A stretch of DNA of 64,000 bases from positions 643 to 64,642 of the forward strand of contig CANPVV010000003.1 of the NCBI GenBank assembly GCA_947581835.1, given 5' to 3'. How positions within the stretch are numbered: position 1 is the first letter of the stretch; every line of letters starts with the position of its first letter. This DNA comes from an uncultured Bacilli bacterium (GTDB lineage: Bacteria > Bacillota_I > Bacilli_A > RF39 > UBA660). Shown in pieces: positions 1 through 64,000 of this stretch. The position numbers and the translations under genes were made by a program. The notes beneath the pieces were generated by a model that saw nothing but the letters and a program-made list of their open reading frames with translations, was not told where the DNA came from and did no database searches.

Positions 1-683
1 AACCAGATTTAGGTACAGCCTTAATATTATGTGGGATATTATTCTTTATTTTTATTAGTTTACCTTTTGTAAAGAAAAATATTATTAAAGTATTAAAATT
101 AGGAGCTGTAGGGGTAGTAATTGTAGTTTTAGCTTTACTTTATAGTAAGACAGAAATTATTAATGCTAGACAATTAAAGAGATTTGAATTTAGAGAGCCT
201 TGTACAAGATATACAGAAGATACAGGATATCAGGTTTGTAATGGATTTATTGCTATTCATAATGGAGGATTATTTGGGGTTGGATTAGGAAATAGTAGTC
301 AAAAATATTTATATTTACCCGAAAGCCATACAGATTTTATATTTCCAATTATAGTGGAAGAGATGGGTTTAATTGTAGGAATACTTTTGATATTTGGATA
401 TATGGTGATGCTTTATCGGATATTAAAAATAGCTAGAGAAGCAGAGAATTTGCGACTTAGTATTTTAGCTTATGGAGTGTTTTTATATTTGTTGTTTCAT
501 ATTTTAATTAATTTACTAGGAATATTAGCTTTGATACCTTTAACAGGTGTTCCTTTACCTTTTTTAAGCTATGGAGGTTCATTTACAATGAATGTAGTAT
601 TAATGCTTTTTGTTGTAGAAAGAGTTTGTATTGAGAATAAAACAATTAAAACAAAGAAAGAACTTGCACAAATAACTTCTTAA
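1..683 (+). CDS. SEDS-family cell-wall polymerase (FtsW/RodA/SpoVE), C-terminal part; 5' end lies outside the window
   Basis: The frame is open from the window edge (phase of nt 3) to the stop at 683. Translation carries SEDS signatures (...LPESHTDFIFP..., ...PLTGVPLPFLSYGGS...). Confidence 0.85.
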   Translation, partial: PDLGTALILCGILFFIFISLPFVKKNIIKVLKLGAVGVVIVVLALLYSKTEIINARQLKRFEFREPCTRYTEDTGYQVCNGFIAIHNGGLFGVGLGNSSQKYLYLPESHTDFIFPIIVEEMGLIVGILLIFGYMVMLYRILKIAREAENLRLSILAYGVFLYLLFHILINLLGILALIPLTGVPLPFLSYGGSFTMNVVLMLFVVERVCIENKTIKTKKELAQITS

Positions 684-1975
684 GAGTTAAGACTTTTTTT
701 TATACTTTTAAAACTTAAATAGACAACAATTAAAATATCTAATATTTCAGCGATAACTAAAGAATACATACCAATATTAAAGAAAGATAAAAGAGCCATA
801 GATGAGAGTTTAACAGTTATAGCAATAATAGTAATATACATACAACTTTTAGCTTTACCTAAGGCTTGAAGCATACTTTGAAGAGGTCCTTCTAAATAAA
901 AGAGAACAAAGAAGGGAGCAAGAATTTTAATATAGTTAGTACCATTTAGAGTGTTATATAGTTTTAGAAGAAAAAAGTTGCGGAAAAAAAGAATTATAGT
1001 AGAAAAGAATAGACCAATGATAAAAGATAGAATTAAAGCTTGTTTGTAACGCTTTTTAACCATCGTGATATTGTTTAGATAATAAAATTTTGAGATTTCA
1101 GGAAGAAGGGCTTGAGATATAGCTTGAATAAAAAAGGAAGGCATAGCAAGAAGAGATATCGCATAAGCATTGTAAGCACCATATTCATTTAATATATAAG
1201 ACATTGGATAACCCATGAAAAGAAGAATATTAGTTAGAATTATAGGTTCAAAGAAGAAACCAATATTACCTATGAGACGAGATGAGAGAGTAGGAAGGCC
1301 AATACTTAATATTTCTTTAGTTGTAGATAGATCAGGCTTTAAATCACTTTTTTTAATATGAAAGTTTTTAGGAAGAAAGAAGAGAAAACAACAAATAGAG
1401 ATAGTTTCTGATGCAATACTCATAAGAATTAAACCCATGACAGCCTCAGTGATACCTTTTTTAATAAGAGGAGGAATTATTAAATAGATGAGGAGAATAC
1501 GAATAATTTGTTCTAATATGTTAGATATAGTGTTGGGTAACATTTTTTGTTTACCATAAAAATAACCTTTTAGAATACTAGATAAAGAAATAAAAGGGAA
1601 AGTTAGAGACATAGCTAGTATTAGAATAGATGTGCGGGCATCATGTAAAAGTTTGATCGCAATAAAATCTTTAGTTAAATAAATAAAGATAATAACTAGA
1701 ATATTAATAAAAATAGTAATAAATGTTGCATTAGAAAGTATTTTTAGACTAGGTTTTTCATGTTTACTGATAAGATTTGAGATAACTAAAGGAAGAGAAA
1801 ATGTTGCAATAGTAAGAAGTAAAGAATAAGTAGGCATAACTAAAGAATAAAGGTTTATAGCATCGTTACCAACCATTCTTGTATAGATAATACGAATTAG
1901 AAAGCCAAGGATTTTGGTAATAAAACCACCACATAATAAAATAAAAGCTGATTCTAAAAATTTGTTCTTTTTCAT
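680..1975 (-). CDS. MOP-superfamily flippase, SpoVB/YtgP/MurJ-like polytopic membrane protein
   Basis: 431-aa multi-TM ORF. The N-terminus (GGFITKILGFLIRIIYTRMVG..LYSLVMPTY) resembles SpoVB-type flippases. It sits divergent from a comN-like gene, as spoVB does in B. subtilis. Confidence 0.75.
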   Translation of the reverse strand: MKKNKFLESAFILLCGGFITKILGFLIRIIYTRMVGNDAINLYSLVMPTYSLLLTIATFSLPLVISNLISKHEKPSLKILSNATFITIFINILVIIFIYLTKDFIAIKLLHDARTSILILAMSLTFPFISLSSILKGYFYGKQKMLPNTISNILEQIIRILLIYLIIPPLIKKGITEAVMGLILMSIASETISICCFLFFLPKNFHIKKSDLKPDLSTTKEILSIGLPTLSSRLIGNIGFFFEPIILTNILLFMGYPMSYILNEYGAYNAYAISLLAMPSFFIQAISQALLPEISKFYYLNNITMVKKRYKQALILSFIIGLFFSTIILFFRNFFLLKLYNTLNGTNYIKILAPFFVLFYLEGPLQSMLQALGKAKSCMYITIIAITVKLSSMALLSFFNIGMYSLVIAEILDILIVVYLSFKSIKKSLNS

Positions 1976-2050
1976 GGGACCTCTTTTAAAAATAAAAATT
2001 ATATTATATAATATATATATGTTTAAAAAATTAATTTAGTAGGTGATTTA

Positions 2051-2329
2051 ATGGATGATATTAAATTTAAAAGTTTAGAAGACTTATATAAAAGAATTTT
2101 ACCGGCTTTAAAGACTAAAACAAGAGAAATACATAAGATGGGACTTATTTATGTACATGAAGAAGATATTTGGAATTATCTAAAGACTTATAAATGGGTT
2201 AGTAGTCGAGATTTAGATTTAGGGGGAATGGTAAATGATATAATGGGTTTAGATATTACGGAACTTAAAAAAGATGTGGAAGAGAAGATAAAACAATATC
2301 ATCGAGAAATTGATCAAGAGGAGATATAG
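2051..2329 (+). CDS. Small ComN/YrzD-like post-transcriptional regulator family protein
   Basis: 92 aa. The pattern EDIWNYLKTYKW....L..MVNDIMGL matches my recollection of ComN (DVW..L...KW...LHELVNDILSL). Its position between the spoVB-like gene and relA fits. The stop abuts the relA start. Confidence 0.5.
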   Translation: MDDIKFKSLEDLYKRILPALKTKTREIHKMGLIYVHEEDIWNYLKTYKWVSSRDLDLGGMVNDIMGLDITELKKDVEEKIKQYHREIDQEEI

Positions 2330-4483
2330 ATGGAAATAAATGAAGAAGTAATAACTTTTGAAGAGTTATATACAAAAATTAAAGAAAATATTCAAGATAC
2401 AGAAGAATTGTTAAAGATTAAAGAGGCATATCAGTTTGCAAAAGAGGTTCATAAAGGACAGAAAAGACTTACAGGAGAAGATTTTATAACTCATCCTTTA
2501 AGAGTGGCAGAAATAGTTAATGGACTAAATGTTGATAGTGTAACAATTATTGGAGCTTTATTGCATGAGGTTATGAATAGTGGTGAAATATCCCAAGCAG
2601 ATATAGCAGAAAAGTTTGGAGAGACTGTAGCAACCATCGTGGATTCTGTAACTAAAATTAATAAATTAGAGTTAGTTGATGATTCAGAGTATAGTGCAAT
2701 ATATTTAAGAAAAGTTTTGGTGGGACTTGCAACAGACGTAAGAGTTTTATTTATAAAATTAGCTGATAGATTACATAATATGCGAACTAATTATGTGATT
2801 GATCCAAAGAAACAAAAAGGAAAAGCTAATGAAACAACTGCGGTATTAATTCCTATCGCACATAGATTAGGAATTAATTCAATAAAAAGTGAGTTAGAAG
2901 ATTTATGTTTATATTATACAAAACCAGACGTGTATAATGATATTTTAGAAAAATTAAATGATAGTAGAGATTTACTTAATGCTGCTTTACAAGAGATGAT
3001 TGAAAGTATAACCGAAATATTACAGGAACAAGGGCTAAAATTTAAGATAAAGGGAAGAGTTAAAAGTGTACACTCAATTTATAATAAATTAGCAAGCGGA
3101 AAAAAATGGAATGAAATATATGATATTTTGGCTTTGAGAGTTATTTTAGATAAAGTTAGTGATTGTTATATGGCGGTGGGATTAGTACATTCTAAGTATC
3201 GACCAATACCTAAGAGATTTAAAGATTATATTGCGATGCCAAAAGCAAATATGTATCAAAGTTTACATACTACAATTTTTGGGGTTGATGGCTATTTGTT
3301 TGAAGTGCAATTTCGAACTTTTGAAATGGATGAGTTTGCTGAGAAAGGTATGGCATCTCACTGGTCTTATAAAGAGCATGGAACTAAAAAAGTACAGCAT
3401 ATTATGGAACAGAAATTGGAAATGTTTCGAAATATAATTGAGACAAATGAAGATCAAGATGACGTTTCATTTGAGGCCGACGTTAATAGTGATTTGCTCG
3501 CCGAAATGATTTATGTATTTACACCTAAAGGGGATGTCATGGAACTGCCTCGAGGTTCAACACCAGTTGATTTTGCTTATAGAATTCACTCCGATATTGG
3601 AGATAAAACCGTGGGAGCAATTGTAAATGATGCAATTGTGCCTTTAAATCAAGAACTTGAAAATGATGACATAGTAAAGATTAAAACTAATAGTAATGCT
3701 ACACCTAATAAAGATTGGTTAAACTTTGTAAAGACTAGTCAAGCGAAGAATAAAATTAAGTCATATTTTAGTAAACAAGAGAGAATTAATATGACTTTAA
3801 AAGGTAAAGAAATATTAGAAAAAGAACTTAGAAAAAGAAAATTAGCTTTTAATGAGGTAATGAAGGATGAGGCAATAAATAAGATATGTAAAGATTTAAA
3901 ACTTAATGATTTAGATGATATATATTTATCTATTGGAACACTTAGATATACGGCAGGTTTTATTATTAGTTTAACAGAAGCCTCTAAAGAGAGTTTAGAA
4001 GATGCGATAATTACAAGAGTAAATAGTCATGGAAATGAAAGTATTAGTTATAAAAATGATATTATTGTTTCGGGTATGGGAGATATTTTAGTAAATATTG
4101 CTAAATGTTGTAAGCCAGTTAAAGATGATGAAATTGTAGGTTTTATTACAAAAGGACAAGGAATAACTGTTCATAGAAAGAATTGCTTTAATATAAGTGA
4201 TGCGAAAGAAAGAATAATAGACGTTAGTTGGAATCCTAAGAGTGAAGGTATTTATTTAACAGATTTATATATAGTTACTGAGGCTAAGAAAAGTTATATT
4301 AGTGATATTATTGCAATATTTACAAAAAGAAATATTTATATAGATGAGTTAAAGACTAAAGAATATGATAATAGTATTGGTTATGAGGTTACTTTAAAAG
4401 TTAAAAATAAAGAAGAACTGGATAAAGTAATATTAGATTTAGAGAATTTATCATTTATTATAAGTGCAAGAAGAAATAAGTAA
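2330..4483 (+). CDS. relA: Bifunctional (p)ppGpp synthetase/hydrolase RelA/SpoT homolog
   Basis: 717 aa with an HD hydrolase motif (HPLRVAEIV..LLHEV), a synthetase core (YRPIPKRFKDYIAMPKANMYQSLHTT), and TGS and C-terminal ACT-like regions. Confidence 0.95.
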   Translation: MEINEEVITFEELYTKIKENIQDTEELLKIKEAYQFAKEVHKGQKRLTGEDFITHPLRVAEIVNGLNVDSVTIIGALLHEVMNSGEISQADIAEKFGETVATIVDSVTKINKLELVDDSEYSAIYLRKVLVGLATDVRVLFIKLADRLHNMRTNYVIDPKKQKGKANETTAVLIPIAHRLGINSIKSELEDLCLYYTKPDVYNDILEKLNDSRDLLNAALQEMIESITEILQEQGLKFKIKGRVKSVHSIYNKLASGKKWNEIYDILALRVILDKVSDCYMAVGLVHSKYRPIPKRFKDYIAMPKANMYQSLHTTIFGVDGYLFEVQFRTFEMDEFAEKGMASHWSYKEHGTKKVQHIMEQKLEMFRNIIETNEDQDDVSFEADVNSDLLAEMIYVFTPKGDVMELPRGSTPVDFAYRIHSDIGDKTVGAIVNDAIVPLNQELENDDIVKIKTNSNATPNKDWLNFVKTSQAKNKIKSYFSKQERINMTLKGKEILEKELRKRKLAFNEVMKDEAINKICKDLKLNDLDDIYLSIGTLRYTAGFIISLTEASKESLEDAIITRVNSHGNESISYKNDIIVSGMGDILVNIAKCCKPVKDDEIVGFITKGQGITVHRKNCFNISDAKERIIDVSWNPKSEGIYLTDLYIVTEAKKSYISDIIAIFTKRNIYIDELKTKEYDNSIGYEVTLKVKNKEELDKVILDLENLSFIISARRNK

Positions 4484-4604
4484 TAAGAATAAAGATATAA
4501 TAGTAATAAAATAAAAAAGTAAGGAATAGAAAAGTTAGGTTTAATTTAAGTAGAAAAAATTAAGAGAGGTAAAAGAAATTAAAATTAAAAAAGGAGGGGT
4601 ACAT

Positions 4605-4796
4605 ATGAATTATCATCCAGCTTTAGCTAAAGGTAAAGAAATTATTGTCGGTAGAAAAGCTATACCTAAACCGAATCGTCGACCTAAAAAATATAAAGAG
4701 CCATCTACGCTTTGCAGGCAGGGACACCATAGTTATCCGGTAGAAGCAGATATATATCCTATAGATAATACTCTTAAATTGGTTAGAAAAAAATAG
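4605..4796 (+). CDS. Hypothetical small basic protein (63 aa)
   Basis: Strong Shine-Dalgarno (AAAGGAGGGG) 6 nt before the ATG. Local GC is higher than in the flanking spacer. No recognisable family. Confidence 0.4.
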   Translation: MNYHPALAKGKEIIVGRKAIPKPNRRPKKYKEPSTLCRQGHHSYPVEADIYPIDNTLKLVRKK

Positions 4797-4808
4797 AAAG
4801 GGACATTT

Positions 4809-5246
4809 ATGAAAGTAGTAGTTCAAAGAAGCAAAAAAAGTAGTGTTACAGTCGATAATAAAGTTGTGGGTGAAATTAATCAAGGCCTAGTTTTATTGGT
4901 GGGTTTTACCTTTAATGATAATGAGGCAATAATTGATAAAATGATTAAAAAAATTGTTAATTTAAGAATATTTGATGATGAGGCAGGAGTAATGAATAAA
5001 TCGATTTTAGATACTAAGGGTTCTATTCTTTCCATTAGTCAGTTTACTTTATATGCGAATACGAAAAAAGGTAATAGACCGAGTTATATTGAGGCTTTAC
5101 CAGGTGGGGAAGCAGTAAAATTATATGATTTATTTAATCAAAAATTAAAAAATTTTGTGCCGGTTCAAACTGGTATTTTTGGAGCAGAAATGGAAGTACT
5201 AATTACAAATGATGGACCAATTACTATATGTTTAGAAGAAATTTAA
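4809..5246 (+). CDS. dtd: D-aminoacyl-tRNA deacylase
   Basis: 145 aa with Dtd signatures (MKVVVQR...GLVLLVGF...SQFTLYA...KGNRPSY...NDGPITI). Located downstream of relA as in Bacillus. Confidence 0.93.
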   Translation: MKVVVQRSKKSSVTVDNKVVGEINQGLVLLVGFTFNDNEAIIDKMIKKIVNLRIFDDEAGVMNKSILDTKGSILSISQFTLYANTKKGNRPSYIEALPGGEAVKLYDLFNQKLKNFVPVQTGIFGAEMEVLITNDGPITICLEEI

Positions 5247-5247
5247 G

Positions 5248-5275
5248 AATTGCTAGTTTTTAGCAATTTTATTTT
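5248..5275 (+). terminator. Rho-independent terminator after dtd
   Basis: 8-bp stem AATTGCTA/TAGCAATT with a 5-nt loop, followed by TTATTTT. Confidence 0.5.
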
Positions 5276-5308
5276 GGGGTAAAAACATAAAATTAAATAG
5301 GTGATTAG

Positions 5309-5548
5309 ATGCATATATTTGAAAATTTAGAGAATTTTTTAAGAGATAAAGATTATTATATAGATATATTTAAAAATACTATTCATGTGTATAATTATGA
5401 GACTTTAAAAAGTTTGACGGATAAAGAAATAGAATTAGAATTAAAAGAGTTTAATTTAATAATTAAGGGAGAAAATTTAGTAGTAAAAGAGATGGAGAAA
5501 CATGAAATATTAGTTAAGGGAAAAATACTTGAGGTGGTATTTAATTAA
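5309..5548 (+). CDS. yqfC: Sporulation protein YqfC (YabP/YqfC family)
   Basis: 79 aa. Family-like pattern (..IHVYNYETL....ELELKEFNLIIKGENLVVKEM...EILVKGKILEVVF). Its stop overlaps the start of the yqfD homolog. Confidence 0.8.
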   Translation: MHIFENLENFLRDKDYYIDIFKNTIHVYNYETLKSLTDKEIELELKEFNLIIKGENLVVKEMEKHEILVKGKILEVVFN

Positions 5549-6735
5549 TGAAAAGATACCTTAAAATAAAGATTATAACTGATAGAAAAAGTGAACTTTT
5601 AGTTAAACTTGATAGATTAAATATATATATGATAAATATTGTTTATCAAAATGATGGACTTATGATGGATATATTAAGGGATGATTTAAAGAGAATAAAG
5701 AAATATTTAATTAGTTATAAAGTTATAGTTATAGAAGAAAAGGGAATAGATAAGATTAAAAATAATTTAAAGAAAAATAGTTTAGTAATAGTAGGTCTTG
5801 TTTTTGGGTTAGTCTTATTTTTAGTGATAAATCGTTTAACTTTAAAAGTAAATGTAATTCATGAGAGTACAGAGATGCGAGAACTTATATTAAGTGATTT
5901 AGAAAAATATGGGGTTGTGCCTTTAAGCTTTAAGAAAAGTTATCAGGAATATGAAGAAATAATTGAAAAAATAAAGGAAGATCATAAAGATAAAATAGAA
6001 TGGTTAGAAATAGACGTAAAGGGAATGAATGTTAATGTTAGAGTTGAAGAGAGAATTATTAACGATTATCCAGTTAAAATAGGATTTTGTCATATTGTTG
6101 CTGATAAATCAGGAATAGTATCAAAAATATATACTAAAAAAGGAGTGGCAATGGTTACTATTAATGATTTTGTTAATAAGGGAGATATTTTAATTAGTGG
6201 AGAGATTAAATTAAATGAGGAAGTTAAAAATAATGTGTGTGCAAGTGGCGAGGTTAGAGCAGAGGTTTGGTATAAAGTTAAAAGTACTTATCCTTTAAAG
6301 TATAAAGAGGAAGAAAAAACAGGGAAAATGCGATATAATTTAATGATTAAAGATGGAGTTAAAGAACAGGTTTTATTAAAATCAAGAGTTAGGGATAAAC
6401 AAGTTCAGAATAAATTACTTTTTAAATTAGGGAGTTTTCAGGTATTTTTACAAAAAGAATATGAGATAAAAGTAGAAGATAAAATATATAAGGAAGAAGA
6501 AGCTTTAGAATTAGCTATGGAGAAAATTAGAGAGAAATTTAGGAATAATGGGGTTAAATTTAAGAAAATAATTGATGAAAAAGTATTGCAAAAAACTATA
6601 AATAATGATAATTTAGATATAGAAGTTTTTGTGGTGGTTGAAGAAGATATTGGGGTTAGTCAGAACTATGTAAGAGAGGCGGATAGTGATACAAGTGATA
6701 GCAAGAATAATGGAGATAATCGCTCAAGCAGTTGA
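5548..6735 (+). CDS. yqfD: Sporulation protein YqfD
   Basis: 395 aa with a single central TM segment. Overall architecture and position after yqfC are typical of YqfD. Confidence 0.85.
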   Translation: MKRYLKIKIITDRKSELLVKLDRLNIYMINIVYQNDGLMMDILRDDLKRIKKYLISYKVIVIEEKGIDKIKNNLKKNSLVIVGLVFGLVLFLVINRLTLKVNVIHESTEMRELILSDLEKYGVVPLSFKKSYQEYEEIIEKIKEDHKDKIEWLEIDVKGMNVNVRVEERIINDYPVKIGFCHIVADKSGIVSKIYTKKGVAMVTINDFVNKGDILISGEIKLNEEVKNNVCASGEVRAEVWYKVKSTYPLKYKEEEKTGKMRYNLMIKDGVKEQVLLKSRVRDKQVQNKLLFKLGSFQVFLQKEYEIKVEDKIYKEEEALELAMEKIREKFRNNGVKFKKIIDEKVLQKTINNDNLDIEVFVVVEEDIGVSQNYVREADSDTSDSKNNGDNRSSS

Positions 6736-7321
6736 TAATATGTGGCCAATGTTAACAATATTTTTAGTAGTTGTTGCAACAGTTAGAATAGCAGCGATAA
6801 AATCAAATAATGAAAGATTGGTTTTTTATAAAGAGTTTTTTAGTTTATTATTTATAATATATATTTTTTTGTTATATGAACTTTTAACTAGAACAGAGCT
6901 GAATGGTTTAAGTGGATATAATTTGGTACCTTTTACGGAGATATTTAGATATAAAATTGGTAGTGAGGCTTTTTACTTTAATGTTATAGGAAATATTGTA
7001 TTATTTATTCCATTTGGATATTTTATTTCATCATATATTAAACCGAAAAAAATATTGCCTATATTAATAGTTTCAGTAATATCGAGTGCAACAGTGGAAT
7101 TTGTTCAGTTGTGTATTGGAAGAAGTTTTGATGTCGATGATATTTTATTAAATACTGTAGGGGCTATAGGGGGATTTTTAATATATGTATCTTTAAATGC
7201 TATTAAAAAATATTTACCGGGAATATTTGGCAAAGACTTAATTTATAATATTTTATCTTTTATTATTTTAATAGTTATGGTATTATATTTACTTGGCAGA
7301 ATGGGAGTTAAAATTAGATGA
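6686..7321 (+). CDS. VanZ-like family membrane protein
   Basis: VanZ signature (EFVQLCIGRSFDVDDILLNTVGAIGGFLIY). The true start is probably the in-frame ATG at 6740 (MWPMLTIF...), just after the yqfD stop. Confidence 0.75.
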   Translation: MIQVIARIMEIIAQAVDNMWPMLTIFLVVVATVRIAAIKSNNERLVFYKEFFSLLFIIYIFLLYELLTRTELNGLSGYNLVPFTEIFRYKIGSEAFYFNVIGNIVLFIPFGYFISSYIKPKKILPILIVSVISSATVEFVQLCIGRSFDVDDILLNTVGAIGGFLIYVSLNAIKKYLPGIFGKDLIYNILSFIILIVMVLYLLGRMGVKIR

Positions 7322-7761
7322 TGCAGTATATGATTAATGATTTAGTAAATGTTGAGTTTGATTATAGTTATTTAGATGGAGTTATTAAAAGAGTTTTGGA
7401 ACATGAAAAAGTTAAAGAGGCTTTTTTTGAAATATCTTTTGTAGATGAGGATACTATTCAAGAGTTAAATAGAGATTATAGAGGAATAGATAGAGTTACC
7501 GACGTTATTTCTTTTGCTTTAGAAGATAAGAAAGATAATTTTCAAAGTGAGATAAGATTTTTGGGAGATATTTATATATGTATTCCAAGAATGAAGGAGC
7601 AAGCTTTAGAATATGAACATTCAATTAAAAGAGAGTTATCTTTTTTAACAGTGCATGGGTTATTACATTTACTGGGATATGATCATAGAAATGAAGATGA
7701 AGAAAAAATTATGTTTGGGTTGCAGGAGGAGATATTAAATGAGGAAAACATTAAATCGTAA
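7318..7761 (+). CDS. ybeY: rRNA maturation endoribonuclease YbeY
   Basis: 147 aa with the zinc motif HGLLHLLGYDH. Confidence 0.92.
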   Translation: MMQYMINDLVNVEFDYSYLDGVIKRVLEHEKVKEAFFEISFVDEDTIQELNRDYRGIDRVTDVISFALEDKKDNFQSEIRFLGDIYICIPRMKEQALEYEHSIKRELSFLTVHGLLHLLGYDHRNEDEEKIMFGLQEEILNEENIKS

Positions 7762-8185
7762 AGAATTAAATCATGAAGACGTAAAAACATTTAATAGAGA
7801 TAGTGTTAAAGTATATGGATATAAAAGATTTATTAAGAGTATCAAATATAGTATAGATGGACTTTTATATGCTTACCGATATGAACAAAGTTTATGGATT
7901 CACGGGTTAGTTACAATTTTAGCAATTACAATGGGAATTATTTTTGAGATTAGATTATCAGAGTGGGCCATTATTTTTATAGCTTTAGGAATAATTTTAG
8001 CTTTAGAATTAATTAATTCAGCGATTGAGGCCGCGGTTGATTTAACAACAACAGAGATTCATCCTTTAGCTAAAATTGCCAAAGATTGTGGTTCAGCAGC
8101 TTCTTTTGTAATGTCAATTGTTTCAGTGGTTATTAGTTTGTTTGTATTTGGACCATATTTATTGGAATTATTAGAGTTATTTTAA
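7739..8185 (+). CDS. dgkA: Diacylglycerol/undecaprenol kinase DgkA family
   Basis: Three-TM small kinase with conserved ELINSAIEAAVD. Order ybeY-dgkA-era matches Bacillus. The start is uncertain because the N-terminus is extended. Confidence 0.85.
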   Translation: MRKTLNRKELNHEDVKTFNRDSVKVYGYKRFIKSIKYSIDGLLYAYRYEQSLWIHGLVTILAITMGIIFEIRLSEWAIIFIALGIILALELINSAIEAAVDLTTTEIHPLAKIAKDCGSAASFVMSIVSVVISLFVFGPYLLELLELF

Positions 8186-8196
8186 GGAGGTACAAG

Positions 8197-9078
8197 ATGC
8201 GGAGTGGTTTTGTTAGTTTAATTGGAAGACCAAATGTAGGTAAGTCAACATTACTTAATACTTTGATAAAAGAAAAAGTGGCGATTACCTCAACGGTGGC
8301 AGGGACAACAAGAAATATTATACAAGGGATTTATAATGAAGATGATTATCAGATTATTTTGATGGATACTCCTGGAATTATTAGACCTATTAATAAATTG
8401 GGGAGAATTACTAATAAACAAGCGATGAGTTTAGTTAGAGATATCGACGTTGTTTTATTTGTGGTAGATGCATCAGAGGGGATTGGCAAAGGGGATAGAT
8501 TTATCATGAATGTTTTAAGAAAGAGTGAGGCCCCAGTTATTTTAGTTTTAAATAAAATAGATAAATTATCAAATGTTGATATTATGTATTCAATTAATGA
8601 ATATAAAGATTTATTTCCTTTTAGAGAGATAGTGCCAATAAGTGCAAAAACTCAAGATAATGTAGATAGACTTTTAGAGGTAATTAAGAAATATTTAAAA
8701 GATGAAATAAGATATTTTGATTCTAATATTAAGACTAGTAGTAGTATTTATTTTCAAATAAGTGAAATAGTTAGAGAAAAATTGTTTAATGTATTAACAG
8801 AGGAAATTCCTCATAGTCTTACTTGTCATACCGTATTTTATGAAGAGAAGAAAGATTTAATTGAGGTTCATGTAGATATTGTAGTTGATAGAGATAGTAT
8901 TAAAAAGATTATTATTGGGAAAAAGGGAGAAAGATTAAAAGAAATAGGAAGTGCCGCGAGACATGAGCTTGAGCATACTTTAAATAAAAAAGTGTATTTA
9001 GAGTTATATGTGAAGACGGTAAAGAATTGGAAAGATAAAGAAAAGTATATTAAAGAGTTAGGTTTTTTAGATAATTAA
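8197..9078 (+). CDS. era: GTPase Era
   Basis: G1 motif GRPNVGKST, G3 motif DTPG, G4 motif NKID, and a C-terminal KH domain (IIGKKGERLKEIG). Confidence 0.95.
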   Translation: MRSGFVSLIGRPNVGKSTLLNTLIKEKVAITSTVAGTTRNIIQGIYNEDDYQIILMDTPGIIRPINKLGRITNKQAMSLVRDIDVVLFVVDASEGIGKGDRFIMNVLRKSEAPVILVLNKIDKLSNVDIMYSINEYKDLFPFREIVPISAKTQDNVDRLLEVIKKYLKDEIRYFDSNIKTSSSIYFQISEIVREKLFNVLTEEIPHSLTCHTVFYEEKKDLIEVHVDIVVDRDSIKKIIIGKKGERLKEIGSAARHELEHTLNKKVYLELYVKTVKNWKDKEKYIKELGFLDN

Positions 9079-9136
9079 AAGTTTATGAATAAAAGGTTAA
9101 GTTTAAGTTCATAATTAAAATGGAAAGGATAAAATT

Positions 9137-9229
9137 ATGAATAAAAAGGAAGCTTGGAATAAGTTCAAAAAATCAGGAAAAGTAGAAGATTATTTAGAAT
9201 ATAAAAGAATAGAAAAAGAAGAAGAATAA
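9137..9229 (+). CDS. YqzL-like small protein (30 aa), below the ORF-track size cutoff
   Basis: ATG at 9137, preceded by GGAAAGGA. The peptide is MNKKEAWNKFKKSGKVEDYLEYKRIEKEEE. Its W..F...G....YL.YK pattern and its position between era and recO match B. subtilis yqzL. Confidence 0.5.
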   Translation: MNKKEAWNKFKKSGKVEDYLEYKRIEKEEE

Positions 9230-9279
9230 ATTTATTTAATCTCGTTTATAAGCGAGGTTTTTATATGGCAAATTTTTGT

Positions 9280-9308
9280 TTGACAGACATAGATATGTAG
9301 GGTATAAT
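9280..9308 (+). promoter_or_regulatory. Consensus sigma-A promoter upstream of recO
   Basis: TTGACA (9280-9285), exactly 17 nt, then TATAAT (9303-9308). Confidence 0.5.
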
Positions 9309-9339
9309 TTAGATATATTATGGTTATTAGAGGTATAAA

Positions 9340-10062
9340 ATGATTAAAGAAATTGAAGGAATAATATTTAAAGAGATACCTTATGGAGAGACATCAAAAA
9401 TTATTCAAGTTTTTACAAATGAGGGAATAATTGGAGTTATGTGTAAGGGAGCAAAAGCTTTAAAAAGTCCATTTAGAGCAGTAACTTTAAAATTTACTTA
9501 TGGGAAATTTAATATTTATTATAAAGAAAATAAACTTTCAATTTTAGAAAGTGTTGATATTATTAATAATTTTAGAAGAATTAAGGGAGATATTGTGCTT
9601 CTTAGTTATCTTAATTATATTACGGAGCTTACTAGTCAGGTAATTAAACAAGCAAGTGATAATTTATATGATTTATATATTAATACAGTTTTAAAGATGG
9701 AAGATGGCTTAGATCCTTTAATACTTACTAATATTTTAGAGATTAAATATTTAGATTATTTGGGAGTAGGACTTAATTTAGAGGCTTGTGTGGGTTGTGG
9801 AGGCAAAGCTAATATTTTAACAATTGATGGAGATAGAGGAGGATATGTGTGTGTTAATTGTTATCAGAATGAGATAATTGTTGATAAAAAAACTATTGAA
9901 ATGCTTAGAAAATATTATTATGTAGAAGTTAAAAGTATTAGTAAACTTAAGATTAGTAATCAGGTTAAACAGGAGATAGATCATTTTTTGAATACTTATT
10001 ATGAGAGATATACAGGTTTATATTTGAAGAGTAAAAATTTTTTAGATAAATTAAGAGATTAA
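9340..10062 (+). CDS. recO: DNA repair protein RecO
   Basis: 240 aa with an N-terminal OB-fold region and a Cys4 zinc motif (CVGCG...CVNC). Located downstream of era. Confidence 0.9.
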   Translation: MIKEIEGIIFKEIPYGETSKIIQVFTNEGIIGVMCKGAKALKSPFRAVTLKFTYGKFNIYYKENKLSILESVDIINNFRRIKGDIVLLSYLNYITELTSQVIKQASDNLYDLYINTVLKMEDGLDPLILTNILEIKYLDYLGVGLNLEACVGCGGKANILTIDGDRGGYVCVNCYQNEIIVDKKTIEMLRKYYYVEVKSISKLKISNQVKQEIDHFLNTYYERYTGLYLKSKNFLDKLRD

Positions 10063-10138
10063 TGTAAAATTAGGGTTAAATAGTAGAATTATAACAATTT
10101 TTTTGTTACAATAGGAATATAGTTTAGTGAGGTGTGTT

Positions 10139-11596
10139 ATGATGAAAGATGAAAATACAAAAGAAAAAGAGACAAACTTAAAGCAAGATATAGTAATTAA
10201 TAAAGATGATTTTGATCAGGAAAGTTATAGTAAAGTTAATAAAAAGAATAAATGGAAATTTATATTGGGAAGTTTTTTGGTTGTAGTTGCAATTGCAGTG
10301 GGAATATATGTTGGATATAGTAAGCTTACTTCAAATCCAGTCGTAATATATAAAACTGCGGTTAATGATATATATGAGGCAATGAAAAAGATTGCCGAAG
10401 ATGGTAATGATACTGATTTTATGATGGATGATGCTGTAACAATGGAGATGCAAGCAAAGTTTAGTTCAAATATGGAAGAATTGAAGGCTTTAAGTGAAAT
10501 TGATTATAGTTTTAAAATGGCCATAGATTATAAAAATGAAACAGGTAGTTTAGGATTAAATTTAAAGAATAAGGATGAGAATTTAAATGTTTTAGCATCA
10601 ATTATAGATAAGAAAGCATATTTAAAAAGTGAGGCATTATATAATAAAGTAATTGATTTAGGGGATTGTGATTTATTTGGAGAATTAAAAAAGATTAGTG
10701 AAAGTGAAGAGCTTAAGAGTTTAGGATATAATAGAAAAGATATTTTGTATTTACTTAAAGAGTATAAAGGAATAATGATAGATGCAATAAATCAAGATAA
10801 GATAACTATTGAAAAAGATGCCGAAATAGAAATTGAAGGAAAAACAAAAAAGTTTAAGAAAGTAAGTTATTTATTTGATAAAGAAAATATTGAGGCAACT
10901 ATAAAGACATTTATTAAAGCTTTATTAGATGATGATAAGTTATTAGAGGTTACTGCAAAAGTTATAGGAAAAGATAAGTTAGAGTTGAAAAATGAGTTAG
11001 ATAAAATTGATAAAGATGGCATAAATTTAGATGGTTATGAAGATATAAAGTTAGAGATATATGCAGATAGTTTTAATAATATTGTGGCTAGTAATATTTT
11101 AGAAAATAATCAGAAAGTAATAGAATATAGAAAAGAAAATAGTTTATTTAGTTTTCAAATTTATGCTTTAGATTATACTTTAAAAGTTCAAGAAAAAGAA
11201 GATTATATGGAATTTAAGTTTTTAGAGAATGATACTGAAATTGCTCAGATTAATTTATATGAAAGTGATAATGATAGTTTAAAATTAGATTTAATTATGG
11301 ATTATCAGGGAGTAAAAGTTAATATGGGATTCTTGATATATGATATTGAAGGAACAGAGGATAGTTTAAATGCTAAATATAATTTAACTCTTAATGTTAA
11401 AGCTTTAGGAACTGATGCAAATTTAGGATTTGAAGGCGAATATAAGTTAAGTAAGGGAGATATTGAGATAGTTGATAATAAAGAGGCAATAGAATACAAG
11501 AAAATGAGTAAAAAAGAGCTTAAATCACTAAGTGATGCTTTAGATAAAGCTTTAGAAAAACTTGGATTTAGTGATATAAGTAAAGAATTAGTTTAA
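10139..11596 (+). CDS. Hypothetical membrane-anchored extracytoplasmic protein
   Basis: Long ORF with a single N-terminal TM segment (WKFILGSFLVVVAIAVGIYVGY). The GAGGTG RBS favours ATG 10139 or 10142 over the GTG at 10127. No family recognised. Confidence 0.6.
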   Translation: MMKDENTKEKETNLKQDIVINKDDFDQESYSKVNKKNKWKFILGSFLVVVAIAVGIYVGYSKLTSNPVVIYKTAVNDIYEAMKKIAEDGNDTDFMMDDAVTMEMQAKFSSNMEELKALSEIDYSFKMAIDYKNETGSLGLNLKNKDENLNVLASIIDKKAYLKSEALYNKVIDLGDCDLFGELKKISESEELKSLGYNRKDILYLLKEYKGIMIDAINQDKITIEKDAEIEIEGKTKKFKKVSYLFDKENIEATIKTFIKALLDDDKLLEVTAKVIGKDKLELKNELDKIDKDGINLDGYEDIKLEIYADSFNNIVASNILENNQKVIEYRKENSLFSFQIYALDYTLKVQEKEDYMEFKFLENDTEIAQINLYESDNDSLKLDLIMDYQGVKVNMGFLIYDIEGTEDSLNAKYNLTLNVKALGTDANLGFEGEYKLSKGDIEIVDNKEAIEYKKMSKKELKSLSDALDKALEKLGFSDISKELV

Positions 11597-11621
11597 GGTA
11601 GATTAGCTACCTTTTTCTTTT
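11595..11621 (+). terminator. Rho-independent terminator
   Basis: Stem AAGGTAG/CTACCTT with a 5-nt loop, followed by TTTTCTTTT. Confidence 0.5.
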
Positions 11622-11662
11622 ATTTAAAGGAAATATTTGATATAATTTAGATGGTGATAAAG

Positions 11663-12772
11663 ATGGAATTAGAAGAGAGAATGGGAAATCATAATAATTA
11701 TTTAAGTAAATATGCTTGTAAAGATACAGAGGCAATATATTTAAAAGATGAAGAAAAAGATTTTCGAGGAACATTTTTTCACGATATAGACCGAATTATT
11801 TATTCTTTAGCTTTTATTAGATATCAGGATAAAACTCAAGTTTTTGCTAATAGTACGCATGATCATATATCTAAGAGAATGATTCATGTTCAGTATGTAA
11901 GTAAAATTGCTAGAACTATGGGAAGGGCTTTAGGGCTTAATGAAGATTTAATTGAGGCCGCAAGTTTAGCTCATGATTTGGGTCATGTTCCGTTTGGGCA
12001 TCAAGGAGAGACTATTTTAAATAAGATAAGTCTTAAATATAATGAAGGCTTTTTTAATCATAATGTTGAGAGTGTAAGAGATTTGATGGTTATTGAAAAT
12101 TATGGTAAAGGACTTAATATAAGTGTTCAGGTTTTAGATGCAGTGTTGTGTCATAATGGTGAAATAGCTTTAGGGTTGTATGAACCTGTTAAAAAGAATG
12201 CTCAACAATTTTTAGAAGAATATGCGCTTACTTATCAAGATAAAAATATCCAGTTGAAGCTTAGACCTATGACTTTGGAGGGGTGTGTTGTAAGAGTAAG
12301 TGATTTAATTGCTTATTTAGGAAGAGATATAGATGATGCGATTAGAATGAAATTAATAAATAGAGAAGATATTCCTCAAAGTATAGTTAAGGTATTAGGT
12401 AGTACCAATAAAGAAATAGTTAATACTTGTATTAGAGATATTATTAGTAATAGTATGGATAAAAATTATATTAAATTAAGTGAAGAGGTTTATAAAGCAA
12501 TAGAAGAGTTAAAAAAGTTTAATTATGAATTTATTTATAATAAAGCAATGAGTGATGAGTATCGAAAAAGTTTAGAAGAGAAATTTGAAGGATTATTTAA
12601 AAAATATATAGAGGATATAGATAGTAATAATGAGGATAGTTTTATTGTTAATTCTTATTTAAAAGCAATGAGTGAAGAATATAAAAAGAATAATACGAAA
12701 GAGAGAATTGTTATTGATTATATTGCAGGTATGACTGATGAATTCTTTTTACAAGAAGCTAATAAATTATGA
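11663..12772 (+). CDS. HD-domain dNTP triphosphohydrolase (dGTPase-like)
   Basis: HD motif (SLAHDLGHVPFGH), C-terminal DYIAGMTDEF. An extended -10 (TGATATAAT, 11638-11646) and a GGTGA RBS favour ATG 11663 over ATG 11651. Confidence 0.85.
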   Translation: MELEERMGNHNNYLSKYACKDTEAIYLKDEEKDFRGTFFHDIDRIIYSLAFIRYQDKTQVFANSTHDHISKRMIHVQYVSKIARTMGRALGLNEDLIEAASLAHDLGHVPFGHQGETILNKISLKYNEGFFNHNVESVRDLMVIENYGKGLNISVQVLDAVLCHNGEIALGLYEPVKKNAQQFLEEYALTYQDKNIQLKLRPMTLEGCVVRVSDLIAYLGRDIDDAIRMKLINREDIPQSIVKVLGSTNKEIVNTCIRDIISNSMDKNYIKLSEEVYKAIEELKKFNYEFIYNKAMSDEYRKSLEEKFEGLFKKYIEDIDSNNEDSFIVNSYLKAMSEEYKKNNTKERIVIDYIAGMTDEFFLQEANKL

Positions 12773-12821
12773 TTTTAGACTTAATTTGACAATATATATC
12801 AATACTTAGATAAAGAAAAGC

Positions 12822-12850
12822 TTGACCTAGACTTAGAAATTTGTTATAAT
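12822..12850 (+). promoter_or_regulatory. Near-consensus sigma-A promoter
   Basis: TTGACC (12822-12827), 17 nt, then TGTTATAAT (extended -10, TATAAT at 12845-12850). Confidence 0.5.
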
Positions 12851-12892
12851 TCTTTTTACCTTTTGTAAAAAAGGAATAAAAGGAGAAGAAAA

Positions 12893-13339
12893 ATGAATAC
12901 TATTAAAAATGAAAAGAAGTTTAGTAGTAGTGATGAGTTTTGTATTTATATGAGTATGTATTGGGGTTTAGGGGGTTATGAATTTGAGCTTAGAATGTTA
13001 ATTAAAAAATTGGCTCAGGTTTATTTAGAGAAAATCCAAAATAAAAATATGGCTTTAATATTAAGTGATAAACAAGAATTAGAGGCTTTACGATTTAAAA
13101 GAGAGGATATAATAAAAGTTAGTCCTTTATTAGGTAAAATTATAGATAGTTTGCAAGAAAGAGAAGATTATTTATTATTTAAAGAAAAATTGTATTTAGC
13201 GATAAATGAAGAAATAAGTAATGAAGCACTAAAGGTTAAAGCTGGATTGTTTAGAATTGTTAATGAAGATATATTTAAGGGAATAGAAGAAGAAAAAGAG
13301 GTTCCACTTAAGAGAGTTAGATATCATTCTAAACGATAA
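12893..13339 (+). CDS. Hypothetical protein (148 aa)
   Basis: ORF with an AAAAGGAG RBS and its own promoter. No family recognised. Confidence 0.55.
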   Translation: MNTIKNEKKFSSSDEFCIYMSMYWGLGGYEFELRMLIKKLAQVYLEKIQNKNMALILSDKQELEALRFKREDIIKVSPLLGKIIDSLQEREDYLLFKEKLYLAINEEISNEALKVKAGLFRIVNEDIFKGIEEEKEVPLKRVRYHSKR

Positions 13340-13399
13340 GATAGTTAATAAATCTTGACTTAAATCTTGACTATTGAGGGAATTTATAATAAAATACTA

Positions 13400-13620
13400 T
13401 TAGATATTTTTCTAAAGGAGTAGAAGTAAATTTTTAAAACTAATTTAAAGAGAGGGTTAAATGCTGGAAAGACCTAATTAGGAAAAATTGAAAGACAGCT
13501 CCAAGATTTTAGAAAACGCGATAATTCGTGATAAAATATTAAGAGTACTTAGTAAAGTAAGGTGGCACCGCGCATATTTTGCGTCCTTACGGAGACTAAG
13601 TTTTTTTAGTTTTAGAAAGA
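13400..13620 (+). promoter_or_regulatory. T-box riboswitch leader controlling hisS-aspS; predicted Asp (GAC) specifier
   Basis: AGAGAG box (13449-13454), distal-loop UGGAAA, and the T-box sequence GGTGGCACCGCG (13561-13572). The base helix GGAGU (13417-13421)/GCUCC (13498-13502) frames the specifier loop GAAA-GAC-A (GAC at 13494-13496). A possible promoter is TTGACT 13367-13372, 17 nt, TAAAAT. Confidence 0.8.
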
Positions 13621-13629
13621 AGGATATTA

Positions 13630-14892
13630 ATGATTACAAGACCAAAAGGAACTTATGATATTTATGGAAAAGAAGCTAAATATTATAATTATATAAATGC
13701 TGTATTTCAAAGAGTAGCAGAGTTATATAATTATGAGTATATTAGAACACCAATATTTGAGGATAGTTCATTATTTCATCGAAGTGTTGGAGAAACAACC
13801 GATATTGTTTCTAAAGAAACTTATGATTTTAAAGATAGAGGAGATAGAGATATTACTTTAAGGCCAGAAGGAACAGCAGGAGTAGTTAGAAGTTATATTG
13901 AAAATAAAATGTATGGAGATGTTAATCAACCTAAAAAGTTTTATTATAGTGGAACAATGTATCGATATGAAAGACCTCAAGCAGGAAGATATAGAGAATT
14001 TAGTCAAATTGGGGTAGAGGCAATTGGTAGTGATTCACCTTTGATGGATGCTGAGGTAATTAGTTTGGCATATCGTTTATTAGAAGAAATGGGAATTGAT
14101 AATGTAACAGTAAAGATTAATTCTTTGGGAGATAATGAATCAAGGAATAATTACCGAGAAGCTCTTATTAAATATTTAGAACCACATATAGATAATCTAT
14201 GTAGTGATTGTAAGAATAGATATAAAAGTAATCCACTTAGAATACTTGATTGTAAAGTAGATAAAGATAGTGAAATATTAAAGAACGCACCAAGTATTTT
14301 AGATTATTTAAATAAAGAAAGCAAAGAGAGATTTGATAAAGTAATAGAATATTTAACTCAGTTAGACGTGGATTATGAGATAGCACCTAATATTGTAAGA
14401 GGGCTTGATTATTATAATCATACTGTTTTTGAATTGGTGGCAGATATAGAAGATTTAGGAAATGCTAGTACTGTTGCGGCCGGGGGTAGATATAATAATT
14501 TAGTTGGTAATTTAGAGGGCCCTGAAACACCATGTGTAGGATTTGCAAGTGGCGTTGATAGATTAATGATTATATTAGATAAGATTACAAAAGAGAATAT
14601 TGATAATAAAGTTGATGTTTATGTAATGGCAATTAATGAAGAAGAGAGAATTACAGCATTAAAGTTAGTACAAGATTTAAGATGGTGTGAAATTAAATGT
14701 GAAATGGATACTTTAGATAGAGGTATGAAAGCACAATTTAAACAAGCAGATAGATTAGGAGCAAGATTATTAGTTTTACTTAATAGTGAAGATTTACAAA
14801 AAGGAATTATGACAGTTAAAGATAATTTAACTCATGAAGAGGTTAAAGTTGATGAAAACGAAATAATTGATTATATTGTTTCGAATATGTAG
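13630..14892 (+). CDS. hisS: Histidine--tRNA ligase
   Basis: 420 aa with class II aaRS motifs (TLRPEGTAGVVRSY, YRYERPQAGRYREFSQ, AAGGRYNNL). Confidence 0.96.
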   Translation: MITRPKGTYDIYGKEAKYYNYINAVFQRVAELYNYEYIRTPIFEDSSLFHRSVGETTDIVSKETYDFKDRGDRDITLRPEGTAGVVRSYIENKMYGDVNQPKKFYYSGTMYRYERPQAGRYREFSQIGVEAIGSDSPLMDAEVISLAYRLLEEMGIDNVTVKINSLGDNESRNNYREALIKYLEPHIDNLCSDCKNRYKSNPLRILDCKVDKDSEILKNAPSILDYLNKESKERFDKVIEYLTQLDVDYEIAPNIVRGLDYYNHTVFELVADIEDLGNASTVAAGGRYNNLVGNLEGPETPCVGFASGVDRLMIILDKITKENIDNKVDVYVMAINEEERITALKLVQDLRWCEIKCEMDTLDRGMKAQFKQADRLGARLLVLLNSEDLQKGIMTVKDNLTHEEVKVDENEIIDYIVSNM

Positions 14893-14905
14893 GAGGAGTT
14901 AGTTT

Positions 14906-16636
14906 ATGGAAAATATATATCGTAGTCATTATTGTGGAGAATTAAGAGATAAAAATGTTAATGAAAAAGTAAGAGTTGCAGGTTGGATTAATTCAATAAG
15001 AAATTTGGGAAGTTTAGTTTTTCTTACTTTAAGAGATGAGACGGGTTTAGTTCAAATTATAAGTGAAGATACAGAATTATTTAAAGACGTTACAAGAGAA
15101 AGTACTGCTTCTATAACTGGAGTTGTAAGGCTTAGAAGTGATAAAAATCCAAATATGCCAACGGGAGATATTGAAATAGTATTAGAGAGTATGGAAATAC
15201 TAGGAAAATGTATGAATGTACTTCCATTTGAGGTTAATAGAAGTAAAGAGGCTAGTGAAGAGGCAAGACTTAAGTATCGTTATTTAGATTTAAGGAATCC
15301 AGTTGTTCATGATAAAATTAAGTTTAGAGTAAATGTAATAGATTATATTAGAAAAATTATGAAAGAGCAGGATTTTACAGAGATTGCAACTCCAATTATT
15401 ACGGCATCTAGTCCGGAGGGAGCAAGAGATTTTGTAATTCCATCAAGAAATTATAAGGGCAAGTTTTATGCTTTACCTCAAGCACCTCAGATATATAAAC
15501 AACTTTTAATGGTGTCAGGTTTTAATAGATATTTTCAGATTGCGCCATGTTTTAGAGATGAAGATTGTCGGGCAGATAGAACTTTGGAATTTTATCAGTT
15601 AGATTTAGAAATGAGTTTTGCAACAGAGGAAGACGTTTATGAGGTTGGAGAAAAAGTGTTTTATGATGTGTTTACACATTTTTCAAAAAAAGAGGTTTCA
15701 CCTCGACCTTTTGTTAGAATTCCTTATAGGGAGGCAATGGCAAAATATGGTTCTGATAAACCAGATTTAAGAAATCCTTTAATAATTGAAGATATAAGTG
15801 ATATATTTACAAATAGTGAATTTAGAGGATTTAGGGGAAAAGTTGTTAAAGTAATAAAAACAGAAGTTTGTGATAAACCTAATTCTTGGTTTAAAAAATT
15901 AGAAGAATTTATGAAAGAAAAAGGAGCAGAAGGGCTTGCTTATTTGAAGGTAGATGAGGCAGGAGAAATTAAAGGCTCAATTGCTAAGTTTTTATGGGAT
16001 GCAGAAATAAATAGTTTAAAAGAAAAATTGAGTTTAAAACCTGGTAATGTGATATTCATGCTCGCGGGGATTAAAGCTCCTTTAAAAGAAGCAGGAATTT
16101 TAAGGACTAAGTTAGGACAAGAATTAGAATTAATTGATAATAATAAATTTATATTTTGTATTATAAATGATTTTCCAATGTATGAATATAATGAAGAAGA
16201 TGGAAAATGGGATTTTGGGCATAATCCATTTAGTATGCCTAAGGGTGGTTTAAAAGCTTTAGAAGACGGGGATATAGAAAATATTGTCGCGTATCAGTAT
16301 GATTTTGTTTGTAATGGAAATGAAATGGCTAGTGGAGCTGTTCGAAATCATGATATTGAAATTATGAAAAAAGCTTTTCAAATCGCGGGTTATGATGAGG
16401 CAGTAATTAAAAATAAGTTTAGAAGTCTTTATACAGCCTTCCAATATGGAGCACCTCCTCATGCAGGAATGGCGCCTGGAATAGATAGAATTGTAATGCT
16501 TTTAACGGATGAAGAAAATTTAAGAGAAGTACAGGTATTTCCACCAAATGTTTCAGGAATGGATTTACTCATGGGAAGTCCAAATGAATTGGATGAAAAA
16601 CAACTTAGAGAATTACATATAAAGGTTAGAGATTAA
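14906..16636 (+). CDS. aspS: Aspartate--tRNA ligase
   Basis: 576 aa with bacterial-type AspS motifs (FLTLRDETGLVQ, QAPQIYKQLLMVSG, FRDEDCRADR, GAPPHAGMAPGIDR). Confidence 0.96.
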   Translation: MENIYRSHYCGELRDKNVNEKVRVAGWINSIRNLGSLVFLTLRDETGLVQIISEDTELFKDVTRESTASITGVVRLRSDKNPNMPTGDIEIVLESMEILGKCMNVLPFEVNRSKEASEEARLKYRYLDLRNPVVHDKIKFRVNVIDYIRKIMKEQDFTEIATPIITASSPEGARDFVIPSRNYKGKFYALPQAPQIYKQLLMVSGFNRYFQIAPCFRDEDCRADRTLEFYQLDLEMSFATEEDVYEVGEKVFYDVFTHFSKKEVSPRPFVRIPYREAMAKYGSDKPDLRNPLIIEDISDIFTNSEFRGFRGKVVKVIKTEVCDKPNSWFKKLEEFMKEKGAEGLAYLKVDEAGEIKGSIAKFLWDAEINSLKEKLSLKPGNVIFMLAGIKAPLKEAGILRTKLGQELELIDNNKFIFCIINDFPMYEYNEEDGKWDFGHNPFSMPKGGLKALEDGDIENIVAYQYDFVCNGNEMASGAVRNHDIEIMKKAFQIAGYDEAVIKNKFRSLYTAFQYGAPPHAGMAPGIDRIVMLLTDEENLREVQVFPPNVSGMDLLMGSPNELDEKQLRELHIKVRD

Positions 16637-16673
16637 GATTGTAATAAATAAAAAAAGATGGGAAAGATTAAAT

Positions 16674-18041
16674 ATGGATTTAAGGGATTTATTAAAAAAT
16701 ATTGAAGATTATATAGATAAAGACGTAACTTTGGAGGGTTGGATTAGGAATCATCGGGATCAAAAGACTTTTGGATTTATTGATTTTAGTGATGGAACTA
16801 TACAAGAACATTTACAAATTGTTTATACAGATAGTTTAGCTAATTTTAAGGAAATACAAAAGGTTTTAATTGGATGTGCCATAAGAGTTGTAGGAACTAT
16901 TGTTAAATCAAATGGGAAACAAGATTATGAGATGCAAGCAAAGGAAATTGAGGTTGTAGGAGAATGTCCTGATGATTATCCTTTACAAGCTAAGGGAAGA
17001 CCAACTAGAGAATTTTTAAGAGAAATTGCTTATTTAAGACCTAGAACAAACTTATTTCAAGCAGTTTTTAGAGTTAGAAGTGTCGCGGCTTATGCGATCC
17101 ATAAGTATTTTCAAGATCGAGGCTATGTTTATTTTCATGCACCTATAATTACGGCGAGTGACTGTGAAGGGGCAGGCGAAATGTTTCAAGTTACAACTTT
17201 ACCTATTGATAAAATTAAAGGAGAAGTTGATTATAAAAAAGATTTCTTTGGAAAAATGGCTAATTTAACAGTAAGTGGACAATTAGAAGCTGAGACTTTT
17301 GCTTTAGCTTATAAAAAAACTTATACTTTTGGACCAACTTTTAGAGCGGAGAATTCTAATACTAAAACTCATGCCTCAGAATTTTGGATGATTGAGCCAG
17401 AAATAGCTTTTTGTGATTTAGAAAAAGATATGGATATTATGGAAGAAATGCTTAAATATGTAGTTAAATATGTTTTAGATAATTGTAGTTTAGAAATTAA
17501 TTTCTTTGATAGTTTTGTGGAAAAAGGATTAAGAGATAAATTAGAGAGATTAGTAACAAGTAAGTTTGTGAGAATTGATCATGAAGAGGTTATTAAGATT
17601 TTAAAAGAGGCAAATATTAAATGGGAATTTGAACCAGAATATGGAGAAGATATTGCTAAAGAACATGAAAAATATATTACAGAATATTTTAAGGGACCAG
17701 TATTTATTAAAAATTGGCCTAAAGATATTAAAGCTTTTTACATGAAACAAAATGAAGATGGTAAAACTGTTGCGGCCGTTGATTTAGAAGTACCAGGAGC
17801 TGGTGAATTAATGGGTGGTTCTCAAAGAGAAGATGATTATAATAAATTAATTAAGAGAATGGAAGAACTTAAAATGGATTATAAAGCAATGGATTGGTAT
17901 TTAAATTTAAGAAAATATGGAGGTACTGTTCATTCAGGATTTGGAATGGGTTTTGAGAGATTACTTATTTATTTAACAGGAGTAGATAATATAAGAGACG
18001 TTATTCCTTATCCTAGAACACCAGGAAATTGTGAATATTAA
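16674..18041 (+). CDS. asnS: Asparagine--tRNA ligase
   Basis: 455 aa with AsnS signatures (FGPTFRAENSNTKTHASEFWMIEPE, GGSQRE, HSGFGMGFERL). Confidence 0.95.
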   Translation: MDLRDLLKNIEDYIDKDVTLEGWIRNHRDQKTFGFIDFSDGTIQEHLQIVYTDSLANFKEIQKVLIGCAIRVVGTIVKSNGKQDYEMQAKEIEVVGECPDDYPLQAKGRPTREFLREIAYLRPRTNLFQAVFRVRSVAAYAIHKYFQDRGYVYFHAPIITASDCEGAGEMFQVTTLPIDKIKGEVDYKKDFFGKMANLTVSGQLEAETFALAYKKTYTFGPTFRAENSNTKTHASEFWMIEPEIAFCDLEKDMDIMEEMLKYVVKYVLDNCSLEINFFDSFVEKGLRDKLERLVTSKFVRIDHEEVIKILKEANIKWEFEPEYGEDIAKEHEKYITEYFKGPVFIKNWPKDIKAFYMKQNEDGKTVAAVDLEVPGAGELMGGSQREDDYNKLIKRMEELKMDYKAMDWYLNLRKYGGTVHSGFGMGFERLLIYLTGVDNIRDVIPYPRTPGNCEY

Positions 18042-18075
18042 ATATTTTTATTAATATTTAGAAAGAGAGTGTGTG

Positions 18076-18957
18076 ATGGATACATTTAGAGATTCGATTA
18101 AATTAGAGATAAATAAAGATAATTTAGAAAAATTGAAAGAAGAACTAAGTGGATATAGAAGATATGTTTATCTTGATAAAAAAGATTTAGATAGTAAAGA
18201 TAATAATTATACTTTTTTAGCTCCTTTTTTAAATGGGTTTGCTAGATTTAAATATTTTTTTATTAATAGTAATTTAGAATTAATAAATGTATTTCCAAAT
18301 ATTATAGTATCTGATTTTCATTGTAATAGAGCTAGGGTTATTAATAAAGATGGTTTTGCTTATATTAATGGAGAAGGAAAGATTATTTTTCAGGGGGAAA
18401 GGTTTGATTATTTAAGTGATTATGTTCAAGATTATGCGATAGTTTATAGAAGGGGTGGAGTTAATAAAAATTCTTATCATTTAATTGTTAATTTAGCAGG
18501 AGAAGTAATAGGTTATTATTATCGAGTAAGAGCTATGATTGGAAAAAATCAAGCGATTGTAGAAGATTTTAGAAATCGAGTTAAAGTTATAGATTTAAAA
18601 ACAGGAAAAGTAGTGAGGAAAAAAACAGATTTTCCAGTTTATAGAAATATAGATAAAAAATTGATGAAGATAAGAGATAATAATATGCTAATTAAATTGT
18701 GGCAAGTAGATACAGGTTTTTGTTATGCTCCTTTTAGAAATAATAAAGAGGAAATAAAGGATGGTTTACCTTTTAAAAGTTTAGGAGAAAATCTTGCTTT
18801 AAAATATCAGTTTCCGATTGAAGGAATTAATAAAGAAGAAGATATAGATTGGTTAGTTAATTATTTAGTAAATATGGGTAATGGTTATATAGATTTAAAT
18901 AATTTAGAGATAATTTATAAGGAAAGACATGATAATTTAGAATTGATGCTTAAATAA
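18076..18957 (+). CDS. WG-repeat-containing hypothetical protein
   Basis: Repeated segments of the type F.NGFARFK and RARVINKDGFAYINGEGKIIF resemble KWG/WG repeats. ATG 18076 has better RBS spacing than GTG 18073. Confidence 0.55.
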   Translation: MDTFRDSIKLEINKDNLEKLKEELSGYRRYVYLDKKDLDSKDNNYTFLAPFLNGFARFKYFFINSNLELINVFPNIIVSDFHCNRARVINKDGFAYINGEGKIIFQGERFDYLSDYVQDYAIVYRRGGVNKNSYHLIVNLAGEVIGYYYRVRAMIGKNQAIVEDFRNRVKVIDLKTGKVVRKKTDFPVYRNIDKKLMKIRDNNMLIKLWQVDTGFCYAPFRNNKEEIKDGLPFKSLGENLALKYQFPIEGINKEEDIDWLVNYLVNMGNGYIDLNNLEIIYKERHDNLELMLK

Positions 18958-18978
18958 TAGAGAAAGGATTTAGTTTTA

Positions 18979-19269
18979 ATGAAATTTACAAAAGAAGTAG
19001 TTGATGATTTAGCTGATAAGTTACTTATTGGCTTAACAGAAGAAGAAAATAAAATGGTTTTAGACGAATTTGAAGAAATAGATAAAGCAATGGAAAAAGT
19101 TTGTTTAATTAAAGATATAGAGAAAGTGGAACCTATGAGGCAAGCTTTAGATTTAGAAGGTGTTTTAGCAGAAGACATAATAAGGGATACTTTACCAATT
19201 GAAGATGTACTTAAAAATGCAGCAGTAAAAGAAGGAAGAGAGATTGAAGTACCAAAGGTGGTGGGATAA
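18979..19269 (+). CDS. gatC: Asp/Glu-tRNA amidotransferase subunit C
   Basis: 96 aa, directly upstream of gatA and gatB. GatC-like helical protein (VDDLADKLLIGLTEEE...). Confidence 0.9.
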   Translation: MKFTKEVVDDLADKLLIGLTEEENKMVLDEFEEIDKAMEKVCLIKDIEKVEPMRQALDLEGVLAEDIIRDTLPIEDVLKNAAVKEGREIEVPKVVG

Positions 19270-19270
19270 A

Positions 19271-20728
19271 ATGTATATGGATAAAGATTTAACAAGTTTA
19301 CATGAATTGCTTAAAGCAAAGAAAGTTACAAGTAAAGAGTTAATTAAAGAGGCTTTAGAAAAATCTAAGGAGATACAAGAAAAATATAATGCTTTTGTAA
19401 CTATTTTGGATGAGGCAAAAGAAACTGAGGTTAATGAAGAAATTATTTCAGGAATTCCATTTGGAGTTAAAGATAATTATTCAACTAAAGGGATTTTATC
19501 TACGGGTTCTTCTAATACTTTAAATAATTATATTCCCGTTTATACCGCGACTGTAGTTCAAAATTTATTGGATAAAGGGGCAATAATGGTTAATAAAACA
19601 GCTTTAGATGAGTTTGGGATGGGAGGAACTGGAACAACTTGTAATACAGGAGTTGTTAAGAATCCTTGGAGTAAAAAAAGAATGTGTGCAGGGTCTTCGG
19701 CAGGTTCTGCTTGTGCGGTGGCAGCAGGAGTTTATCCTTATGCTTTAGGTAGTGATACAGGAGATTCTATTCGAAAACCAGCAGCTTATTGTGGAATTGT
19801 CGGATATAAACCAACTTATGGTTTATTATCAAGATATGGACTTTTTCCTTTTGCAAGTAGTTTAGATCATGCAGGAGTACTTACGAGAAGTGTTTTAGAT
19901 GCGGCGATCGTAGTAGATGCCATGAAAGGAAAAGATGAACATGACATGACTTCGTGGGATTCTAACAATATGCATTTAGCTGCCTCTTTAGATGGAAAAG
20001 TTAATGGTAAAAAGTTATTTTATATTAAAGAGGTATGTGATATAAATAATTATCCAAAGGCTAATAGAGAGTTAAAAGAGCATTTAGAGAATTTTCATAA
20101 AACTTTAGATTTATTTAGAACTAAAGGAGTAATAATTAATGAGGTTAGTATAGATAAAGATATACTTAGAGCTTTACCTAGTGTTTATGTAATATTATCA
20201 TGTGCAGAGGCAACAAGTAATATGTCTAATTTAACAGGAATTATATTTGGACCTAGAGGAGATAAGAAAAACGTATTTGAAATGATGAGGGAACATCGAA
20301 CTAAAGGATTTTCACCTTTAATTAAAAGAAGATTTGTAATTGGTTCATATATTTTACAGAAAGAAAATCAGGAAAGATATTTTAAGAATGCTCAAAGAGT
20401 TAGAAGATTAATTGTAGATATTATGAAAGATTTATTTAAAGAGTATGATGGTTTAATTATGCCTGTTGCAAGTGGACCCGCGAAAATGTTAGAGCAGGGT
20501 GATGACGTAATTGATGAAAATACTAGTATTTTAGAGGAACATTTACAGATTGGAAACTTTGGAGGTTTTCCTTCAATTACAATTCCTGATGGATTTATAG
20601 ATAATTTACCAGTAGGAATTAATATTACTGGAAATTGTTTTCAAGATGAGTTAGTTTTAAATTTAGCTTATGCTTTAGAGTCTTTAATGGATTATAAAGG
20701 ACAGATTGCCAAGGAGGTAGAAGAATGA
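19271..20728 (+). CDS. gatA: Asp/Glu-tRNA amidotransferase subunit A
   Basis: Amidase signature (GGSSAGSACAVAAG....ALGSDTGDSIRKPAAYCG). ATG 19271 lies 1 nt after the gatC stop and is preferred over the upstream in-frame 19244. Confidence 0.95.
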   Translation: MYMDKDLTSLHELLKAKKVTSKELIKEALEKSKEIQEKYNAFVTILDEAKETEVNEEIISGIPFGVKDNYSTKGILSTGSSNTLNNYIPVYTATVVQNLLDKGAIMVNKTALDEFGMGGTGTTCNTGVVKNPWSKKRMCAGSSAGSACAVAAGVYPYALGSDTGDSIRKPAAYCGIVGYKPTYGLLSRYGLFPFASSLDHAGVLTRSVLDAAIVVDAMKGKDEHDMTSWDSNNMHLAASLDGKVNGKKLFYIKEVCDINNYPKANRELKEHLENFHKTLDLFRTKGVIINEVSIDKDILRALPSVYVILSCAEATSNMSNLTGIIFGPRGDKKNVFEMMREHRTKGFSPLIKRRFVIGSYILQKENQERYFKNAQRVRRLIVDIMKDLFKEYDGLIMPVASGPAKMLEQGDDVIDENTSILEEHLQIGNFGGFPSITIPDGFIDNLPVGINITGNCFQDELVLNLAYALESLMDYKGQIAKEVEE

Positions 20729-22155
20729 AAAAACAGATACCAGTTATTGGTTTAGAAATGCATTGCGAACTTAAAAGCAATTCTAAAGTGTTTTCAAGGG
20801 CAAAAAATGAATATTCAGAATTACCTAATTGTAATGTGGCTCCTTTAGATTTAGCTTTGCCTGGGACTTTACCAGTGGTAAATAAAAAATGTGTGGAAGA
20901 TGCATTAAAGGTTAGTTTAGCGCTTAATTGTACTTTGCCAGATTATATATGCTTTGATCGAAAGAATTATTATTATCCAGATTTACCTAAGGGGTATCAA
21001 ATAACTCAGATGGAAAAACCAATGGGGGTTAATGGAAAAATTCAGATTGAGGTTGATGGAAAGTTAAAGGATATAGATATTCATGACGTACATTTAGAAG
21101 AAGATGCGGCAAGTTTAGATCATTATTTTGATACCTCAACAATTGATTATAATAGATGCGGAGTTCCTTTATTGGAATTAGTTACAGAACCTTGTTTTAA
21201 TAGTGCAAGAGAGGCTTTAGCATTTTTAGAACATATGCGAGATATTTATAAGTATTTAGACGTATCAGATGCGGATACCAAAAAAGGACAGATTAGATGC
21301 GATGTAAATGTTTCAATAAGAGATGAAGATAGTGATATTTTAGGAACAAGAGTAGAAGTAAAAAATGTTAATTCTTTAGCGGGTGTAGTTGATACAATTA
21401 ATTATGAAATTGCAAGACAAACGAAGTTAAAAGAAGAAGGAAGATATAATGAGGTAGAGCAAGATACTAGAAGATGGGATGAAGAGGCTCAAAAAACTAT
21501 TCATATGCGAAGCAAAGTAGATGCGATTGATTATAAATACTTTGGAGAACCAAATATTCCAATGATACGGGTTAAAGATAGTTGGATAGAGGATTTAAAA
21601 AAAGAAATACCAAGACTGCATTTAGAACGAAAATATGATTATATTAATAATTATGGTTTAAGTAATTATGATGCAGGGATTTTAGTTAAGGAAAAAAAGA
21701 TCGCAGATTATTTTGAGGAATGTCTTAGTTTGGGGTTAGATGCGAAAGTGGCTAGTAATTGGATTACAACCCAGATTATGGGATATTTAAATAAAGAAGA
21801 AACTGAAATTAAAGATTTATATTTAACTCCTAAAAGACTGAAAGATTTGATAGATTTAATAAATGAAGGAGTAATTAGTTCAAAGCAAGCAAAAGAGATT
21901 TTTTTCCAGGTTTTAGATGAGAAAAAAGAGGTTAGAGAGTTTATAAAAGAAGAAGATAAACAGATAAGTGATAAAGAAAAGCTTGAAAGTATAATAGATA
22001 TGATTATTAAAGATAGTCCAAAACAGGTGGAGGAATATCATAATGGAAGAACTAATTTATTTGATTATTTTGTAGGACAGGTTATGAAAAATACCAAGGG
22101 TAAAGCAAATCCAGTGGTAACTAAAGAAATTATTAAAGAGAAATTAGATAATTAG
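20725..22155 (+). CDS. gatB: Asp/Glu-tRNA amidotransferase subunit B
   Basis: 476 aa with GatB motifs (IGLEMHCEL, DRKNYYYPDLPKGYQITQ, RCDVNVS) and a C-terminal YqeY-like tail. The start overlaps the gatA stop by 4 nt. Confidence 0.95.
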   Translation: MKKQIPVIGLEMHCELKSNSKVFSRAKNEYSELPNCNVAPLDLALPGTLPVVNKKCVEDALKVSLALNCTLPDYICFDRKNYYYPDLPKGYQITQMEKPMGVNGKIQIEVDGKLKDIDIHDVHLEEDAASLDHYFDTSTIDYNRCGVPLLELVTEPCFNSAREALAFLEHMRDIYKYLDVSDADTKKGQIRCDVNVSIRDEDSDILGTRVEVKNVNSLAGVVDTINYEIARQTKLKEEGRYNEVEQDTRRWDEEAQKTIHMRSKVDAIDYKYFGEPNIPMIRVKDSWIEDLKKEIPRLHLERKYDYINNYGLSNYDAGILVKEKKIADYFEECLSLGLDAKVASNWITTQIMGYLNKEETEIKDLYLTPKRLKDLIDLINEGVISSKQAKEIFFQVLDEKKEVREFIKEEDKQISDKEKLESIIDMIIKDSPKQVEEYHNGRTNLFDYFVGQVMKNTKGKANPVVTKEIIKEKLDN

Positions 22156-22182
22156 ATAGAACATTTGTGTTTTATCTTTTTT
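22155..22182 (+). terminator. Rho-independent terminator after gatB
   Basis: 9-bp stem GATAGAACA/TGTTTTATC (one G:U pair), followed by TTTTTT. Confidence 0.5.
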
Positions 22183-22255
22183 AGTGTTATAATATAGTTG
22201 TTTAAATAAACAAAGAGAATTTAGAGGAATATAATATAGAAAGAAGGGTTTAAAA

Positions 22256-23296
22256 GTGGATAGTAAGGTTAAAAATATATTAATTGGAGTTTTATTTATT
22301 TTATTTATGATTAGTTTAGCGGTTATTTATTATTTGGTTAAGGGTAGTAGTAATGAGGTTTTAACAATTAAAGGAAATGTAATTGTTGCGAGTGATGATT
22401 ATGTGATTATTGAGGGAATAAATGAGGATTATGTTATTAATAATATAAAAGGACAGTATAATGTTGGGGATGAAGTAGAATTTAAATATAATAAAAAAGA
22501 TTTAAATAGTAAAGTTAGTCCTAAAACTATTAAAGTTAGTGATGAGGAATTGATAAAAGTTGGGGATAATGATTCAGATGAGGATAGTAATATAGAAGAA
22601 AATAGTAGTTCAGGAAATAATAGTAGTAACAGTAGTAATAGTGGAAATAGTGTTGATAAGACTAATAATGGGGGTACTACTACTAATAATAATGGGAATA
22701 ATTCAGCTAATGAGAAAGATGCAGTAAATAATCAGAGTAGTAGTGGAACTAATAGTGGTAATTTAATTAATAGTGAGAAAGAGAGTAATGGTAATAGTTC
22801 TAATAGTAGTAGTGCAGTAAGTGATGCTGATAGTTTAGTGTTAAGTTATTTTGAAGATTATCAAGCAGATATTAATAGTGAGAACTTAGGTAGTAGTGTT
22901 AAAAGTGGATTTGTTAGTATTGTAGATTTCTTATTTTATAATGGAACTATTAAAGGACATACTTTTGGAGAATTAACAGATAGTGCTAAGTTAAAAGTTT
23001 TAGCGATGGCTTTATATTTTGATGGAAAGATAGAAAAATATTTTCCAGGTTATAAAGAAAGTATTAGTAGTGCAACTAATAAAGTGTATACAAATATAAA
23101 AGAGGAGATAGTAACTACTTATTTAAATGTAGCTTCTAAAGTTTGCACTAGTAATAGTGATGCTTGTGAGAAAGCTAAAAATGGTTTTGCAGAGTTAAAG
23201 AAGAATTTTAGTTTAACTTGGGATTTAATTAAAGATATTGCGGGAGATGGACTTACTAATTTAAAGAATTGGTATGAAATTTGGAGAACAACTTAA
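22256..23296 (+). CDS. Hypothetical membrane-anchored protein with an Asn/Ser-rich linker
   Basis: GTG start and an N-terminal TM segment (ILIGVLFILFMISLAVIYYL). An ~90-aa N/S/G low-complexity region separates it from a C-terminal globular part. No family recognised. Confidence 0.6.
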   Translation: MDSKVKNILIGVLFILFMISLAVIYYLVKGSSNEVLTIKGNVIVASDDYVIIEGINEDYVINNIKGQYNVGDEVEFKYNKKDLNSKVSPKTIKVSDEELIKVGDNDSDEDSNIEENSSSGNNSSNSSNSGNSVDKTNNGGTTTNNNGNNSANEKDAVNNQSSSGTNSGNLINSEKESNGNSSNSSSAVSDADSLVLSYFEDYQADINSENLGSSVKSGFVSIVDFLFYNGTIKGHTFGELTDSAKLKVLAMALYFDGKIEKYFPGYKESISSATNKVYTNIKEEIVTTYLNVASKVCTSNSDACEKAKNGFAELKKNFSLTWDLIKDIAGDGLTNLKNWYEIWRTT

Positions 23297-23304
23297 ATAT
23301 TTGT

Positions 23305-23333
23305 TTGACAAATGATAATCTTTATGATAATAT
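23305..23333 (+). promoter_or_regulatory. Promoter of the antitoxin-repeat / toxN transcript
   Basis: TTGACA (23305-23310), 17 nt, then TGATAATAT (extended -10, TAATAT at 23328-23333). Confidence 0.5.
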
Positions 23334-23359
23334 TTAGATATGCAAGAAATTGCAGATAA

Positions 23360-23475
23360 AAAAGCGGTGATTCCCACCATAAGAGGAACTTAATAAAAGC
23401 GGTGATTCCTACCATTAAAAGGAACTTAATAAAAGCGGTGATTCCCTACCATAAAAGGGACTTAAAAAAGTGATT
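23360..23475 (+). ncRNA. Type III antitoxin RNA (ToxI/antiQ-like): three full repeats plus a partial one
   Basis: Direct repeats at 23360-23394 (35 nt), 23395-23430 (36 nt) and 23431-23466 (36 nt). Consensus AAAAGCGGTGATTCCnACCATnAAAGGnACTTAAT, with a truncated fourth copy (AAAGTGATT). The GGTGATT...ACC core resembles ToxI. The array lies immediately upstream of a ToxN/AbiQ homolog. Confidence 0.78.
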
Positions 23476-23499
23476 AGAGAGCTTACTCTAATCTTTTTT
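23472..23499 (+). terminator. Rho-independent terminator between antitoxin repeats and toxin gene
   Basis: Perfect 8-bp stem GATTAGAG (23472-23479)/CTCTAATC (23486-23493) with a 6-nt loop, followed by TTTTTT (23494-23499). Confidence 0.7.
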
Positions 23500-23500
23500 C

Positions 23501-23529
23501 TTGACAATAAGTTATGGTAATGATATACT
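23501..23529 (+). promoter_or_regulatory. Candidate second promoter directly upstream of toxN
   Basis: TTGACA (23501-23506), 17 nt, then TGATATACT (extended -10, TATACT at 23524-23529). Confidence 0.4.
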
Positions 23530-23555
23530 CACTTTAGTAAAGGAAGTGGTATATT

Positions 23556-24056
23556 TTGAAACATTTTATATTGGTGCAAGTAGATTATATGTACTGCAAT
23601 TATTTAAGAAAATTTGATAGTAAAGTTTGTTATAATTTTGGCTTTAAAAGAATTAGACCTTTTGTAGGAGTTTTATTTGAGGTTAATAATATTTTATATT
23701 TTGCTCCTTTATCTAGTCCTAAAGAAAAGCATTTAAAAATGAAAAATACTATTGATTTTATAAAGATTGATAATGGAAAGTTAGGAGCTATTAATTTTAA
23801 TAATATGATACCAGTTATTGAAGGGTGTTACGAAATAATTGATTTAAATAATAAAAATAATGAGAAATACGCTCATATGCTTAATATGCAATTGTTTTGG
23901 CTTAATAGAAATTATGATAGAATTAAATATAAAGCTAAAACTTTGTATAATAAATATATAAATAATACTTTAGATAAAAGAATTAAAAATAGATGCTGTA
24001 ACTTTCCTTTATTAGAAGAAAAATGTTTAGATTATCATGTAAAAATAAAAGTGTAA
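23556..24056 (+). CDS. Type III toxin-antitoxin system endoribonuclease toxin, ToxN/AbiQ family
   Basis: 166 aa with a TTG start after AAAGGAAGTGG. It aligns by eye with Pectobacterium ToxN: YL.KFD.KV; F.G.....(Y)FAPLSSPK.KH versus YLAPLTSPKKWH; G.INFNNMIPVIE versus GLINLKFMIPIIE; CNFPLLEEK versus CNFSLLEEK. Confidence 0.9.
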   Translation: MKHFILVQVDYMYCNYLRKFDSKVCYNFGFKRIRPFVGVLFEVNNILYFAPLSSPKEKHLKMKNTIDFIKIDNGKLGAINFNNMIPVIEGCYEIIDLNNKNNEKYAHMLNMQLFWLNRNYDRIKYKAKTLYNKYINNTLDKRIKNRCCNFPLLEEKCLDYHVKIKV

Positions 24057-24072
24057 AATAAAGAAAATTTAG

Positions 24073-24102
24073 TTGAATAATTTTTGAAATATATGATATA
24101 AT
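24073..24102 (+). promoter_or_regulatory. Promoter of the putative 6S RNA
   Basis: TTGAAT (24073-24078), 18 nt, then TGATATAAT (extended -10, TATAAT at 24097-24102). This places the TSS near 24109-24111. Confidence 0.45.
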
Positions 24103-24109
24103 AATAGTA

Positions 24110-24285
24110 CCTAAAGGTTATAGTCTATTTTACATAAAACCGACTATGAGATAATATTGGGGGAATAATTACATATGGAGTTGAATGCTGGTCTTGATTT
24201 GCCAGAATCCAGAAGTATGTATGTTTCTTACCACCTGCGAGTGCGCGGGCTTTTATCGACAGATAGACTTCTCCTTTGGGTTTTT
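24110..24285 (+). ncRNA. ssrS: Probable 6S RNA (SsrS/BsrA-like), ~176 nt
   Basis: Non-coding and GC-enriched. The 5' end pairs with the 3' end to close a rod: CCTAAAGG (24111-24118) with CCTTTGGG (24273-24280), AGTCTAT with ATAGACT, and ATAAAA with TTTTAT. There is an internal helix (TACATAT/GTATGTA), an apical hairpin (CTGG..CCAG), and an unpaired central region with a small 3'-side hairpin (CCTGCG/GCGCGG). It ends in TTTTT. It lies upstream of tcdA. Confidence 0.55.
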
Positions 24286-24314
24286 ATTTGCTATAATTTA
24301 GGGTGGTGGTAATT

Positions 24315-24998
24315 ATGTTTGAAAGATTAATTAAATTGATAGATGAAGAAGATTTAAAAAAAATTAGAGAAGCTAATATTCTTTTAGTAGGAGTTGGAGG
24401 AGTAGGGGGTTTTGTTTTAGAGTGTTTAGGAAGGTCTGGATTTAGTAATTTAACTATTGTTGATGGGGATAAAATAGATATATCTAATTTAAATAGACAG
24501 ATTATTACTAAATTAGATAATGTAGGAAAAAGAAAAGTAGAGGAAGCTCTAAATAGATTATTAGAAATAAATTGTAATATAGATGCTAAAATAATTGATA
24601 TATACTTAACGAAAGAGAATTTTAGAGAGTATATAAATCAAAGGTATGATTATATAATTGATGCTTGTGATGATATTAAAGTTAAAGTAGAATTGATTAG
24701 ATATGCACAAGAAAATAATATTAAAATTATTACTTGTTTAGGAACAGGAAGAAAATTGAAACCAGAATTGTTAGAAATAACTAAATTAAATAAAACTTTT
24801 AATGATCCTTTGGCGAAGAAGTTGAGATATGAATTAAGAAAAGAAAATTTAAGTTTGAATACGTTAGTTTTATTTAGTAAAGAAGAGGCAATAAAAACTG
24901 AAGGAGAGATTGGGAGTGCTATATTTGTTCCCGCTGTGGCGGGGATTATGCTTGCTAATTATGTGTTTTTAGATTTAATTAAAAAGGATGATGCTTAG
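24315..24998 (+). CDS. tcdA: tRNA threonylcarbamoyladenosine dehydratase (ThiF/MoeB-fold, TcdA/YrvM-like)
   Basis: Rossmann motif LLVGVGGVGGFVLECLGRSG..LTIVDGD.IDISNLNRQ. ATG 24315 with a GGTGGTGG RBS is preferred over GTG 24303. Confidence 0.85.
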   Translation: MFERLIKLIDEEDLKKIREANILLVGVGGVGGFVLECLGRSGFSNLTIVDGDKIDISNLNRQIITKLDNVGKRKVEEALNRLLEINCNIDAKIIDIYLTKENFREYINQRYDYIIDACDDIKVKVELIRYAQENNIKIITCLGTGRKLKPELLEITKLNKTFNDPLAKKLRYELRKENLSLNTLVLFSKEEAIKTEGEIGSAIFVPAVAGIMLANYVFLDLIKKDDA

Positions 24999-25465
24999 AT
25001 AGTATCATTTTTTAAATATTTGGGTTTATCAATTCGACCAAGTAAATAATCAGTACTAATATGGTATTTTTTACTTATAGAATATAGATAATTAGTTGAA
25101 ATAATATTTACTCCTCGTTCATAGGAGGATATAGTAGAAAAAGTAGTGTTTAAAAAGTTAGATAAATCGGTTTGAGTTAGTTTAAATTCTTTGCGAAGTT
25201 CTTTTAATCTTTTACCCATAAGAGTTTTATTTGTTTCTTTTTTTATAGTTTCATATTGTTCAATATTGGTAAATTCAAAGATATAATCTAAAGAAACATT
25301 GTAATAGTTACATAAAGTTATTAAATGTTTAATGGGAATAGTAACTTTTTCAGTTTCATAATTGCAATATTGACTTTTTACTATCTCTAAAAGGTTTGCT
25401 ATATCTTGTTGTTTTTTTATATTTTTTTCTCTAAGAAATCTTAGTCTTCTATACATATATTTCAC
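24995..25465 (-). CDS. XRE-family transcriptional regulator with two tandem HTH domains
   Basis: 156 aa with two Cro/C1-type HTH units (LREKNIKKQQDIANLLEIVKSQYCNYE and LRKEFKLTQTDLSNFLNTTFSTISSYERG). Confidence 0.8.
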   Translation of the reverse strand: MKYMYRRLRFLREKNIKKQQDIANLLEIVKSQYCNYETEKVTIPIKHLITLCNYYNVSLDYIFEFTNIEQYETIKKETNKTLMGKRLKELRKEFKLTQTDLSNFLNTTFSTISSYERGVNIISTNYLYSISKKYHISTDYLLGRIDKPKYLKNDTI

Positions 25466-25619
25466 TCCAAGTTTATTGTCTCATGATAATTATTTTTAAC
25501 TTTTATAGTTGGTAAATAATGTGATTTATATCAGTTTTTAATATATCATAGATTATAGTTTATTTAAAGGAAAAATAAATATATTAAAAATTGTAATATT
25601 TAATTTAAAAAAAGATTTG

Positions 25620-26594
25620 TTAGTCTTTATTAAGTAAAAATTCTGGTAATATTTCAGGGTTTTTATTATTTAAAGCAATATCATAGATTATATTTATTAT
25701 GGGCATTTTTATTTTACGATTTTTAGTTAGTTCTTTAAATGATTTTAAAGTATAATAACCTTCAGTAGTATTATTATTTAAATAATCTTCTAATTCTTGT
25801 TTAGATGCCTTTTTTCCTAATAGAATACCATAACTATAATTACGACTTTTAGGGGATGAGGCTGTTAAGATTAAATCACCAATTCCTGCGAAAGAAAGAA
25901 TAGTTTTAGGGTTACATTCTAATTTTTCTAATAATTCTTTAATATCATGGAGTGATTCAGTTAAAAGAAATGCTCGGGTAGATTCTGAATAACCTAAACC
26001 ATCTAATATACCACTAGCGATCGCAATAACATTTTTAATACTACCACATATTTGAGTTCCATATAAATCTTTATTTACTCTTAATTTAACATAGTTAGTT
26101 TTTAGAGCTTTAGTTGTAGTAAGGGATGCTTTTTTAGTATTAGCTGCTAGTGATAAGGCACATGGAGTTTTATTTAATATATCAATTGCAAAAGTTGGGC
26201 CTGATATAATGGAAATATGTTTAGATTTTAAGGTTTCTTTAACTATATCAGATAGAAAAGAGCAGGTGTTATTTTCAATTCCTTTAGAGGCAATACAAAT
26301 AGGTATATCTTTATTTAAATAAGGAGCCATATTTTTACAGGTAGATCGAAAATACTTAGCACTGGTTGCTAAAATAACTAAATTAGAACTATTTAAAGCA
26401 AGTTCAAGATTATTGGTAACATTTATATTATCTGGAATTAAAATATCAGATATGGGCTTTAAATTGTGATTTTTGGCAAAACTTTCAGCGAGAGTAGGAT
26501 TTTCAGTCCACATTATTACTTCATGATTGTTAGAAGCACAAAGGGTAGCAATAGCTAAACCATAAATTCCAGTACCAATTATACTTATTTTCAT
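25620..26594 (-). CDS. gpsA: NAD(P)H-dependent glycerol-3-phosphate dehydrogenase
   Basis: 324 aa with the N-terminal dinucleotide fold MKISIIGTGIYGLA and motifs SKGIE, GPTFA, KNVIAIASG, GIGDLILT. Confidence 0.92.
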   Translation of the reverse strand: MKISIIGTGIYGLAIATLCASNNHEVIMWTENPTLAESFAKNHNLKPISDILIPDNINVTNNLELALNSSNLVILATSAKYFRSTCKNMAPYLNKDIPICIASKGIENNTCSFLSDIVKETLKSKHISIISGPTFAIDILNKTPCALSLAANTKKASLTTTKALKTNYVKLRVNKDLYGTQICGSIKNVIAIASGILDGLGYSESTRAFLLTESLHDIKELLEKLECNPKTILSFAGIGDLILTASSPKSRNYSYGILLGKKASKQELEDYLNNNTTEGYYTLKSFKELTKNRKIKMPIINIIYDIALNNKNPEILPEFLLNKD

Positions 26595-27790
26595 TTAACA
26601 TTCCTCATTTCGTCATATAATTTATTTAAATTCATTTCATATTTGTTATCTTTTTTATGATAGTAGTGGCGGTTTTTTAAGTTTTTAGGCATATATTCTT
26701 GAGGGTAATAATCATTTTTATAATTATGAGGATAAATATAATCAGGTGAGGGATTTATTAGATGACGAGGTATTTCACCAGCAAGGCCTTTATTAATATC
26801 ATTTACAGCTTCATTAATGGCTAGATATGCACTGTTGGATTTAGGAGAAAGAGCCATTTCAGTTACAACTGTACCTAAAGGGATAATTGCTTCTGGTAAA
26901 CCTACTAATTCGGCAGCATCGATGGCAGCTTTTACTTTAGGACCCATACCAGGATTAGCAAGACCAATATCTTCATAGCAAATAACACTCATACGTCTAT
27001 AAATACTATCTAAATCACCGGCGACTAAAAGTCTTGCTAAATAATGAAGAGATGCATCTACATCACTACCCCGAATAGATTTTTGAAAAGCACTTAAAAC
27101 TTGATAATGGCCATCTTCATCTTTATCATGAAAAAAGACAGCTTTATTATTAATTTTTTTGATTTCTTCAATGGTAATTTCATGATTGGTAGTTGAATAA
27201 TAGCTAACCTCTAAAGTATTTAGAGCACTACGAAAATCTCCCCCGCTTAAAGTAGCAATATATTTTAGAGTTTCATCATCAATTTTTATATCAGGTAAAG
27301 AATTTAGGGCTTTTTTTAAACCAATTGTGATATCATCAACTGTTAGTTCTTTTAATTCAAAGATTTGACAACGAGAACGAATGGCCGGATTTATTTTATG
27401 ATAAGGATTAGAAGTGGTTAGACCAATTAAAATAATTAGACCTGATTCAATATGAGGAAGTAAGATATCTTGTTTATCTTTATTCATCCGATGAATTTCA
27501 TCAATTACTAAAATCATTTCACCATACATTTTGGCTTCTTCAATGGCAATATCAAAATCGGCTTTATTATTGGTGGTAGCATTTAAAAATTTAGAGTGCA
27601 TATTAAGTTCACTAACTAAAGCACTAGCAATACTAGTTTTACCAATACCTGGACGACCATATAAAATCATAGAAAATATTTTGTTATTTTTAACTAGATT
27701 AGTTAAGACTTTGTTTTCTCCAATAAGATGAGTTTGACCTATTATATCAGATAGTTTTTTAGGTCTTAAAGTGTTTGCTAAAAGTTCCAT
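26591..27790 (-). CDS. rarA: Replication-associated recombination protein A (RarA/MgsA AAA+ ATPase)
   Basis: Walker A GRPGIGKTS, Walker B VIDEIHR, and C-terminal MgsA motifs (HYQVLSAFQKSIRGSDVDASLHYLARL). Confidence 0.93.
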   Translation of the reverse strand: MELLANTLRPKKLSDIIGQTHLIGENKVLTNLVKNNKIFSMILYGRPGIGKTSIASALVSELNMHSKFLNATTNNKADFDIAIEEAKMYGEMILVIDEIHRMNKDKQDILLPHIESGLIILIGLTTSNPYHKINPAIRSRCQIFELKELTVDDITIGLKKALNSLPDIKIDDETLKYIATLSGGDFRSALNTLEVSYYSTTNHEITIEEIKKINNKAVFFHDKDEDGHYQVLSAFQKSIRGSDVDASLHYLARLLVAGDLDSIYRRMSVICYEDIGLANPGMGPKVKAAIDAAELVGLPEAIIPLGTVVTEMALSPKSNSAYLAINEAVNDINKGLAGEIPRHLINPSPDYIYPHNYKNDYYPQEYMPKNLKNRHYYHKKDNKYEMNLNKLYDEMRNVK

Positions 27791-27889
27791 ATTATTACCT
27801 CACTATATAGATTATATCATAAATTAGTACTTTATTAATAGTAATTTAGAGTTTTTAATGATATAATTGTTTATAGGAGAATGTAAGTA

Positions 27890-28168
27890 ATGGAATTATT
27901 GATAGGAATTTTATTGTTATTAATGCCGATTGTAGTGGTAGTTTTATTTAATAAGTATCGAGTATTTATAAATATATTAAAGATAGTAATGGTAGGAATA
28001 TGTATTTATATTTATATAAGATATAAAAATTCTTTAGCTCTTTTAGTTTGGTTATTTATGGGAATTTGGTTTTTACTTTTGGTGGTAGTAACAGATTATT
28101 TTGTAAGAGAACATAAAGAAAAAAAGAAGGATAGTAATGGAAAAGAAAACAGAAGAAGAAATATATAA
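27890..28168 (+). CDS. Small hypothetical membrane protein (92 aa)
   Basis: Three predicted hydrophobic segments and a basic C-terminal tail. Overlaps the xerD start by 32 nt. Confidence 0.5.
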   Translation: MELLIGILLLLMPIVVVVLFNKYRVFINILKIVMVGICIYIYIRYKNSLALLVWLFMGIWFLLLVVVTDYFVREHKEKKKDSNGKENRRRNI

Positions 28169-29057
28169 AATTAATCCAGAACTTAAAACGTATATTCAGG
28201 AGTATTTACTTACAGAATATAGTAGTTCAAAGAATAGTCGAGATTCTTATCGATATGATTTAATTAATTATGCAAGATTTTATGATACTAATATTGTTTA
28301 TTTAAAAAAAGAAGATATTCAGGAATATTTAAGAAAGAGTAAGAAAAAAGCGAAATCTAAAGCTCATAATTTAACAAGTATTAATAATTTTTATAAGTAT
28401 TTAATAGATAAAAACACTATTAAGATTAATCCTTGTGAAAGTATTAAAATGCCGAAATTAGAGAAGAAATTACCGGTTTATTTAACAGAGGAAGAAGTTA
28501 ATAAATTGTTAAATATGAGGGCTAGTAATGCTTATGAATTAAGAGATAAAGCTATGTTAGAGGTATTATATGCAACAGGTATTAGAATTAGTGAGTTATG
28601 TAATTTAGTAATGAGTAATTTATATTTAGATGATAGTATGATTAAAGTTATGGGAAAAGGTGGAAAAGAAAGAATTGTTCCAATTTATGAGGAAGCTAAA
28701 AATAGTTTAATTAATTATTTAACGTATGGAAGAGAAAGTATTTTAAAATCTAAGGATAGTGAATATGTTTTTATTAGTAGTAGACAAACAAAGATTTCAA
28801 GACAGGCATTTTTTAAGTTTTTAAAAAAATTATGTCAAAAAAATGGAATTAAAAAAAATGTTAGTCCCCATATACTTAGACATTCTTTTGCTACTCATTT
28901 AATTAATCATGGGGCTGATTTAAGAGTAGTACAAGAAATGCTCGGACATAGTGATATTGCAACTACTCAGATATATACACATTTAACTCATGAAAAGTTA
29001 GAAACAGATTATAATAAGCATCCTTTAATTAAAGGTAAAAAAGAAGAAACCAATTAA
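28137..29057 (+). CDS. xerD: Tyrosine site-specific recombinase, XerD type
   Basis: 306 aa. The catalytic region [38 protein letters not shown] closely resembles E. coli XerD ([36 protein letters not shown]) rather than XerC. Confidence 0.88.
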   Translation: [306 protein letters not shown]

Positions 29058-29075
29058 TCCTTGGTTTCTCTTTTA
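29046..29075. terminator. Bidirectional Rho-independent terminator
   Basis: Stem GAAACCAA (29046-29053)/TTGGTTTC (29061-29068), flanked by T-runs on both strands. It sits between xerD (+) and the small Arg/Ser-rich ORF (-). Confidence 0.6.
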
Positions 29076-29084
29076 TTTAGTTAA

Positions 29085-29276
29085 TTAACGACTTTCTCTA
29101 TTACTTCTTGAGCAGTTATTTTCGTTTCTTGAACTTCTTGAACTTCTTGAACTTTCATTATTTCTAGATTCATTTCTAGAATTTCTTGAACTTTCATTTC
29201 TTGAGTTTCTTGAACTTTCTTGTCTAGAACTTCTTGAATTATTGTTTTGACTTTTCATTTTTCTTTTCCCTCCCAT
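29085..29276 (-). CDS. Small Arg/Ser/Asn/Glu-rich repetitive protein (57-63 aa)
   Basis: The ORF encodes reiterated SRNSRNES-like units. The internal ATG at 29258 has a GGGAGGG RBS and is the likelier start. A terminator lies downstream. No family recognised. Confidence 0.45.
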   Translation of the reverse strand: MGGKRKMKSQNNNSRSSRQESSRNSRNESSRNSRNESRNNESSRSSRSSRNENNCSRSNRESR

Positions 29277-29329
29277 TATTATTATGGCAAGATTATGAGG
29301 GTTAATTCATAAAATTTAGGGGTGATAGT

Positions 29330-30082
29330 ATGGAAATATTTGGTGCTTTATTAGTATCAACTTTGGCAGGACTTTCCACAGTTGGGGGAGGGTTAATTGT
29401 ATTATTTAGAGTAAAGGAAGAGAAAATTAATAAGTTTATTACAGCAAGTTTGGCGTTTAGTTTGGCGATAATGATTGGAATTAGTATTACAGATTTGATA
29501 CCAGAGTCTTCTTATAATTTATTGGTAAGTTATGGAATAGGTAGGGGAGTAGTAGTTGCTTTAGGAGCTTTTTTAAGTGGAGTAGTATTAACTAAATACT
29601 TGCATAAATTAATTAATAAACAAGAGGTAAAAGGAGATTTATATAAGCTTGGAATACTTAATTTGATTGCTTTAGTTTGTCATAATTTTCCAGAAGGAAT
29701 TGCAACTTTTATGAGTTCTTATAAAGATATTAATTTAGGAATAAAACTTGCGATAGCTATAGCACTGCATAATATACCAGAAGGAATAAGTATTGCTGTT
29801 CCAATTTATTATGCTACAAATTCAAGAAAAGAGGCTATATTTAAGACTTTTTTATCAGGTATTGCTGAACCTATTGGGGCTATTATTGCGTATATATTTT
29901 TAAGTAAATATATTACAGATAGGATAATAAGTTTAATTCTTTTATTGGTGGGGGGAATAATGATTTGTTTAGCAATTGAAATAATTTATCCGAAAGCTTT
30001 AAGTTATAAGGAAAATAGTTGGTTAAAGATTGGTTTAGGTTTAGGTGTTTTATTGATTGTTATAAATGCTTTGGTTTTTTAA
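29330..30082 (+). CDS. zupT: ZIP-family zinc transporter ZupT
   Basis: 250 aa, ~8 TM segments, with paired metal motifs HNFPEGIA and HNIPEGISIA. Confidence 0.9.
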   Translation: MEIFGALLVSTLAGLSTVGGGLIVLFRVKEEKINKFITASLAFSLAIMIGISITDLIPESSYNLLVSYGIGRGVVVALGAFLSGVVLTKYLHKLINKQEVKGDLYKLGILNLIALVCHNFPEGIATFMSSYKDINLGIKLAIAIALHNIPEGISIAVPIYYATNSRKEAIFKTFLSGIAEPIGAIIAYIFLSKYITDRIISLILLLVGGIMICLAIEIIYPKALSYKENSWLKIGLGLGVLLIVINALVF

Positions 30083-30161
30083 TTAAGCTTAGATTAGTGC
30101 TTTGAAATAAAGAGATATCTTTATTTAGTTGGTTTGTTTAGATTTAAATTTTTCAGAGTTT

Positions 30162-30189
30162 AGTTAACATAACGTACATTTTGCGAAAT
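30162..30189. other. Candidate dif site (XerC/XerD chromosome-dimer resolution site)
   Basis: The minus strand reads ATTTCGCAAAA-TGTACG-TTATGTTAACT. The right arm matches the E. coli XerD arm TTATGTTAAAT and the B. subtilis arm TTATGTAAACT at 10/11 each. The left arm matches each at 7/11. It lies in a 440-bp gap between convergent genes, at the gene-strand switch and near xerD. Confidence 0.6.
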
Positions 30190-30352
30190 ATAATTTTGAA
30201 AGAAAAATATTAAAGATTTAGTTGTTTTTTGATATTTAGTTGATATAAATTATGCTTAGTTTTTAATTAGATTTTAGGTATTAAATTAAGTTTAAGTTAA
30301 AAATTTAATAATTTGAATTTAGAATATTTTAAGTTTTAAAATTTAGTTATTT

Positions 30353-30427
30353 TATAACCTTATTTATATATTTAATAAGGTTATAATACGCGTGTATATC
30401 ATTATTATATTTAATAATAAGGTTATA
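30353..30427. repeat. Perfect 12-bp inverted repeat plus a direct copy of one arm
   Basis: TATAACCTTATT (30353-30364) and AATAAGGTTATA (30374-30385) are separated by 9 nt. AATAAGGTTATA recurs at 30416-30427 with the same TATATTTAAT lead-in. A near-palindrome ATACGCGTGTAT lies between the copies. Confidence 0.6.
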
Positions 30428-30496
30428 TAAGTATATATATTAAATTAAAGGGGAGTTTTAATAATAAATTTCTTTTAAGAAGGGGGGTTAAATTTT

Positions 30497-30519
30497 AAAA
30501 AAAGAGGGGTTGTTCCCCT
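30497..30519 (-). terminator. Rho-independent terminator of the 30522-32131 operon
   Basis: The minus strand reads AGGGG-AACAA-CCCCT, followed by CTTTTTTT. Confidence 0.65.
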
Positions 30520-30521
30520 AT

Positions 30522-31340
30522 TTATTTGCGTTCACTTTTTAGATAGTAGTGACCACCAGTTTTGCTTTCCTTAAATGTATGTTTGTATAAAGCTCCATAG
30601 TCTCTTACAAATTCAATTTGTTTTTCTTCACTTAACTGAGAGAAATCACCGATCTCTTTTAGTTTAGAAGTACATTTACTACTCTCCTCTTCACTGGTAG
30701 TTGTTAGGTAACATTTGTTATCGGATATTTTTAAGAAATAATCACTTATAACAATATCTCCATTGTTTTTGATTATTGCTTTAGTTTTTAAACGATAAAT
30801 ATCAGCTTCAGGCATAATTGCTACATTGTAGGAAGTTGCCTCACCACAGTAGTACTTCTCCCCTTCTTTGGTACACATTTTTTTACTGGTAATGTAAAAT
30901 GATTCTTCATCACTAGTCTCAGGTTTAGTTCCATAAAGTTCTTCATAAGCTTTATCTAAAGAGTTTGCATCTAATTCTTCATAACTGCAAACTTCAGAAT
31001 CATCGGCAGTAGCAAAGGTTAGTTCATTTAATTTACAATATTTGGTGTCATATTCATTGGTACCTGTAACTTTAAGGGTATTAGAAGTGATATTATCTTG
31101 ATTTAGATTATAATATGCCATACAAAGTTTATTTTCAGCTTCAATATCACTAGCACTGATAGAGTCCTTACTATAAGCATTTAAACCACCACAGTGATAG
31201 ATATCTACTTCTCCTAAATAACTGTATAATTTAGTTATTTCTTCACTATTGATATCAAGAGGTTTATCACTGATAACGATGGTTGCAATACCAATTAAAA
31301 CAATAATAATTAAAATTATAAATAGATACTTCTTTTTCAT
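30522..31340 (-). CDS. Hypothetical secreted/membrane-anchored Cys-rich protein (272 aa)
   Basis: N-terminal signal/anchor (KKYLFIILIIIVLIGIATIV) and about 10 cysteines in the mature part. No family recognised. Confidence 0.6.
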   Translation of the reverse strand: MKKKYLFIILIIIVLIGIATIVISDKPLDINSEEITKLYSYLGEVDIYHCGGLNAYSKDSISASDIEAENKLCMAYYNLNQDNITSNTLKVTGTNEYDTKYCKLNELTFATADDSEVCSYEELDANSLDKAYEELYGTKPETSDEESFYITSKKMCTKEGEKYYCGEATSYNVAIMPEADIYRLKTKAIIKNNGDIVISDYFLKISDNKCYLTTTSEEESSKCTSKLKEIGDFSQLSEEKQIEFVRDYGALYKHTFKESKTGGHYYLKSERK

Positions 31341-31354
31341 AAAAATTACACTTT

Positions 31355-32131
31355 CTAGACTTTGCGAGACTGAATTTCGGCAATTTTTTCAAATACTTCG
31401 GCAGCATTTTGTTCATTTATTTGATTATAGCCGAGTTCGCGAAGGGCTTGGATTTTAATAGTATTTAATTGTTGGGTACGGCTAAGTTTTTCTTCATTTT
31501 TTTGCTCAATTTCTTGGACAAAACGCTTATGACTTTCTTCTAATTTACTTTTACTTGCGCCCCCATTGTTATATAAAGTTAAAGCAGAATATAAGATTCC
31601 TTCAAAGATAAATTGATGCTCTTCATCAAAGGCATATTCCTCAGGATTAATAAAACCAGTAGTTTTAGACATATAACCAAGTATATATTTGATTTCAGGA
31701 ACATTATCGATTGATTGTAACATATGATATAAATAATTTATCGCGTGTTTGTTTTCTTCTTTTTTGTTTTCATCTAATAATTTTTCTTTAAGTAAATATG
31801 TGATATCAGCAATTAAAGTTTGTTCTTCTTTATTTAAGCCTTTCATATCAAAGTAGTTATCCATATCACTAGAATTTTTAACACCTTGATTTAAGCGATT
31901 CTCAACAGCCATTAGATAATCGGTAGTAATTTTAATACTACTTATTGTGTTTTCATCACCATCTTCGATATCTAATAATTTTAGTAATAATATCTTTTTT
32001 TCTTTAGGCCATTTATTAATGTCTTCAAGTTCTAAATAGTTATAAACCATTTGCCTAGAGACATTTAAATATTTAGCAAGTCTAACTTTGGATATTCCTA
32101 GTTCTTGTAATAATTCATTTAAACTATTCAT
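31355..32131 (-). CDS. HTH-domain protein (258 aa)
   Basis: N-terminal HTH (LQELGISKVRLAKYLNVSRQMVYNYLE). The rest is unassignable. It lies upstream of, and on the same strand as, the Cys-rich protein gene. Confidence 0.65.
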   Translation of the reverse strand: MNSLNELLQELGISKVRLAKYLNVSRQMVYNYLELEDINKWPKEKKILLLKLLDIEDGDENTISSIKITTDYLMAVENRLNQGVKNSSDMDNYFDMKGLNKEEQTLIADITYLLKEKLLDENKKEENKHAINYLYHMLQSIDNVPEIKYILGYMSKTTGFINPEEYAFDEEHQFIFEGILYSALTLYNNGGASKSKLEESHKRFVQEIEQKNEEKLSRTQQLNTIKIQALRELGYNQINEQNAAEVFEKIAEIQSRKV

Positions 32132-32174
32132 TCTTTTTTATGTTTCCTTTCTTATTTTTTTAATTTACATTAAT

Positions 32175-32204
32175 ATTATAAGGTACTTAACACTTTAATG
32201 TCAA
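32175..32204 (-). promoter_or_regulatory. Candidate sigma-A promoter for the HTH/Cys-rich protein operon
   Basis: Minus strand: TTGACA (32204-32199), 18 nt, then TATAAT (32180-32175). Confidence 0.4.
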
Positions 32205-32227
32205 GTAGCTATGTTAAATTATTGCTA

Positions 32228-32259
32228 AAAATAAAAAGACTTAACTTTTTGGTTAAGTC
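32228..32259 (-). terminator. Rho-independent terminator after mnmA
   Basis: Stem GACTTAAC (32238-32245)/GTTAAGTC (32252-32259). On the minus strand it is followed by TTTTTATTTTT. Confidence 0.6.
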
Positions 32260-32266
32260 CCCTTCC

Positions 32267-33367
32267 CTATAAATACCAGAGTTTTTCACCATTTTTATAG
32301 ACATCTTTGATAAAACCACAGCCTAAACATTTATCATGGTCATAAAAGACACATGCTTGGCCAGGAGTTACACTTTTAGCAAGAGTTGGATATTTAATTT
32401 TGATTGAATCTTCAGTTATCTCTTCAACAATTATAGGTATTTCTTCACCACGATAACGAAATTTTGCGGTAAGTTTAAGTGGTAAGTCTTCCATTAAATT
32501 AATATTATCTAAGGTGCAAGCATCACTATAAAGGTATGAACTATCGCCGTAGGCAACATATAAAATATTTTTAGAAACGTCTTTACCACAGACATAGTGT
32601 CTTAATTCATCGCCACTTAAACCTACATTTCGTCTTTGACCGATGGTATAATTCATAAGACCAGTGTGTTTACCTATTACTTTGTCAGTAGAAACGTCAA
32701 TAATATCGCCAGGATTAGGTTTTAGATAGTTTTTAACAAATTCTTGAAAATGACGTTCCCCAATAAAACAGATACCAGTTGAATCTTTTTTAGTGGCAAC
32801 ATTAAGATTGGCTTTTAGGGCAATATCACGAACTTGAGGTTTAGTTAAATCACCAAGAGGAAAAATAACATTTTCTAATTGTTCCTTTTTGATATCGGCT
32901 AAAAAGTAGGTTTGATCTTTATTTTGATCTAAAGCTTTATATAAAGTATTATTTTTAACTCGAGCATAATGACCAGTGGCAATATAATCAGCGCCTAATT
33001 TTAAAGCTTCTTTTTTAAATAAATCAAATTTTATATATTTATTGCATAACATATCGGGATTAGGAGTTCGACCTTTTTTTAATTCTTCTAAAAAGTAGGT
33101 AAAAACATTGTCCCAATATTCTTTAATAAAATCAACACGATGGAGTTTAATTCCTAGTATTTCACAGGTTTTTAGGGCATCATTGTAATCAGTTTCTTGA
33201 GGACATATTTCTTGATTAAAATTAGGATTACCAAGGGTATCATTGTTTAGCATAGAATCCCAGTTGCGCATAAATAGCCCTTCTACTTCATAGCCTTGTT
33301 CTTTTAGAAGTAAAGCTGCGACAGCAGAATCTACTCCTCCACTTATACCGACAATAACTTTTTTCAT
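32267..33367 (-). CDS. mnmA: tRNA 2-thiouridine(34) synthase MnmA
   Basis: PP-loop VGISGGVDSAV plus motifs GRTPNPDMLCNKYIKF and DQTYFL. Confidence 0.95.
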   Translation of the reverse strand: MKKVIVGISGGVDSAVAALLLKEQGYEVEGLFMRNWDSMLNNDTLGNPNFNQEICPQETDYNDALKTCEILGIKLHRVDFIKEYWDNVFTYFLEELKKGRTPNPDMLCNKYIKFDLFKKEALKLGADYIATGHYARVKNNTLYKALDQNKDQTYFLADIKKEQLENVIFPLGDLTKPQVRDIALKANLNVATKKDSTGICFIGERHFQEFVKNYLKPNPGDIIDVSTDKVIGKHTGLMNYTIGQRRNVGLSGDELRHYVCGKDVSKNILYVAYGDSSYLYSDACTLDNINLMEDLPLKLTAKFRYRGEEIPIIVEEITEDSIKIKYPTLAKSVTPGQACVFYDHDKCLGCGFIKDVYKNGEKLWYL

Positions 33368-33506
33368 AACGCATCACAAGTTTATTATAACACGGATGAT
33401 GAGCTTTAGCAAATTTATTATATTTGTTATTAGAGATTGTTATATTTATTATAATTATAGATTATGAAGATTACATTTTGTTATTTAACTTATTTTATAT
33501 TAGAGA

Positions 33507-34076
33507 TTAGTTAAAGGGAAGAAAAAAAGAAAGAATATTGGTGCCAAAGAAATAGAGGAATAAATCATAGATAAATAATGCAAAAAGAAGAAAGATAGTA
33601 ATTTTAAGATTTTTTTTCAAAGATAGATGAGTTTTATTTAGAATATTGGTAAATATTATTTGGGTTAAAGAAGATATTTGGTGAATTAAAAGAAAAATTA
33701 GAGATAGATAGAAGAATTTGGTTAAAAAGATATAGAATAAAGAGTAGATAAAACCTTTAAAGTAGTAGATAGCGGTAAAACTTAGAATATTATAGAAAAT
33801 ACAGATAGCCTCAAAACAGAAATAGATGGGAAAACTTAGAAAATTGAGATTAAAAAGAGCAAAAAAGCTTAGAATTAGAATAATAATTAGATGGGGTAAG
33901 AAAAAGTTTAGGTGGGTTGTATTTAAAAGTTCAGGGATATTTTTTAAATTATTTAGAAGAAGAGTGTTATCAAGTTTTTTAAAAAGAAGAAAGCTTATAA
34001 TAAAACTTAGAAGACTTAAATAGATAAGTAATTTACGAGTTTTAGAGTCTTTTAGCTTTATTTTTAAATAATTCAT
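33507..34076 (-). CDS. Hypothetical polytopic membrane protein
   Basis: About 5 TM segments. ATG 34076 with a GGTGA RBS is preferred over TTG 34103. The weak overall resemblance to SpoIIM-type proteins is not convincing. Confidence 0.55.
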   Translation of the reverse strand: MNYLKIKLKDSKTRKLLIYLSLLSFIISFLLFKKLDNTLLLNNLKNIPELLNTTHLNFFLPHLIIILILSFFALFNLNFLSFPIYFCFEAICIFYNILSFTAIYYFKGFIYSLFYIFLTKFFYLSLIFLLIHQISSLTQIIFTNILNKTHLSLKKNLKITIFLLFALFIYDLFLYFFGTNILSFFLPFN

Positions 34077-34160
34077 GATATTCACCAGTAAATTATATTG
34101 CAAATTTTACGAAAATATGATAAATTAATAAAGGAAATTTAAAAAGAAATGGTGATTTAG

Positions 34161-34256
34161 ATGAGTAAAAAAGCACAAAAAGTATTTGCTTGGGGTATGC
34201 TTATTGCGATGGTGGCTAGTGTTGTAGCAACTATTGTTTCGTATGCTTTAGCATAA
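34161..34256 (+). CDS. Small single-TM peptide (31 aa), below the ORF-track cutoff
   Basis: ATG 34161 after GGTGA. The peptide is MSKKAQKVFAWGMLIAMVASVVATIVSYALA, a basic N-terminus followed by one TM segment. A hairpin with a T-run follows. Confidence 0.4.
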   Translation: MSKKAQKVFAWGMLIAMVASVVATIVSYALA

Positions 34257-34261
34257 AAAAA

Positions 34262-34334
34262 GTAGTTCTGAATGGTATTTGTTATAAAAGAATAATTATT
34301 TGTTTTAAGGAGTGTAGGTGTCATTCAGAACTAC
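34262..34334. terminator. Long-range 13-bp inverted repeat, likely a bidirectional terminator or hairpin RNA
   Basis: GTAGTTCTGAATG (34262-34274) pairs with CATTCAGAACTAC (34322-34334) across a 47-nt loop. An A7 run lies on the left and GCTTTTTATTTT on the right, so a U-tract follows on both strands. Confidence 0.5.
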
Positions 34335-34379
34335 GCTTTTTATTTTATAAAATAATAGTTAAATGGTCAAGAAATTTCG

Positions 34380-34396
34380 TTCGACAAAATTCGACA
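34380..34396 (-). promoter_or_regulatory. Two tandem perfect Spo0A-box-like heptamers (TGTCGAA)
   Basis: Plus-strand TTCGACA at 34380-34386 and 34390-34396 (10-nt spacing) reads TGTCGAA on the minus strand. They lie 9 nt upstream of a minus-strand TTGACC (34370-34365), 17 nt, TAAAAT (34347-34342) promoter. Confidence 0.35.
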
Positions 34397-35425
34397 TTAG
34401 GAATTTAGAGCTTCTGTTATTAGTTTATCTAAAAGATTGGAGTAAGAAATATTTTTTTCAGCAAATAATTTAGGATACATACTAGTTTTAGTAAACCCAG
34501 GAATAGTATTTATTTCATTTAGATAAATTTCATCACCGATTAGAAAGAAATCACAGCGACTATAACCATGACATTCGAGAATTTGGAATATTTTAAGGGC
34601 AGTATTTTGGATTTTAGTGGTTAAATTTGGGGATAGAGAAGCGGGAATAATGGTGTTATTGTCTTTACTTTGATATTTAGCAAAAAAGTCATAGAAAGAA
34701 GAGTTTACCTCACCAATGGGGGATGCGATAAGTTGATGGTTAGTTTCTAATATAGCACATTCAAGTTCACGACCAGAAGAAGCTGCTTCAACAAGTAAGC
34801 GATTATCAATATTAAAAACTAAAGGTATTTTAGATTCTAATTCTTCATAATTAGAAATTTTAAAAACACCAAGGGAAGAACCACTGTTGGAAGGTTTAAT
34901 ATAGAAAGGATAGTTAAAATTAGAAATAATAGTTGTAAGCATTTCTTTTTTAGTTAGACTTTTATCTTCATAGATATATTCATTATTGTATTTAGTAAAA
35001 TAGATAAAAGGCATAGTTTTAATATTATTATGTTCTAAGATGATTTTGGTTAGAATTTTATCCATAGTAACTAAACTAGGACGGGGTTTATTACTAAGAT
35101 ATTTTATATTTAGAAATTCAAAAATACTTGCTAGAAGACCATCTTCACCGTTTTTGCCATGAATAGCAATCCAGACTAAATCAAATTGTTTAAGATAGGT
35201 GAAAGGCTCTTTAATGGGGGTTAAATTGGTGGGTAACTCCCCTACTTCTAAGCTGGTAATTTCTTCAACGGGTTTATTCCAAAGATAAAATAAGTTGGTT
35301 TTATCTAAATAAATGGGTGTTATTGTATATTTTCTTTTATCTAAGTTACTTATAATTGAAGTAGCTGATGCGATAGATACTTCATGTTCATTTGATGAAC
35401 TACCAAATAAAATGGCGATTTTCAT
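34397..35425 (-). CDS. ddl: D-alanine--D-alanine ligase
   Basis: 342 aa ATP-grasp protein with Ddl motifs (FGSSSNEHEVS, HGKNGEDG, EINTIPGFT). Confidence 0.93.
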   Translation of the reverse strand: MKIAILFGSSSNEHEVSIASATSIISNLDKRKYTITPIYLDKTNLFYLWNKPVEEITSLEVGELPTNLTPIKEPFTYLKQFDLVWIAIHGKNGEDGLLASIFEFLNIKYLSNKPRPSLVTMDKILTKIILEHNNIKTMPFIYFTKYNNEYIYEDKSLTKKEMLTTIISNFNYPFYIKPSNSGSSLGVFKISNYEELESKIPLVFNIDNRLLVEAASSGRELECAILETNHQLIASPIGEVNSSFYDFFAKYQSKDNNTIIPASLSPNLTTKIQNTALKIFQILECHGYSRCDFFLIGDEIYLNEINTIPGFTKTSMYPKLFAEKNISYSNLLDKLITEALNS

Positions 35426-35439
35426 TGTTTATTCCTCCT

Positions 35440-36801
35440 TTAAATGATATTTTTAATAATATCAGAAAAACCCATACCGTGACTTGCTTTAATTAAGAAA
35501 ACATCATTTTTCTTTTTAATATTATTTATGTATTTTATGGCTTCTTCATTACTGTTAAAGTGAAAACTGTTGTTTTTATTGAAACCATCTTGAATAGCTA
35601 TTTTATTGATATTAGAGGAAAGATTACCGATAGTTATTAAAAGGTCGAGATTATTTTGATAGATTAAGTGGCCGATATCTTCATGAATTTTAGGTCCATA
35701 TTCACCTAGTTCTAAGATATCTCCTAAGACGGCAATTTTACGGCCTTTAAATGATTTTAATATTTCAAGATTGTAGTAGACAGAATCATAGCTAGCATTG
35801 TAAGAATCATCAATTACTAAATAATTTTCACAAGATATTAGTTCCATGCGGTGAGGCTCCGGTTTTAGTTCTTTTAGTTTTTTTATAACAGATTCATTGT
35901 TTAGGTTAAATAAATCACTGATAATAAATGCCACAAGAGAGTTATATATAAAGTGTTTTCCTAAAATATTTAGAGATACAGCATGGTTTTTATAAGTAAA
36001 ATTGCTTCCTTTTTCGTCATACATAATATTGGTTGCCAGATAGTTACTAGGATTTTCAAGACCAAAGGTAATAATATCGTATTTATCTTTATTCTCTTTT
36101 GCCCATTTATGAAGAAGGTCATTGTCATTATTGATAATTATAGGTCCACTTAGCCCTTCTAAAATTTCTAGTTTTGCTTTTAGGATATTTTCTCTGGAGC
36201 CAAGATAACCAATATGAGCAGTACCAATGTTGGTTATTACAGCATGAGTGGGTTTAGCAATACTGGTTAGAAGACTTATTTCCCCTTTTTGATTCATACC
36301 CATTTCTAAAACAATTATTTCTTCGGTAGTATGAGACAAAATAGTAAGAGACAAGCCAACACTGGTATTTAGGTTGCCTGAGGTTTTTAAAACTTGGTAT
36401 TTGGTACTTAATACTTCGCTGATTATATTTTTAGTACTGGTTTTCCCTACACTTCCGGTTACGGCAATAACAGGAATATTTAGAGTGGCTCTTTTTCTTT
36501 TAGCAAGATTGATTAAATAGGTAGTGGTATTATCTACAATTATAATATTTAGAGGTTTATTTTTTAAAAAGTCGGTATCTAGGGGAATGTTGTTTAAGAT
36601 TAGAGTTTTAGCTCCTTTTTTTATGGCTTCTTTATAAAAAGTGCTGCCATCATAAACTTCACCTTTAATCCCAATGTAAGTATCATTAGGTTTAAGAGTT
36701 CTGGTATCTATAGAAAGATTGGTTAAAAAATCATTTTCATTTCCTTGATAGAGATAAGCATTGTTTAAATTTAAAATATCTTTTATTTGCATTAAAATCA
36801 C
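35440..36801 (-). CDS. murF: UDP-N-acetylmuramoyl-tripeptide--D-alanyl-D-alanine ligase
   Basis: 453 aa Mur ligase with the ATP site VTGSVGKTSTK and DDSYNAS. Adjacent to ddl. Confidence 0.92.
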   Translation of the reverse strand: MILMQIKDILNLNNAYLYQGNENDFLTNLSIDTRTLKPNDTYIGIKGEVYDGSTFYKEAIKKGAKTLILNNIPLDTDFLKNKPLNIIIVDNTTTYLINLAKRKRATLNIPVIAVTGSVGKTSTKNIISEVLSTKYQVLKTSGNLNTSVGLSLTILSHTTEEIIVLEMGMNQKGEISLLTSIAKPTHAVITNIGTAHIGYLGSRENILKAKLEILEGLSGPIIINNDNDLLHKWAKENKDKYDIITFGLENPSNYLATNIMYDEKGSNFTYKNHAVSLNILGKHFIYNSLVAFIISDLFNLNNESVIKKLKELKPEPHRMELISCENYLVIDDSYNASYDSVYYNLEILKSFKGRKIAVLGDILELGEYGPKIHEDIGHLIYQNNLDLLITIGNLSSNINKIAIQDGFNKNNSFHFNSNEEAIKYINNIKKKNDVFLIKASHGMGFSDIIKNII

Positions 36802-36916
36802 CTTTTTTCGTTATAATTATATCATAATAGTTTGTTTTTAGTAGCAATTAAGGCTTTTTTTGTCAGTTTATAGACAAAAATATAGAAAAATGATATAATT
36901 TTTGAGGGTGAAGAAA

Positions 36917-37285
36917 ATGCTTTATAGAGTAGGAATGTTTTGTAAACATTTTAAGGGAACTAATTTATTAGAAAAAAATATTTATCAGATTGAGGCTTTA
37001 GGGCTTAGAGGAAAAGATATAGGTGATAATGTAACTTATGTGGGTGAAGGAAATAAAGATACCGCGGATAATTTAGTGGTGTATGCGAATATTTTTCAGA
37101 ATAATAAGTTATTTGCAAGAGAGTATGAAGATTTGGCTTTTGTATTAGATAGTGATAAACAGATTGAGTATAGACAGAAATATAGAGTTGAACCTTTAAC
37201 AATAGAAGAGATAGAGATTATTAGAGATCCAAATTTTATTTTAGAAAAGAAAAGACTAGTAGAAGAAAAATTTAGAACAAGATAA
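36917..37285 (+). CDS. Hypothetical protein, possibly DUF1653-like
   Basis: ATG 36917 follows a GAGGGTGA RBS. The motif Y....CKHFKG is reminiscent of DUF1653 (Y.H.KG). This is a weak assignment. Confidence 0.45.
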   Translation: MLYRVGMFCKHFKGTNLLEKNIYQIEALGLRGKDIGDNVTYVGEGNKDTADNLVVYANIFQNNKLFAREYEDLAFVLDSDKQIEYRQKYRVEPLTIEEIEIIRDPNFILEKKRLVEEKFRTR

Positions 37286-37308
37286 AAAAGCCTAAGGGCT
37301 TTTTTTTT
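37284..37308. terminator. Bidirectional terminator between the DUF1653-like gene and lon
   Basis: AAAAAAGCC-TAAG-GGCTTTTTTTTT, a stem flanked by A and T runs. Confidence 0.6.
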
Positions 37309-39625
37309 AGAATAATTCTTCAAAGATTTCATTGTAATTATGAACTAAAATGATTTCCATTTCTTCACGAATTTTAGAAGGTATTTCTTCTAAATCTAAT
37401 TCATTTAAAGAAGGAATATAAACTTTTTTTAGATTGTTGTTGTAAGCACCAATTATTTTTTCTTTAATACCTCCAACTTTTAGAATATCACCATTTAAAG
37501 AGATTTCACCAGTAAATCCAAGAGTATTGCTAACAGGTTTATTTAAAATAAGACTTAGAATACTAGTAGTTATAGCAACTCCGGCGCTGGGGCCATCTTT
37601 TTTCATAGCACCTTCTAAAAAATGAAGATGGATATCTTTTAGATTAAAGAAAAAATCAGTTAGGTGATAATCTTTTTGGTGAGCTTTAATAAAACTTAGA
37701 GCAACCTCAGTTGATTCTTCCATAGTTTTACCAAGCATACCAGTAATTTTAATATTCCCCTTCCCTTCATAGATACAGGATTCAACTGGTATTACAATTC
37801 CCCAAGAACTGGCAACACCTAAAGCATTGATGCGACCTATATATGAAGTGTTTTTTAGATCAGTTTTATTATATTTAGGAATACCAAGATATTCTTTTAG
37901 TCTTACTTTACTTATTTTAGTACGACTGTTAATTTTACCTAAAACAACTAATTTGCGAAAGATTTTTTCAAGCATACGATATAAATCTCGAACTCCAGCC
38001 TCGGCGGTATAAGCTTCGATTAAATAAGAAAGCATTTCATCGCTTATCGAAATTATTTTGTTGTCTATTTTATTTTCGTCTAAAATTTTAGGAATTAAAT
38101 ATTTTTTGGCGATATCAATTTTTTCATAGTCAGTATAGCTAGATATATTGATTATTTCGAGACGGTCTTTTAAAGGGGACGGGATACTATCTAAGTTATT
38201 GGCAGTTAAAATAAAGAAGACTTTAGATAGATCAAAAGGTTCTTCAAGATAGTTATCGACAAATTCATTGTTTTGTTCTTTATCTAATATTTCTAAGAGA
38301 CTACTTGTGGGATCATCTTTATAATTAATAGTCATTTTATCTATTTCATCAATTAAAATAACGGGATTTTTACTGTTACACTTGCGAAGACCTTGGATAA
38401 TTTTACCGGGAGAAGAACCCATATAGGTACGTTTATGACCAATTAATTCGGAAGAATCATTTAGACCACCAACACTGATTTTATAAAATTTACGATTTAG
38501 GGCAGTCGCGATAGTTTTGGCAATACTAGTTTTACCAACTCCGGGAGGACCCACCAAACAGATAATGGGACTTTTTAAATCTTTGTTATTGTTTTTTAAA
38601 GAAACATATTCTAAGATACGATCCTTAATGGCAGTTAGACCATAGTGGGTATTATCAAGTTTATTTTTAATATCATCAAGATTGTAGTTTTCAAAAGTTT
38701 CTTTGTTCCAGGGAAGATTTAAAATCCAATCTAAATAATTTTTTAACATGGCATTTTCCGGAGAGATTTCGGTGGTGTATTCAAGTTTTTTGATTTCATT
38801 TAAAATCTTGGCATGAGTGGATTTAGGGATAGTTAGTTTAGATAAAGTCTCTTTGTAAGAGGCAATATCACTATTTTCATTTAAACCTAATTCTTGTTCA
38901 ATAATTTTAATTTTTTCTTTTAAGATAAATTCTTTTTGACTGGATTCTAAAGTATGAGTTAGTTCTTCTTCAATTTTTTCATCAAGTTTTAAGACTTCAA
39001 GTTCAATATTTAAATCTTTTAGAAGGTTTTTAGCACGATATAAAGCATTTATTTCTTCTAAATATTCAAGTTTTTTAGAAAAAGTTAGTGGCATAAAAGA
39101 ACAGATGGTATCAGTTAAAAGAGATAAGCTATCTAATGTTTTAATAGTGTTTAAGATACTGTTAGAAATATGATTTGATGATTTAACATAGGTAGTAGTT
39201 AGGTCATTTAGTTTTTTGATAAGAGCTTTTTTTTCAACTTCATCGATTTCAGGTAAATCAATTTTAGTTATTTTAGCTTCTAAGATATCATTGTTATCGG
39301 CGTTGTTATAAAATTTTAGAATACGAACACGAATAACACCTTTTATAGTTACCCGGACATTGCCATTGGGAAGTTCAATACGACTTTTTATTTTACCAAT
39401 AACCCCTACTTCGGGTAAATCATTTACTTCGGGATTTTCTTCAAGTTTATTTTTAGGAGTTATAACTAAAACCTCACGATTAAAGCTTTGAGTAGCAAGA
39501 CTTACGATATCTTTACTTAAATCATTATTTAGTTCAATTTTAACTTCTTGATTGGGGAGCAAGATTAGTCCTTTTAAGAGTATAACAGGTAGTATTTGTT
39601 CCAAAATAATCGCTCCTCCATTCAT
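37307..39625 (-). CDS. lon: ATP-dependent Lon protease
   Basis: N-terminal LON domain, Walker A GPPGVGKTS, and protease site DGPSAG. A GGAGGAG RBS inside the first codons suggests the true start is TTG at 39604 (MEQILPVILLKG...). Confidence 0.95.
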   Translation of the reverse strand: MNGGAIILEQILPVILLKGLILLPNQEVKIELNNDLSKDIVSLATQSFNREVLVITPKNKLEENPEVNDLPEVGVIGKIKSRIELPNGNVRVTIKGVIRVRILKFYNNADNNDILEAKITKIDLPEIDEVEKKALIKKLNDLTTTYVKSSNHISNSILNTIKTLDSLSLLTDTICSFMPLTFSKKLEYLEEINALYRAKNLLKDLNIELEVLKLDEKIEEELTHTLESSQKEFILKEKIKIIEQELGLNENSDIASYKETLSKLTIPKSTHAKILNEIKKLEYTTEISPENAMLKNYLDWILNLPWNKETFENYNLDDIKNKLDNTHYGLTAIKDRILEYVSLKNNNKDLKSPIICLVGPPGVGKTSIAKTIATALNRKFYKISVGGLNDSSELIGHKRTYMGSSPGKIIQGLRKCNSKNPVILIDEIDKMTINYKDDPTSSLLEILDKEQNNEFVDNYLEEPFDLSKVFFILTANNLDSIPSPLKDRLEIINISSYTDYEKIDIAKKYLIPKILDENKIDNKIISISDEMLSYLIEAYTAEAGVRDLYRMLEKIFRKLVVLGKINSRTKISKVRLKEYLGIPKYNKTDLKNTSYIGRINALGVASSWGIVIPVESCIYEGKGNIKITGMLGKTMEESTEVALSFIKAHQKDYHLTDFFFNLKDIHLHFLEGAMKKDGPSAGVAITTSILSLILNKPVSNTLGFTGEISLNGDILKVGGIKEKIIGAYNNNLKKVYIPSLNELDLEEIPSKIREEMEIILVHNYNEIFEELF

Positions 39626-39692
39626 ATAAAACAGTTTCTATTATAAATAATAAAGTAGGTTTTGTCTACTAAATTTGGCTAAAAATATAATT

Positions 39693-40715
39693 TTATTGCT
39701 CGTCTTTAAAGTCCTCAGTAAATTTAGGCCAAATACCTATTTTATCAGGCGTATGAGAAGGTAATTGATAAAGGTCATGACCTGGGAAATCATTGCCTTC
39801 GACTAAAACGGGACCAGATGGAGTAAAACAAACGTCCCAACCAATATAACGAATATGTTTTTCAACTAGACTGGCTTCTTTTACCATGTTAAGAGCATCT
39901 TCCCAAAAAGGAAATTTAAAACCTTTTATTAAAGCATTGGTTTTGGGATGACGTTCATATAAATTTTTCTTTTTATCAAGAGCTAAATCTTTTACTATAC
40001 CTGTTTTTTCATCTACCGGAGTTACCATACCTCCTTGATTAAAATTATCGACGTATTTACCATTACCTATCCGAAAATAAGCACAGATAACATGGGGTTT
40101 ATCTTGTTTATCTAAAATAGTTACAATTCGGACGGTATTGATAGAATCAGGATAGATAGAATTAAGTTCTTCAGATTGGGTTATAACTTCTTCTAAGATA
40201 AAATCACTACTCTTGGTGGTTAAATATTCATATATTTCTTCAGGGGTTTTATTATCAAGAGATATTTTTTCTATTCCTTTACCACAGGTGCCATCAATAG
40301 GTTTAGCCATAAAGGTGTGGTGTTTATTTATAAAGTTTAGAATATCTTTTTTAGAAGAAGAGTTAACATGAAGAAAATCTCTTTTGATATATTTAGAAAA
40401 TCTTTTATCAAATTCATATTTATTGGCGAAAATATAGGTATATTCTGGATCATTGTATTTTTTAATTAAGTCATTGTTACGACCACGAGTTAGATAGGTA
40501 TCCCTTTCAGCATCGGTTAGATTATACATTTCAAATAAATCATAGTCCATATAGCCAGCACCATATTTTAGAGCACATTTTCGCATATCATTAAAGATAG
40601 CTAAACGACTTTTATGGGTTTTTTTATGAATACTATTTATTTTTTCAAACATTCTTTGATAATTCATGTTTAATACTCTTTTAATTAAATATTTAATATT
40701 AGGCATATTATTCAA
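39693..40715 (-). CDS. ATP-grasp domain protein (sugar-transfer-associated ATP-grasp-like)
   Basis: 340 aa. Segments FMAKPIDGTCGKGIEKI, VRIVT, NQGGMVTPVD and GWDVCFTPSGPVLVEGN resemble ATP-grasp ligases of that family (from memory). Confidence 0.6.
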   Translation of the reverse strand: MNNMPNIKYLIKRVLNMNYQRMFEKINSIHKKTHKSRLAIFNDMRKCALKYGAGYMDYDLFEMYNLTDAERDTYLTRGRNNDLIKKYNDPEYTYIFANKYEFDKRFSKYIKRDFLHVNSSSKKDILNFINKHHTFMAKPIDGTCGKGIEKISLDNKTPEEIYEYLTTKSSDFILEEVITQSEELNSIYPDSINTVRIVTILDKQDKPHVICAYFRIGNGKYVDNFNQGGMVTPVDEKTGIVKDLALDKKKNLYERHPKTNALIKGFKFPFWEDALNMVKEASLVEKHIRYIGWDVCFTPSGPVLVEGNDFPGHDLYQLPSHTPDKIGIWPKFTEDFKDEQ

Positions 40716-40781
40716 CTACTTTCTTTTATTATTATAGCAAATATTGGATTTTTAATAAAGAGAAATGAGTTATTTCACATA

Positions 40782-41237
40782 TTAAAAAGTGATGGGATCA
40801 TCACTTTTTAAATCGGGATTTAATAATATAATTTCTTTACGAGTCATATGAACAATTCTTTCTTTAGCAACTCCATATTTCTCTTGATAAGTTTTATATT
40901 CTTTTAAAAGATTTGCTAGCTTGGTGGAAGATAATTTCTTAGTTGTTCTTCGGGCTTGTTTTAATTCATTAAATTTAGTTATTGTTAATTTAGTATTTAA
41001 TTGGGCATAACTATCTTCATATATTACTGTTTCATTAGGATTATCAGAATTAATATAATAATTATAATTATGATATAATTGATGCATTTTTCCAGCAGTT
41101 TTATCTAAAGCAATAACTTCTATATAATTATTGTTGATTGAAGCAATTAACATTGGATGTTTAATTTCTGATATAACATTCAATTGATATTTAACTTTAA
41201 GCCATAATATTTGTCCTATTTCTAATTCTTCGGTCAT
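40782..41237 (-). CDS. Hypothetical protein; putative toxin partner of the upstream Panacea-domain antitoxin
   Basis: 151 aa. Its start overlaps the stop of the DUF4065 gene by 4 nt (ATGA). No recognisable family. It has a beta-rich N-terminal half and a basic helical C-terminal half. Confidence 0.45.
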   Translation of the reverse strand: MTEELEIGQILWLKVKYQLNVISEIKHPMLIASINNNYIEVIALDKTAGKMHQLYHNYNYYINSDNPNETVIYEDSYAQLNTKLTITKFNELKQARRTTKKLSSTKLANLLKEYKTYQEKYGVAKERIVHMTRKEIILLNPDLKSDDPITF

Positions 41238-41716
41238 AATTTTAAAGCAGCGATTAAACCTTTATATCTTTGCTTATATTCATCAATATATTGTTCTAAA
41301 TTCATTATTGGCGCATTAAAAGTTTCTTTGCTTAATCTAAGCCACTCAGGGTCTTCATGGGTTATGTCAATTAATTCTTCATAAGTAGCATTTTTTAGAG
41401 AATCATAAATTTTATCTAAAAATATTTTAATTTGAGATGGTATTTTTACTGTTTCTTTTTGAGATACCATTAGAGGATAAGAGGATATAATGCTTTCAAT
41501 TACAGGTCCATTGGCATAAGCAACAAAATTATCTGAAATTAACTTTGTTTCATATTTAGCAAGATAAACCACTTGGGCTAAAAATAAATATTTATTTAAT
41601 CGAGCATTGCCTTCATAAAATTTATGATTATTTTTTAGGACAACATTATTATTAAATAAAATTCGATTAGGATCTTTGGCTAAAAAATATTTAGCAACAA
41701 TTTCAGCATTTAACAT
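41234..41716 (-). CDS. Panacea/DUF4065 (SocA/GepA-like) domain protein, putative antitoxin
   Basis: 160 aa. The pattern VAKYFL....(LNKYLFLAQVVYLAKYETKLISDNFVAYANGPVIESI) is typical of DUF4065 (KL.KLLY.a....l......l....F.Aw..GPV). AGGAGGT RBS. Confidence 0.75.
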   Translation of the reverse strand: MLNAEIVAKYFLAKDPNRILFNNNVVLKNNHKFYEGNARLNKYLFLAQVVYLAKYETKLISDNFVAYANGPVIESIISSYPLMVSQKETVKIPSQIKIFLDKIYDSLKNATYEELIDITHEDPEWLRLSKETFNAPIMNLEQYIDEYKQRYKGLIAALKL

Positions 41717-41755
41717 TTTTACCTCCTTTTTAATAATATTTTTAGATATATTTTT

Positions 41756-43003
41756 TTAATTATTGTCTTTTAATATTTCAAGAGCTTTATGCATACGCAT
41801 ATCATATTTAACTACTTCATCTGAACCATAAGCTTTTAGTAATTCTTCAACTGAAATACCATAGTTATCGGCCATTTCTTTAGTTTTTTCTTCAACTTCT
41901 TTTGGAGTAAAGTCGATTTTTTCAGTATCGGCGATAGTTTCTAGTAAATAGCGATATTTAACTCTTTTAGTAGCCTCAGGTTCCATTTGTTCATGAAGTT
42001 TCTCATGAGTCATACCAGTTATTTTGGCATAATCATCTATTTTAATTCCTTGCATATTTAATTGCTCTTCAAATTGGTGAATCATGCGATGGACTTCTTC
42101 ATCAATTATTTCGGCATTTATTTCAACTTGCATATTACTTGATGCTTTAGAAAGACATTCTTCAATGAAGGCATCATCAAGTTCAGTTTGTTTTCTTTCA
42201 AGTAAAACTGATTCAACTTCTTTTTCTAATTCTTCTTCAGTTTTAATATCTTCATAACCTAAATCTTTGTAAAAGTCTTCATTAATTTCTGGAATTATTC
42301 TTTCTTTAATTTCTTTGATAGTAACATTAAATTTAACAGCTTTACCAGCAAGATCGGCAACATAATTTTCTGGGAAAGTTAGATTTAATTCTTTAGTATC
42401 ACCAACAGCCATACCAATTAGACCATCTTCAAAACCAGGAATAAAACTGTTAGAGCCTATTTCTAAAGGATAGTTCTCCCCTTTGCCACCATCAAGAGGT
42501 TTATCATCAACAAAGCCCTCAAAATCAATAACGGCAGTATTACCTTTTTCAATAGTTCCAGATTCTTTAGGAGCTATTTCGGCAAGTTGCTCTTGAAGTT
42601 TTTTAATTTCAGTTTTTATTTCTTCTTTAGTTACTTTAGCTTTTTCCTTTTTTAAGCCTAAGTTTTTATATTCACCTAAAGTTACTTCAGGTTTACTTAT
42701 TAAAGTAAATTTATAAGTTACATGATCTTTATCAATATTTACAATATCAATGGTAGGTTCAACAACCGGGGTTATTTTAGCTTCATCTAAAGCTTTTTGA
42801 TAAGCTTCGTTTATAGCGTTATCAACGGCATCCATATAAAGAGTTTCAATTCCCATTTTTTTAATAAAAATATCTTTAGGAGCAGTACCTTTACGAAAAC
42901 CTTCAATTTTTACTTCTTTGTTTTTCTTTTTATAGGCTTTATCTAAAGCTTTTTCCCAAGTTTCTCCTTCAATAGTTATTTCAATTGTTTTTACGTTTTT
43001 CAT
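41756..43003 (-). CDS. tig: Trigger factor
   Basis: 415 aa with an N-terminal ribosome-binding motif (GFRKGTAP) and a central FKBP PPIase domain (IDFEGFVDDKPLDGG...). Confidence 0.95.
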   Translation of the reverse strand: MKNVKTIEITIEGETWEKALDKAYKKKNKEVKIEGFRKGTAPKDIFIKKMGIETLYMDAVDNAINEAYQKALDEAKITPVVEPTIDIVNIDKDHVTYKFTLISKPEVTLGEYKNLGLKKEKAKVTKEEIKTEIKKLQEQLAEIAPKESGTIEKGNTAVIDFEGFVDDKPLDGGKGENYPLEIGSNSFIPGFEDGLIGMAVGDTKELNLTFPENYVADLAGKAVKFNVTIKEIKERIIPEINEDFYKDLGYEDIKTEEELEKEVESVLLERKQTELDDAFIEECLSKASSNMQVEINAEIIDEEVHRMIHQFEEQLNMQGIKIDDYAKITGMTHEKLHEQMEPEATKRVKYRYLLETIADTEKIDFTPKEVEEKTKEMADNYGISVEELLKAYGSDEVVKYDMRMHKALEILKDNN

Positions 43004-43070
43004 TTATTTAATTCCTTTCAAAATCTTTAATTAATATAACATAATTTTTAGGTTTTTACAAGTCTAAATA

Positions 43071-43727
43071 TTATGTAAGTAAATTAATTAAAGACATAAA
43101 TTTATCACTAAAAATAAAGACAAGAGCCATACTTCCTACTAAGAAGGGACCAAAGGGAACTTCTTTATTTTTACTTAGCATAATAGATGCTAAAGCATAA
43201 GGAAGAGCTAAGAGAGAAGAAAATATAATAGAGATTAATCCTAGTCTTAGACCAAGAATAGTTCCAATTACAAAGGATAGTTTAATATCGCCGCCACCTA
43301 GAGCTTCTCTTTTAAATATTTTTTTACCAATTAAGCCTACAATAAACATGAAAGCCATTAAAAATAAGCCACTTAGAATACTTAAACCCATAGTTTTTAA
43401 ATCAAAATAATAAGCTTTTAAAGAAAGAATGATTAGACTTGAAATAACTAAAGGACTATCTAAAATAATTAAATATTTAAAGTCAGTTACAAAGATAATT
43501 ATTACTAAAGCACTAACTATGACAGAGGCAAAAAACTCATAACTAAAGTCAAAATAATAGTAACTTATTAAAAGAGCAACGGAGTTTAGAATACCAATAA
43601 AGAGATTTAAAATCCAAGAATTGGGAGTAACCTCAGGTATATCAGGTATTAATAAAGGTAATTTCTCAGCGATTAGAGAATAAGCAAGACCTAGAGTAAA
43701 ACCTATTAAAAATATCATTATAATCAT
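43071..43727 (-). CDS. Prepilin (type IV leader) peptidase, A24 family, without the N-terminal zinc-ribbon region
   Basis: 218 aa polytopic protein with the A24 motif ALGGGDIKL and a C-terminal PFGPFL. Confidence 0.85.
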   Translation of the reverse strand: MIIMIFLIGFTLGLAYSLIAEKLPLLIPDIPEVTPNSWILNLFIGILNSVALLISYYYFDFSYEFFASVIVSALVIIIFVTDFKYLIILDSPLVISSLIILSLKAYYFDLKTMGLSILSGLFLMAFMFIVGLIGKKIFKREALGGGDIKLSFVIGTILGLRLGLISIIFSSLLALPYALASIMLSKNKEVPFGPFLVGSMALVFIFSDKFMSLINLLT

Positions 43728-43736
43728 ATTATCACC

Positions 43737-45281
43737 CTATCTAATTTCCCCATATAGACTAAACATAGGAATAACAACAGCAAGTATTATTATACCAACA
43801 ATTAAAGCAAGTAAGACTATCATGATGGGTTCTAAGAAACTTTTTAAATTGGTTACTCGACTTTTATGTAAGTCATTATAATAGCTAGCTACTTTTTCAA
43901 GCATTAATGAGAGTTCACCAGTTGATTCACCTGTTACTATCATGTAGTAAGCAACGTCAGGAACACACCATTTATTATAGAAAGATAAAGATATTTTTTC
44001 GCCACGAGCAATATTACTCATAGTTTCTAACATTATATCTTTATATACTTCATTATTGGTTATATTAGTTAGTATTTCCATAGAACTGGTAATATAAACA
44101 CTATTTCTTAGAAGAGAGGCAAAAGTTTTAGTAAAAATAGTTAGTTCATGATAGATAATTATTTTACCAAAAAATGGAATTTTCATACCGATAGTTTGAA
44201 TTAGTTTGCGAAATAGTTTGGATGATTTATATAAGAAAAGAAGTGTTAGAATAACTATTAGTGCAATGAGTAAAATAAGATTAAGATGAGTTGTTATATA
44301 TTTACTTAGATTAATAATACTTAGAGTAAAACCACTTACAGTTATACCAGCTTGATTGTAGACTTTAATAAATTCAGGGATAACATAGACCATAATAAAA
44401 GTTAAGACAGCTAGAGCAAAAACAATTAAGATAGTGGGATAGATTATAGCACTAAGCATTTCTTTGCGAGTTTTATCTATTTCGGTATAGTATGAGGCCA
44501 TATCATCAAGAGTTTTAATTAATTCACCAGTAGCTTCCGCAGATTTAATCATATTGATTAATAAAGGAGGAAAGGTTTTTCCTTGATTTTCAAGAGCTTT
44601 ACTAAATGATTCACCTAAAGTTAAATCATAGGAGATAGCCCGATATAATTTACTTTTAGTAGGGTCTTTAGAGGCTTGTTTAGTCATAATATTAATTGTA
44701 TCATTTAGAGTGATACCAGCTTTTAGATAGGTAGCAACTTGAGTTAACCAAAATATTAAGTCTTTAACACTTAATTCTTTTTCTGAATCAAACCCTAGTT
44801 TTTTTAAGAGATTAGCTATTTTAGCTTTTTTAATACTGTAGACGTCAATCCCTTCATTAGCAAGAAAGTTATGAAGAGTTACTTTATTAGTAGCACTCAT
44901 CATACCTTTTACTTTTTTATTGTTTTGATCAGTTCCATAATAGTAATAGTAAGATTTAACTACTTTGCGAGATTTTATTTCTTTTTGCATTTCTCTTATT
45001 AGTTCTTGTTTTTCATAGGCAATGTGTTTGCGTTCTTCTAAAGACATTACAATAGGTTCTTCTTCTTTTTTAGTTTGAGTTTCTTCTTCAGTGTTTAGAT
45101 TAACACTTTGTCTTTCAATACGATTAAATTCTTTACGAGCTTTAGAATAAGTAATCATATTATAAAATACGTCAAAAAAGACAAATTTTAGACCTATAAA
45201 GACGTGTTTAAAGAAATCTATTACGAGAAGTATAGGAGCTAATAAAATTGTATATATATTTAATTTTTGGTTAGGTTTCAT
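43737..45281 (-). CDS. Type II secretion system F / PilC / ComGB-family platform protein with an N-terminal extension
   Basis: Two GspF repeats (...AGITLNDTI...LGESFSKAL...PPLLINMIKSAEATGEL... and ...ARGEKISLSF...VAYYMIVTGESTGELSLML...). An extra ~130 aa, including a TM segment, sits at the N-terminus. Confidence 0.85.
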   Translation of the reverse strand: MKPNQKLNIYTILLAPILLVIDFFKHVFIGLKFVFFDVFYNMITYSKARKEFNRIERQSVNLNTEEETQTKKEEEPIVMSLEERKHIAYEKQELIREMQKEIKSRKVVKSYYYYYGTDQNNKKVKGMMSATNKVTLHNFLANEGIDVYSIKKAKIANLLKKLGFDSEKELSVKDLIFWLTQVATYLKAGITLNDTINIMTKQASKDPTKSKLYRAISYDLTLGESFSKALENQGKTFPPLLINMIKSAEATGELIKTLDDMASYYTEIDKTRKEMLSAIIYPTILIVFALAVLTFIMVYVIPEFIKVYNQAGITVSGFTLSIINLSKYITTHLNLILLIALIVILTLLFLYKSSKLFRKLIQTIGMKIPFFGKIIIYHELTIFTKTFASLLRNSVYITSSMEILTNITNNEVYKDIMLETMSNIARGEKISLSFYNKWCVPDVAYYMIVTGESTGELSLMLEKVASYYNDLHKSRVTNLKSFLEPIMIVLLALIVGIIILAVVIPMFSLYGEIR

Positions 45282-45335
45282 ATAATCACTCTACTTTAGT
45301 TAAATTATAGCATAATTTTTAGTATTATAAAATAA

Positions 45336-45369
45336 CAAAAAGAAAGAATGAAGAAAAAACTTCATTCTT
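45336..45369 (-). terminator. Rho-independent terminator separating the large paralog genes from the pilC-like gene
   Basis: 10-bp stem AAGAATGAAG (45344-45353)/CTTCATTCTT (45360-45369). On the minus strand it is followed by TCTTTTTGTT. An extended -10 (TGCTATAAT, minus strand) lies just downstream. Confidence 0.55.
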
Positions 45370-45393
45370 AAGATTAGACTGTAAGAGGTAAAA

Positions 45394-47166
45394 TTAGTCT
45401 AATTGAACTACGTATGGGTTAGTACTTGTACCCTTTTCGCCACTTGTACCATCTCCATCTGTAGTAAACTTGGTATTAGCTTTGAGATTTATTACTGGGC
45501 GCACACCTATATCAGTGTCAGACACGTTGTCGCCGTAGAGGTGACCATCACCATATACGCAGGATACACTAGCATAACCGCCGTTAAAGCTATGCGGAGA
45601 CATTGTCCAGTATTCTGCACCTGTATATAGCCAGTATCCGTAGTTATTAGCATTTGTTCCTCCTGCAAATTCTACTTCATCGGCTGTGATTAGGCCTACT
45701 GGATATGTTAATCTGCCATTTCCAACACCTTGTTTATCTCCATCCATTGTAAACAAGTCATTTGCACTTTGTGTACAATTAAATGTTGGTATATGTTTTT
45801 TTACCGTTCTTATATATGGTCCGTAATATGTTTGGGTGGTTCCAAAACCATATTTAGTTTTATCTGGTTTAGAAGTTGCACTTACTCCACTATATTGATA
45901 TGGTGTTCTATCATTGCAAAATCCTACACTTCCATCTAGTTGGTCTGTATAAGCAGTCAAGTTTGTACTATACCAATTTTCTATTGCTGTTTTAATAGTG
46001 CTTGGATTCGTATTTGTATGTGCATCTGTATAATTTCCTGATGTGTCTCCATACATATATCCTACATATTTATTACTCTTAGCAATTTCATTAAATGTAT
46101 TTATATTTATTTGACTATCTATTTTATCTGCCCATCTCCCATCAGTTGGTTTATTACTTCCAGAATAAATCAATCTTATGCTTCCATTTCCATTTATTCG
46201 GATTATTCGCCACCACTTATTAGCAAATTTTACCCAATTATTATTTACTGTTCCTCGGTAGTAATATGTTGTCCCAAAATCGTCTTCTCCACTATATAAA
46301 CCACTTTCTGATGAATCACAATCGCCATCGGTATGAGTTTCATTATTTGTATTAGGCTCGCAAACTATTTTATTAAATTCACTTTCATTTAGTGTAGATA
46401 ATGTACTCGTATCAATCCCTAAATCTGCTAAAGTTTTTTCTGATGGAATAACTTTATAATATAAATAACAAGCTGTGCCAGTTTTAGTTAAATTATCAAT
46501 TATTAATTGCTCTGTTTCTTTATTCCAACTTGGAATTGCATTATTACTGCAAATGCTTTTTTCAGCATCAATAGTATATCCCGTTTGGGGAATATCACCA
46601 TTTTCTATTTTTTTATATGTTCCTTCTTCATTTTCTATATAGGCTGCTAAAATATTTATTTTAGGAGTTTTATTATTTTCTTCTAATTTTATATTACTTT
46701 TAAATTCTCCTTCTTTATTTTTATTATTATAATCTAATATTAGATAATAATAGTTTGTTTTACTAGTAACAGAAGAATTTATATATTCTTCTTCTAATAG
46801 ATTTACTGTTTGTTCTTTTTCTTCTTTGTTTATTTTTCCTTCATTTAGTGATTTTAGTTTTTCTATTTTGGATTTACTTTTTATTAATTCATTTGATTTG
46901 TATATTTTATAGTTTATATTGTCATATAAACTATTGGTTATATTCCAATTTAAATTATAACCAATTAATTCATTATCTCCAGTTGCTATAACTTTAATAG
47001 TTAATATATCTTTATTTAAATTACTTTCAACTTTAATATCACTATTTTTAATATTAAGAGATAAAGTATTAAATTTTATATTTTCTTTAAATATATTATT
47101 TTTAATAATAAATATAGAAACTATACTTATTAAAATAATAATTATTAAAATATTTTTATTTTTCAT
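45394..47166 (-). CDS. Large secreted/anchored protein, paralog B (590 aa)
   Basis: N-terminal hydrophobic anchor. It shares three blocks with the upstream paralog: ATGDNELIGYNLNW; DDFGTTYYYRGTVNNNWVKFANKWWRIIRINGNGSIRLIY; and GFCNDRTPY...GLITADEV...YWTMSP...GVRPVINLK. Confidence 0.6.
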   Translation of the reverse strand: MKNKNILIIIILISIVSIFIIKNNIFKENIKFNTLSLNIKNSDIKVESNLNKDILTIKVIATGDNELIGYNLNWNITNSLYDNINYKIYKSNELIKSKSKIEKLKSLNEGKINKEEKEQTVNLLEEEYINSSVTSKTNYYYLILDYNNKNKEGEFKSNIKLEENNKTPKINILAAYIENEEGTYKKIENGDIPQTGYTIDAEKSICSNNAIPSWNKETEQLIIDNLTKTGTACYLYYKVIPSEKTLADLGIDTSTLSTLNESEFNKIVCEPNTNNETHTDGDCDSSESGLYSGEDDFGTTYYYRGTVNNNWVKFANKWWRIIRINGNGSIRLIYSGSNKPTDGRWADKIDSQININTFNEIAKSNKYVGYMYGDTSGNYTDAHTNTNPSTIKTAIENWYSTNLTAYTDQLDGSVGFCNDRTPYQYSGVSATSKPDKTKYGFGTTQTYYGPYIRTVKKHIPTFNCTQSANDLFTMDGDKQGVGNGRLTYPVGLITADEVEFAGGTNANNYGYWLYTGAEYWTMSPHSFNGGYASVSCVYGDGHLYGDNVSDTDIGVRPVINLKANTKFTTDGDGTSGEKGTSTNPYVVQLD

Positions 47167-49029
47167 TTAATTTACCTCCACTTCAAATGGATTATTTGCT
47201 GTACCGTCTCCGCCAGCTTTAAATGGTGTCTCGGCTTTTAAATTTATTACTGGGCGTATACCAATACCAGTGGTATTAACGCTGTCGTAGGAGATAGCTC
47301 CAAGATCATACACAAAAAATATCTGGGCATATTGGCTAGAACTAACATCAAAGCTATATGGTGATATTGTCCAATATTTGTTATTTGTATATAAATAATA
47401 ACCTGTATTTGATGTAAGTTCATACGCTCCTGCATACATTACTTCATCCGCTGTGATTAACCCTACCGGATTTTCTAATGCTTGATTACCATTTTCATCG
47501 TCATTGGTTATTGTAAATAAATCATTTTGCTGTGGACACTTAAATATTGGTTTATGTGTTTTAAAAGCCCTTATATATGCTCCATAAGACGTTGTAATAT
47601 TTTTATAACCGTGACCACTAGTATCCAATTTAGAAGTAGCTAAACTTCCATCATAAGGAGTTCTATCATTACAAAAGCCTGTTGCTCCATCTATATCATT
47701 TTCATATTGTTGTAAATTTTCTAAATACCAAGAATCTAACTCTGTAAGTATTTTACTTTTAGTGGCATTTGTATGGGCATCTGCATATTTAGTTGCTCCT
47801 GTAGTTCCATATTTAAATCCAACATAAGTATTATCAGAATAATGACTATTGTCATTATATAGAATATTTGACTTAGCTAAACCATTTCCATTTGCATCAG
47901 TTCCAACGTAAATTAATCTTATAGTTCCGTTTCCATTTATTCTTACTATTCGCCAAAATTTATCTGCAAATTTTACCCAATTATTTTCTCCTTTTCCTCT
48001 AAAGTAATAAGTATCTCCATAGTCATCTTGTCCTTTGCAAAGTAAGGCTTTATTACCTTCTATATCAGTTATATTTGTTGCCTCTCCTGTGGTTTCATCT
48101 ATTGTTGGGCAATCATTTTCAGATAGGGTTAGATTAGGAAATTTTGCAAAGGTATCTTTTGCGGTTGTTCTATTTTTAAAATATAGTTCACACATGGTTC
48201 CGGATTTGGTATAGTTACTAAAACTTAGTTTATTAGTGTTATAATTCCAATTTGGAATTGTTTCATTATTGCAAGTAGTTCTTTCCATGTCTAAAATTTG
48301 ATCTTTGGGTAATGTCTCATCTGTTTGTTCTTCATATGAACCATCTTCTTGTTGGACATAGACAGCCATTTCAATATCGGCTTCTATATTACTTGCTTCT
48401 ATTTTAACTTCACCGCTAAAGGTTTGTTCACTATCCTTATTTTGAGATTTGTCTTCATTTGGATATTCTAAAACTATGTAATAGTAGGCTGTTTCGCCTG
48501 GATTTGGGAGAGAATTTATAAATTGGTCTTGGGCTATATATACTTTTTTTGTATCTGCACTAGTTTCAATTGTTGCTTCCCCTACTGCTGTTCCTAGTTG
48601 GTCTATGTTGTTTATGCTGCATTCTTCATAAGCCATAATACCTTTACTGACTACTTTTTGTTTTTTATTACAGTTGGCTGATATATTTAGTTCAGTATTT
48701 GGTTTATCTGATTTATAAACTTTTAAATTCAGAGAAGTAATTAAATTGTTTGTTCCTTCCCAGTATATATTAAAAGGAATTAGTTCATTATCGCCGGTTG
48801 CAGTTACTTCTAAATATGAGACTATTTTATGTCCGGGAAGCATATCGGGACTATCAATTTCTATATTACCTTTTGACGTAACAGTTGAATTTTTAATTGC
48901 TGTTGCAGTTGTTCCTTTGGTTAATGCTCCATCACCTTTAGTTATGTTTCTACCTGTAAAATAGGCAAAAGTTAGACTTATGCCAATTAATAATATAAGA
49001 GTATATACTCCCACTTTTTTCTTATCCAT
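47167..49029 (-). CDS. Large secreted protein, paralog A (620 aa), with a TasA/CalY-class (SipW-type) N-terminal signal
   Basis: The N-terminus MDKKKVGVYTLILLIGISLTFAYFTGR resembles SipW-dependent signal peptides (..GGGTFAYFSD in camelysin). A beta-rich N-domain follows (PGHKIVSYLEVTATGDNELI). The C-terminal ~300 aa are paralogous to 45394-47166. Confidence 0.6.
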   Translation of the reverse strand: MDKKKVGVYTLILLIGISLTFAYFTGRNITKGDGALTKGTTATAIKNSTVTSKGNIEIDSPDMLPGHKIVSYLEVTATGDNELIPFNIYWEGTNNLITSLNLKVYKSDKPNTELNISANCNKKQKVVSKGIMAYEECSINNIDQLGTAVGEATIETSADTKKVYIAQDQFINSLPNPGETAYYYIVLEYPNEDKSQNKDSEQTFSGEVKIEASNIEADIEMAVYVQQEDGSYEEQTDETLPKDQILDMERTTCNNETIPNWNYNTNKLSFSNYTKSGTMCELYFKNRTTAKDTFAKFPNLTLSENDCPTIDETTGEATNITDIEGNKALLCKGQDDYGDTYYFRGKGENNWVKFADKFWRIVRINGNGTIRLIYVGTDANGNGLAKSNILYNDNSHYSDNTYVGFKYGTTGATKYADAHTNATKSKILTELDSWYLENLQQYENDIDGATGFCNDRTPYDGSLATSKLDTSGHGYKNITTSYGAYIRAFKTHKPIFKCPQQNDLFTITNDDENGNQALENPVGLITADEVMYAGAYELTSNTGYYLYTNNKYWTISPYSFDVSSSQYAQIFFVYDLGAISYDSVNTTGIGIRPVINLKAETPFKAGGDGTANNPFEVEVN

Positions 49030-49227
49030 TTTTAAATTCTCCCTTTACCTTTTAACATATTACAACTTTTTTAAGATTTTTTCATTACATTCGACAAATG
49101 TTGTCAAAAATAATTTGTTATATTATTTGTAATATTTTCGTTATATATTTATATTACAATAATTATTAAAAAAATTCAATATTATTTAGATTATTTATTT
49201 TAAAAATAATTTAATAAATTATCTTTT

Positions 49228-49324
49228 GTTGCCGAATGGGTTGCTGCAAAGTTGCCGTAAAGTAGCCGAAAGAAATGATAGTGCCCGAATAGTGACCGAA
49301 AGTGACCGAAATGTGCCCGAAAAA
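49228..49324. repeat. Array of eight ~11-nt tandem repeats, consensus GTNNCCGAAA
   Basis: Copies start at 49228 (GTTGCCGAATGG), 49240 (GTTGCTGCAAA), 49251 (GTTGCCGTAAA), 49262 (GTAGCCGAAA), 49281 (GTGCCCGAATA), 49292 (GTGACCGAAA), 49302 (GTGACCGAAAT) and 49313 (GTGCCCGAAAAA). They form a GC-rich island in a very AT-rich divergent intergenic region. Confidence 0.7.
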
Positions 49325-49388
49325 CTTTTTATTAGTTATTTTAAGTACTTTTATTAGTTTTTACATATATTATATTAGGTGGTTGTCT

Positions 49389-49661
49389 ATGTTTGGAGCA
49401 CCAGTTCAAAGTGGTTTAACATTTAGTAAAGTTCTTAGTGGAATATCTAAGACTTTAAGTGTAGCTAATCAGGTTATTCCCCTTTATAGAGAGGCAAAAC
49501 CTATGATTAATAATGCTAAAAATATATTGAGTGTGTTAAGAGAAATGAATACAGGTAGTAGTAATAAAGATAGTGAAAAAGCAAAAACTAAAGAAATTAA
49601 AAAAGATTCAATAAAGAAGACTAAGACTAATTATAGTAATAGTCCTACTTTCTTTCTTTAA
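49389..49661 (+). CDS. YqfQ/VrrA-like small protein
   Basis: ATG 49389 after TAGGTGG is preferred to GTG 49302, which lies inside the repeat array. The pattern LTFSKVLSGISKTLSVANQVIPLYREAKPMINNAKNI resembles the YqfQ C-terminal region. Its position next to trmK-sigA-dnaG matches Bacillus synteny. Confidence 0.5.
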   Translation: MFGAPVQSGLTFSKVLSGISKTLSVANQVIPLYREAKPMINNAKNILSVLREMNTGSSNKDSEKAKTKEIKKDSIKKTKTNYSNSPTFFL

Positions 49662-50280
49662 GAATCTTTTTTATGTCTTTTAGTTCTTTTTTTAATTTAA
49701 AACGGGTTTTTATTTTAGTTATGGGAATAGTTTTTAAGAGAGATTTATTTTTAGTTATTAAGTAGTTATAATAGTCAAGATTAGTTGTTTTGCCATATTT
49801 TAGAATAAAGGGTGAATCTTTTTTGTTGGTTTTGGTAAATTTAATTATAGAATAGTATTTATCATGCTCACAGATGGTTTTTTCTTCTATATTATAGAAA
49901 CCTTTTTCTTGCATAAGGGTACGCAGTTGGGGAAGATGATTATTACTACTAATAATAAATTTAGTAATATTAGGGGGAATAGTTGTTAAAATACTTTCAA
50001 TAGTTTTAGTTCCTACTCCACTTATAATAACGGTATTGATATCTGCATCGGTAATATTTTCAAAACCATCTGAAAGATAGGTTTTAATAACTACTTGAGC
50101 TTTTTTAATATTATTGCGAGCATTATTTAGCGCACTTTCACTGATATCTGATGCATAAACATTGGTGCAGAGATGATTTTTTTTAAGATAGATAGCTAAA
50201 TAAGCATGATCACAGGCCATGTCTAAGACTTTATCTTGTTTATCGATAAATTGGGCAATAGCTAAGAGTTTATTATTCAT
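49645..50280 (-). CDS. trmK: tRNA (adenine22-N1)-methyltransferase TrmK
   Basis: 211 aa. The pattern L..IA.FI.....VLDMACDHAYLAIYL...SDI matches B. subtilis TrmK (ADIGSDHAYLP). Located downstream of sigA. Confidence 0.88.
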   Translation of the reverse strand: MNNKLLAIAQFIDKQDKVLDMACDHAYLAIYLKKNHLCTNVYASDISESALNNARNNIKKAQVVIKTYLSDGFENITDADINTVIISGVGTKTIESILTTIPPNITKFIISSNNHLPQLRTLMQEKGFYNIEEKTICEHDKYYSIIKFTKTNKKDSPFILKYGKTTNLDYYNYLITKNKSLLKTIPITKIKTRFKLKKELKDIKKILKERK

Positions 50281-51410
50281 TAGTCAGATAAAAAGTCCTT
50301 TAGTTTTTTAGCACGTGATGGATGACGTAATTTTCTTAAAGCTTTAGCTTCAATTTGACGGATTCGCTCCCGAGTAACATTAAATTTTTTACCCACTTCT
50401 TCAAGAGTATGACAGGTACCATCAACTAAACCAAAACGAAGTTCTAAGACTTCTTGTTCTCTTACTTGGAGAGTCATTAAAACACTTTTTATTTCTTCTT
50501 TTAAAATTTCATTTGTAGCGTATTCTTCAGGAGACATACTTGATTCATCTTTAATAAAATCACCAAGATGAGAGTCATCTTCTTCCCCAATTGGAGTTTC
50601 TAAAGAAACTGGTTCTTGACTTATTTTAATTACTTCTCTTACTTTATCAATACTAATACCCATTTTTTTAGCAAGTTCTTCTTCTGATGGTTCTCTATTT
50701 AATTCAAGAGTTAATTGTCTTTGAATACGACTCATTTTATTAATAGTTTCAACCATATGAACAGGAACACGAATAGTTCTTGCTTGGTCAGCTAAAGCTC
50801 TTGTTATAGCTTGTCTTATCCACCAAGTTGCATAAGTTGAAAATTTATAACCTTTATCACTATCGAATTTATCAACAGCTTTCATTAAGCCAATATTTCC
50901 TTCTTGGATTAAATCTAAGAATAAAAGACCTCTTCCTACATATCTTTTAGCAATACTTACAACAAGTCTTAAGTTAGATTCAGCAAGTTTATTTTTTGCA
51001 TATTCATCACCACTGGCTACTTTTTCACTTAATTCTAATTCTTCTTCAGGAGAAAGTAAGCTTATACGACCTATTTCTTTTAGATACATACGAACTGGAT
51101 CATTGATATTAATATCTTTAGTAAGTTCCGCATCATCAAGTAAAATAGGTTCTTCTTCTAGGACTCTTGGAATACCCTCTTCGGTTCCAGCTTCTTCATC
51201 ATCAGCGATTACTTGAATCTCATTTTCCATTAAAGTATTATAGATTTCATCTAAAGAATCATTATCTATTTCTAAACCTTTTAAGCTTTCAGCAAGAGTT
51301 TCAAAAGTGATATATTTTTGAGTTTTACCTAAGGCAATTAATTCTTTTATTCTTTCATCTAAAGTTTTTACTTCAGCGATTTCTTTAACTGTTTTTATTT
51401 CTTCATTCAT
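50280..51410 (-). CDS. sigA: Primary RNA polymerase sigma factor (SigA/RpoD)
   Basis: Regions 1.2 to 4.2 are present ([70 protein letters not shown]). Confidence 0.96.
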
Positions 51411-53136
51411 TTCCTACACTTCCTTTTTTAAGTTCAAATATTTTTAAAGCTAATTCGGCTTTTTTTTCTTCATCTAATTCATTATGCATTTCATTTTTTA
51501 AGTTTTTAATAGTTATTTTGGCTTCTTCTATAGAAGCAGTTTTAAGTAAATCTTCAAAGGTTTTACTAGTTAATTCTTCAATATTGTTGTTTTTGATGAT
51601 AGCCATGGTATCATCGTATAAATATTCATGGGTGGTAATATAAGTAATAAAATCGGATAGATTGATATCTTTATAGGTATCATAATAGTAGATTATATCA
51701 TTAGCAATAGTGCGATATTTCTTGATACTAAAGTAACCTAAATCTTTTTGAAATTTATTGATATATTTATAATCATTCATCATAAAATAAAGGATATTTT
51801 CACATACTAATTCATATTTTGATAAAACTTTGGGGGTTGCAGGTGGTTGTTTTTTGGGTTTAGGTTCCTTAATTTTGCCTAATTCTCTTTCTAAGAGGTC
51901 TAGGGGAATATCATATTCTGTGCTCATTTTTTTTAGAGTTATAGTTCTAGTTAGATCATCATCAATATCCTTTAGAGCATTCGTGATATCTTTAATATAG
52001 GTAACTAAATCAGTGGTTTTAGTTAGGTCTTTATTTTTTTTGTAGTATTTTAGTTTGAAATCAAGAAATGTTAGAGGATTGTTGAGATTGTTTTTGATGG
52101 CAGCAACACCATTTTTAATGATATATTCATCAGGATCTTTTTCACCGCTTAAGCGAACAACAAAAGGAGAAAGATTGTTTGTAAGTAAGATATCACCATT
52201 GTTTAGGGTGGCAAGTTCCCCGGCCTCATCATTATCAAACATTAAAATTATTTTGGCTCGCAGGTTTTTTAGAATTGCTACTTGATTAGAAGTTAGGGCT
52301 GTACCCATTAGAGCAACAACATTTTTAATACCTACTGAAAATAGTCTTATCGCATCCATATTGCCTTCCACGATGATTACTTCTTTTTGTTTTTTGATTT
52401 CGGTTTTAGCCCGGTGGTAATTAAAAAGAATTTGACCTTTTTTAAAGATAGGACTTTCTTTAGTATTGATATATCTTGCTTGATCAGTATTTTCATAGAT
52501 ACGGCCAGTAAAACCAACGGGATTACCATCTAAATCATGAATTGGAAAAATAATACGATTTTGAAAGACGTCATTTAAATAGTTACCATTTTCTTTAGCT
52601 AAACCTAAATTAATTAAACTGGAGGCTTTATAGTTTTTACTTAGTAAGAGTTTATTTAAAGGATAGTCATGGTTTAAAGCTAAACCTAAATCAAAATCTT
52701 TGATAACCTTGGGGCCAAGGGAACGACTATTTAGATATTCCCGGGCTTTTTCACCGTTTTTGGTATTTAAATTGTTTTGATAAAAGTGAATTGCTAAAGA
52801 CATTATGGCATATTCTTCCTCATGGGGAGTAGTTTTTTTATAAGTTACATTACCATGAAAAGAGGAACCAATTTTTTCGGCAACAATTTTAACGGCTTCA
52901 ATAAATGAAACATTTTCATATTCACTTACAAAAGTAAAGACATTGCCGGATGCACCACAGGAGAAACATTTATAGATTTGTTTTTCTTCAGAGACACTCA
53001 TACTAGGTGAGTGATCTTCATGGAAGGGACAGACACCAAAATAGTTTTTCCCTTTTTGAACTAAATTTATATCATAACTTCTTACTATATCAACAATATT
53101 AGCCTGCGACTTTATTTTTGATATTTCGTCATTCAT
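51403..53136 (-). CDS. dnaG: DNA primase
   Basis: Zinc ribbon [13 protein letters not shown]...[11 protein letters not shown] and a TOPRIM domain ([10 protein letters not shown]...FDNDEAG). The stop overlaps the sigA start. Confidence 0.95.
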
Positions 53137-53242
53137 TCATTTTATCACCCCAAAAAATACCCCTCTAATAATAATTATTACCCGAACCCCTGGAATTTCC
53201 TTTTAAAAAAAGCAAATTTTTGAAAAAAACTTGCTTTTTTAA

Positions 53243-53794
53243 TTAAAACTTTACATTTTCTATACACTTTTTTAACTTACAATAGTAAATAGTTTGAGTA
53301 TTCTTGTTATCCTTAGTACAAGTGATTAAGGTTAGCATTTGATTACTAATAGTTTTTAAATAAAGAGTTCCAGTTTTAGCTTGATTTTCTATTTCACTTA
53401 TTTCATAAATATATTTATGATTATTATAGAAAAAAGTGATTTCTTCCCCTATTTCTAATTTATAAAGGTTTTTAAAATAGGCATGAAGACCAGTTCCAGA
53501 GTGTCCGGCGATAATAATATTACTTACAGGATTATCAGGCATGGTGGAACCCTTAATTAATTCTAAGTTTTTATTGACATTGTTTTCTTTAGAATTAAGG
53601 GGATAGATAGCCTCTTTTAGATTTATTTTAGGAATACTAAGTATGCCATAGTAAGTGTTATTAGATAGCTTAGTGGTTATTTCTTGTGATTTATTTTGGA
53701 TAGTAATTTGTTCTTTTTCATAATAGCTTACTGGAATAAATAGAGCAAGAAATAAACAGATTAAACTTAGTATTTTAAGAGAGCTTTTTAGCAT
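53243..53794 (-). CDS. Sortase (pilin/adhesin-dedicated; class not assignable)
   Basis: 183 aa with an N-terminal anchor, catalytic His (IIAGHSG) and the TLxTC motif (LTLITCT). It overlaps the adhesin gene by 20 nt. Confidence 0.85.
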   Translation of the reverse strand: MLKSSLKILSLICLFLALFIPVSYYEKEQITIQNKSQEITTKLSNNTYYGILSIPKINLKEAIYPLNSKENNVNKNLELIKGSTMPDNPVSNIIIAGHSGTGLHAYFKNLYKLEIGEEITFFYNNHKYIYEISEIENQAKTGTLYLKTISNQMLTLITCTKDNKNTQTIYYCKLKKCIENVKF

Positions 53795-56102
53795 ATTTAA
53801 AAATTAGTAAACTAACTAAAAAGAAAAACATACTTAACATACTTATCTTATGGTAAGCATTTAGACTGGTTAGAGGAACAGTTATTAGATGGCGATTGTT
53901 TAGAAGAATAGTAGTTTTAATACCATCTTTTATTTCGATAGGTATTTCTTCGGAATTTAGTTCATAATCAGTTAGAGTTAATAATTCTTTTAGATAGTAA
54001 TTGCCCACCTTTAGATTATCAATAGTGATTAGACCTTCTTCGTTAGTTATATATTCACCGATTAAATCTTTATCAGCATTATAAAGACCAAAATTGACAC
54101 CCGAGAGAGGTTCTTTGGTTAGTTCATCTTGTTTTTCGATAGTTAGAGAACCCATAAGAGGATAATTGTAAACAGTTAGTTTTACTTCTAAATTTTCTTT
54201 AGAAATAGTAAAGGTTAAAGGTTCTTCTAATATTTTATAGCCTTGGGGTGGAGTTATTTCTTCTAAAGAGTAGGTACCAAAAGGAATATTATCAAGAGTT
54301 AAAAGGCCATCAGTAAGTTCAAATAAAGTGGTACCATTGAGGCTTAAATATTCATTAGTTGTGGTGTTTTTGATTTTAAACGTAACTTGAGATGGAATAA
54401 GCTCATCGGTTTCTTTATCCCTTTTTTCAAGTGTTAGGCTCCCTTTCATTAAAGTGTTGTAAATAGTTAGTTCTACTTGCTCCCCTTCTTTGGTTATATT
54501 AAAAGTTATTGGTTCGTTAGTACTTAATTCATAGTTTGGGGGAATTTCAACTTCTTCAAGTAAATAGGTGCCATAAGGAATTTTGGAAAGCTCTAGCACT
54601 CCATTAGTTAGGTGGAAAGTATCCATACCAGAGATAGTTAAATATTGGTTGGTGGTTAAATTTTTGATTTTAAAAGCAACTGGTTCAGTTATTAATTCTT
54701 TAGTATCAAAATCTTTTTTAAATAGTTTTAGAGAGCCAGTAATTTCTTTATTTTTTAGAGTAAAATTTAGATATTCAGCACTATCTGGCGTAAGAGTAAA
54801 CTTAAAATCGGGCATTAGATTGTAGCCTTCGTTTCCCTTAGTTTGTTTTAAGAGATAGTTTCCTACCCATAACTGTAGAGAAAACTTACCAAATTCATTG
54901 GTTTTAAAAGTGGTTATAAGTTCATTGGTGTCTTCATTGTAAAGCTCAAATTCAGCATTAGGCTCTAAGTTGTAATCACCATTTAGATGGGCTAAGTATT
55001 TTTCAAAATTCACAGTTATTAGATAAGGGTCTTCAGGTAGTTTAATTTGGGTATCACTTGTAACATTAAAACAGATATACTCCGTATTTAGTTTATAACC
55101 ATATGGAGCTTTAGTTTCTTTTAAACAGTAATTGTTGGGTTCTAAATCTTCCATTAGAAACTCCCCTTTTTTATTGGTAGTAAGGGTGCGATAAACATTG
55201 GTTAAATCAGACTCATAATAAAGATTGTACTCGGCACCTTTTAAAGAAAGAGGAATAGAGGTAGAAGGTTCTTTTTTAGCAGTTACTTGAGGATTTCTGA
55301 TATTTAAATCAATATAGGTGTTGGTAAAAGAAAAATAACCACGACGCATTACAGCTTGAGTTTTACCATCATAAAATATTAATGGGTGTTTGTTAGTATC
55401 TAAGTTGTAGACTATATCAATACGATAGGAACCAGTTTTGTTAAAAGAGAGATTTAGAGTGTTGCCACTTGCATCAGCATTGATACTGCGATTGTCATAA
55501 GATAGTCTAAATCTATCTAAAACTTGATTAGAATCGGTTAAAGATAGAGTTTCATTGTAAAGAACATTGTAATCTATGGCTCCAAAATCTGGAGTGATAT
55601 TAGCAGTGGCTATATCAGTTTTTAAATCTGATAGTTCTTCTTCATATTTGGCAATTGGTTCTTCAGTGATGGGATCGATAAAATAAACCTCACCTATATC
55701 TTGAAGAAGATAGTCCCAAATAAGAAATTGGGTGGCAACATACCATTTAAGGTCGGTACGGTCATTGTGGCCATAACCAAAATAAGCAGCTTTAGTTATA
55801 TAATCCCAATCAGATTCAGTAACATTGATACCAACGTCTCTGATATCATAGTAGACCTCAAAATCTCCTTCTTCTAAAGGAATACCAGGCTCAATACAGT
55901 AAACTAATTCATCCGTGGTACTATCTTTAATTTCAAACATATCCTTTTTCTTGCCTTCAGGAAAACGAGGCGTTTTTAAAAATAGTTTGATATTAGGTAT
56001 AGGATCACCTAATTTGATATGATTAGTACTAGCTAGAATATTACTAGGAAAAAAGAAAAAAGTGAAAAGAAAAATTAAAGTAAGAAATATTTTTTTATAC
56101 AT
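53775..56102 (-). CDS. Cell-surface adhesin: N-terminal thioester domain, at least 5 SpaA/CnaB-type isopeptide repeats, C-terminal anchor
   Basis: Signal peptide. Thioester-domain motifs YCIE (VYCIEPG) and TQFLIW. Repeats of the type GSLTLEKRDKETDELIP..VTFKIKN....GTYSLEEITPPQGYK. The C-terminus is ..VPLTSLN.., then a hydrophobic segment, then KYAKK. Confidence 0.8.
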   Translation of the reverse strand: MYKKIFLTLIFLFTFFFFPSNILASTNHIKLGDPIPNIKLFLKTPRFPEGKKKDMFEIKDSTTDELVYCIEPGIPLEEGDFEVYYDIRDVGINVTESDWDYITKAAYFGYGHNDRTDLKWYVATQFLIWDYLLQDIGEVYFIDPITEEPIAKYEEELSDLKTDIATANITPDFGAIDYNVLYNETLSLTDSNQVLDRFRLSYDNRSINADASGNTLNLSFNKTGSYRIDIVYNLDTNKHPLIFYDGKTQAVMRRGYFSFTNTYIDLNIRNPQVTAKKEPSTSIPLSLKGAEYNLYYESDLTNVYRTLTTNKKGEFLMEDLEPNNYCLKETKAPYGYKLNTEYICFNVTSDTQIKLPEDPYLITVNFEKYLAHLNGDYNLEPNAEFELYNEDTNELITTFKTNEFGKFSLQLWVGNYLLKQTKGNEGYNLMPDFKFTLTPDSAEYLNFTLKNKEITGSLKLFKKDFDTKELITEPVAFKIKNLTTNQYLTISGMDTFHLTNGVLELSKIPYGTYLLEEVEIPPNYELSTNEPITFNITKEGEQVELTIYNTLMKGSLTLEKRDKETDELIPSQVTFKIKNTTTNEYLSLNGTTLFELTDGLLTLDNIPFGTYSLEEITPPQGYKILEEPLTFTISKENLEVKLTVYNYPLMGSLTIEKQDELTKEPLSGVNFGLYNADKDLIGEYITNEEGLITIDNLKVGNYYLKELLTLTDYELNSEEIPIEIKDGIKTTILLNNRHLITVPLTSLNAYHKISMLSMFFFLVSLLIFKYAKKLS

Positions 56103-56208
56103 AGATTAAAGATTTAAAAGTTCCGATAAAAAGAATAATTTGAGTGAATGCCTATACTATAGCACAACCATCCTTATTTGTAAATATTTTTTTATTTTGG
56201 GGGTTATT

Positions 56209-57093
56209 TTAGGAGTTTAGATATTTTTTAGTGGTTAGTTTATTAATAATAGGAATTAAAAGACTGGTAAATAAAAGACTGATAAATGGAGCTTCATAAA
56301 TGTTTACTAAGATTAAAAGACTGGTTATAATACCATTTAAAAGACCATAAATAAGCATCCCTTTTTTAGTGTAGGGGGTTAGATAAAAATCAGGGGTTAA
56401 AAAGATAAAACAGAAATAGATATGGCCTGATAGTAATAGGTGAAGGTAGGTTGGATTTTGAGTGGTTAAAAAGAAGAGTAAAATAAGAGTTAGATAAGAT
56501 AGAATAGAGGTTAGAGAAATAGTTTTTTTATAGTATTTGTTGGATAGTAAGATAGCGAGACTGATAGTTAAAAGTAAAGTACTGGTACTAGCTATTCCAC
56601 CAATATTAAAACCACAGAAAATATCAAAATAGTTAAAGTTAAATTTAGAGAGTTTTTCGCCAATATTTAAGTAAGAGTAAGAATTAAATAATAGAGCTAA
56701 AAGAAGAAAAAGACGAATTAAAGCATTGGAATTAAATTTTAAGGGGTATTTTAAAGTTAGATATTTCGTAATAAAGGTTAGAATAAAGAGAAGAATGGGA
56801 AAGATTAGATAGTTGGTATTTAAAGAGATAGTTGAGGTAATTAAAAGAGAGGTTAAGATATTGAGACTGGAGTTTTCATGAAAAATTAGGCTTATAATAA
56901 AACCATTTAGAATACTTATTAAATAAAAATAAAGTAGTGGAATTAAGCTAGTTGGTTTTACTAAATCATTAGATATTAAAAATAAAGCATTTTTATAGAA
57001 ACTAAAAAGAAGAAGAGGAATTAAAGCAAAATAATAGCTTTTGATTAAACTTTTAAAATCTTTTTTAGAATGAAGAGGAAGGTTATGAGACAT
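56209..57093 (-). CDS. RnfD/NqrB-like polytopic membrane protein (divergent)
   Basis: The N-terminus LPLHSKKDFKSLIKSYYFALIPLLLFSFY parallels RnfD (SPHIRSK....M..V..ALLP......YFFG). It is translationally coupled to the rnfC-like gene. Confidence 0.5.
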   Translation of the reverse strand: MSHNLPLHSKKDFKSLIKSYYFALIPLLLFSFYKNALFLISNDLVKPTSLIPLLYFYLISILNGFIISLIFHENSSLNILTSLLITSTISLNTNYLIFPILLFILTFITKYLTLKYPLKFNSNALIRLFLLLALLFNSYSYLNIGEKLSKFNFNYFDIFCGFNIGGIASTSTLLLTISLAILLSNKYYKKTISLTSILSYLTLILLFFLTTQNPTYLHLLLSGHIYFCFIFLTPDFYLTPYTKKGMLIYGLLNGIITSLLILVNIYEAPFISLLFTSLLIPIINKLTTKKYLNS

Positions 57094-58243
57094 TGTTTTC
57101 AGCTCCTTTTAAATATTTATTAAAGTTTATGTAGACAGGACAGATATATGAGCAAAGTCCACAGTTTAGACATTTTTCGCGATTTTTAGCTAAATATTGG
57201 GGATTTTTTAGAAGAAGAGGATTTAAGTTTTTAGGACAGACTTCAAGACATAAGCCACAGTTTAGACACTTACCCTCCTTGGTTTCTTTTTTTTCAGTAA
57301 TAATAATACTGTGGATATCTTCGGTAATAATAAATTTGCTTAAATCCATGATTTTTCCAGACATAAGACCATTAATATAAAAGTCTTTCTCTCCTTCTTC
57401 AAGTTCTATTAAATTTTTTATTAAAGGCTCTGCTAAAACCCCTATTTTGGTTTGAATAATAGAAGGATTTTTAAGCATAGGACCACTTATAGTTATTAAT
57501 TCGGTATTTTTTTGACGATTTCTTTTAACTAAATTATAGATATGATAAAAAGTACTTGCTTTAATTACAAGAGATTCAGCAGGATTTAAATTTAGATATT
57601 TAAGTAAAAACTCATCATGACCTAAAAGATAGAGATTAGGAATAATTTGGAGATTAATTAAAGGATACATACCAAGACACTCTAAAAGTTTGTTAATATT
57701 TTCACTGCTGGTTGATTTAACGGCAAGAGTAATACTGGTAATATTAAAAGTTTTAGAGAGTTTATCTAGTAGTTCTAAGAAACCTTCATAGTATAAAAGT
57801 AAATAAAAGTTTTCAGTTAAAACATAGGGTTCATCATCAAGACAGTTTAAAACTAGTGAGGTTTTATTCGTTAAATCTAGGTCATATTCTTGTTTTAAGA
57901 GTTTAGCAAAAGCTTCTTTATTTAGATTGTTTAAAGTTATTTTGTGGGTGGGGGCTAGTTTTTTAGTTTCTTTAAAATCATTTTTAATTTCTAAGGCTGA
58001 TAGTTTGCCATTTAGAGTAGTAACACTTTTTAGACCAGTGATAGTTCCTGAGATCGGTGAGGTATAAGACTTTACATGGTTGGTTAAAATGATATCACCA
58101 ATACTTACGTGTTTATTTTGACTTACAACAATTTGGTAGTTAGGATGCAAAGGAATATAGACATAATCAGGAGAATTATACTCTAAAATAGTATGAGAAA
58201 CTAAAATATTGTCATCTTTATCTAGTTCTAAGAGCTTTTCCAT
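57083..58243 (-). CDS. RnfC-like protein with two 4Fe-4S ferredoxin motifs
   Basis: The RnfC-type N-terminal barrel region (VSIGDIIL....SPISGTITGL) is followed by CLNCGLCLEVCP and CLNCGLCSYICP. Confidence 0.65.
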   Translation of the reverse strand: MEKLLELDKDDNILVSHTILEYNSPDYVYIPLHPNYQIVVSQNKHVSIGDIILTNHVKSYTSPISGTITGLKSVTTLNGKLSALEIKNDFKETKKLAPTHKITLNNLNKEAFAKLLKQEYDLDLTNKTSLVLNCLDDEPYVLTENFYLLLYYEGFLELLDKLSKTFNITSITLAVKSTSSENINKLLECLGMYPLINLQIIPNLYLLGHDEFLLKYLNLNPAESLVIKASTFYHIYNLVKRNRQKNTELITISGPMLKNPSIIQTKIGVLAEPLIKNLIELEEGEKDFYINGLMSGKIMDLSKFIITEDIHSIIITEKKETKEGKCLNCGLCLEVCPKNLNPLLLKNPQYLAKNREKCLNCGLCSYICPVYINFNKYLKGAENNVS

Positions 58244-58333
58244 ATATAGCCTACTTTCCTTTTAACTTTTATTTTTACTAGTAATTTAATTATACTAAAT
58301 CATTTTAGGAATTGCAACAACTCTAAAAATTTT

Positions 58334-58374
58334 CAAAGAAAAAGAACAAAAGTTATTTAGAATTTTTTTGTTCT
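58334..58374 (-). terminator. Terminator overlapping the uvrC stop
   Basis: Stem AGAACAAAA (58343-58351)/TTTTGTTCT (58366-58374). On the minus strand it is followed by TTTTCTTTG. Confidence 0.4.
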
Positions 58375-60137
58375 TCTTTTAAATTATTTAGATATTCTTG
58401 AAGATTTAGAGCAACAGATTCAGGAAGAATTTTAGTTAGTTCTTCTAGGGGAGCAGTGCGAATTTTGGTGATACTCCCAAATGTTTTAATAAGCTCTTTT
58501 TTACGTTTAGCCCCTATTCCTTCAATATTATCTAAGACACTTGAGATAGCACCTTTACTCCTAATGGTGCGATGGTAACTTATGGTGTAGCGATGGACTT
58601 CATCTTGCATTCGAGTTAAATAATGGAAAACCGCGCTCGATTTTTCAAGAGGAATTACAGCATAATTAAGAGAATCAATTAAATCATTGGTCCGGTGTTT
58701 ATCATTTTTTCTTAAACCACAGACACGAATATTAAGATTTAGTTCATTTAGAATATTTAGACAGGCATTGATTTGATTGATACCACCATCGACTATAATT
58801 AAATCGGGAAGTTCAGTTTTTTCGAGTAAAGCCCGGTAATAACGGCGATAGATAACTTCTTCCATAGTATGGTAATCATCATTTTTATCTAAACTAATTT
58901 TGTATTTGCGATATTCTTTTTTAGCTGGACGACCATTTTTAAAGACAACCATACAGCTTACGGTGAAGGAACCAAAAAGATTGGAGTTATCAAATAAATC
59001 TATACGGTCTAATTTAGGGAGGTTTAAGAGTTCTTTTAATTCAGTATTTGCAAGTTCGGTTTTAGCTTCATCTTTTTCAATTATTTCTAGTTCATTTTCA
59101 AGATTTATTTTTGCATTGGAGTTAGCCATAGTAACTAAATTTTTCTTTTTCCCCTTCTTTGGAACAACAAACTTAGTTTTAAGAATTTCAGTTAAAATTG
59201 GAGTATTAATATTTTCGGGACATAATATTTCTTGAGGGATTTCATGACGGGAATAAAAATTCATAATGTAGTAATCAAGTTCATCAAAAACGTCACTTAC
59301 AATCGGGAATATGTTGGAGTGACCACCTACCATACGACCATTGCGAAGGAAAAGAATTTCAATACTTAAGTGGCCTTTATCAAAATAATAACCTATACAA
59401 TCACGATTAACAAAGTCATGAAGTTCCATTTTTTGTTTATCTAAGATAATACTTATATAGTTTAATTCTTTTTTAAGTTCTAAAGCCATTTCAAAATTTA
59501 AGTTTTTACTATACATTTCCATTTTAGAGATTATTTTATTTTTTAGAATATCGCCATTGCCTTTTAAAAAGCTGATAATTTCATCTTCCATTTGTTTAAG
59601 TTTAAGTTCGTCAACATGGTGTTCACAGTAACCAAGACATTCACCAATATGATAGTAAAGACAAACTTTTTTGGGCATAATATCACATTTTTTTAAAGGA
59701 TACAAGCGGTTAATTAAAGAGACAATACGTCTTGCAGCATAAGCATTTGGGTAAGGACCGAAAAGCATTTTTTTATCTTTTTTCTTAATATTTAGATAAC
59801 GAGAAACTTTAAGTTTAGGGTAGGGTTTACTAATATATTCAATATAGGGATAGCTTTTATCGTCTTTTAAGAGAATATTGTATTTGGGGTCATAGTGCTT
59901 AATTAAATTGAATTCTAATAAGAAAGCTTCAAGTTCAGAAGAGGCAACAATATATTCAAAATCAGCGATTTCACTAACCATTTTGGCAGTTTTACCAGTA
60001 TGAGGACGATTAAAATAGGAATTAACACGTTTTTTTAAGTCTTTAGCTTTACCTACATAGATGATGGTACCTTCACTATTTTTCATTTGATAAGAACCAG
60101 GTAAATGAGGAATTAGTTTTAGTTTATCTTTAAGCAT
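58353..60137 (-). CDS. uvrC: Excinuclease ABC subunit C
   Basis: GIY-YIG N-terminus (GSYQMKNSEGTIIYVGKAKDLKKRVNSY), a UVR domain, an endonuclease domain and C-terminal (HhH)2. Confidence 0.96.
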   Translation of the reverse strand: MLKDKLKLIPHLPGSYQMKNSEGTIIYVGKAKDLKKRVNSYFNRPHTGKTAKMVSEIADFEYIVASSELEAFLLEFNLIKHYDPKYNILLKDDKSYPYIEYISKPYPKLKVSRYLNIKKKDKKMLFGPYPNAYAARRIVSLINRLYPLKKCDIMPKKVCLYYHIGECLGYCEHHVDELKLKQMEDEIISFLKGNGDILKNKIISKMEMYSKNLNFEMALELKKELNYISIILDKQKMELHDFVNRDCIGYYFDKGHLSIEILFLRNGRMVGGHSNIFPIVSDVFDELDYYIMNFYSRHEIPQEILCPENINTPILTEILKTKFVVPKKGKKKNLVTMANSNAKINLENELEIIEKDEAKTELANTELKELLNLPKLDRIDLFDNSNLFGSFTVSCMVVFKNGRPAKKEYRKYKISLDKNDDYHTMEEVIYRRYYRALLEKTELPDLIIVDGGINQINACLNILNELNLNIRVCGLRKNDKHRTNDLIDSLNYAVIPLEKSSAVFHYLTRMQDEVHRYTISYHRTIRSKGAISSVLDNIEGIGAKRKKELIKTFGSITKIRTAPLEELTKILPESVALNLQEYLNNLKEEQKNSK

Positions 60138-60211
60138 AATGGCATCACCTATTAATATTATACTACAAATTTGAGAAATTTTAAGGTATAATTAGAGAGG
60201 TGAAGATAAAA

Positions 60212-60568
60212 ATGCTTAGAAATACATATACTTTGGAAGTTAAAAAATCGAAATTTATTGCTTATTGTTATGAAGTAGAAAATACAGATGAGGTTAAAAA
60301 TATTTTGGATAATTTAAAAAAAGAACATAAGAAAGCAAGACATTTTTCTTATGCTTATAAGATAGATAATTTAGTGAAAAAAAGTGATGATAAAGAGCCA
60401 AAAAATACTGCGGGATTACCAATTTATAATGTAATTATTAAAAATGATTTAAATAAGATTTTAATTGTAGTTGTAAGATACTTTGGAGGAATTAAACTAG
60501 GGGTTGGAGGTTTATTTAGAGCTTATAGTAATTGTGCTAGTTTAGTGGTTAAAGACTATCAAAAATAA
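60212..60568 (+). CDS. IMPACT/YigZ-family N-terminal domain protein (short form)
   Basis: The patterns KKSKFIAY...ARH.SYAY....DDKEPKNTAGLPI and VVVRYFGGIKLGVGGLFRAY match the YigZ/UPF0029 core. ATG 60212 follows a GAGAGGTGA RBS. Confidence 0.75.
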   Translation: MLRNTYTLEVKKSKFIAYCYEVENTDEVKNILDNLKKEHKKARHFSYAYKIDNLVKKSDDKEPKNTAGLPIYNVIIKNDLNKILIVVVRYFGGIKLGVGGLFRAYSNCASLVVKDYQK

Positions 60569-60695
60569 TATGATCTTTGGTTACCGGTTTTTTGTTTTCA
60601 ATTACTTTAACATAGTTACCAATTATACCGGCAGTACCAATAGTTACTCCTAAAAATAAAACTATACTAATTAATAATTTTTCATAAAAATGCAT
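60549..60695 (-). CDS. Possible small membrane peptide (48 aa), below the ORF-track cutoff
   Basis: Minus-strand ATG at 60695 after an AGGTGAT RBS. The peptide is MHFYEKLLISIVLFLGVTIGTAGIIGNYVKVIENKKPVTKDHIIFDSL. It overlaps the 3' end of the convergent yigZ-like gene by 20 nt. Confidence 0.3.
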   Translation of the reverse strand: MHFYEKLLISIVLFLGVTIGTAGIIGNYVKVIENKKPVTKDHIIFDSL

Positions 60696-60880
60696 AAGTA
60701 TCACCTATTTATTAGTATAGCAGAAAATAGAAAAATAACCAAGAAAAAATAGTGGATTTGACACTACTTTTTTAGTTTTGTAATTTAAAATACTTTTTAA
60801 TTATTTGGTATACTTTTATTTAATTTTAATATTTAAGAATTATTTAAAAATTAAATTAGAATATTTTAAATAATTTTATT

Positions 60881-61801
60881 TTAGCCCATTACTTCGCCAC
60901 CATTGTTATGGATTACTTGACCGGTTACATAACTAGAATCGTCGCTTGCTAGAAAGACAAAAGTTGGGGCTAATTCATAAGGCATTGCTCCCCTTGCCAT
61001 AGCGGAGTCAGCACCTAAAGAAGGTATTTTTTCTTTTACCCAACAAGCCGGTTGTAATGGAGTCCAATAAAAACCAGGGGCTATGGCATTTACGCGAATG
61101 TTTTTTAGAGCTAAACTACGAGCTAGGGCTCTTGTAAAACCTACAATGGCTCCTTTGGTTGTAACATAATCAATTAATTCTGGTTCACCATAAAAAGTGG
61201 TTACAGAAGAAAGATTGATTATAGAACCTCCAGATTTTAGGTATGGTAAAACTTCTTTGGTTAGATAAAACATTCCATAAATGTTTACTTTCATAGTACG
61301 GTCAAATTGTTCATCCGAAATACATTCTAAACTTTTAGACTGGTATTGAACTCCAGCATTGTTTACTAAGATATCTATTTTACCAAATTTTTCTAAAGTG
61401 CATTTGACTATTTTTTTACTGAAAGATTTATCAGCTAAGTCACCGGATATTAAAAGACACTCCCCTCCCATTTTTTCAATGTATTCTTTAGTAGTTAGAG
61501 CATCTTGGTGTTCATTATAATAAGGAATTACAACTTTTGCACCTTCTTTTACAAACGCTATAGCGCACGCTTTTCCTAAACCAGAATCACCACCAGTAAT
61601 TATGGCAACTTTATCTTTTAGTTTGTTAGAACCTTTATATTCGGGATTATCAAATATTGGTAAAGGTTCCATCAGATATTCCATACCTGGTTGGTCTTTT
61701 TGTTCTTGTTCAGGAGCTAGTATTTTAAATTCTTTTATTTCTAAACCTTTGGTACCAAAATATTTAAAGGCTTTATTTCCAAATTTATAATCATATTCCA
61801 T
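60881..61801 (-). CDS. SDR-family oxidoreductase (YhdF/YghA-like)
   Basis: Cofactor motif TGGDSGLG, NNAG, and a catalytic Y...K region. N-terminal extension typical of general-stress SDRs. Confidence 0.88.
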   Translation of the reverse strand: MEYDYKFGNKAFKYFGTKGLEIKEFKILAPEQEQKDQPGMEYLMEPLPIFDNPEYKGSNKLKDKVAIITGGDSGLGKACAIAFVKEGAKVVIPYYNEHQDALTTKEYIEKMGGECLLISGDLADKSFSKKIVKCTLEKFGKIDILVNNAGVQYQSKSLECISDEQFDRTMKVNIYGMFYLTKEVLPYLKSGGSIINLSSVTTFYGEPELIDYVTTKGAIVGFTRALARSLALKNIRVNAIAPGFYWTPLQPACWVKEKIPSLGADSAMARGAMPYELAPTFVFLASDDSSYVTGQVIHNNGGEVMG

Positions 61802-62006
61802 AAATTAAAATCACTTCCTGTTATAATTTATGATTAAAACCTAAATATGGTACAGATAACTTTGTTTAATAATTGGGTAAAATGGGTAATTAAAGAATAA
61901 TAGGTCTTTAAAACAAATATCAATTAGTTAGTGATAATTTTTATTAAAAAAATATTAATTTACTATTCGTAGTAGAAATGCTATAATAACAAACAGGAGG
62001 CAAAAT

Positions 62007-62597
62007 ATGAGTTTTGATAGAACATTGGCAATGATAATGGCAAAAAATGGATGCAAAGTAATTCCTGGCAATATACCTGGTAATATATCGCCAGATATTG
62101 AATGGATTAAATGGTTAACTTATGAGCCAGAATTTGAAAAGAAAAGAATTGAATATTTGAATTCGAAAAAAATAGCAGATTTAACTTATGAAGAACTTGA
62201 AGAAGCTTTAATATATAAAAGAAATCAAACATTGGCAAGGTTGTTTAAATTATATGGGACAAGAGATTGTACCGAAGAAGATTGTTTAAAAGTATATGAT
62301 TATATGTGTAATGAAAACATTGAAGATTTAATGTTAAGTAAATTGACTTCAAAAGAATTGAAATATGCAAAACAAGAAATAATTAGATTAAGTAAACTAC
62401 CTAAAGAACAATTAAATATTAAAGTAAAAGAAGAACAAAAGCCGAAAAATTATGAGAAATTATCGATGGTAGATTCTTATATATTGCATATTATATCTGA
62501 TATTAATTATAAAAGAAATATTAATACATTAAGTGAGAATATTAACAAACAATTAGAACAAAATGAAATTACAAGAAAAAGAAGTTTAAATAACTAA
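62007..62597 (+). CDS. Hypothetical protein (196 aa)
   Basis: ORF with a CAGGAGG RBS. No family recognised. Confidence 0.5.
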   Translation: MSFDRTLAMIMAKNGCKVIPGNIPGNISPDIEWIKWLTYEPEFEKKRIEYLNSKKIADLTYEELEEALIYKRNQTLARLFKLYGTRDCTEEDCLKVYDYMCNENIEDLMLSKLTSKELKYAKQEIIRLSKLPKEQLNIKVKEEQKPKNYEKLSMVDSYILHIISDINYKRNINTLSENINKQLEQNEITRKRSLNN

Positions 62598-62614
62598 TTA
62601 AGGAGGAATTGGTT

Positions 62615-63253
62615 GTGACAAAATTAATAGATATTAAGGGTTATTGGAATATGGATTACAGTGGAGATTTTAACAACAAAGATATGTGGGAAGGCCAAAT
62701 ATTATTACAGGAAGATGGGTGGTTTGAAGGTATAGTTTTGGATACTAATAGCTCTCAGAAAAAAGATAGATTTATATTTGGAGTTTATTTCCCTGAAAAA
62801 GTTATTAGATTATTTAGGCTGACTCCCTTAAATGTTTATGATGGAACTAAATATTATAAAGGTTATGATGGTGAAATTAAAACGATTGGGCTATTTGGGA
62901 CTATGCCTTGTGGTAATTCACATATAGTTACCCAAGAAACTCTTGAAATTAAGCAGGATATTAAGGAAGACGTCCTAAAATTAGAAGCAAAAATTCAAAG
63001 ATATAAAAATACTATGATGGATAAAACGGGTAAAGAGTTTTATGAAAATTCTATAGCTATAAGAAAAACTTTGACTCAATCAATACTTAGAAATTATGAA
63101 GGAAGAGGATTTACTAAAGCAGAAATTGAGGAATTAAAAAAAGAATTTGAACCGGTTAATGAGAGAATTTTCCAATCAAATAGAAATGAAGTTCAAAAAC
63201 TGGTTAGGACAATATCAGATGATATTTATGATGATGAAGATTTACCTTTTTAG
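62615..63253 (+). CDS. Hypothetical protein (~212 aa)
   Basis: An AAGGAGG RBS at 62601-62607 favours GTG 62615 over TTG 62609. The gene begins 12-18 nt after the preceding stop. No family recognised. Confidence 0.5.
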   Translation: MTKLIDIKGYWNMDYSGDFNNKDMWEGQILLQEDGWFEGIVLDTNSSQKKDRFIFGVYFPEKVIRLFRLTPLNVYDGTKYYKGYDGEIKTIGLFGTMPCGNSHIVTQETLEIKQDIKEDVLKLEAKIQRYKNTMMDKTGKEFYENSIAIRKTLTQSILRNYEGRGFTKAEIEELKKEFEPVNERIFQSNRNEVQKLVRTISDDIYDDEDLPF

Positions 63254-63434
63254 AATATGATTTTAAATTAATAAACACCCATAAAAAATATTAATAGAAA
63301 AGAAATATAATTTTAAAAGAAAAAAGATACCTTTTTAGTATCTATTTAATAAACATGGCATCGCCAAAAGAGAAGAAACGATAATTATTTTTAATGTTTT
63401 TTTCAATATGGAGTCAAATAATTTTGATTAGAAT

Positions 63435-64000
63435 TTAATAACTAAAAGTAGGATATCCATTACTTCCTAAAACCCATTTCTCTAACTTATAACCACTTAA
63501 AGCACTATCTATACTTCCTAAATCAATATCATTTATATTATTATTTAAAGTATTAACAAAAGCTTTAGTTTTCATATCATTAGCACTTTTAGCAATAGCA
63601 TTTATAGTTATATTAGAGCCATTAGTTGAAACATTACTTGCTGATAATCCTTCTTCTTCTAAATAATAAGCATTCTTAACATCTACTTTACCTGAAGTAG
63701 TAGAATTTAATATTCCATATTTATTAGGAGCTTCTAAAGAACCTAAATTATAAACATTATTCAAAGTTATGCTACTAGTCACCTCTACGTGTGCTAAACC
63801 AACCGAACTTGAAGATGATACCAAAGGACCAATATTATAAGAATTAATTATGTAAGTTTTAGCAGATATAGAACCTTGATCAAAAGTATAATCAACAATA
63901 CCAGAACTACGCGAAAATGATTTAGAATCTACTATTACAGCTCCAGTATTATAAGAATTAATTATATATCCAGTAGCACCATTCCAAACCATTGAAATAA
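63435..64000 (-). CDS. C-terminal part of a repeat-containing surface protein; 5' end lies outside the window
   Basis: The frame stays open to the window edge. Repeated segments (YIINSYNTGAV, YIINSYNIGPL, VYNLGSL) resemble GLUG-type repeats of large surface proteins. Confidence 0.55.
   Translation of the reverse strand, partial: ISMVWNGATGYIINSYNTGAVIVDSKSFSRSSGIVDYTFDQGSISAKTYIINSYNIGPLVSSSSSVGLAHVEVTSSITLNNVYNLGSLEAPNKYGILNSTTSGKVDVKNAYYLEEEGLSASNVSTNGSNITINAIAKSANDMKTKAFVNTLNNNINDIDLGSIDSALSGYKLEKWVLGSNGYPTFSY

Follow-up and report, generated by a model that had tools for sequence, protein, structure and literature searches.

The stretch of DNA analyzed here (the window, 64,000 nucleotides from an uncultured Bacilli bacterium) very probably carries, at positions 23305-24056, an intact ToxIN-family module, a chromosomal type III toxin-antitoxin system to which toxicity, RNA processing and phage defense would be assigned by homology. 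The module is ordinary in kind and belongs to a known family; it departs from the textbook layout only in a second promoter, predicted directly before toxN. A sequence-only reading had proposed a ToxIN/AbiQ-like module from the succession of array, terminator and toxin, and matches to Pfam, PADLOC and solved structures agree with that proposal, as do the published criteria for toxIN loci. These criteria ask for tandem repeats followed by a terminator and a toxN homolog, with an upstream promoter preferred but not strictly demanded (Blower et al., 2012, PMC3401426). By sequence match the window locus has each of them: the toxN homolog, the terminator, the tandem repeats and the promoter P1 (Table 1).

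In its dimensions the module comes close to an average toxIN locus: its repeats measure 35/36 nt (family mean 38.1 nt) and occur in 3.1 copies (mean 2.8), and its toxin has 166 aa (mean 168 aa) (PMC3401426). The gap between terminator and toxin is usually 1-50 bp in toxIN loci (PMC3401426), a range slightly exceeded by the 56 nt that separate the terminator from the start codon in the window (23500-23555). The array-terminator-toxN layout is common to 75 of 80 related loci, all from uncultured gut Bacilli. CRISPR and other repeat classes were ruled out because spacers are missing, a ToxN gene follows directly downstream and the repeats have a ToxI-like pseudoknot fold.

Table 1. Features of the module, numbered from the first letter of the window.
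Feature	Position	Strand	Details
P1 -35 hexamer TTGACA	23305..23310	+	Consensus scan; predicted promoter of the antitoxin array
P1 extended -10 TGaTAATAT	23325..23333	+	17-nt spacer after the -35; 10/12 plus TG
5'-terminal hairpin TGCAA-GAAA-TTGCA	23341..23354	+	In minimum-energy and centroid folds; predicted start of the toxI transcript
toxI unit 1, 35 nt	23358..23392	+	Stem 1, 23366-23369 with 23375-23378; stem 2, 23371-23374 with 23385-23388
toxI unit 2, 36 nt	23393..23428	+	Tandem Repeats Finder and unit alignment
toxI unit 3, 36 nt	23429..23464	+	Stem 2 TCCC/GGGA, elsewhere TTCC/GGAA; both strands changed within the array
Partial fourth unit AAAAAGTGATTA	23465..23476	+	Runs into the terminator stem; relatives arranged alike
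Intrinsic terminator	23472..23499	+	Perfect 8-bp stem GATTAGAG/CTCTAATC, 23472-23493, with 6-nt loop; T6, 23494-23499
P2, sigma-70-type promoter	23501..23529	+	Predicted; TTGACA 23501-23506, 17 nt, TGaTATACT; 11/12 plus TG; in the terminator-toxN gap
Ribosome-binding site AAGGAAG	23540..23546	+	9 nt before the TTG start
toxN, 166-aa ToxN/AbiQ-family putative endoribonuclease	23556..24056	+	TTG start; profile and structure matches

The predicted toxin and its antitoxin RNA

A profile search for ToxN/AbiQ similarity, which the sequence-only reading had named as a check, matches the toxin to Pfam ToxN_toxin (PF13958) with an E value of 1e-49 and a score of 169 bits (cut-off 25), over profile positions 3-159 of 159. 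The PADLOC AbiQ model, which spans the whole ToxN/AbiQ family, gives an E value of 2e-39, and no NCBIfam model matched the toxin protein. Among solved structures, about 150 residues align with ToxN of B. thuringiensis (8e-24), Pectobacterium (3e-21) and E. coli (2e-18) and with AbiQ (1e-10). The motif blocks said to align the reading frame with Pectobacterium ToxN do align. Assignment to an AbiQ subgroup failed, the match to AbiQ (4GLK) being weaker than that to B. thuringiensis ToxN.

The active site of Pectobacterium ToxN consists of Tyr29, Lys33, Thr52, Ser53 and Lys55 (PMC5086642). The last four of these align with R34, S53, S54 and K56 of the window toxin; S53 is nearly invariant among 30 homologs, and the other three do not vary at all. 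The counterpart of Tyr29 is ambiguous in the alignment and may be F30 or else Y26, a residue close by that hardly varies. Independent gene calls on contigs of 99.94% and 84% identity chose the same TTG start. Against the homolog of 84% identity (L085) toxN has a dN/dS of 0.15, and the gene is under purifying selection. Viral contigs hold only 4 ToxN relatives, at 45% identity or less, and the subfamily is therefore not typically phage-borne.

Upstream of toxN, Tandem Repeats Finder reports an array at 23360-23470 with a period of 36, 3.1 copies, 91% matches and a score of 176. Together with the unit register, this upholds the three direct repeats of 35, 36 and 36 nt described earlier, with a truncated fourth and no spacers between them. 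The likeness of their GGTGATT...ACC core to ToxI also held on direct comparison with the pECA1039 repeats. Each unit is a putative H-type pseudoknot, as in ToxI, a fold that the repeat sequences support: stem 1 is a GGUG/(C/U)ACC hairpin, whose UUCC loop forms stem 2 with a GGAA farther downstream. Both stems are retained in all three window units, and the strand order, read directly from the sequences, is that of ToxI in Pectobacterium, B. thuringiensis and Fusobacterium and of antiQ.

Covariation was assessed across related loci. All repeat units were placed in a sequence-only L-INS-i alignment; default MAFFT put the 3' strand of stem 2 wrongly in the longer units. Pairs were counted in a gapless alignment of 34-nt units, 61 of them distinct, which came from 35 loci. 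In this alignment 88.2% of the cells are paired, as against 79.0 +/- 0.7 in shuffles (none of 500 equal), and the covariation score is 0.300 against 0.134 when shuffled, a value reached in 0/500 shuffles, with slid controls at 0.084 or below. Two-sided changes occur at three stem-1 pairs and one stem-2 pair of the 61 units; a wider unit set includes UA, CG, UG, AU and GC as stem-2 pair types. The minimum-energy fold of the whole toxI transcript recovers the 5' hairpin and the terminator. Overall it is no better than that of shuffles (z -1.19), as one would expect of pseudoknots in AU-rich RNA, and so lends the model no support.

In the ToxI covariance-model scan that had been suggested, Rfam RF02519 does not match the repeats, even at E values up to 10. 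In Rfam scans of the region, the whole window and 22 related loci, 6S RNA was the only match and the repeats went unmatched. RF02519, a 34-nt model, matched the repeats of B. thuringiensis (up to 59 bits) and not those of Pectobacterium or Fusobacterium; because it recognizes only the B. thuringiensis type, the miss reflects a narrow model and not a different kind of RNA. Phage-borne ToxI mimics were sought as well. Searching IMG/VR with GCGGTGATTCCNACCAT returned six single matches in unrelated GC-rich coding sequence, and given this context, with no array and no ToxN, they were treated as chance.

Two predicted promoters

The near-consensus promoter noted earlier, TTGACA with a 17-nt spacer, is recovered by the scan at 23305-23333, and transcription from P1 would be predicted to start at about 23340. 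Its -35 hexamer, spacer and -10 are all conserved in the syntenic locus L001, and the hexamer is recognizable in L086 and L089. A GAAA-loop hairpin like that at the predicted 5' end is found in L001, L003 and L007, where the stem letters differ and complementarity is kept; L086 and L089 have a comparable 5' hairpin with a different loop. Such a hairpin may act as an RNA stabilizer. The perfect 8-bp hairpin and T6 described as a terminator are likewise present. In the 1.5-kb region the scan finds 5 terminator-like sites where shuffling predicts 0.3, and most related loci have a terminator at the corresponding position. In Pectobacterium ToxIN, about 90% of transcripts terminate (PMC4147584).

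According to the Pectobacterium model, ToxIN is a bicistronic operon with a single promoter, and toxin is made only by read-through of the terminator (PMC5086642). The sequence-only reading had let the terminator set the RNA:protein ratio. The terminator is there, but it may not be the whole story, as a conserved P2 lies between it and toxN; because P2 departs from the published single-promoter model, the ratio may be set in another way here. P2 is absent from four reference loci whose sequences were read directly (Pectobacterium, B. thuringiensis, Fusobacterium and AbiQ). In the window's clade, toxin and antitoxin could be separate transcription units, with P1 giving a terminated toxI and P2 giving toxN, a proposal drawn from promoter conservation that we hold at even chances. 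If it is true, the ratio would depend on two promoters, together with a weak start codon, and not on terminator read-through, and the two halves could be kept or lost independently. Both outcomes are found in relatives: L086 has an orphan toxI array, and L002 has toxN with P2 and no array.

The competing view is that of a canonical ToxIN with one promoter, in which P2 is a chance string in AT-rich DNA and toxN is expressed solely through read-through, as in Pectobacterium. This has a substantial but lesser than even claim. It agrees with the published model and with the frequency of promoter-like sites in DNA of 26% GC, where the 1.5-kb region has 11 sites at 9/12 or better against 10.2 expected. 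In about 60 of the 75 relatives, moreover, the gap is 31-57 nt with no full promoter inside, and the best gap site of L089, which occupies the same genomic slot, reaches 10/12. When the gap was shuffled 20000 times, on the other hand, only 54 shuffles reached 11/12, a score that P2 attains with the TG in addition, and sites of at least 11/12 occur in 13 of 75 loci where 0.13 would be expected, with a maximum of 2 in 300 shuffles. In 10 loci TTGAC and TAnnnT do not vary while spacer and flanks have diverged, P2 is found in 8/8 members of the window's clade, and in L002 toxN has this promoter and no array. The gap is also longer in P2-bearing loci, which gives room for a promoter.

Genomic setting and proposed working

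The module was described earlier as a defense islet and not part of a prophage. This is supported by core flanking genes and by related genomes that hold other cargo or a toxI remnant at exactly that slot. The slot, which runs from the upstream gene to the 6S RNA gene, differs in content between related genomes, with ToxIN, a lone toxI array, a HerA-like ATPase, a GIY-YIG nuclease or a CAP protein. This variation in cargo was absent from the sequence-only reading, as were P2, the 5' hairpin and the non-ATG start. The word "inserted" used there should not suggest a recent event: toxN is at the same site in L001, L089 and L002, three other species of the lineage, and their toxins have diverged about as much as the flanking genes. 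The module has 22-29% GC, no different from its flanks, and so bears no compositional sign of recent transfer. A functional link to 6S RNA was set aside because the adjacency is confined to the window's own lineage; 6S RNA is a location here, not a mechanism. No other recognized defense gene adjoins the module.

In close relatives toxN is broken or missing. The 99.94% identical contig L084 differs at only two places over 3.1 kb, both in toxN, and one of them is a stop at position 153. This candidate stop allele (L153) has a coverage of about 3x. In L086, the closest related species, the promoter, the hairpin, three foldable units and the terminator are kept and toxN is lost. The nonsense allele and the loss of toxN with toxI kept are indirect hints of toxicity.

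By homology, the module would work as follows. P1 would drive a transcript of about 160 nt that comprises the observed GAAA-loop hairpin, three 35/36-nt units, partial fourth unit and terminator, and the units would fold as H-type pseudoknots, a step that the covariation across related loci supports. Low-level ToxN would come from terminator read-through and, in the window's clade, probably also from P2, with translation from the weak TTG start. As in ToxIN of Pectobacterium and B. thuringiensis and in AbiQ/antiQ, ToxN may then cut the precursor in its A-rich linkers (AAUAAAAG or AAAAAAG) to give single units; cleavage sites in the relatives are A-rich as well, namely AA^AU, A^AAAA and A^AAA (PMC7781912). 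By the same homology, single units would bind ToxN monomers head to tail in a closed complex that blocks the active site. Once phage infection shuts off transcription in the host, or drains the pool of labile RNA in another way, unbound ToxN would cleave A-rich RNAs and abort infection. Phage resistance by abortive infection is thus a putative function, carried over from experimentally tested relatives.

A working toxin-antitoxin pair could also be selfish, stabilizing its own locus with no useful phage defense in the host. The function of chromosomal type I and III loci is still questioned (PMC4147584), and the core-gene surroundings, the want of a recognized defense gene next door and the broken or missing toxN of close relatives would all suit such an element. 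Yet the tested family members, Pectobacterium ToxIN and AbiQ, confer abortive infection, the nuclease and ATPase cargo at the slot in relatives looks like defense-gene turnover and toxN is under purifying selection, which makes the selfish reading unlikely. The near-identical strain with a nonsense codon at 153, the related species without toxN and the weak TTG start could also point to a decaying or attenuated remnant, with an inactive toxin and a fossil array. Here the probability is very small, as the reading frame is full length relative to the Pfam profile, the catalytic-site residues are conserved, dN/dS is low, all three units have both pseudoknot stems, and the two promoters and the terminator all lie close to consensus.

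The family assignment of the intact module in itself adds little, since Bacillota chromosomes are already known to carry ToxIN loci commonly; of the 67 toxIN loci in a 2012 survey, 57 were chromosomal (PMC3401426). What it brings to light is that uncultured gut Bacilli have a very large uncharacterized ToxIN subfamily, with more than 2400 matching proteins, at least 559 loci among genome representatives and an antitoxin RNA that is clearly supported by covariation and has no Rfam model. The two-promoter layout, if real, would change the view of how toxin:antitoxin ratios are set in type III systems. The slot adjoining 6S RNA offers a natural series for the study of module decay, in which the module is intact, has a nonsense allele, has lost toxN but not toxI, or has toxN but no toxI, and arrays with compensatory differences between units are ready material for tests of ToxI specificity.

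Comparison with known systems

The best solved-structure match to the window toxin, at about 36% identity, is ToxN of the B. thuringiensis system (pAW63 type, 4ATO). Both loci run from promoter through tandem array and terminator to toxN, both have about three repeats (34-36 nt in B. thuringiensis) with an A-run linker, and B. thuringiensis ToxN likewise has Arg at the position of Pectobacterium Lys33. Read from the sequence, the ToxI strand order is also alike, with GGUG, loop, UACC and a downstream loop partner. The repeats themselves differ, RF02519 matching only those of B. thuringiensis, and that system, unlike the window's, is plasmid-borne. With about 20 nt from terminator to start codon, it has no room for P2.

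[quoted passage not shown] It shares with the window 36-nt repeats with a GGUGAUU...ACC core and a terminator between array and toxN. It has 5.5 repeats as against 3.1 and the linker AAAUUC in place of AAUAAAAG, and it is found on a gammaproteobacterial plasmid with a single promoter and about 12 nt from terminator to ATG.

AbiQ/antiQ of Lactococcus lactis (pSRQ900, 4GLK) resembles the window in its match to the PADLOC AbiQ model, its low-GC Bacillota host and its 35-nt repeats in 2.8 copies, followed by a terminator and the toxin gene. AbiQ also has Ser at the position of ToxN Thr52 (PMC5086642), as the window toxin does. Its toxin is more distant, its repeat sequence is another one and it is plasmid-borne; about 17 nt lie between terminator and start codon, and the locus is therefore without P2. 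The closest toxin in the plasmid collection, at 46% identity, belongs to the Fusobacterium toxIN plasmids (e.g., pKKCOM1330A). Their repeats, AAAAAAGUCGGUGUACUCUACCGUAUAAGUGAGAACU, share with those of the window an A-run, a stem of GGUG...ACC and a loop that has its partner downstream, whereas the annotated toxin is longer, P2 is lacking and the locus is plasmid-borne. CptIN and TenpIN, the two remaining type III families, follow a like plan, with tandem-repeat RNA as the antitoxin, then a terminator and a toxin that is an endoribonuclease. Their toxins belong to other families, while the sole Pfam match of the window toxin is ToxN_toxin, and their longer repeats average 44.8 and 50.9 nt, respectively (PMC3401426).

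Architecture of the module and identity of the toxin

The toxI-toxN locus is very probably a genuine type III module of the ToxIN family, built as the sequence-only reading described: its promoter, spacer-free tandem repeats, terminator hairpin with T6 and 166-aa ORF were all recovered. Tandem Repeats Finder places the array at 23360-23470 (period 36, 3.1 copies, 91% matches, score 176), and terminator-like sites are enriched in the surrounding 1.5 kb (5 versus 0.3 expected). Two independent metagenome contigs, whose DNA is 99.94% and 84% identical, have gene calls that choose the same TTG start for toxN. The GAAA-loop 5′ hairpin recurs in three related loci (L001, L003 and L007; L-numbers denote loci in related genomes, contigs or plasmids) with a stem sequence that is changed yet complementary, and a comparable hairpin in L086 and L089 has another loop.

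Features of the module and of the adjoining 6S RNA gene (window coordinates)
Feature	Position	Strand	Detail
P1, promoter ahead of the array	23305-23333	+	TTGACA 23305-23310, 17 nt, TGaTAATAT; sequence match
5′ hairpin	23341-23354	+	GAAA loop; predicted start of transcript
toxI unit 1	23358-23392	+	35 nt, in register
toxI unit 2	23393-23428	+	36 nt, in register
toxI unit 3	23429-23464	+	36 nt, in register
Partial fourth unit	23465-23476	+	merges into terminator
Terminator	23472-23493, then T6	+	perfect 8-bp stem GATTAGAG/CTCTAATC, 6-nt loop
P2, predicted second promoter	23501-23529	+	TTGACA 23501-23506, 17 nt, TGaTATACT; 11/12 plus TG
toxN ORF	23556-24056	+	166 aa; TTG start 9 nt after AAGGAAG
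6S promoter	24073-24102		TTGAAT, 18 nt, TATAAT
6S RNA gene	24105-24286		48.9 bits, gathering score 46.4

The proposed alignment of the ORF with ToxN, including the sequence blocks quoted for it, holds against solved structures over ~150 residues each: ToxN of B. thuringiensis (4ATO, 8e-24), Pectobacterium (2XD0, 3e-21) and E. coli (7D8O, 2e-18), and AbiQ (4GLK, 1e-10). By these matches the toxin is nearer to ToxN proper than to AbiQ. Profile searches agree with ToxN family membership (Pfam ToxN_toxin, E 1e-49, profile positions 3-159 of 159; PADLOC AbiQ model, 2e-39). The active site of Pectobacterium ToxN comprises Tyr29, Lys33, Thr52, Ser53 and Lys55 (PMC5086642). Four of the five have aligned equivalents, R34, S53, S54 and K56, which are invariant across 30 homologues except for the nearly invariant S53; the counterpart of Tyr29 is ambiguous, being F30 by the alignment or the neighbouring, nearly invariant Y26. 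The protein is under purifying selection, since dN/dS is 0.15 (against the 84% identical homologue L085).

More than 2400 relatives of the toxin are present in databases, and at least 559 turned up when one genome was scanned per species; the 80 closest of these formed the locus comparison set. Nearly all of these 80 come from uncultured gut Bacilli labelled 'Tenericutes', Mollicutes or CAG-1000, which we take to be RF39-type lineages. Top identity among them is 66% (L003), so the window's own species is absent from those representatives. Directly upstream of toxN, 75 of the 80 loci have tandem units of 34-42 nt (typically 3.2 copies) and then a hairpin terminator; one of the other five, L057, ends at a contig edge.

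Predicted fold of the RNA antitoxin

The predicted fold of the toxI unit is an H-type pseudoknot. The unit consensus across loci is AAAAAAGCGGUGAUUCCCACCAUAAGAGGAACUU, and the differences from it are paired changes: stem 1 occurs as GGUG/CACC, AGUG/CACU, GGC/GCC and AGC/GCU, and stem 2 as UUCC/GGAA, CCC/GGG, ACC/GGU, GCCC/GGGC and UUGCC/GGCAA. Pairs were counted in 61 distinct 34-nt units, drawn from 35 loci and aligned without gaps, on the basis of the structure .......(((((.[[[[))))).....]]]]... for each unit. Paired cells amount to 88.2% versus 79.0 +/- 0.7 after shuffling (reached in 0/500 shuffles), while the covariation score is 0.300 versus 0.134 shuffled (0/500) and at most 0.084 with partners slid. 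In these 61 units, two-sided changes affect three pairs of stem 1 and one of stem 2. Because stem 1 is frequently unpaired at its outermost (8-22) and innermost (12-18) positions, the firm core consists of three stem-1 pairs and three to four stem-2 pairs. Both stems are intact in all three window units, the third of which has stem 2 as TCCC/GGGA, not TTCC/GGAA, with both strands changed.

Compensatory stem-1 differences are also frequent between units of one array, for instance CUAGUG/CACUA, GAAGC/GCUU and GCGGC/GCC (arrays of L008, L011, L013, L019, L023 and others, together with L001, L003, L007 and L028). Such differences suggest selection acting on the fold, not the sequence, and perhaps selection against unit-unit recombination. 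Some related arrays show an A-B-A-B alternation of two unit types, and an extra base in the 3′ strand of stem 2 is common in the last unit (CAGUGAAC for CAGGAAC). Terminator stems as a rule drift freely. Here the stem is near-identical across ~60 related loci though the toxins are just 55-65% identical; most loci have ACUAGAG...CUCUAGU, and a small number, the window among them, AUUAGAG...CUCUAAU.

A candidate promoter for toxN

P2, which departs from the textbook layout, lies after the terminator and before the ribosome-binding site; several results speak against a chance match. A match of at least 11/12 arises in 54 of 20000 shuffles of the window's 62-nt gap, and is found in 13 of 75 loci where 0.13 are expected (maximum 2 in 300 shuffles). 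When ten P2 loci are aligned, TTGAC and TAnnnT are invariant while spacer and flanks vary; the 84% identical L085, one of the ten, keeps the hexamers with a diverged spacer. On a rough neighbour-joining tree the window's clade has P2 in each of its eight members; elsewhere P2 occurs in a second small cluster and scattered singles. By contrast, the terminator T-run of the pECA1039, B. thuringiensis, Fusobacterium and pSRQ900 loci is only ~12-20 nt from the start codon, leaving no room for a promoter. Transcription of type III systems is attributed to a single promoter in a review (PMC5086642), and no description of an internal toxN promoter was found in the literature searched, whose coverage excluded the primary AbiQ papers. 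That the predicted P2 gives toxN its own promoter beside P1 is, in our judgement, evenly poised.

The array end and terminator 5′ side (23462-23476) form a 15-nt imperfect inverted repeat, at 80% complementarity, with the P2 -10 region and predicted start (23526-23540). In read-through RNA this pairing may rival the terminator stem; it may also be a product of chance. Since no terminator lies in the 49 nt between the toxN stop codon and the 6S start, predicted toxN transcripts probably continue into ssrS. A 45-aa ORF (24175-24312) is spurious because it falls inside 6S.

The 6S-adjacent slot and known systems

The module is flanked by core genes: hisS, aspS, a second class II synthetase, gatCAB and a lineage-specific 346-aa membrane protein gene upstream, and 6S RNA, tcdA/ThiF, a double-HTH regulator, gpsA, an MgsA/RarA-type ATPase and an XerC/D-type recombinase downstream. 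Base composition shows no anomaly in the module region. The 346-aa gene is conserved downstream of gatB in ~150 related genomes; its product (22256-23296) combines an N-terminal membrane segment with a long low-complexity middle rich in Asn and Ser and a conserved C-terminal half, and has no Pfam match. The frame gatCAB, 346-aa gene, slot, 6S, ThiF is common to related genomes, which differ in what the slot holds: ToxIN in L001 and L089, a HerA-like DUF87 ATPase in L087, a LEM-3-type GIY-YIG protein (243 aa) in L088, a CAP-domain protein (383 aa) in L090, and a DUF87 ATPase plus toxN with its own promoter in L002. The DUF87/HerA-like ATPases measure 633-639 aa, and no integrase lies beside the slot in the genomes compared. 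This variation within a conserved frame supports the proposed small islet among core genes, and the slot looks like a small variable hotspot, possibly for defence. The sequence-only reading's 'inserted' module is thus upheld in its islet location and not as a recent arrival, since the window's toxin shares 63-65% identity with those of L001 and L002, and the flanking proteins share 52-74%, a similar divergence.

Some relatives are broken or partial. The contig L084 (ERZ27249221), 99.94% identical to the window over 3122 nt, has two differences only, both within toxN: T>A at 24013 converts Leu153 (TTA) to a stop (TAA), removing the conserved LEEKC tail, and G>A at 24015 alters the next codon; coverage is ~3x, and both could be sequencing error. 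L086, the species closest to the window by the 346-aa protein (66% identity), carries an orphan antitoxin (5393-5585, GCA_947589695.1) of P1, 5′ hairpin, three pseudoknot-compatible units and terminator; it lacks toxN and P2, and the terminator is followed directly by the 6S promoter. In L002 (3700-4001) and L012 (3400-4001), toxN has a strong promoter of the P2 type, but the 600 nt upstream of the gene contain no tandem array. At the array position L002 has a short terminated non-repeat RNA region, and its metagenome-assembled genome also holds a complete ToxIN with array (L028).

The window locus qualifies under the published operational criteria for toxIN loci, with dimensions at the family means (PMC3401426). 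Its repeats did not match the Rfam ToxI covariance model (RF02519). This says little, because the model (34 nt, B. thuringiensis-type) matched only B. thuringiensis-type repeats (tested on L081-L083) and also misses the founding Pectobacterium ToxI and Fusobacterium repeats; Rfam has no model for the large ToxI class of gut Bacilli. By extension from tested relatives, the RNA would be processed in its A-rich linkers, a closed RNA-protein complex would form and abortive infection would result; on this analogy, phage defence in the native host seems reasonably probable. Finding ToxIN on the chromosome of a low-GC gut bacterium will not surprise a specialist. What is added, usefully but incrementally, is the clade with P2, a ToxI subfamily that no model covers and a series of decay states in the slot next to 6S. 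The window units have the same pseudoknot strand order as ToxI of pECA1039, of the B. thuringiensis plasmid and of the Fusobacterium plasmid, and as antiQ of pSRQ900.

Follow-up and report, generated by a model that had tools for sequence, protein, structure and literature searches.

The 28-bp site at 30162-30189, read on the minus strand of the window (the whole stretch of 64,000 nucleotides analyzed here), is a genuine dif site, and its identity is settled as far as sequence analysis allows. The reading that we prefer, with a probability of roughly 0.6, is that this dif marks the boundary of dimer resolution and of gene orientation, and not the place where the replication forks historically met. 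In the original prediction, two replichores were supposed to meet at this site. The dif site itself and the boundary in gene orientation and dimer resolution are retained from that proposal, whereas a terminus defined by the skew is not. The interest of the locus lies in a conflict that extends over the genus, in which the dif site, the gene polarity, and the DnaA boxes with dnaA disagree with a strong skew (GC3 skew of about +0.7 and −0.5). These markers normally coincide, and they are routinely used for placing origins and termini.

Structure of the dif Site

The site has the 11-6-11 architecture of dif on the minus strand, which agrees exactly with the reading proposed for 30162-30189. The XerC-type arm, ATTTCGCAAAA, occupies 30189-30179, the center TGTACG occupies 30178-30173, and the XerD-type arm, TTATGTTAACT, which contains the conserved arm core TTATG, occupies 30172-30162. 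The proposed arm scores were reproduced, with 7/11 matching positions in the XerC arm and 10/11 in the XerD arm for the dif sites of both E. coli and B. subtilis. With the sequence that we take to be the H. influenzae dif, the 28-mer matches at 10/11 positions in each arm.

The site lies in a non-coding gap of 439 bp (30083..30521) between two convergent genes, whose near edges are at 30082 and 30522; the predicted length was 440 bp. The gap also holds the intrinsic terminator of the minus-strand gene (30500-30525), and no DnaA box with one mismatch or fewer was found in it. Direct repeats, ATTTAGTTGKTTT, flank dif at a distance of 27 bp on either side. The two copies, ATTTAGTTGGTTT at 30123-30135 and ATTTAGTTGTTTT at 30216-30228, are placed exactly 27 bp from the ends of dif; since they are not conserved in the relatives, this arrangement is probably due to chance.

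The words just outside the 28-mer, at 30150-30161 and 30190-30200, are partly conserved among the relatives (loci L001-L031). The word CAAAAnnAT adjoins the XerC arm, and a word resembling CTCnGAAAA is located 5-14 bp past the XerD arm. These words could represent accessory contacts.

Uniqueness and Conservation of the Site

The genome assembly has a size of 1.29 Mb in 59 contigs, a completeness of 99%, and a GC content of 27%. In such a genome, the likeness to the dif sites of E. coli and B. subtilis is insufficient as proof, because an arm match of 17/22 is at the chance level. Arm matches of at least 17/22 were found at 6 sites of the genome with the E. coli dif as the query and at 12 sites with the B. 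subtilis dif, and the best arm match in simulated genomes of the same dinucleotide content was 17-19/22.

The 28-mer itself is single in the genome, and no second site within 4 arm mismatches was found in the whole 1.29-Mb assembly, which answers the question of a second copy raised in the original prediction. In 100 shuffles of the window, no match to the site within 3 mismatches was obtained. A degenerate dif pattern gave one copy in each of 10 congeners, where the reversed control gave zero, and the exact pattern, searched across 120 other genera of the family, matched only the genome of the window itself.

With XerD as the query, 45 related loci were obtained from uncultured gut Bacilli, and 31 of these belong to close relatives. 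The 28-mer is kept at the same place and in the same orientation downstream of xerD in about 27 of these 31. When 32 loci were aligned on the site, the information content was 1.72 bits per column in the 28-mer and ~0.6 bits per column in the 40 flanking columns on each side. The uniqueness of the site, the result of the shuffles, and this conserved footprint indicate that the site stands above the level of chance.

Recombinases and Neighboring Genes

The xerD gene at 28137..29057 (+) encodes a tyrosine recombinase of 306 aa with the Pfam Phage_integrase domain and a SAM-like N-terminal domain. The gene ends at 29057 and dif is located downstream of it, which bears out the predicted distance of 1.1 kb. 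The best NCBIfam model for the protein is TIGR02225 (XerD) with a score of 325 bits, just under the cut-off of 329.6, and the subfamily model NF001399 was passed. The genome encodes exactly two tyrosine recombinases (PF00589), which are this XerD-like protein and an XerC-like protein on contig C48. The best NCBIfam model for the latter is XerC with 289 bits, below the equivalog cut-off, and its score against NF001399 is 264 bits, under the cut-off of 279 bits. FtsK, a protein of 760 aa with the FtsK_SpoIIIE domain, is encoded on contig C6. The assignment of the site as the dif of an XerC/XerD pair is thus supported by its uniqueness, its conservation, the recombinase pair, and FtsK.

The linkage of xerD with dif is kept in the relatives, where xerD is located 1-3 kb upstream of dif in most cases and up to about 10 kb upstream in a few. 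The spacing is 5-10 kb in loci L011, L016, L029, L230, and L232. In the relatives with a wide spacing, small extra ORFs resembling DUF2726 are found between the ZIP gene described below and dif, and the assemblies of one species often end in the same interval. The wider spacing may reflect insertions at or beside dif.

Upstream of xerD is rarA/mgsA (26591..27790, −), encoding a recombination-associated AAA+ ATPase with the Pfam domains MgsA_C, AAA_assoc_2, and AAA. The last gene on the + strand before dif encodes a ZIP-family metal transporter (29330..30082, +; PF02535), whose synteny is kept in at least 30 loci. On the right, dif is followed by two genes (30522..32131, −) that encode proteins of 272 aa and 258 aa and are kept beside dif in all the relatives; both proteins fall outside the described families. 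The 272-aa protein, the product of the first gene, has an N-terminal membrane or signal segment and gave no match in Pfam, NCBIfam, or the PDB. The 258-aa protein, encoded at 31355-32131 (−), has an N-terminal XRE-like helix-turn-helix; it gave only a sub-threshold match to HTH_11 in Pfam and no match in NCBIfam or the PDB. Its identity across the genus is 85-96%, which is above the conservation of XerD, and its gene invariably occupies second place on the right of dif. The protein could be a DNA-binding protein associated with the terminus or with dif.

The gene order of rarA (−), xerD (+), ZIP (+), dif, the 272-aa gene (−), the 258-aa helix-turn-helix gene (−), mnmA (−), and ddl (−) is found in essentially all the relatives. 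The location of dif among syntenic core genes indicates that it is not part of a mobile element. Accessory items had been expected to gather near the terminus; the neighbors of dif are instead conserved core genes.

The convergent switch in gene strand at dif, which was correctly described at the outset, is common to all the relatives examined. In the window, the genes are mostly on the + strand at 2.0-25 kb and again at 28-30 kb, and at 30.5-60 kb they are nearly all on the − strand, with a few small genes on the + strand. In the left arm (2051..30082), where + genes predominate, the coding strand is G-rich at the third positions and the genes are co-oriented with the skew. In the right arm (30522..64000), where − genes predominate, the coding strand is C-rich at the third positions and the genes are head-on relative to the skew.

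Skew across the dif Site

The GC3 skew per gene in this genome is bimodal, with values of about +0.75 and −0.55, and this extreme strand bias makes the skew test a sensitive one. To the left of dif, the coding-strand G3:C3 counts were 1093:175 for the 25 genes on the + strand and 57:163 for the 5 genes on the − strand. To the right of dif, the counts were 678:1634 for the 33 genes on the − strand and 115:26 for the 5 genes on the + strand. The p-values for the pooled G3/C3 counts ranged from 1e-13 to 1e-162. The genes on the minority strand match the DNA strand and not their neighbors, which indicates that the bias follows the strand and not the gene.

The + strand is therefore G-rich on both sides of dif, and in the 75-kb contig this holds at the third positions of nearly every gene. 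The GC skew of the intergenic DNA on the + strand has the same sign on the two sides, with +0.25 to the left and +0.135 to the right, and all three codon positions shift together. The raw cumulative G−C curve climbs up to dif and then forms a plateau, with its maximum at 63.4 kb. The flattening at dif is no extremum but a kink, which arises from the turn in gene orientation. The replication terminus had been placed in the window, where a skew extremum near 30.2 kb was the mark to look for; no such extremum is present, the + strand being G-rich on both sides.

The contig was extended into a scaffold of ~153 kb in the order C45-C26-C41-C3-C53-C42-C47-C24, which is supported by synteny with two reference congeners. 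On this scaffold, the sign of the skew is uniform leftward of dif over 68 kb and rightward over at least 85 kb, and weaker synteny support carries the uniform sign through contigs C37, C12, and C7 to about 170 kb. A skew shift would thus be at least 3.5% of the genome away from dif judging by the single contig, and at least 6.6% away judging by the scaffold.

The polar words of 7-8 nucleotides, examined for KOPS/SRS-like words that would converge on dif, gave no separable signal, as all the strong ones follow either the GC3 skew or the coding strand (purine richness). For example, AGAGAGA is found on the G3-rich strand in 141/141 genic occurrences, with a ratio of 104:0 in the co-oriented genes and 0:37 in the head-on genes; this polarity is accounted for by the GC3 skew and the codon structure, and it illustrates the extreme degree of the strand bias. 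A homolog of the RTP-type fork trap is not encoded in the genome.

Skew in the Genome and at dnaA

Over the whole genome, about 58% of the coding bases are co-oriented with the skew and about 42% are head-on, in blocks of tens of kb. The strong leading-strand gene bias that had been assumed is not borne out by a co-oriented fraction of about 58%. A switch in the sign of the skew was found within none of the 59 contigs.

At dnaA, which is located outside the window, rpmH-rnpA diverges from dnaA-dnaN-comK-recF-gyrB-gyrA (C2:13376-22153). The third positions of the latter block are C-rich, with a skew of −0.37 to −0.61. The region upstream of dnaA (C2:12961-13284, also outside the window) contains the strongest DnaA-box cluster of the genome, and the strongest cluster lies upstream of dnaA in three genomes. 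The genes thus diverge at dnaA while the skew runs through, which means that the dnaA-gyrA block is head-on. A skew switch at dnaA is absent from this genome, from six congeners (in one of which the absence extends over at least 148 kb), and from a HiFi contig of a further relative, in which the skew was read over 22 kb around dnaA. The S10 ribosomal operon and rpmH-rnpA-yidC are co-oriented with the skew, and this supports the sign convention in which the leading strand is G-rich.

To the right of the dnaA region, a block of 47 kb (C2:40000-87000) is inverted relative to three congeners and is co-oriented here. The skew of this inverted block is partly re-equilibrated (+0.36).

Skew States in the Genus

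Three states of the dif locus were found among the relatives, in which the + strand is G-rich on both sides of dif, is C-rich on both sides, or changes sign at dif. The skew state was scored for 24 tips of a phylogeny calculated from XerD, RarA, and the helix-turn-helix protein. The state that is G-rich through dif is the commonest in the genus (17/24), the state that is C-rich on both sides is confined to one clade, and the flip at dif is found at a single tip, genome G166.

In G166, which has a canonical appearance, 83% of the genes are co-oriented and the sign of the skew flips exactly at dif. The replication-linked skew of this genome is weak, with +0.24 for the majority genes and −0.07 for the minority genes. 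This weak component means that G166 can serve only as a soft positive control, and its use as a clean positive control was set aside. The congener G164, which is nearly complete (20 contigs, 1.44 Mb), is about half head-on and has no clean skew switch. Candidate switches on contigs C4 and C7 of G164 were rejected, as they lie in accessory or prophage-like DNA that has near-zero skew and lacks orthologs. Large inversions spanning dif separate the three genomes that were compared.

The half-difference in GC3 skew linked to replication is ~0.6 in the present genome, 0.2-0.5 in G164, and 0.16 in G166. This range of about four-fold within the genus suggests that mutation or repair has changed in a lineage-specific way.

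The depth of coverage given by the assembler in the contig names was compared between the contig to the right of dnaA and the contig with dif in two congeners, that is, in one sample each of other species. The values were 7.57 and 7.05 (1.07x) in one congener and 14.34 and ~13.0 (~1.10x) in the other. These ratios fit either a canonical gradient from the origin to dif or an origin shifted by under a quarter of the circle.

Bacilli usually have their rRNA operons clustered near the origin. Contig C1 of G164 (231 kb) continues unbroken from dnaA for 82 kb in one direction and 148 kb in the other, so that there is probably no rRNA operon within these distances. The assembly of the window itself is without any 16S gene.

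Models of Chromosome Replication

In the preferred reading, XerC and XerD would bind the two arms of dif and, together with FtsK, resolve chromosome dimers at division. The direction of the forks and the position of the origin are matters that we infer from the skew pattern observed. If the G-rich strand is taken as the leading strand, the fork coming from the xerD side would historically have crossed dif and copied the far arm head-on. The forks would then converge on the right-hand side of dif, at a distance of at least 45 kb and probably of 85-170 kb or more, and the origin in actual use would lie about as far away from dnaA. The absence of RTP and the inversions spanning dif would suit a meeting point of the forks that moves freely.

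A displaced origin must be set against the landmarks in the sequence, which are canonical, with the DnaA boxes at dnaA and the genes diverging at dnaA and converging at dif. In addition, no alternative switch of the origin or terminus type was found in the 59 contigs of this genome or the 20 contigs of G164, so that both the displaced origin and the displaced terminus would have to be hidden in assembly gaps. A gene-strand bias of ~90% persists across the genus in the arm that is supposedly head-on, and such persistence would hardly be expected if the arm had long been replicated head-on.

A further step, which we put forward only tentatively, is that the dnaA-parS-dif axis, which organizes gene orientation and chromosome resolution, has become decoupled from the replication program that the mutations record, and that this state has been stable while the genus, one of small-genome gut Bacilli, diversified. 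If this decoupling is true, the forks cross dif, and 40-48% of the chromosome, including dnaA-dnaN-gyrBA, is replicated head-on. The large-scale gene polarity would then be maintained by the segregation axis (parS/SMC, FtsK/SpoIIIE, and dif) and not by the direction of the forks.

The locus could also be a canonical terminus, where replication starts at dnaA, the forks meet at or near dif, and the uniform bias originates in some other strand-specific process. Several features of the genome layout speak for this model: the DnaA-box cluster is located only upstream of dnaA, the rpmH-rnpA / dnaA-dnaN layout is present, gene orientation is divergent at dnaA and convergent at dif in all the genomes that were examined, and dif is conserved. 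The higher coverage of the contigs to the right of dnaA in the two congeners points in the same direction; however, the excess is slight (1.07 and ~1.10), was seen in two samples, both from other species, and would also suit a moderately displaced origin. A bias that follows the DNA strand across codon positions and intergenic DNA is the classic signature of replication, and the bias observed here is present in third positions, in intergenic DNA, and in all codon positions, with the minority genes following the strand. Moreover, we know of no mechanism by which one physical strand would be G-rich around both replichores under bidirectional replication. On balance, a canonical terminus appears unlikely.

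If replication were effectively unidirectional from oriC at dnaA, the fork on the rnpA side alone would be productive, and it would cross dif and end on the dnaA-gyrA side. This would be in line with the absence of a switch at dnaA, at dif, and throughout the contigs of the two genomes that are nearly complete, with a head-on fraction of 42-48%, which is about one replichore, and with the sole oriC-like DnaA-box cluster at dnaA. The 47-kb inversion on the right-hand side of dnaA, by which this genome differs from three congeners and which made the block co-oriented, also agrees with such a mode. However, DNA on this side of dnaA is then predicted to be copied last and to have a lower depth than dif, whereas the two congeners show a depth 7-10% higher. 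To our knowledge, no main bacterial chromosome has been established as unidirectional. The model is regarded as quite improbable.

That the 28-mer is no chromosomal dif but a chance dif-like word, or a site at which a mobile element (of the IMEX or plasmid type) attaches or is resolved beside an integrase, appears barely credible: the chance-level similarity of 17/22 first quoted, the xerD-dif spacing of ~1 to 10 kb, and the small extra ORFs near dif in some relatives would allow it, but about 27/31 relatives keep the site, its orientation, and its core-gene flanks with a sharp footprint, each genome has one copy, both tyrosine recombinases of the genome are of the Xer type, and there is no second flanking site such as an integrated IMEX would leave.

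The conflict between the two sets of markers has consequences that depend on what the skew reports. If the skew reports the direction of the forks, a group of gut bacteria tolerates the head-on replication of nearly half its genes, and this tolerance, if true, bears on the question of why genes co-orient with replication. If the skew does not report the forks, there is an unrecognized source of chromosome-wide strand bias. In either case, the calling of origins and termini from the skew needs checking in this group, and so do those metagenomic estimates of growth rate in which dnaA is taken as the peak and dif as the trough.

Comparison with Known Systems

The dif of B. subtilis, which is used by CodV/RipX (XerC/XerD) with SpoIIIE/FtsK, is likewise a single-copy 28-bp site of the 11-6-11 type. 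The XerD arm found here, TTATGTnAACT, matches its counterpart at 10/11 positions, two paralogous tyrosine recombinases and a protein of the FtsK family are present, and the host lineage is a relative of spore-forming Bacilli. The present system differs in that the left arm matches at only 7/11 positions, no gene for the RTP fork trap is present, and the site is located off the skew shift. The left arm is closer to what we take to be the H. influenzae type, TTCGCA, with 10/11 matching positions.

The dif-XerCD-FtsK systems of E. coli and H. influenzae, which are guided by KOPS, have the same architecture, an FtsK, and a site located between convergent arms. The number of arm positions matching the H. 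influenzae dif, as we presume its sequence to be, is 20/22. In contrast to E. coli, in which xerD and dif are not linked, the two are linked here. All the strongly polar words here track the GC3 skew or the coding strand, and a convergence of KOPS-like words on dif did not stand out from these. A recombinase gene beside its own site throughout a group is also known from xerS/difSL of streptococci and xerH/difH of epsilon-proteobacteria. These systems, however, consist of a single recombinase and atypical sites, whereas a classical 28-bp site is found here together with XerC and XerD.

Modest offsets between dif and the skew shift, as well as unbalanced replichores, are already known. In the survey of Kono et al. 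(2011), dif was located at a distance of 0-1.39% of the genome from the GC-skew shift, with outliers at up to 3%, and was described as near, but not necessarily at, the shift, with termination not strictly at dif (PMC3025954). In the present genome, by contrast, the contig shows no shift within 3.5% of dif, the scaffold shows none within about 6.6%, and none is present at dnaA either.

The chromids of Pseudoalteromonas are secondary replicons derived from plasmids, and their unidirectional replication was confirmed by coverage (Xie et al. 2021, PMC7858055). They likewise have one strand that is G-rich throughout the replicon, without a switch in its middle. The present case concerns a main chromosome instead, and the coverage values from the congeners, though limited, argue against a purely unidirectional mode. 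In the published lists of replicons with odd skew (PMC7111523 Table S7 and PMC7858055 Table S1), no main Firmicute chromosome of this kind is found, and the Firmicutes entries in Table S1 of PMC7858055 are records labeled as large Listeria plasmids, not main chromosomes.

By every sequence-level criterion, the site described here is an ordinary member of the XerC/D-dif family of systems, and the dif site alone would be a routine annotation. It departs from the known members only in its position, in that it does not adjoin the skew shift.

Follow-up and report, generated by a model that had tools for sequence, protein, structure and literature searches.

The two overlapping genes that separate tig from an ATP-grasp gene in this DNA are best explained as a type II PanAT toxin-antitoxin module, in which a standalone Panacea-domain antitoxin (PanA) is followed by a toxin (PanT) that belongs, as a highly divergent member with a 30-residue C-terminal extension, to the MazF/PemK/Kid superfamily. 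We assign this reading a probability of roughly 0.7. A PanAT pair with a MazF-like toxin is a kind of system that has already been described; the sequence family of the toxin is new. The features of the pair and its surroundings are collected in Table 1, in which all positions refer to the window, that is, the whole stretch of 64,000 nucleotides that was analysed.

Table 1. Features of the panAT module and of its flanks in the window.
Feature	Position	Strand	Details
tig (trigger factor), ancestral, upstream of the insertion	41756..43003	-	415-aa ORF; homologues with Trigger_N/FKBP_C/Trigger_C
Leader of the inserted module	41717..41755	-	39 nt, between tig stop and panA ATG
Shine-Dalgarno sequence AAGGAGG	41722-41728	-	Strong; 5 nt before panA ATG
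panA	41234..41716	-	160-aa ORF; predicted standalone Panacea-domain antitoxin, no additional N-terminal domain
Panacea domain of PanA	41342-41599	-	Residues 40-125; PF13274 match
ATGA overlap, panT start on panA stop (translational coupling)	41234..41237	-	Read from the sequence
panT	40782..41237	-	151-aa ORF; toxin candidate
MazF/PemK-like beta-barrel core plus C-terminal helix of PanT	40875-41225	-	Approximately residues 5-121; AF2 model, Foldseek
Near-invariant His27-Pro28 of PanT	41154-41159	-
Family-specific C-terminal extension of PanT	40785-40874	-	Residues 122-151
AT-rich hairpin over the panT stop codon	40749..40788	-	Fold -6.3 kcal/mol, z -3.8
Extended -10 element TGcTATAAT	40731..40739	-	Ancestral flank of the ATP-grasp gene, outside the module
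ATPgrasp_ST gene, ancestral	39693..40715	-	PF14397, E 7.9e-50
lon, ancestral neighbour	37307..39625	-	772-aa ORF; Lon domains in same-position orthologues of L054-L056

The insertion site

Three close relatives (L054, L055 and L056), whose tig genes are 85, 80 and 80% identical to that of the window, respectively, carry tig, the ATP-grasp gene and lon in this order without the pair. Homology to these empty sites extends to the tig stop codon, the 39-nt spacer ahead of panA is missing from them, and the alignment resumes in the 3' half of the hairpin that spans the panT stop codon, this half being homologous to a small hairpin with a T-run which follows tig in the relatives. To judge by this alignment, the hairpin is probably the former tig terminator. 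Because the three relatives share the order tig-ATPgrasp-lon, the ATP-grasp gene is taken as ancestral and the insert as the pair alone, some 976 bp which, according to the alignment, came to lie after the tig stop codon and ahead of the terminator hairpin of tig. The junctions are clean in the alignment, the insert has a GC content of 24.4% versus approximately 29.5% for the flanking genes, and inspection of the junction alignment by eye revealed no target-site duplication or flanking repeats.

The original prediction had described the pair as an insertion beginning 39 nt past tig with no terminator in between, and the empty sites agree with this, as does the spacer, which is unstructured (predicted fold 0 kcal/mol). 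Its inclusion of the ATP-grasp gene in the insertion has to be withdrawn, that gene lying downstream of tig in the three relatives that lack the pair. The pair was also thought to have taken over the place of clpX. In none of the relatives examined do tig and lon flank a clpX gene, clpX was not found among the window ORFs of about ClpX size, and the expectation of a tig-clpX-lon order is inapplicable to this clade. The closeness to Lon, to which significance had been attached, is coincidental: none of the 52 other loci with the pair has tig, the ATP-grasp gene or lon in the flanks examined.

On the downstream side, neither the TATAAT of the extended -10 element nor the G preceding it varies between the window and the three empty sites. 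The ATP-grasp protein probably starts at the ATG at 40706, which aligns with the start codon of its relatives and would give a product of 337 aa; an exact look-up of the window protein found no record.

In ten other loci the module is accompanied by its own conserved promoter (TTTACA-17-TAAAAT) and 3' end within differing flanks. The window module lacks this sequence and has no recognisable promoter of its own. It would thus have landed without the promoter that it carries elsewhere and, because of this, probably depends on read-through from tig for its transcription. No terminator-like site was located in 39500-43300, the 39-nt spacer included; since only 1.5 such sites would be expected there by chance, the read-through argument from this absence is a soft one.

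The Panacea gene and its pairing with panT

A Pfam search of PanA revealed SocA_Panacea (PF13274) with an E-value of 4.7e-12 and a score of 47.3 bits, above the curated cut-off of 25.7, which bears out the earlier assignment of the upstream gene to the DUF4065/Panacea proteins. Its score against the NCBIfam SocA equivalog (NF047745) was 23 bits, the cut-off being 190. In the PHROG database it matched phrog_1281 (E 7e-17), and a search of the PDB by sequence returned nothing.

That the two overlapping genes are real and coupled by ATGA, as had been proposed, is evident from the ORFs and the sequence at the junction, and the 4-nt overlap is kept in most orthologous loci, with 1 nt in a few. Both genes are under purifying selection, with dN/dS values of about 0.27 for panA and about 0.27 for panT; because of these values and the existence of 442 homologues, we regard them as genuine genes and not chance ORFs. 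A PanA homologue stands directly upstream of the PanT homologue in 51 of the 51 loci with upstream sequence, so that the recurrence beside DUF4065 genes foreseen in the original prediction was found throughout. This includes the most divergent pair (L057, 31% identical). One of the two partners is a Panacea protein, and the genes lie on the same strand with a 4-nt overlap, within the limit of 100 nt, in agreement with the definition of PanAT pairs used by Kurata et al. (2022).

The genome scan, performed with alignment A1 (A2 was too divergent), located the pair in 44 species-level genomes, a lower bound that is biased towards close relatives; these and eight metagenome contigs make up the 52 loci used for neighbourhood comparison. 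The pair occurs in 34 different neighbourhood groups, and no third gene accompanies it in all of them. Its neighbours are mostly housekeeping genes, and it usually lies among them in the same orientation and without integrases. The pair behaves as an autonomous, mobile module. The window holds a single copy. As far as was scanned, the family appears limited to a single broad clade of MAGs from uncultured Bacilli/'Tenericutes'. A tblastn search with PanT returned nothing from INPHARED phages or PLSDB plasmids, and a scan of IMG/VR viral contigs yielded no relative; carriage of the pair by phages or plasmids is therefore unsupported, the weak PHROG matches notwithstanding. PADLOC-DB v2 has no family for PanA, PanT or the ATP-grasp protein.

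In five genomes nonsense or frameshift mutations have disrupted panT, with several lesions in three of them, and panA is intact in four of the five. A broken panA beside an intact panT was seen in none of the genomes compared. MAG assembly errors could account for some of these apparent pseudogenes, most plausibly for the two with a single lesion (L034 and L052). A genetic code in which TGA specifies Trp was considered as the cause and rejected, since the interruptions include TAA, TAG and frameshifts.

Sequence relationships of PanT

Searches of Pfam, NCBIfam and PADLOC gave no match above threshold for window PanT, whose one PHROG match is weak (E 1.1e-5) and to a family of unknown function (phrog_13386). 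An exact look-up found it on one short contig only. At 90% clustering its homologues number 442 proteins, which group into about 92 clusters at 50% identity; every one is from uncultured, low-GC gut Bacilli/'Tenericutes' MAGs. When 49 family members were compared with Pfam, PemK_toxin (PF02452) was the sole family matched by more than two of them (5/49, E <1). The best of these, P0187, is 31% identical to window PanT (E 3e-17), and its residues 4-112 align colinearly with almost the whole profile (positions 2-101 of 109); the score of 21.6 bits falls just short of the gathering score of 23.1. On these sequence matches PanT would be placed as a superfamily relative of PemK_toxin and not as a Pfam-level member.

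A comparison by hhalign of the PanT family with a MazF profile, the latter checked against the MazF, Kid and EndoA entries of the PDB, was colinear over 101 columns and weak (E 0.014). It pairs GQILWLKV of PanT with GDLIWVDF of MazF, H27-P28 with R29-P30, and K46/T47 with T52. Run against the PDB sequences, the PanT family profile found no MazF chain and gave chance-level matches only (TrpRS, E 0.01; filaggrin). No published source names this toxin family. Its standing as an unnamed sequence family is well supported; in relation to the 88 PanT clusters of Kurata et al., which Dataset S1 lists by RefSeq accession, it may be either a new cluster or a distant member of T5, T6 or T17.

Fold and putative active site of PanT

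The AlphaFold2 model of PanT (pLDDT 93.8, pTM 0.87) was compared with the PDB using Foldseek, a check that had been proposed together with the original prediction. Matches 1 to 42 were all MazF, Kid or CcdB structures. The top 18 had a probability of 1.00 over approximately 126 aligned columns, with target-normalised TM-scores (TMt) mostly of 0.61-0.68 and 0.56 for one NMR model. MazF-mt1, SaMazF and EndoA were the top-ranked chains, Kid had a TMt of 0.66, and identity to MazF structures was only 10-15%. An earlier model of lower confidence ranked the same family first, and the best matches in BFVD were phage PemK/MazF toxins (E 1.7e-3, probability 1.0). PanT is accordingly modelled with the MazF/PemK fold, an SH3-like barrel plus C-terminal helix. 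The earlier description of the partner as beta-rich in its N-terminal half with a helical tail agrees with the model, and the label 'unclassifiable' gives way to the structural match and to the transitive sequence link with Pfam PemK_toxin. As a candidate for a new PanT family the protein holds up at the level of sequence; the fold is not new, and pairs of PanA with MazF-like proteins have been published.

The catalytic residues of E. coli MazF are R29, with which strand 2 begins, and T52, with which strand 3 ends. In the corresponding places of the two strands PanT has, as putative counterparts, His27-Pro28 and a Ser or Thr at position 46 or 47. Among 62 PanT sequences, H27 is conserved in 59 (R in one) and P28 in 61, position 46 is S or T in 33, and T47 occurs in 23. 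From a chemical standpoint, His in place of Arg could be accommodated in such an active site. Because His replaces the canonical catalytic Arg, however, the chemistry or the target of PanT may differ from those of MazF. The extension forms a strand and a helix with a near-invariant N140 and an R/K127-x-V-H/Y-M motif, and has no MazF counterpart.

Proposed mechanism and relationship to known systems

Free PanT would be an endoribonuclease that shuts down translation, as suggested by its fold and by the validated PanA:MazF-like pairs, with His27-Pro28 and S/T46-47 taking the places of the catalytic Arg-Pro and Thr of MazF. PanA may neutralise it through direct binding, by analogy with other PanAT systems, and PanT would be released once PanA was degraded or not resynthesised, for example upon phage infection or another stress. 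We infer the toxicity of PanT, its RNase activity, the binding of PanA, the trigger and the co-transcription with tig. Indirect support for toxicity and neutralisation comes from the toxin-biased pseudogenisation.

Several pairs of PanA with MazF-like proteins were predicted by Kurata et al. (2022, PNAS; PMC8832971), whose clusters T5, T6 and T17 are MazF/PemK-like. The PanTs of Pseudomonas moraviensis and Bifidobacterium ruminantium were found experimentally to be inhibitors of protein synthesis that PanA neutralises, the MazF-like candidate of Flavobacterium xanthum was not toxic in E. coli, and that of Chryseobacterium bovis was toxic and not neutralised (PMC8832971). Standalone Panacea is reported to neutralise toxins directly (PMC10440598). 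The pair described here resembles these MazF-like PanATs in that a standalone ('noNTD') Panacea gene comes first and overlaps its partner by a few nucleotides at start and stop. It also shares with them a toxin which has no conserved-domain match yet an EndoA/PemK/MazF-like structure, and the behaviour of a mobile two-gene unit across species. It departs from the published examples in the occurrence of its PanT only in MAGs of uncultured gut Bacilli/'Tenericutes', in the replacement of Arg by His, and in the extension.

With MazEF, PemIK and Kis-Kid the pair has in common the toxin fold, the order of antitoxin then toxin and, by analogy, a presumed arrest of translation. Its antitoxin, however, is a Panacea protein and not an AbrB/SpoVT or RHH protein such as MazE, PemI or Kis, and PanA has no apparent DNA-binding domain for autoregulation. 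PF13274 is common to PanA and SocA, the founding Panacea/DUF4065 protein, of the type VI system SocAB of Caulobacter, but PanA falls below the SocA equivalog cut-off and its partner is MazF-like, not SocB. SocA acts as a ClpXP adaptor through which the toxin is degraded; for PanA, direct binding as in the type II PanATs appears more likely. CcdB, the gyrase poison of the F-plasmid system CcdAB, shares the fold of PanT and is among the lower-ranked structural matches; it ranks below MazF and Kid, there is no Pfam CcdB signal, and the antitoxin is unrelated.

Alternative explanations

The module might serve in abortive-infection phage defence, with Panacea sensing infection, and not as a selfish addiction cassette. 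This would be compatible with the mechanism above, and we consider it possible, if distinctly the less likely role. The authors of NetFlax proposed a sensor role for Panacea and linked toxin-antitoxin systems with defence systems (PMC10440598), the distribution of the pair is patchy and mobile, and both proteins have PHROG matches of weak to moderate strength; against these stand the PADLOC models, which match neither protein, the lack of relatives in INPHARED, PLSDB and IMG/VR, and neighbours that are mostly housekeeping genes and not defence islands. Unlikely, in our estimation, is a broader departure from known PanATs, in which an extended PanT with His for Arg acts on a different target or by a different chemistry (for example on a specific site in tRNA or rRNA, or without nuclease activity), Panacea serves as an infection sensor, and the pair constitutes an uncharacterised abortive-infection system specific to uncultured gut Bacilli. 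Slightly less probable again is a PanAT module whose PanT is simply not an mRNA interferase, being instead a gyrase poison like CcdB, active on tRNA or rRNA, or endowed by its conserved extension with a different activity. The model does match CcdB structures (probability 0.66-0.94, TMt 0.60-0.65), and the His substitution and the conserved motifs of the extension point the same way, but the first CcdB match is at rank 26 with MazF and Kid filling the ranks up to 25, the Pfam signal in the family is that of PemK_toxin, His-Pro and a hydroxyl residue stand where the two MazF catalytic residues align, and the validated MazF-like PanTs inhibit translation (PMC8832971).

It could also be argued that gut Bacilli inherit the pair vertically as a non-toxic operon, encoding for instance a regulator and its partner, and that its position varies only through rearrangement of these genomes. 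Some predicted PanT candidates proved non-toxic (PMC8832971), the surroundings of the pair are usually housekeeping genes in its own orientation, with no integrases among them, and it is seemingly restricted to one broad clade. This we judge improbable, given that the three closest relatives lack the pair although synteny at the site is otherwise perfect and the junctions are clean, that it occupies 34 contexts across 44 species, and that the conserved promoter and 3' end move with it into differing flanks in ten loci. Decay, moreover, is biased to the toxin gene, panA never being broken beside an intact panT, PanT has the fold of a classic toxin family, and the Panacea domain is known almost entirely from antitoxins. 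The idea that the partner is unrelated to any known toxin family and founds a new PanT fold retains very little credibility: the failure of window PanT to match Pfam, NCBIfam or PADLOC and of the sequence profile to match the PDB would favour it, but structure comparison and transitive sequence evidence both place PanT in the MazF/PemK superfamily.

Significance

Read as a PanAT module with a MazF-like toxin, the pair leaves the current picture of PanAT systems unchanged, and its main effect is to correct the claim of a new fold. The Panacea network gains a well-delimited, unnamed PanT family from a clade without experimental toxin-antitoxin data. Between the occupied site and the empty ones the only difference is the two genes, which makes this an unusually clean insertion. 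Finally, the exchange of Arg for His together with the conserved extension constitutes a natural variant with which to ask which features of the MazF active site matter.

Gene arrangement

The positions of the gene pair and of the surrounding features are summarized in the table. The spacer between tig, which codes for trigger factor, and panA is 39 nt long and unstructured, with a strong AAGGAGG five nt ahead of the panA ATG. PanA matched Pfam SocA_Panacea (PF13274) over residues 40-125 (47.3 bits against a curated cut-off of 25.7; E 4.7e-12) and also phrog_1281, and carries no extra N-terminal domain. No hit for PanT exceeded the thresholds of Pfam, NCBIfam or PADLOC; across these databases and PHROG, its sole match was a weak one, to phrog_13386, a family of unassigned function. 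The original prediction had thus described the ORFs, their overlap, the Panacea domain and the lack of a recognised family for the partner by database profiles correctly. Since PanT has 442 homologues in a protein collection clustered at 90%, falling into 92 clusters at 50% identity, and median dN/dS is about 0.27 for both genes, indicating purifying selection, panA and panT are real genes.

Features of the window and of related loci (window positions unless a locus is named)
Feature	Locus	Position	Strand	Remarks
tig	window	end at 41756	-	upstream of pair
panA	window	41234-41716	-	160 codons; SocA_Panacea
panT	window	40782-41237	-	151 codons; start overlaps panA stop as ATGA
ATPgrasp_ST (PF14397)	window	39693-40715	-	between tig and lon
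ATPgrasp_ST orthologue	L054	3826-4839
ATPgrasp_ST orthologue	L055	2506-3477
ATPgrasp_ST orthologue	L056	6450-7460
ORF between lon and murF	window	36902-37285	+	127 aa; no Pfam family
6S RNA (RF00013)	window	24105-24286	+	48.9 bits
Prepilin peptidase/T2SSF region	window	43071-49029	-	directly upstream of tig
YqfD	window	5548-6735	+	stage IV sporulation protein
panT, decayed	L034, L047, L050, L051, L052	near 4000-4450
panT without canonical start	L025	~3990-4444		also L029, L039, L042
Conserved promoter	L005, L016, L017, L019, L020, L021, L023, L027, L033, L046

Insertion between tig and the ATP-grasp gene

As empty sites we used L054, L055 and L056, the three relatives whose trigger factors are most similar to that of the window (85, 80 and 80% identity). 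All three have the order tig-ATPgrasp_ST-Lon-MurF, with the ATP-grasp gene directly after tig; in L054 and L056, as in the window, tig is preceded by T2SSF and prepilin peptidase, and in L054 MurF is followed by Ddl. Alignment of occupied and empty sites revealed clean junctions. Homology reaches the tig stop codon and picks up again about 10 nt or less past the panT stop, inside a small hairpin that directly follows tig in the relatives. The insert of about 976 bp comprises the leader, panA and panT, and has a GC content of 24.4% versus about 29.5% for the flanking genes. The pair is therefore an insertion, as had been proposed. The other parts of that proposal fell away: the ATP-grasp gene belongs to the ancestral site and lies outside the insert, and a displaced clpX is found neither between tig and lon in these relatives nor in the window.

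The gene order tig-ATPgrasp-lon-murF, without clpX, is conserved in the clade, so that the ATP-grasp gene has two protein-quality-control genes as neighbours. In the window, translation of this gene probably begins at the ATG at 40706 and not at the TTG at 40715. In L055 an Amidoligase_2 gene lies just upstream of tig. The ORF between lon and murF is on the strand opposite to its neighbours; L054 has an unannotated ORF of 151 aa in the same place, also on the opposite strand. The region upstream of tig resembles a cluster for type IV pili or a competence-like system: it contains a prepilin peptidase (Peptidase_A24), T2SSF/PilC-like genes and two large ORFs, of 590 and 620 aa. The 6S RNA was the only Rfam family above its gathering score in the whole window. 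Because YqfD is present in the window, and SpoIID and SpoIIID in L001, a PanAT-carrying relative, this group of uncultured 'Tenericutes-like' gut Bacilli with low GC (28%) apparently forms spores.

A mobile two-gene module

The expected recurrence of PanT homologues beside DUF4065 genes was borne out. In species-representative genomes (44) plus metagenome contigs, a PanA homologue lies directly upstream of PanT in 51 of the 51 loci having upstream sequence, usually with a 4-nt overlap. Pairing is kept in the most divergent pair examined (L057), whose proteins are each about 31% identical to those of the window and whose upstream gene is Panacea by Pfam. All 44 genomes are MAGs from uncultured gut 'Bacilli/Tenericutes/Mollicutes', including a few mislabelled bins. 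Their immediate neighbours split them into 34 groups, among which no third gene is universal. Neither tig, the ATP-grasp gene nor lon occurs in the examined flanks of the pair in any of 52 loci (the 44 genomes and eight metagenome contigs); the proximity to lon, once thought meaningful, is an accident of the landing site.

Ten loci of one PanAT subfamily, with unrelated flanks, have their own conserved promoter about 60 nt upstream of panA (TTTACA, 17 nt, then TAAAAT with a TG extension, TGATAAAAT), and most of them have a conserved motif, AAAGTAACTAATCTTTTTT, in the first ~25 nt after panT. Amid unrelated flanks, these elements delimit the mobile unit; both are missing from the window copy. 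Since it lacks this promoter, and no terminator-like element was found between tig and panA, it would be expressed by read-through from tig.

PanT fold and family

PanT alignments revealed near-invariant G8-Q9, H27-P28, E69, S76, Y114 and N140, and the N-terminal pattern GQvLWLkv...HPmLI resembles the MazF/PemK motif GDi.wvdf...RPvvV. This lead was checked in four independent ways: by structure, per-member Pfam scans, a bridging member and profile-profile comparison. For a first AlphaFold2 model (pLDDT 77), built from 29 close homologues, the best 12 PDB matches were MazF toxins and the top BFVD matches were phage PemK/MazF toxins (E 1.7e-3, probability 1.0). With 62 more diverse sequences a second model reached pLDDT 93.8 and pTM 0.87, and its best 42 PDB matches were all MazF, Kid or CcdB; the top 18 had probability 1.00, rmsd 3.4-4.9 A over about 126 aligned columns, and target-normalised TM-scores mostly of 0.61-0.68 (0.56 for one NMR model).

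Individual Pfam scans of 49 diverse members gave PemK_toxin matches for five (best E 2.7e-4), the only family matched by more than two. The best, P0187, is the bridging member; it is 31% identical to the window PanT over its full length (E 3e-17), is colinear with the profile (residues 4-112 on positions 2-101 of 109) and scores 21.6 bits, just below the 23.1-bit cut-off. A MazF/Kid/EndoA profile, which was built from four sequences and recovered PDB entries in validation (E 1e-43 to 1e-52), matched the family weakly (E 0.014) and colinearly across 101 columns. Profile-profile pairing set PanT H27-P28 on E. coli MazF R29-P30, K46/T47 on T52 and DSYAQLN on DGVALADQ. By itself the sequence evidence would be marginal; combined with the structural matches to the model, it places PanT in the MazF/PemK/CcdB superfamily, nearer MazF than CcdB. 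The partner, first described as unclassifiable, thus has a known fold and not a new one.

Where canonical MazF has a catalytic Arg, the PanT family has His at the aligned position in 59 of 62 sequences (Arg in one). It also differs in having about 30 additional C-terminal residues, which are modelled as a strand plus a helix and include the near-invariant N140 and a conserved R/K-x-V-H/Y-M motif. In the model His27-Pro28 opens strand 2 and the hydroxyl residue at 46/47 lies where strand 3 ends; together with the alignment, this makes them the candidate active site.

Toxin-gene decay and proposed mode of action

Nonsense mutations or frameshifts break panT in five genomes, three of which have several lesions. 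In four of the five panA is intact, the exception (L051) having an in-frame TGA, and no PanAT locus examined has a broken panA beside an intact panT. These loci look like remnants with an orphan antitoxin. An alternative genetic code was rejected because the interrupting stops include TAA and TAG. In four loci (L025, L029, L039 and L042) the panT frame is intact, yet ATG, GTG and TTG are all absent from the expected start position; translation may use a non-canonical start (ATT or ATA) or re-initiation past the panA stop.

In the best-supported model the pair is a type II PanAT system, in which PanT would most likely be a MazF-type endoribonuclease arresting translation and the standalone PanA would neutralise it through direct contact. 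By analogy, two validated MazF-like PanTs both block protein synthesis and form complexes with PanA (Kurata et al., PMC8832971), and NetFlax attributes toxin neutralisation by standalone Panacea to direct contact (PMC10440598). PanT might instead have a different target or the mode of action of CcdB, which is also among its structural matches. The pair might even be a non-toxic operon; the toxin-biased decay is the pattern that a toxin-antitoxin relationship predicts, though single-lesion cases could be assembly errors. Phage defence is a further possible role for PanAT, but no supporting context was found with PADLOC or in INPHARED phages, PLSDB plasmids and IMG/VR viral contigs.

Pairing of PanA with a MazF/PemK-like toxin is known from the published clusters T5, T6 and T17, part of this class having been validated (PMC8832971), and MazF/PemK is among the commonest folds of the NetFlax toxin-antitoxin network (PMC10440598). 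Many of the published MazF/PemK-like clusters were recognised solely through HHpred, and the window PanT likewise eludes simpler matching. No source examined names the family, no curated profile matches it, and in the collections searched here its members came exclusively from MAGs and metagenome contigs. It therefore probably lies beyond the published RefSeq-based sets, which list their members as accessions. We classify PanT as a new sequence family within the already known PanA/MazF-like toxin class. The finding is of value mainly because it corrects the view of an unclassifiable partner, offers occupied and empty sites that compare cleanly, and adds a family with His in place of the active-site Arg of MazF.
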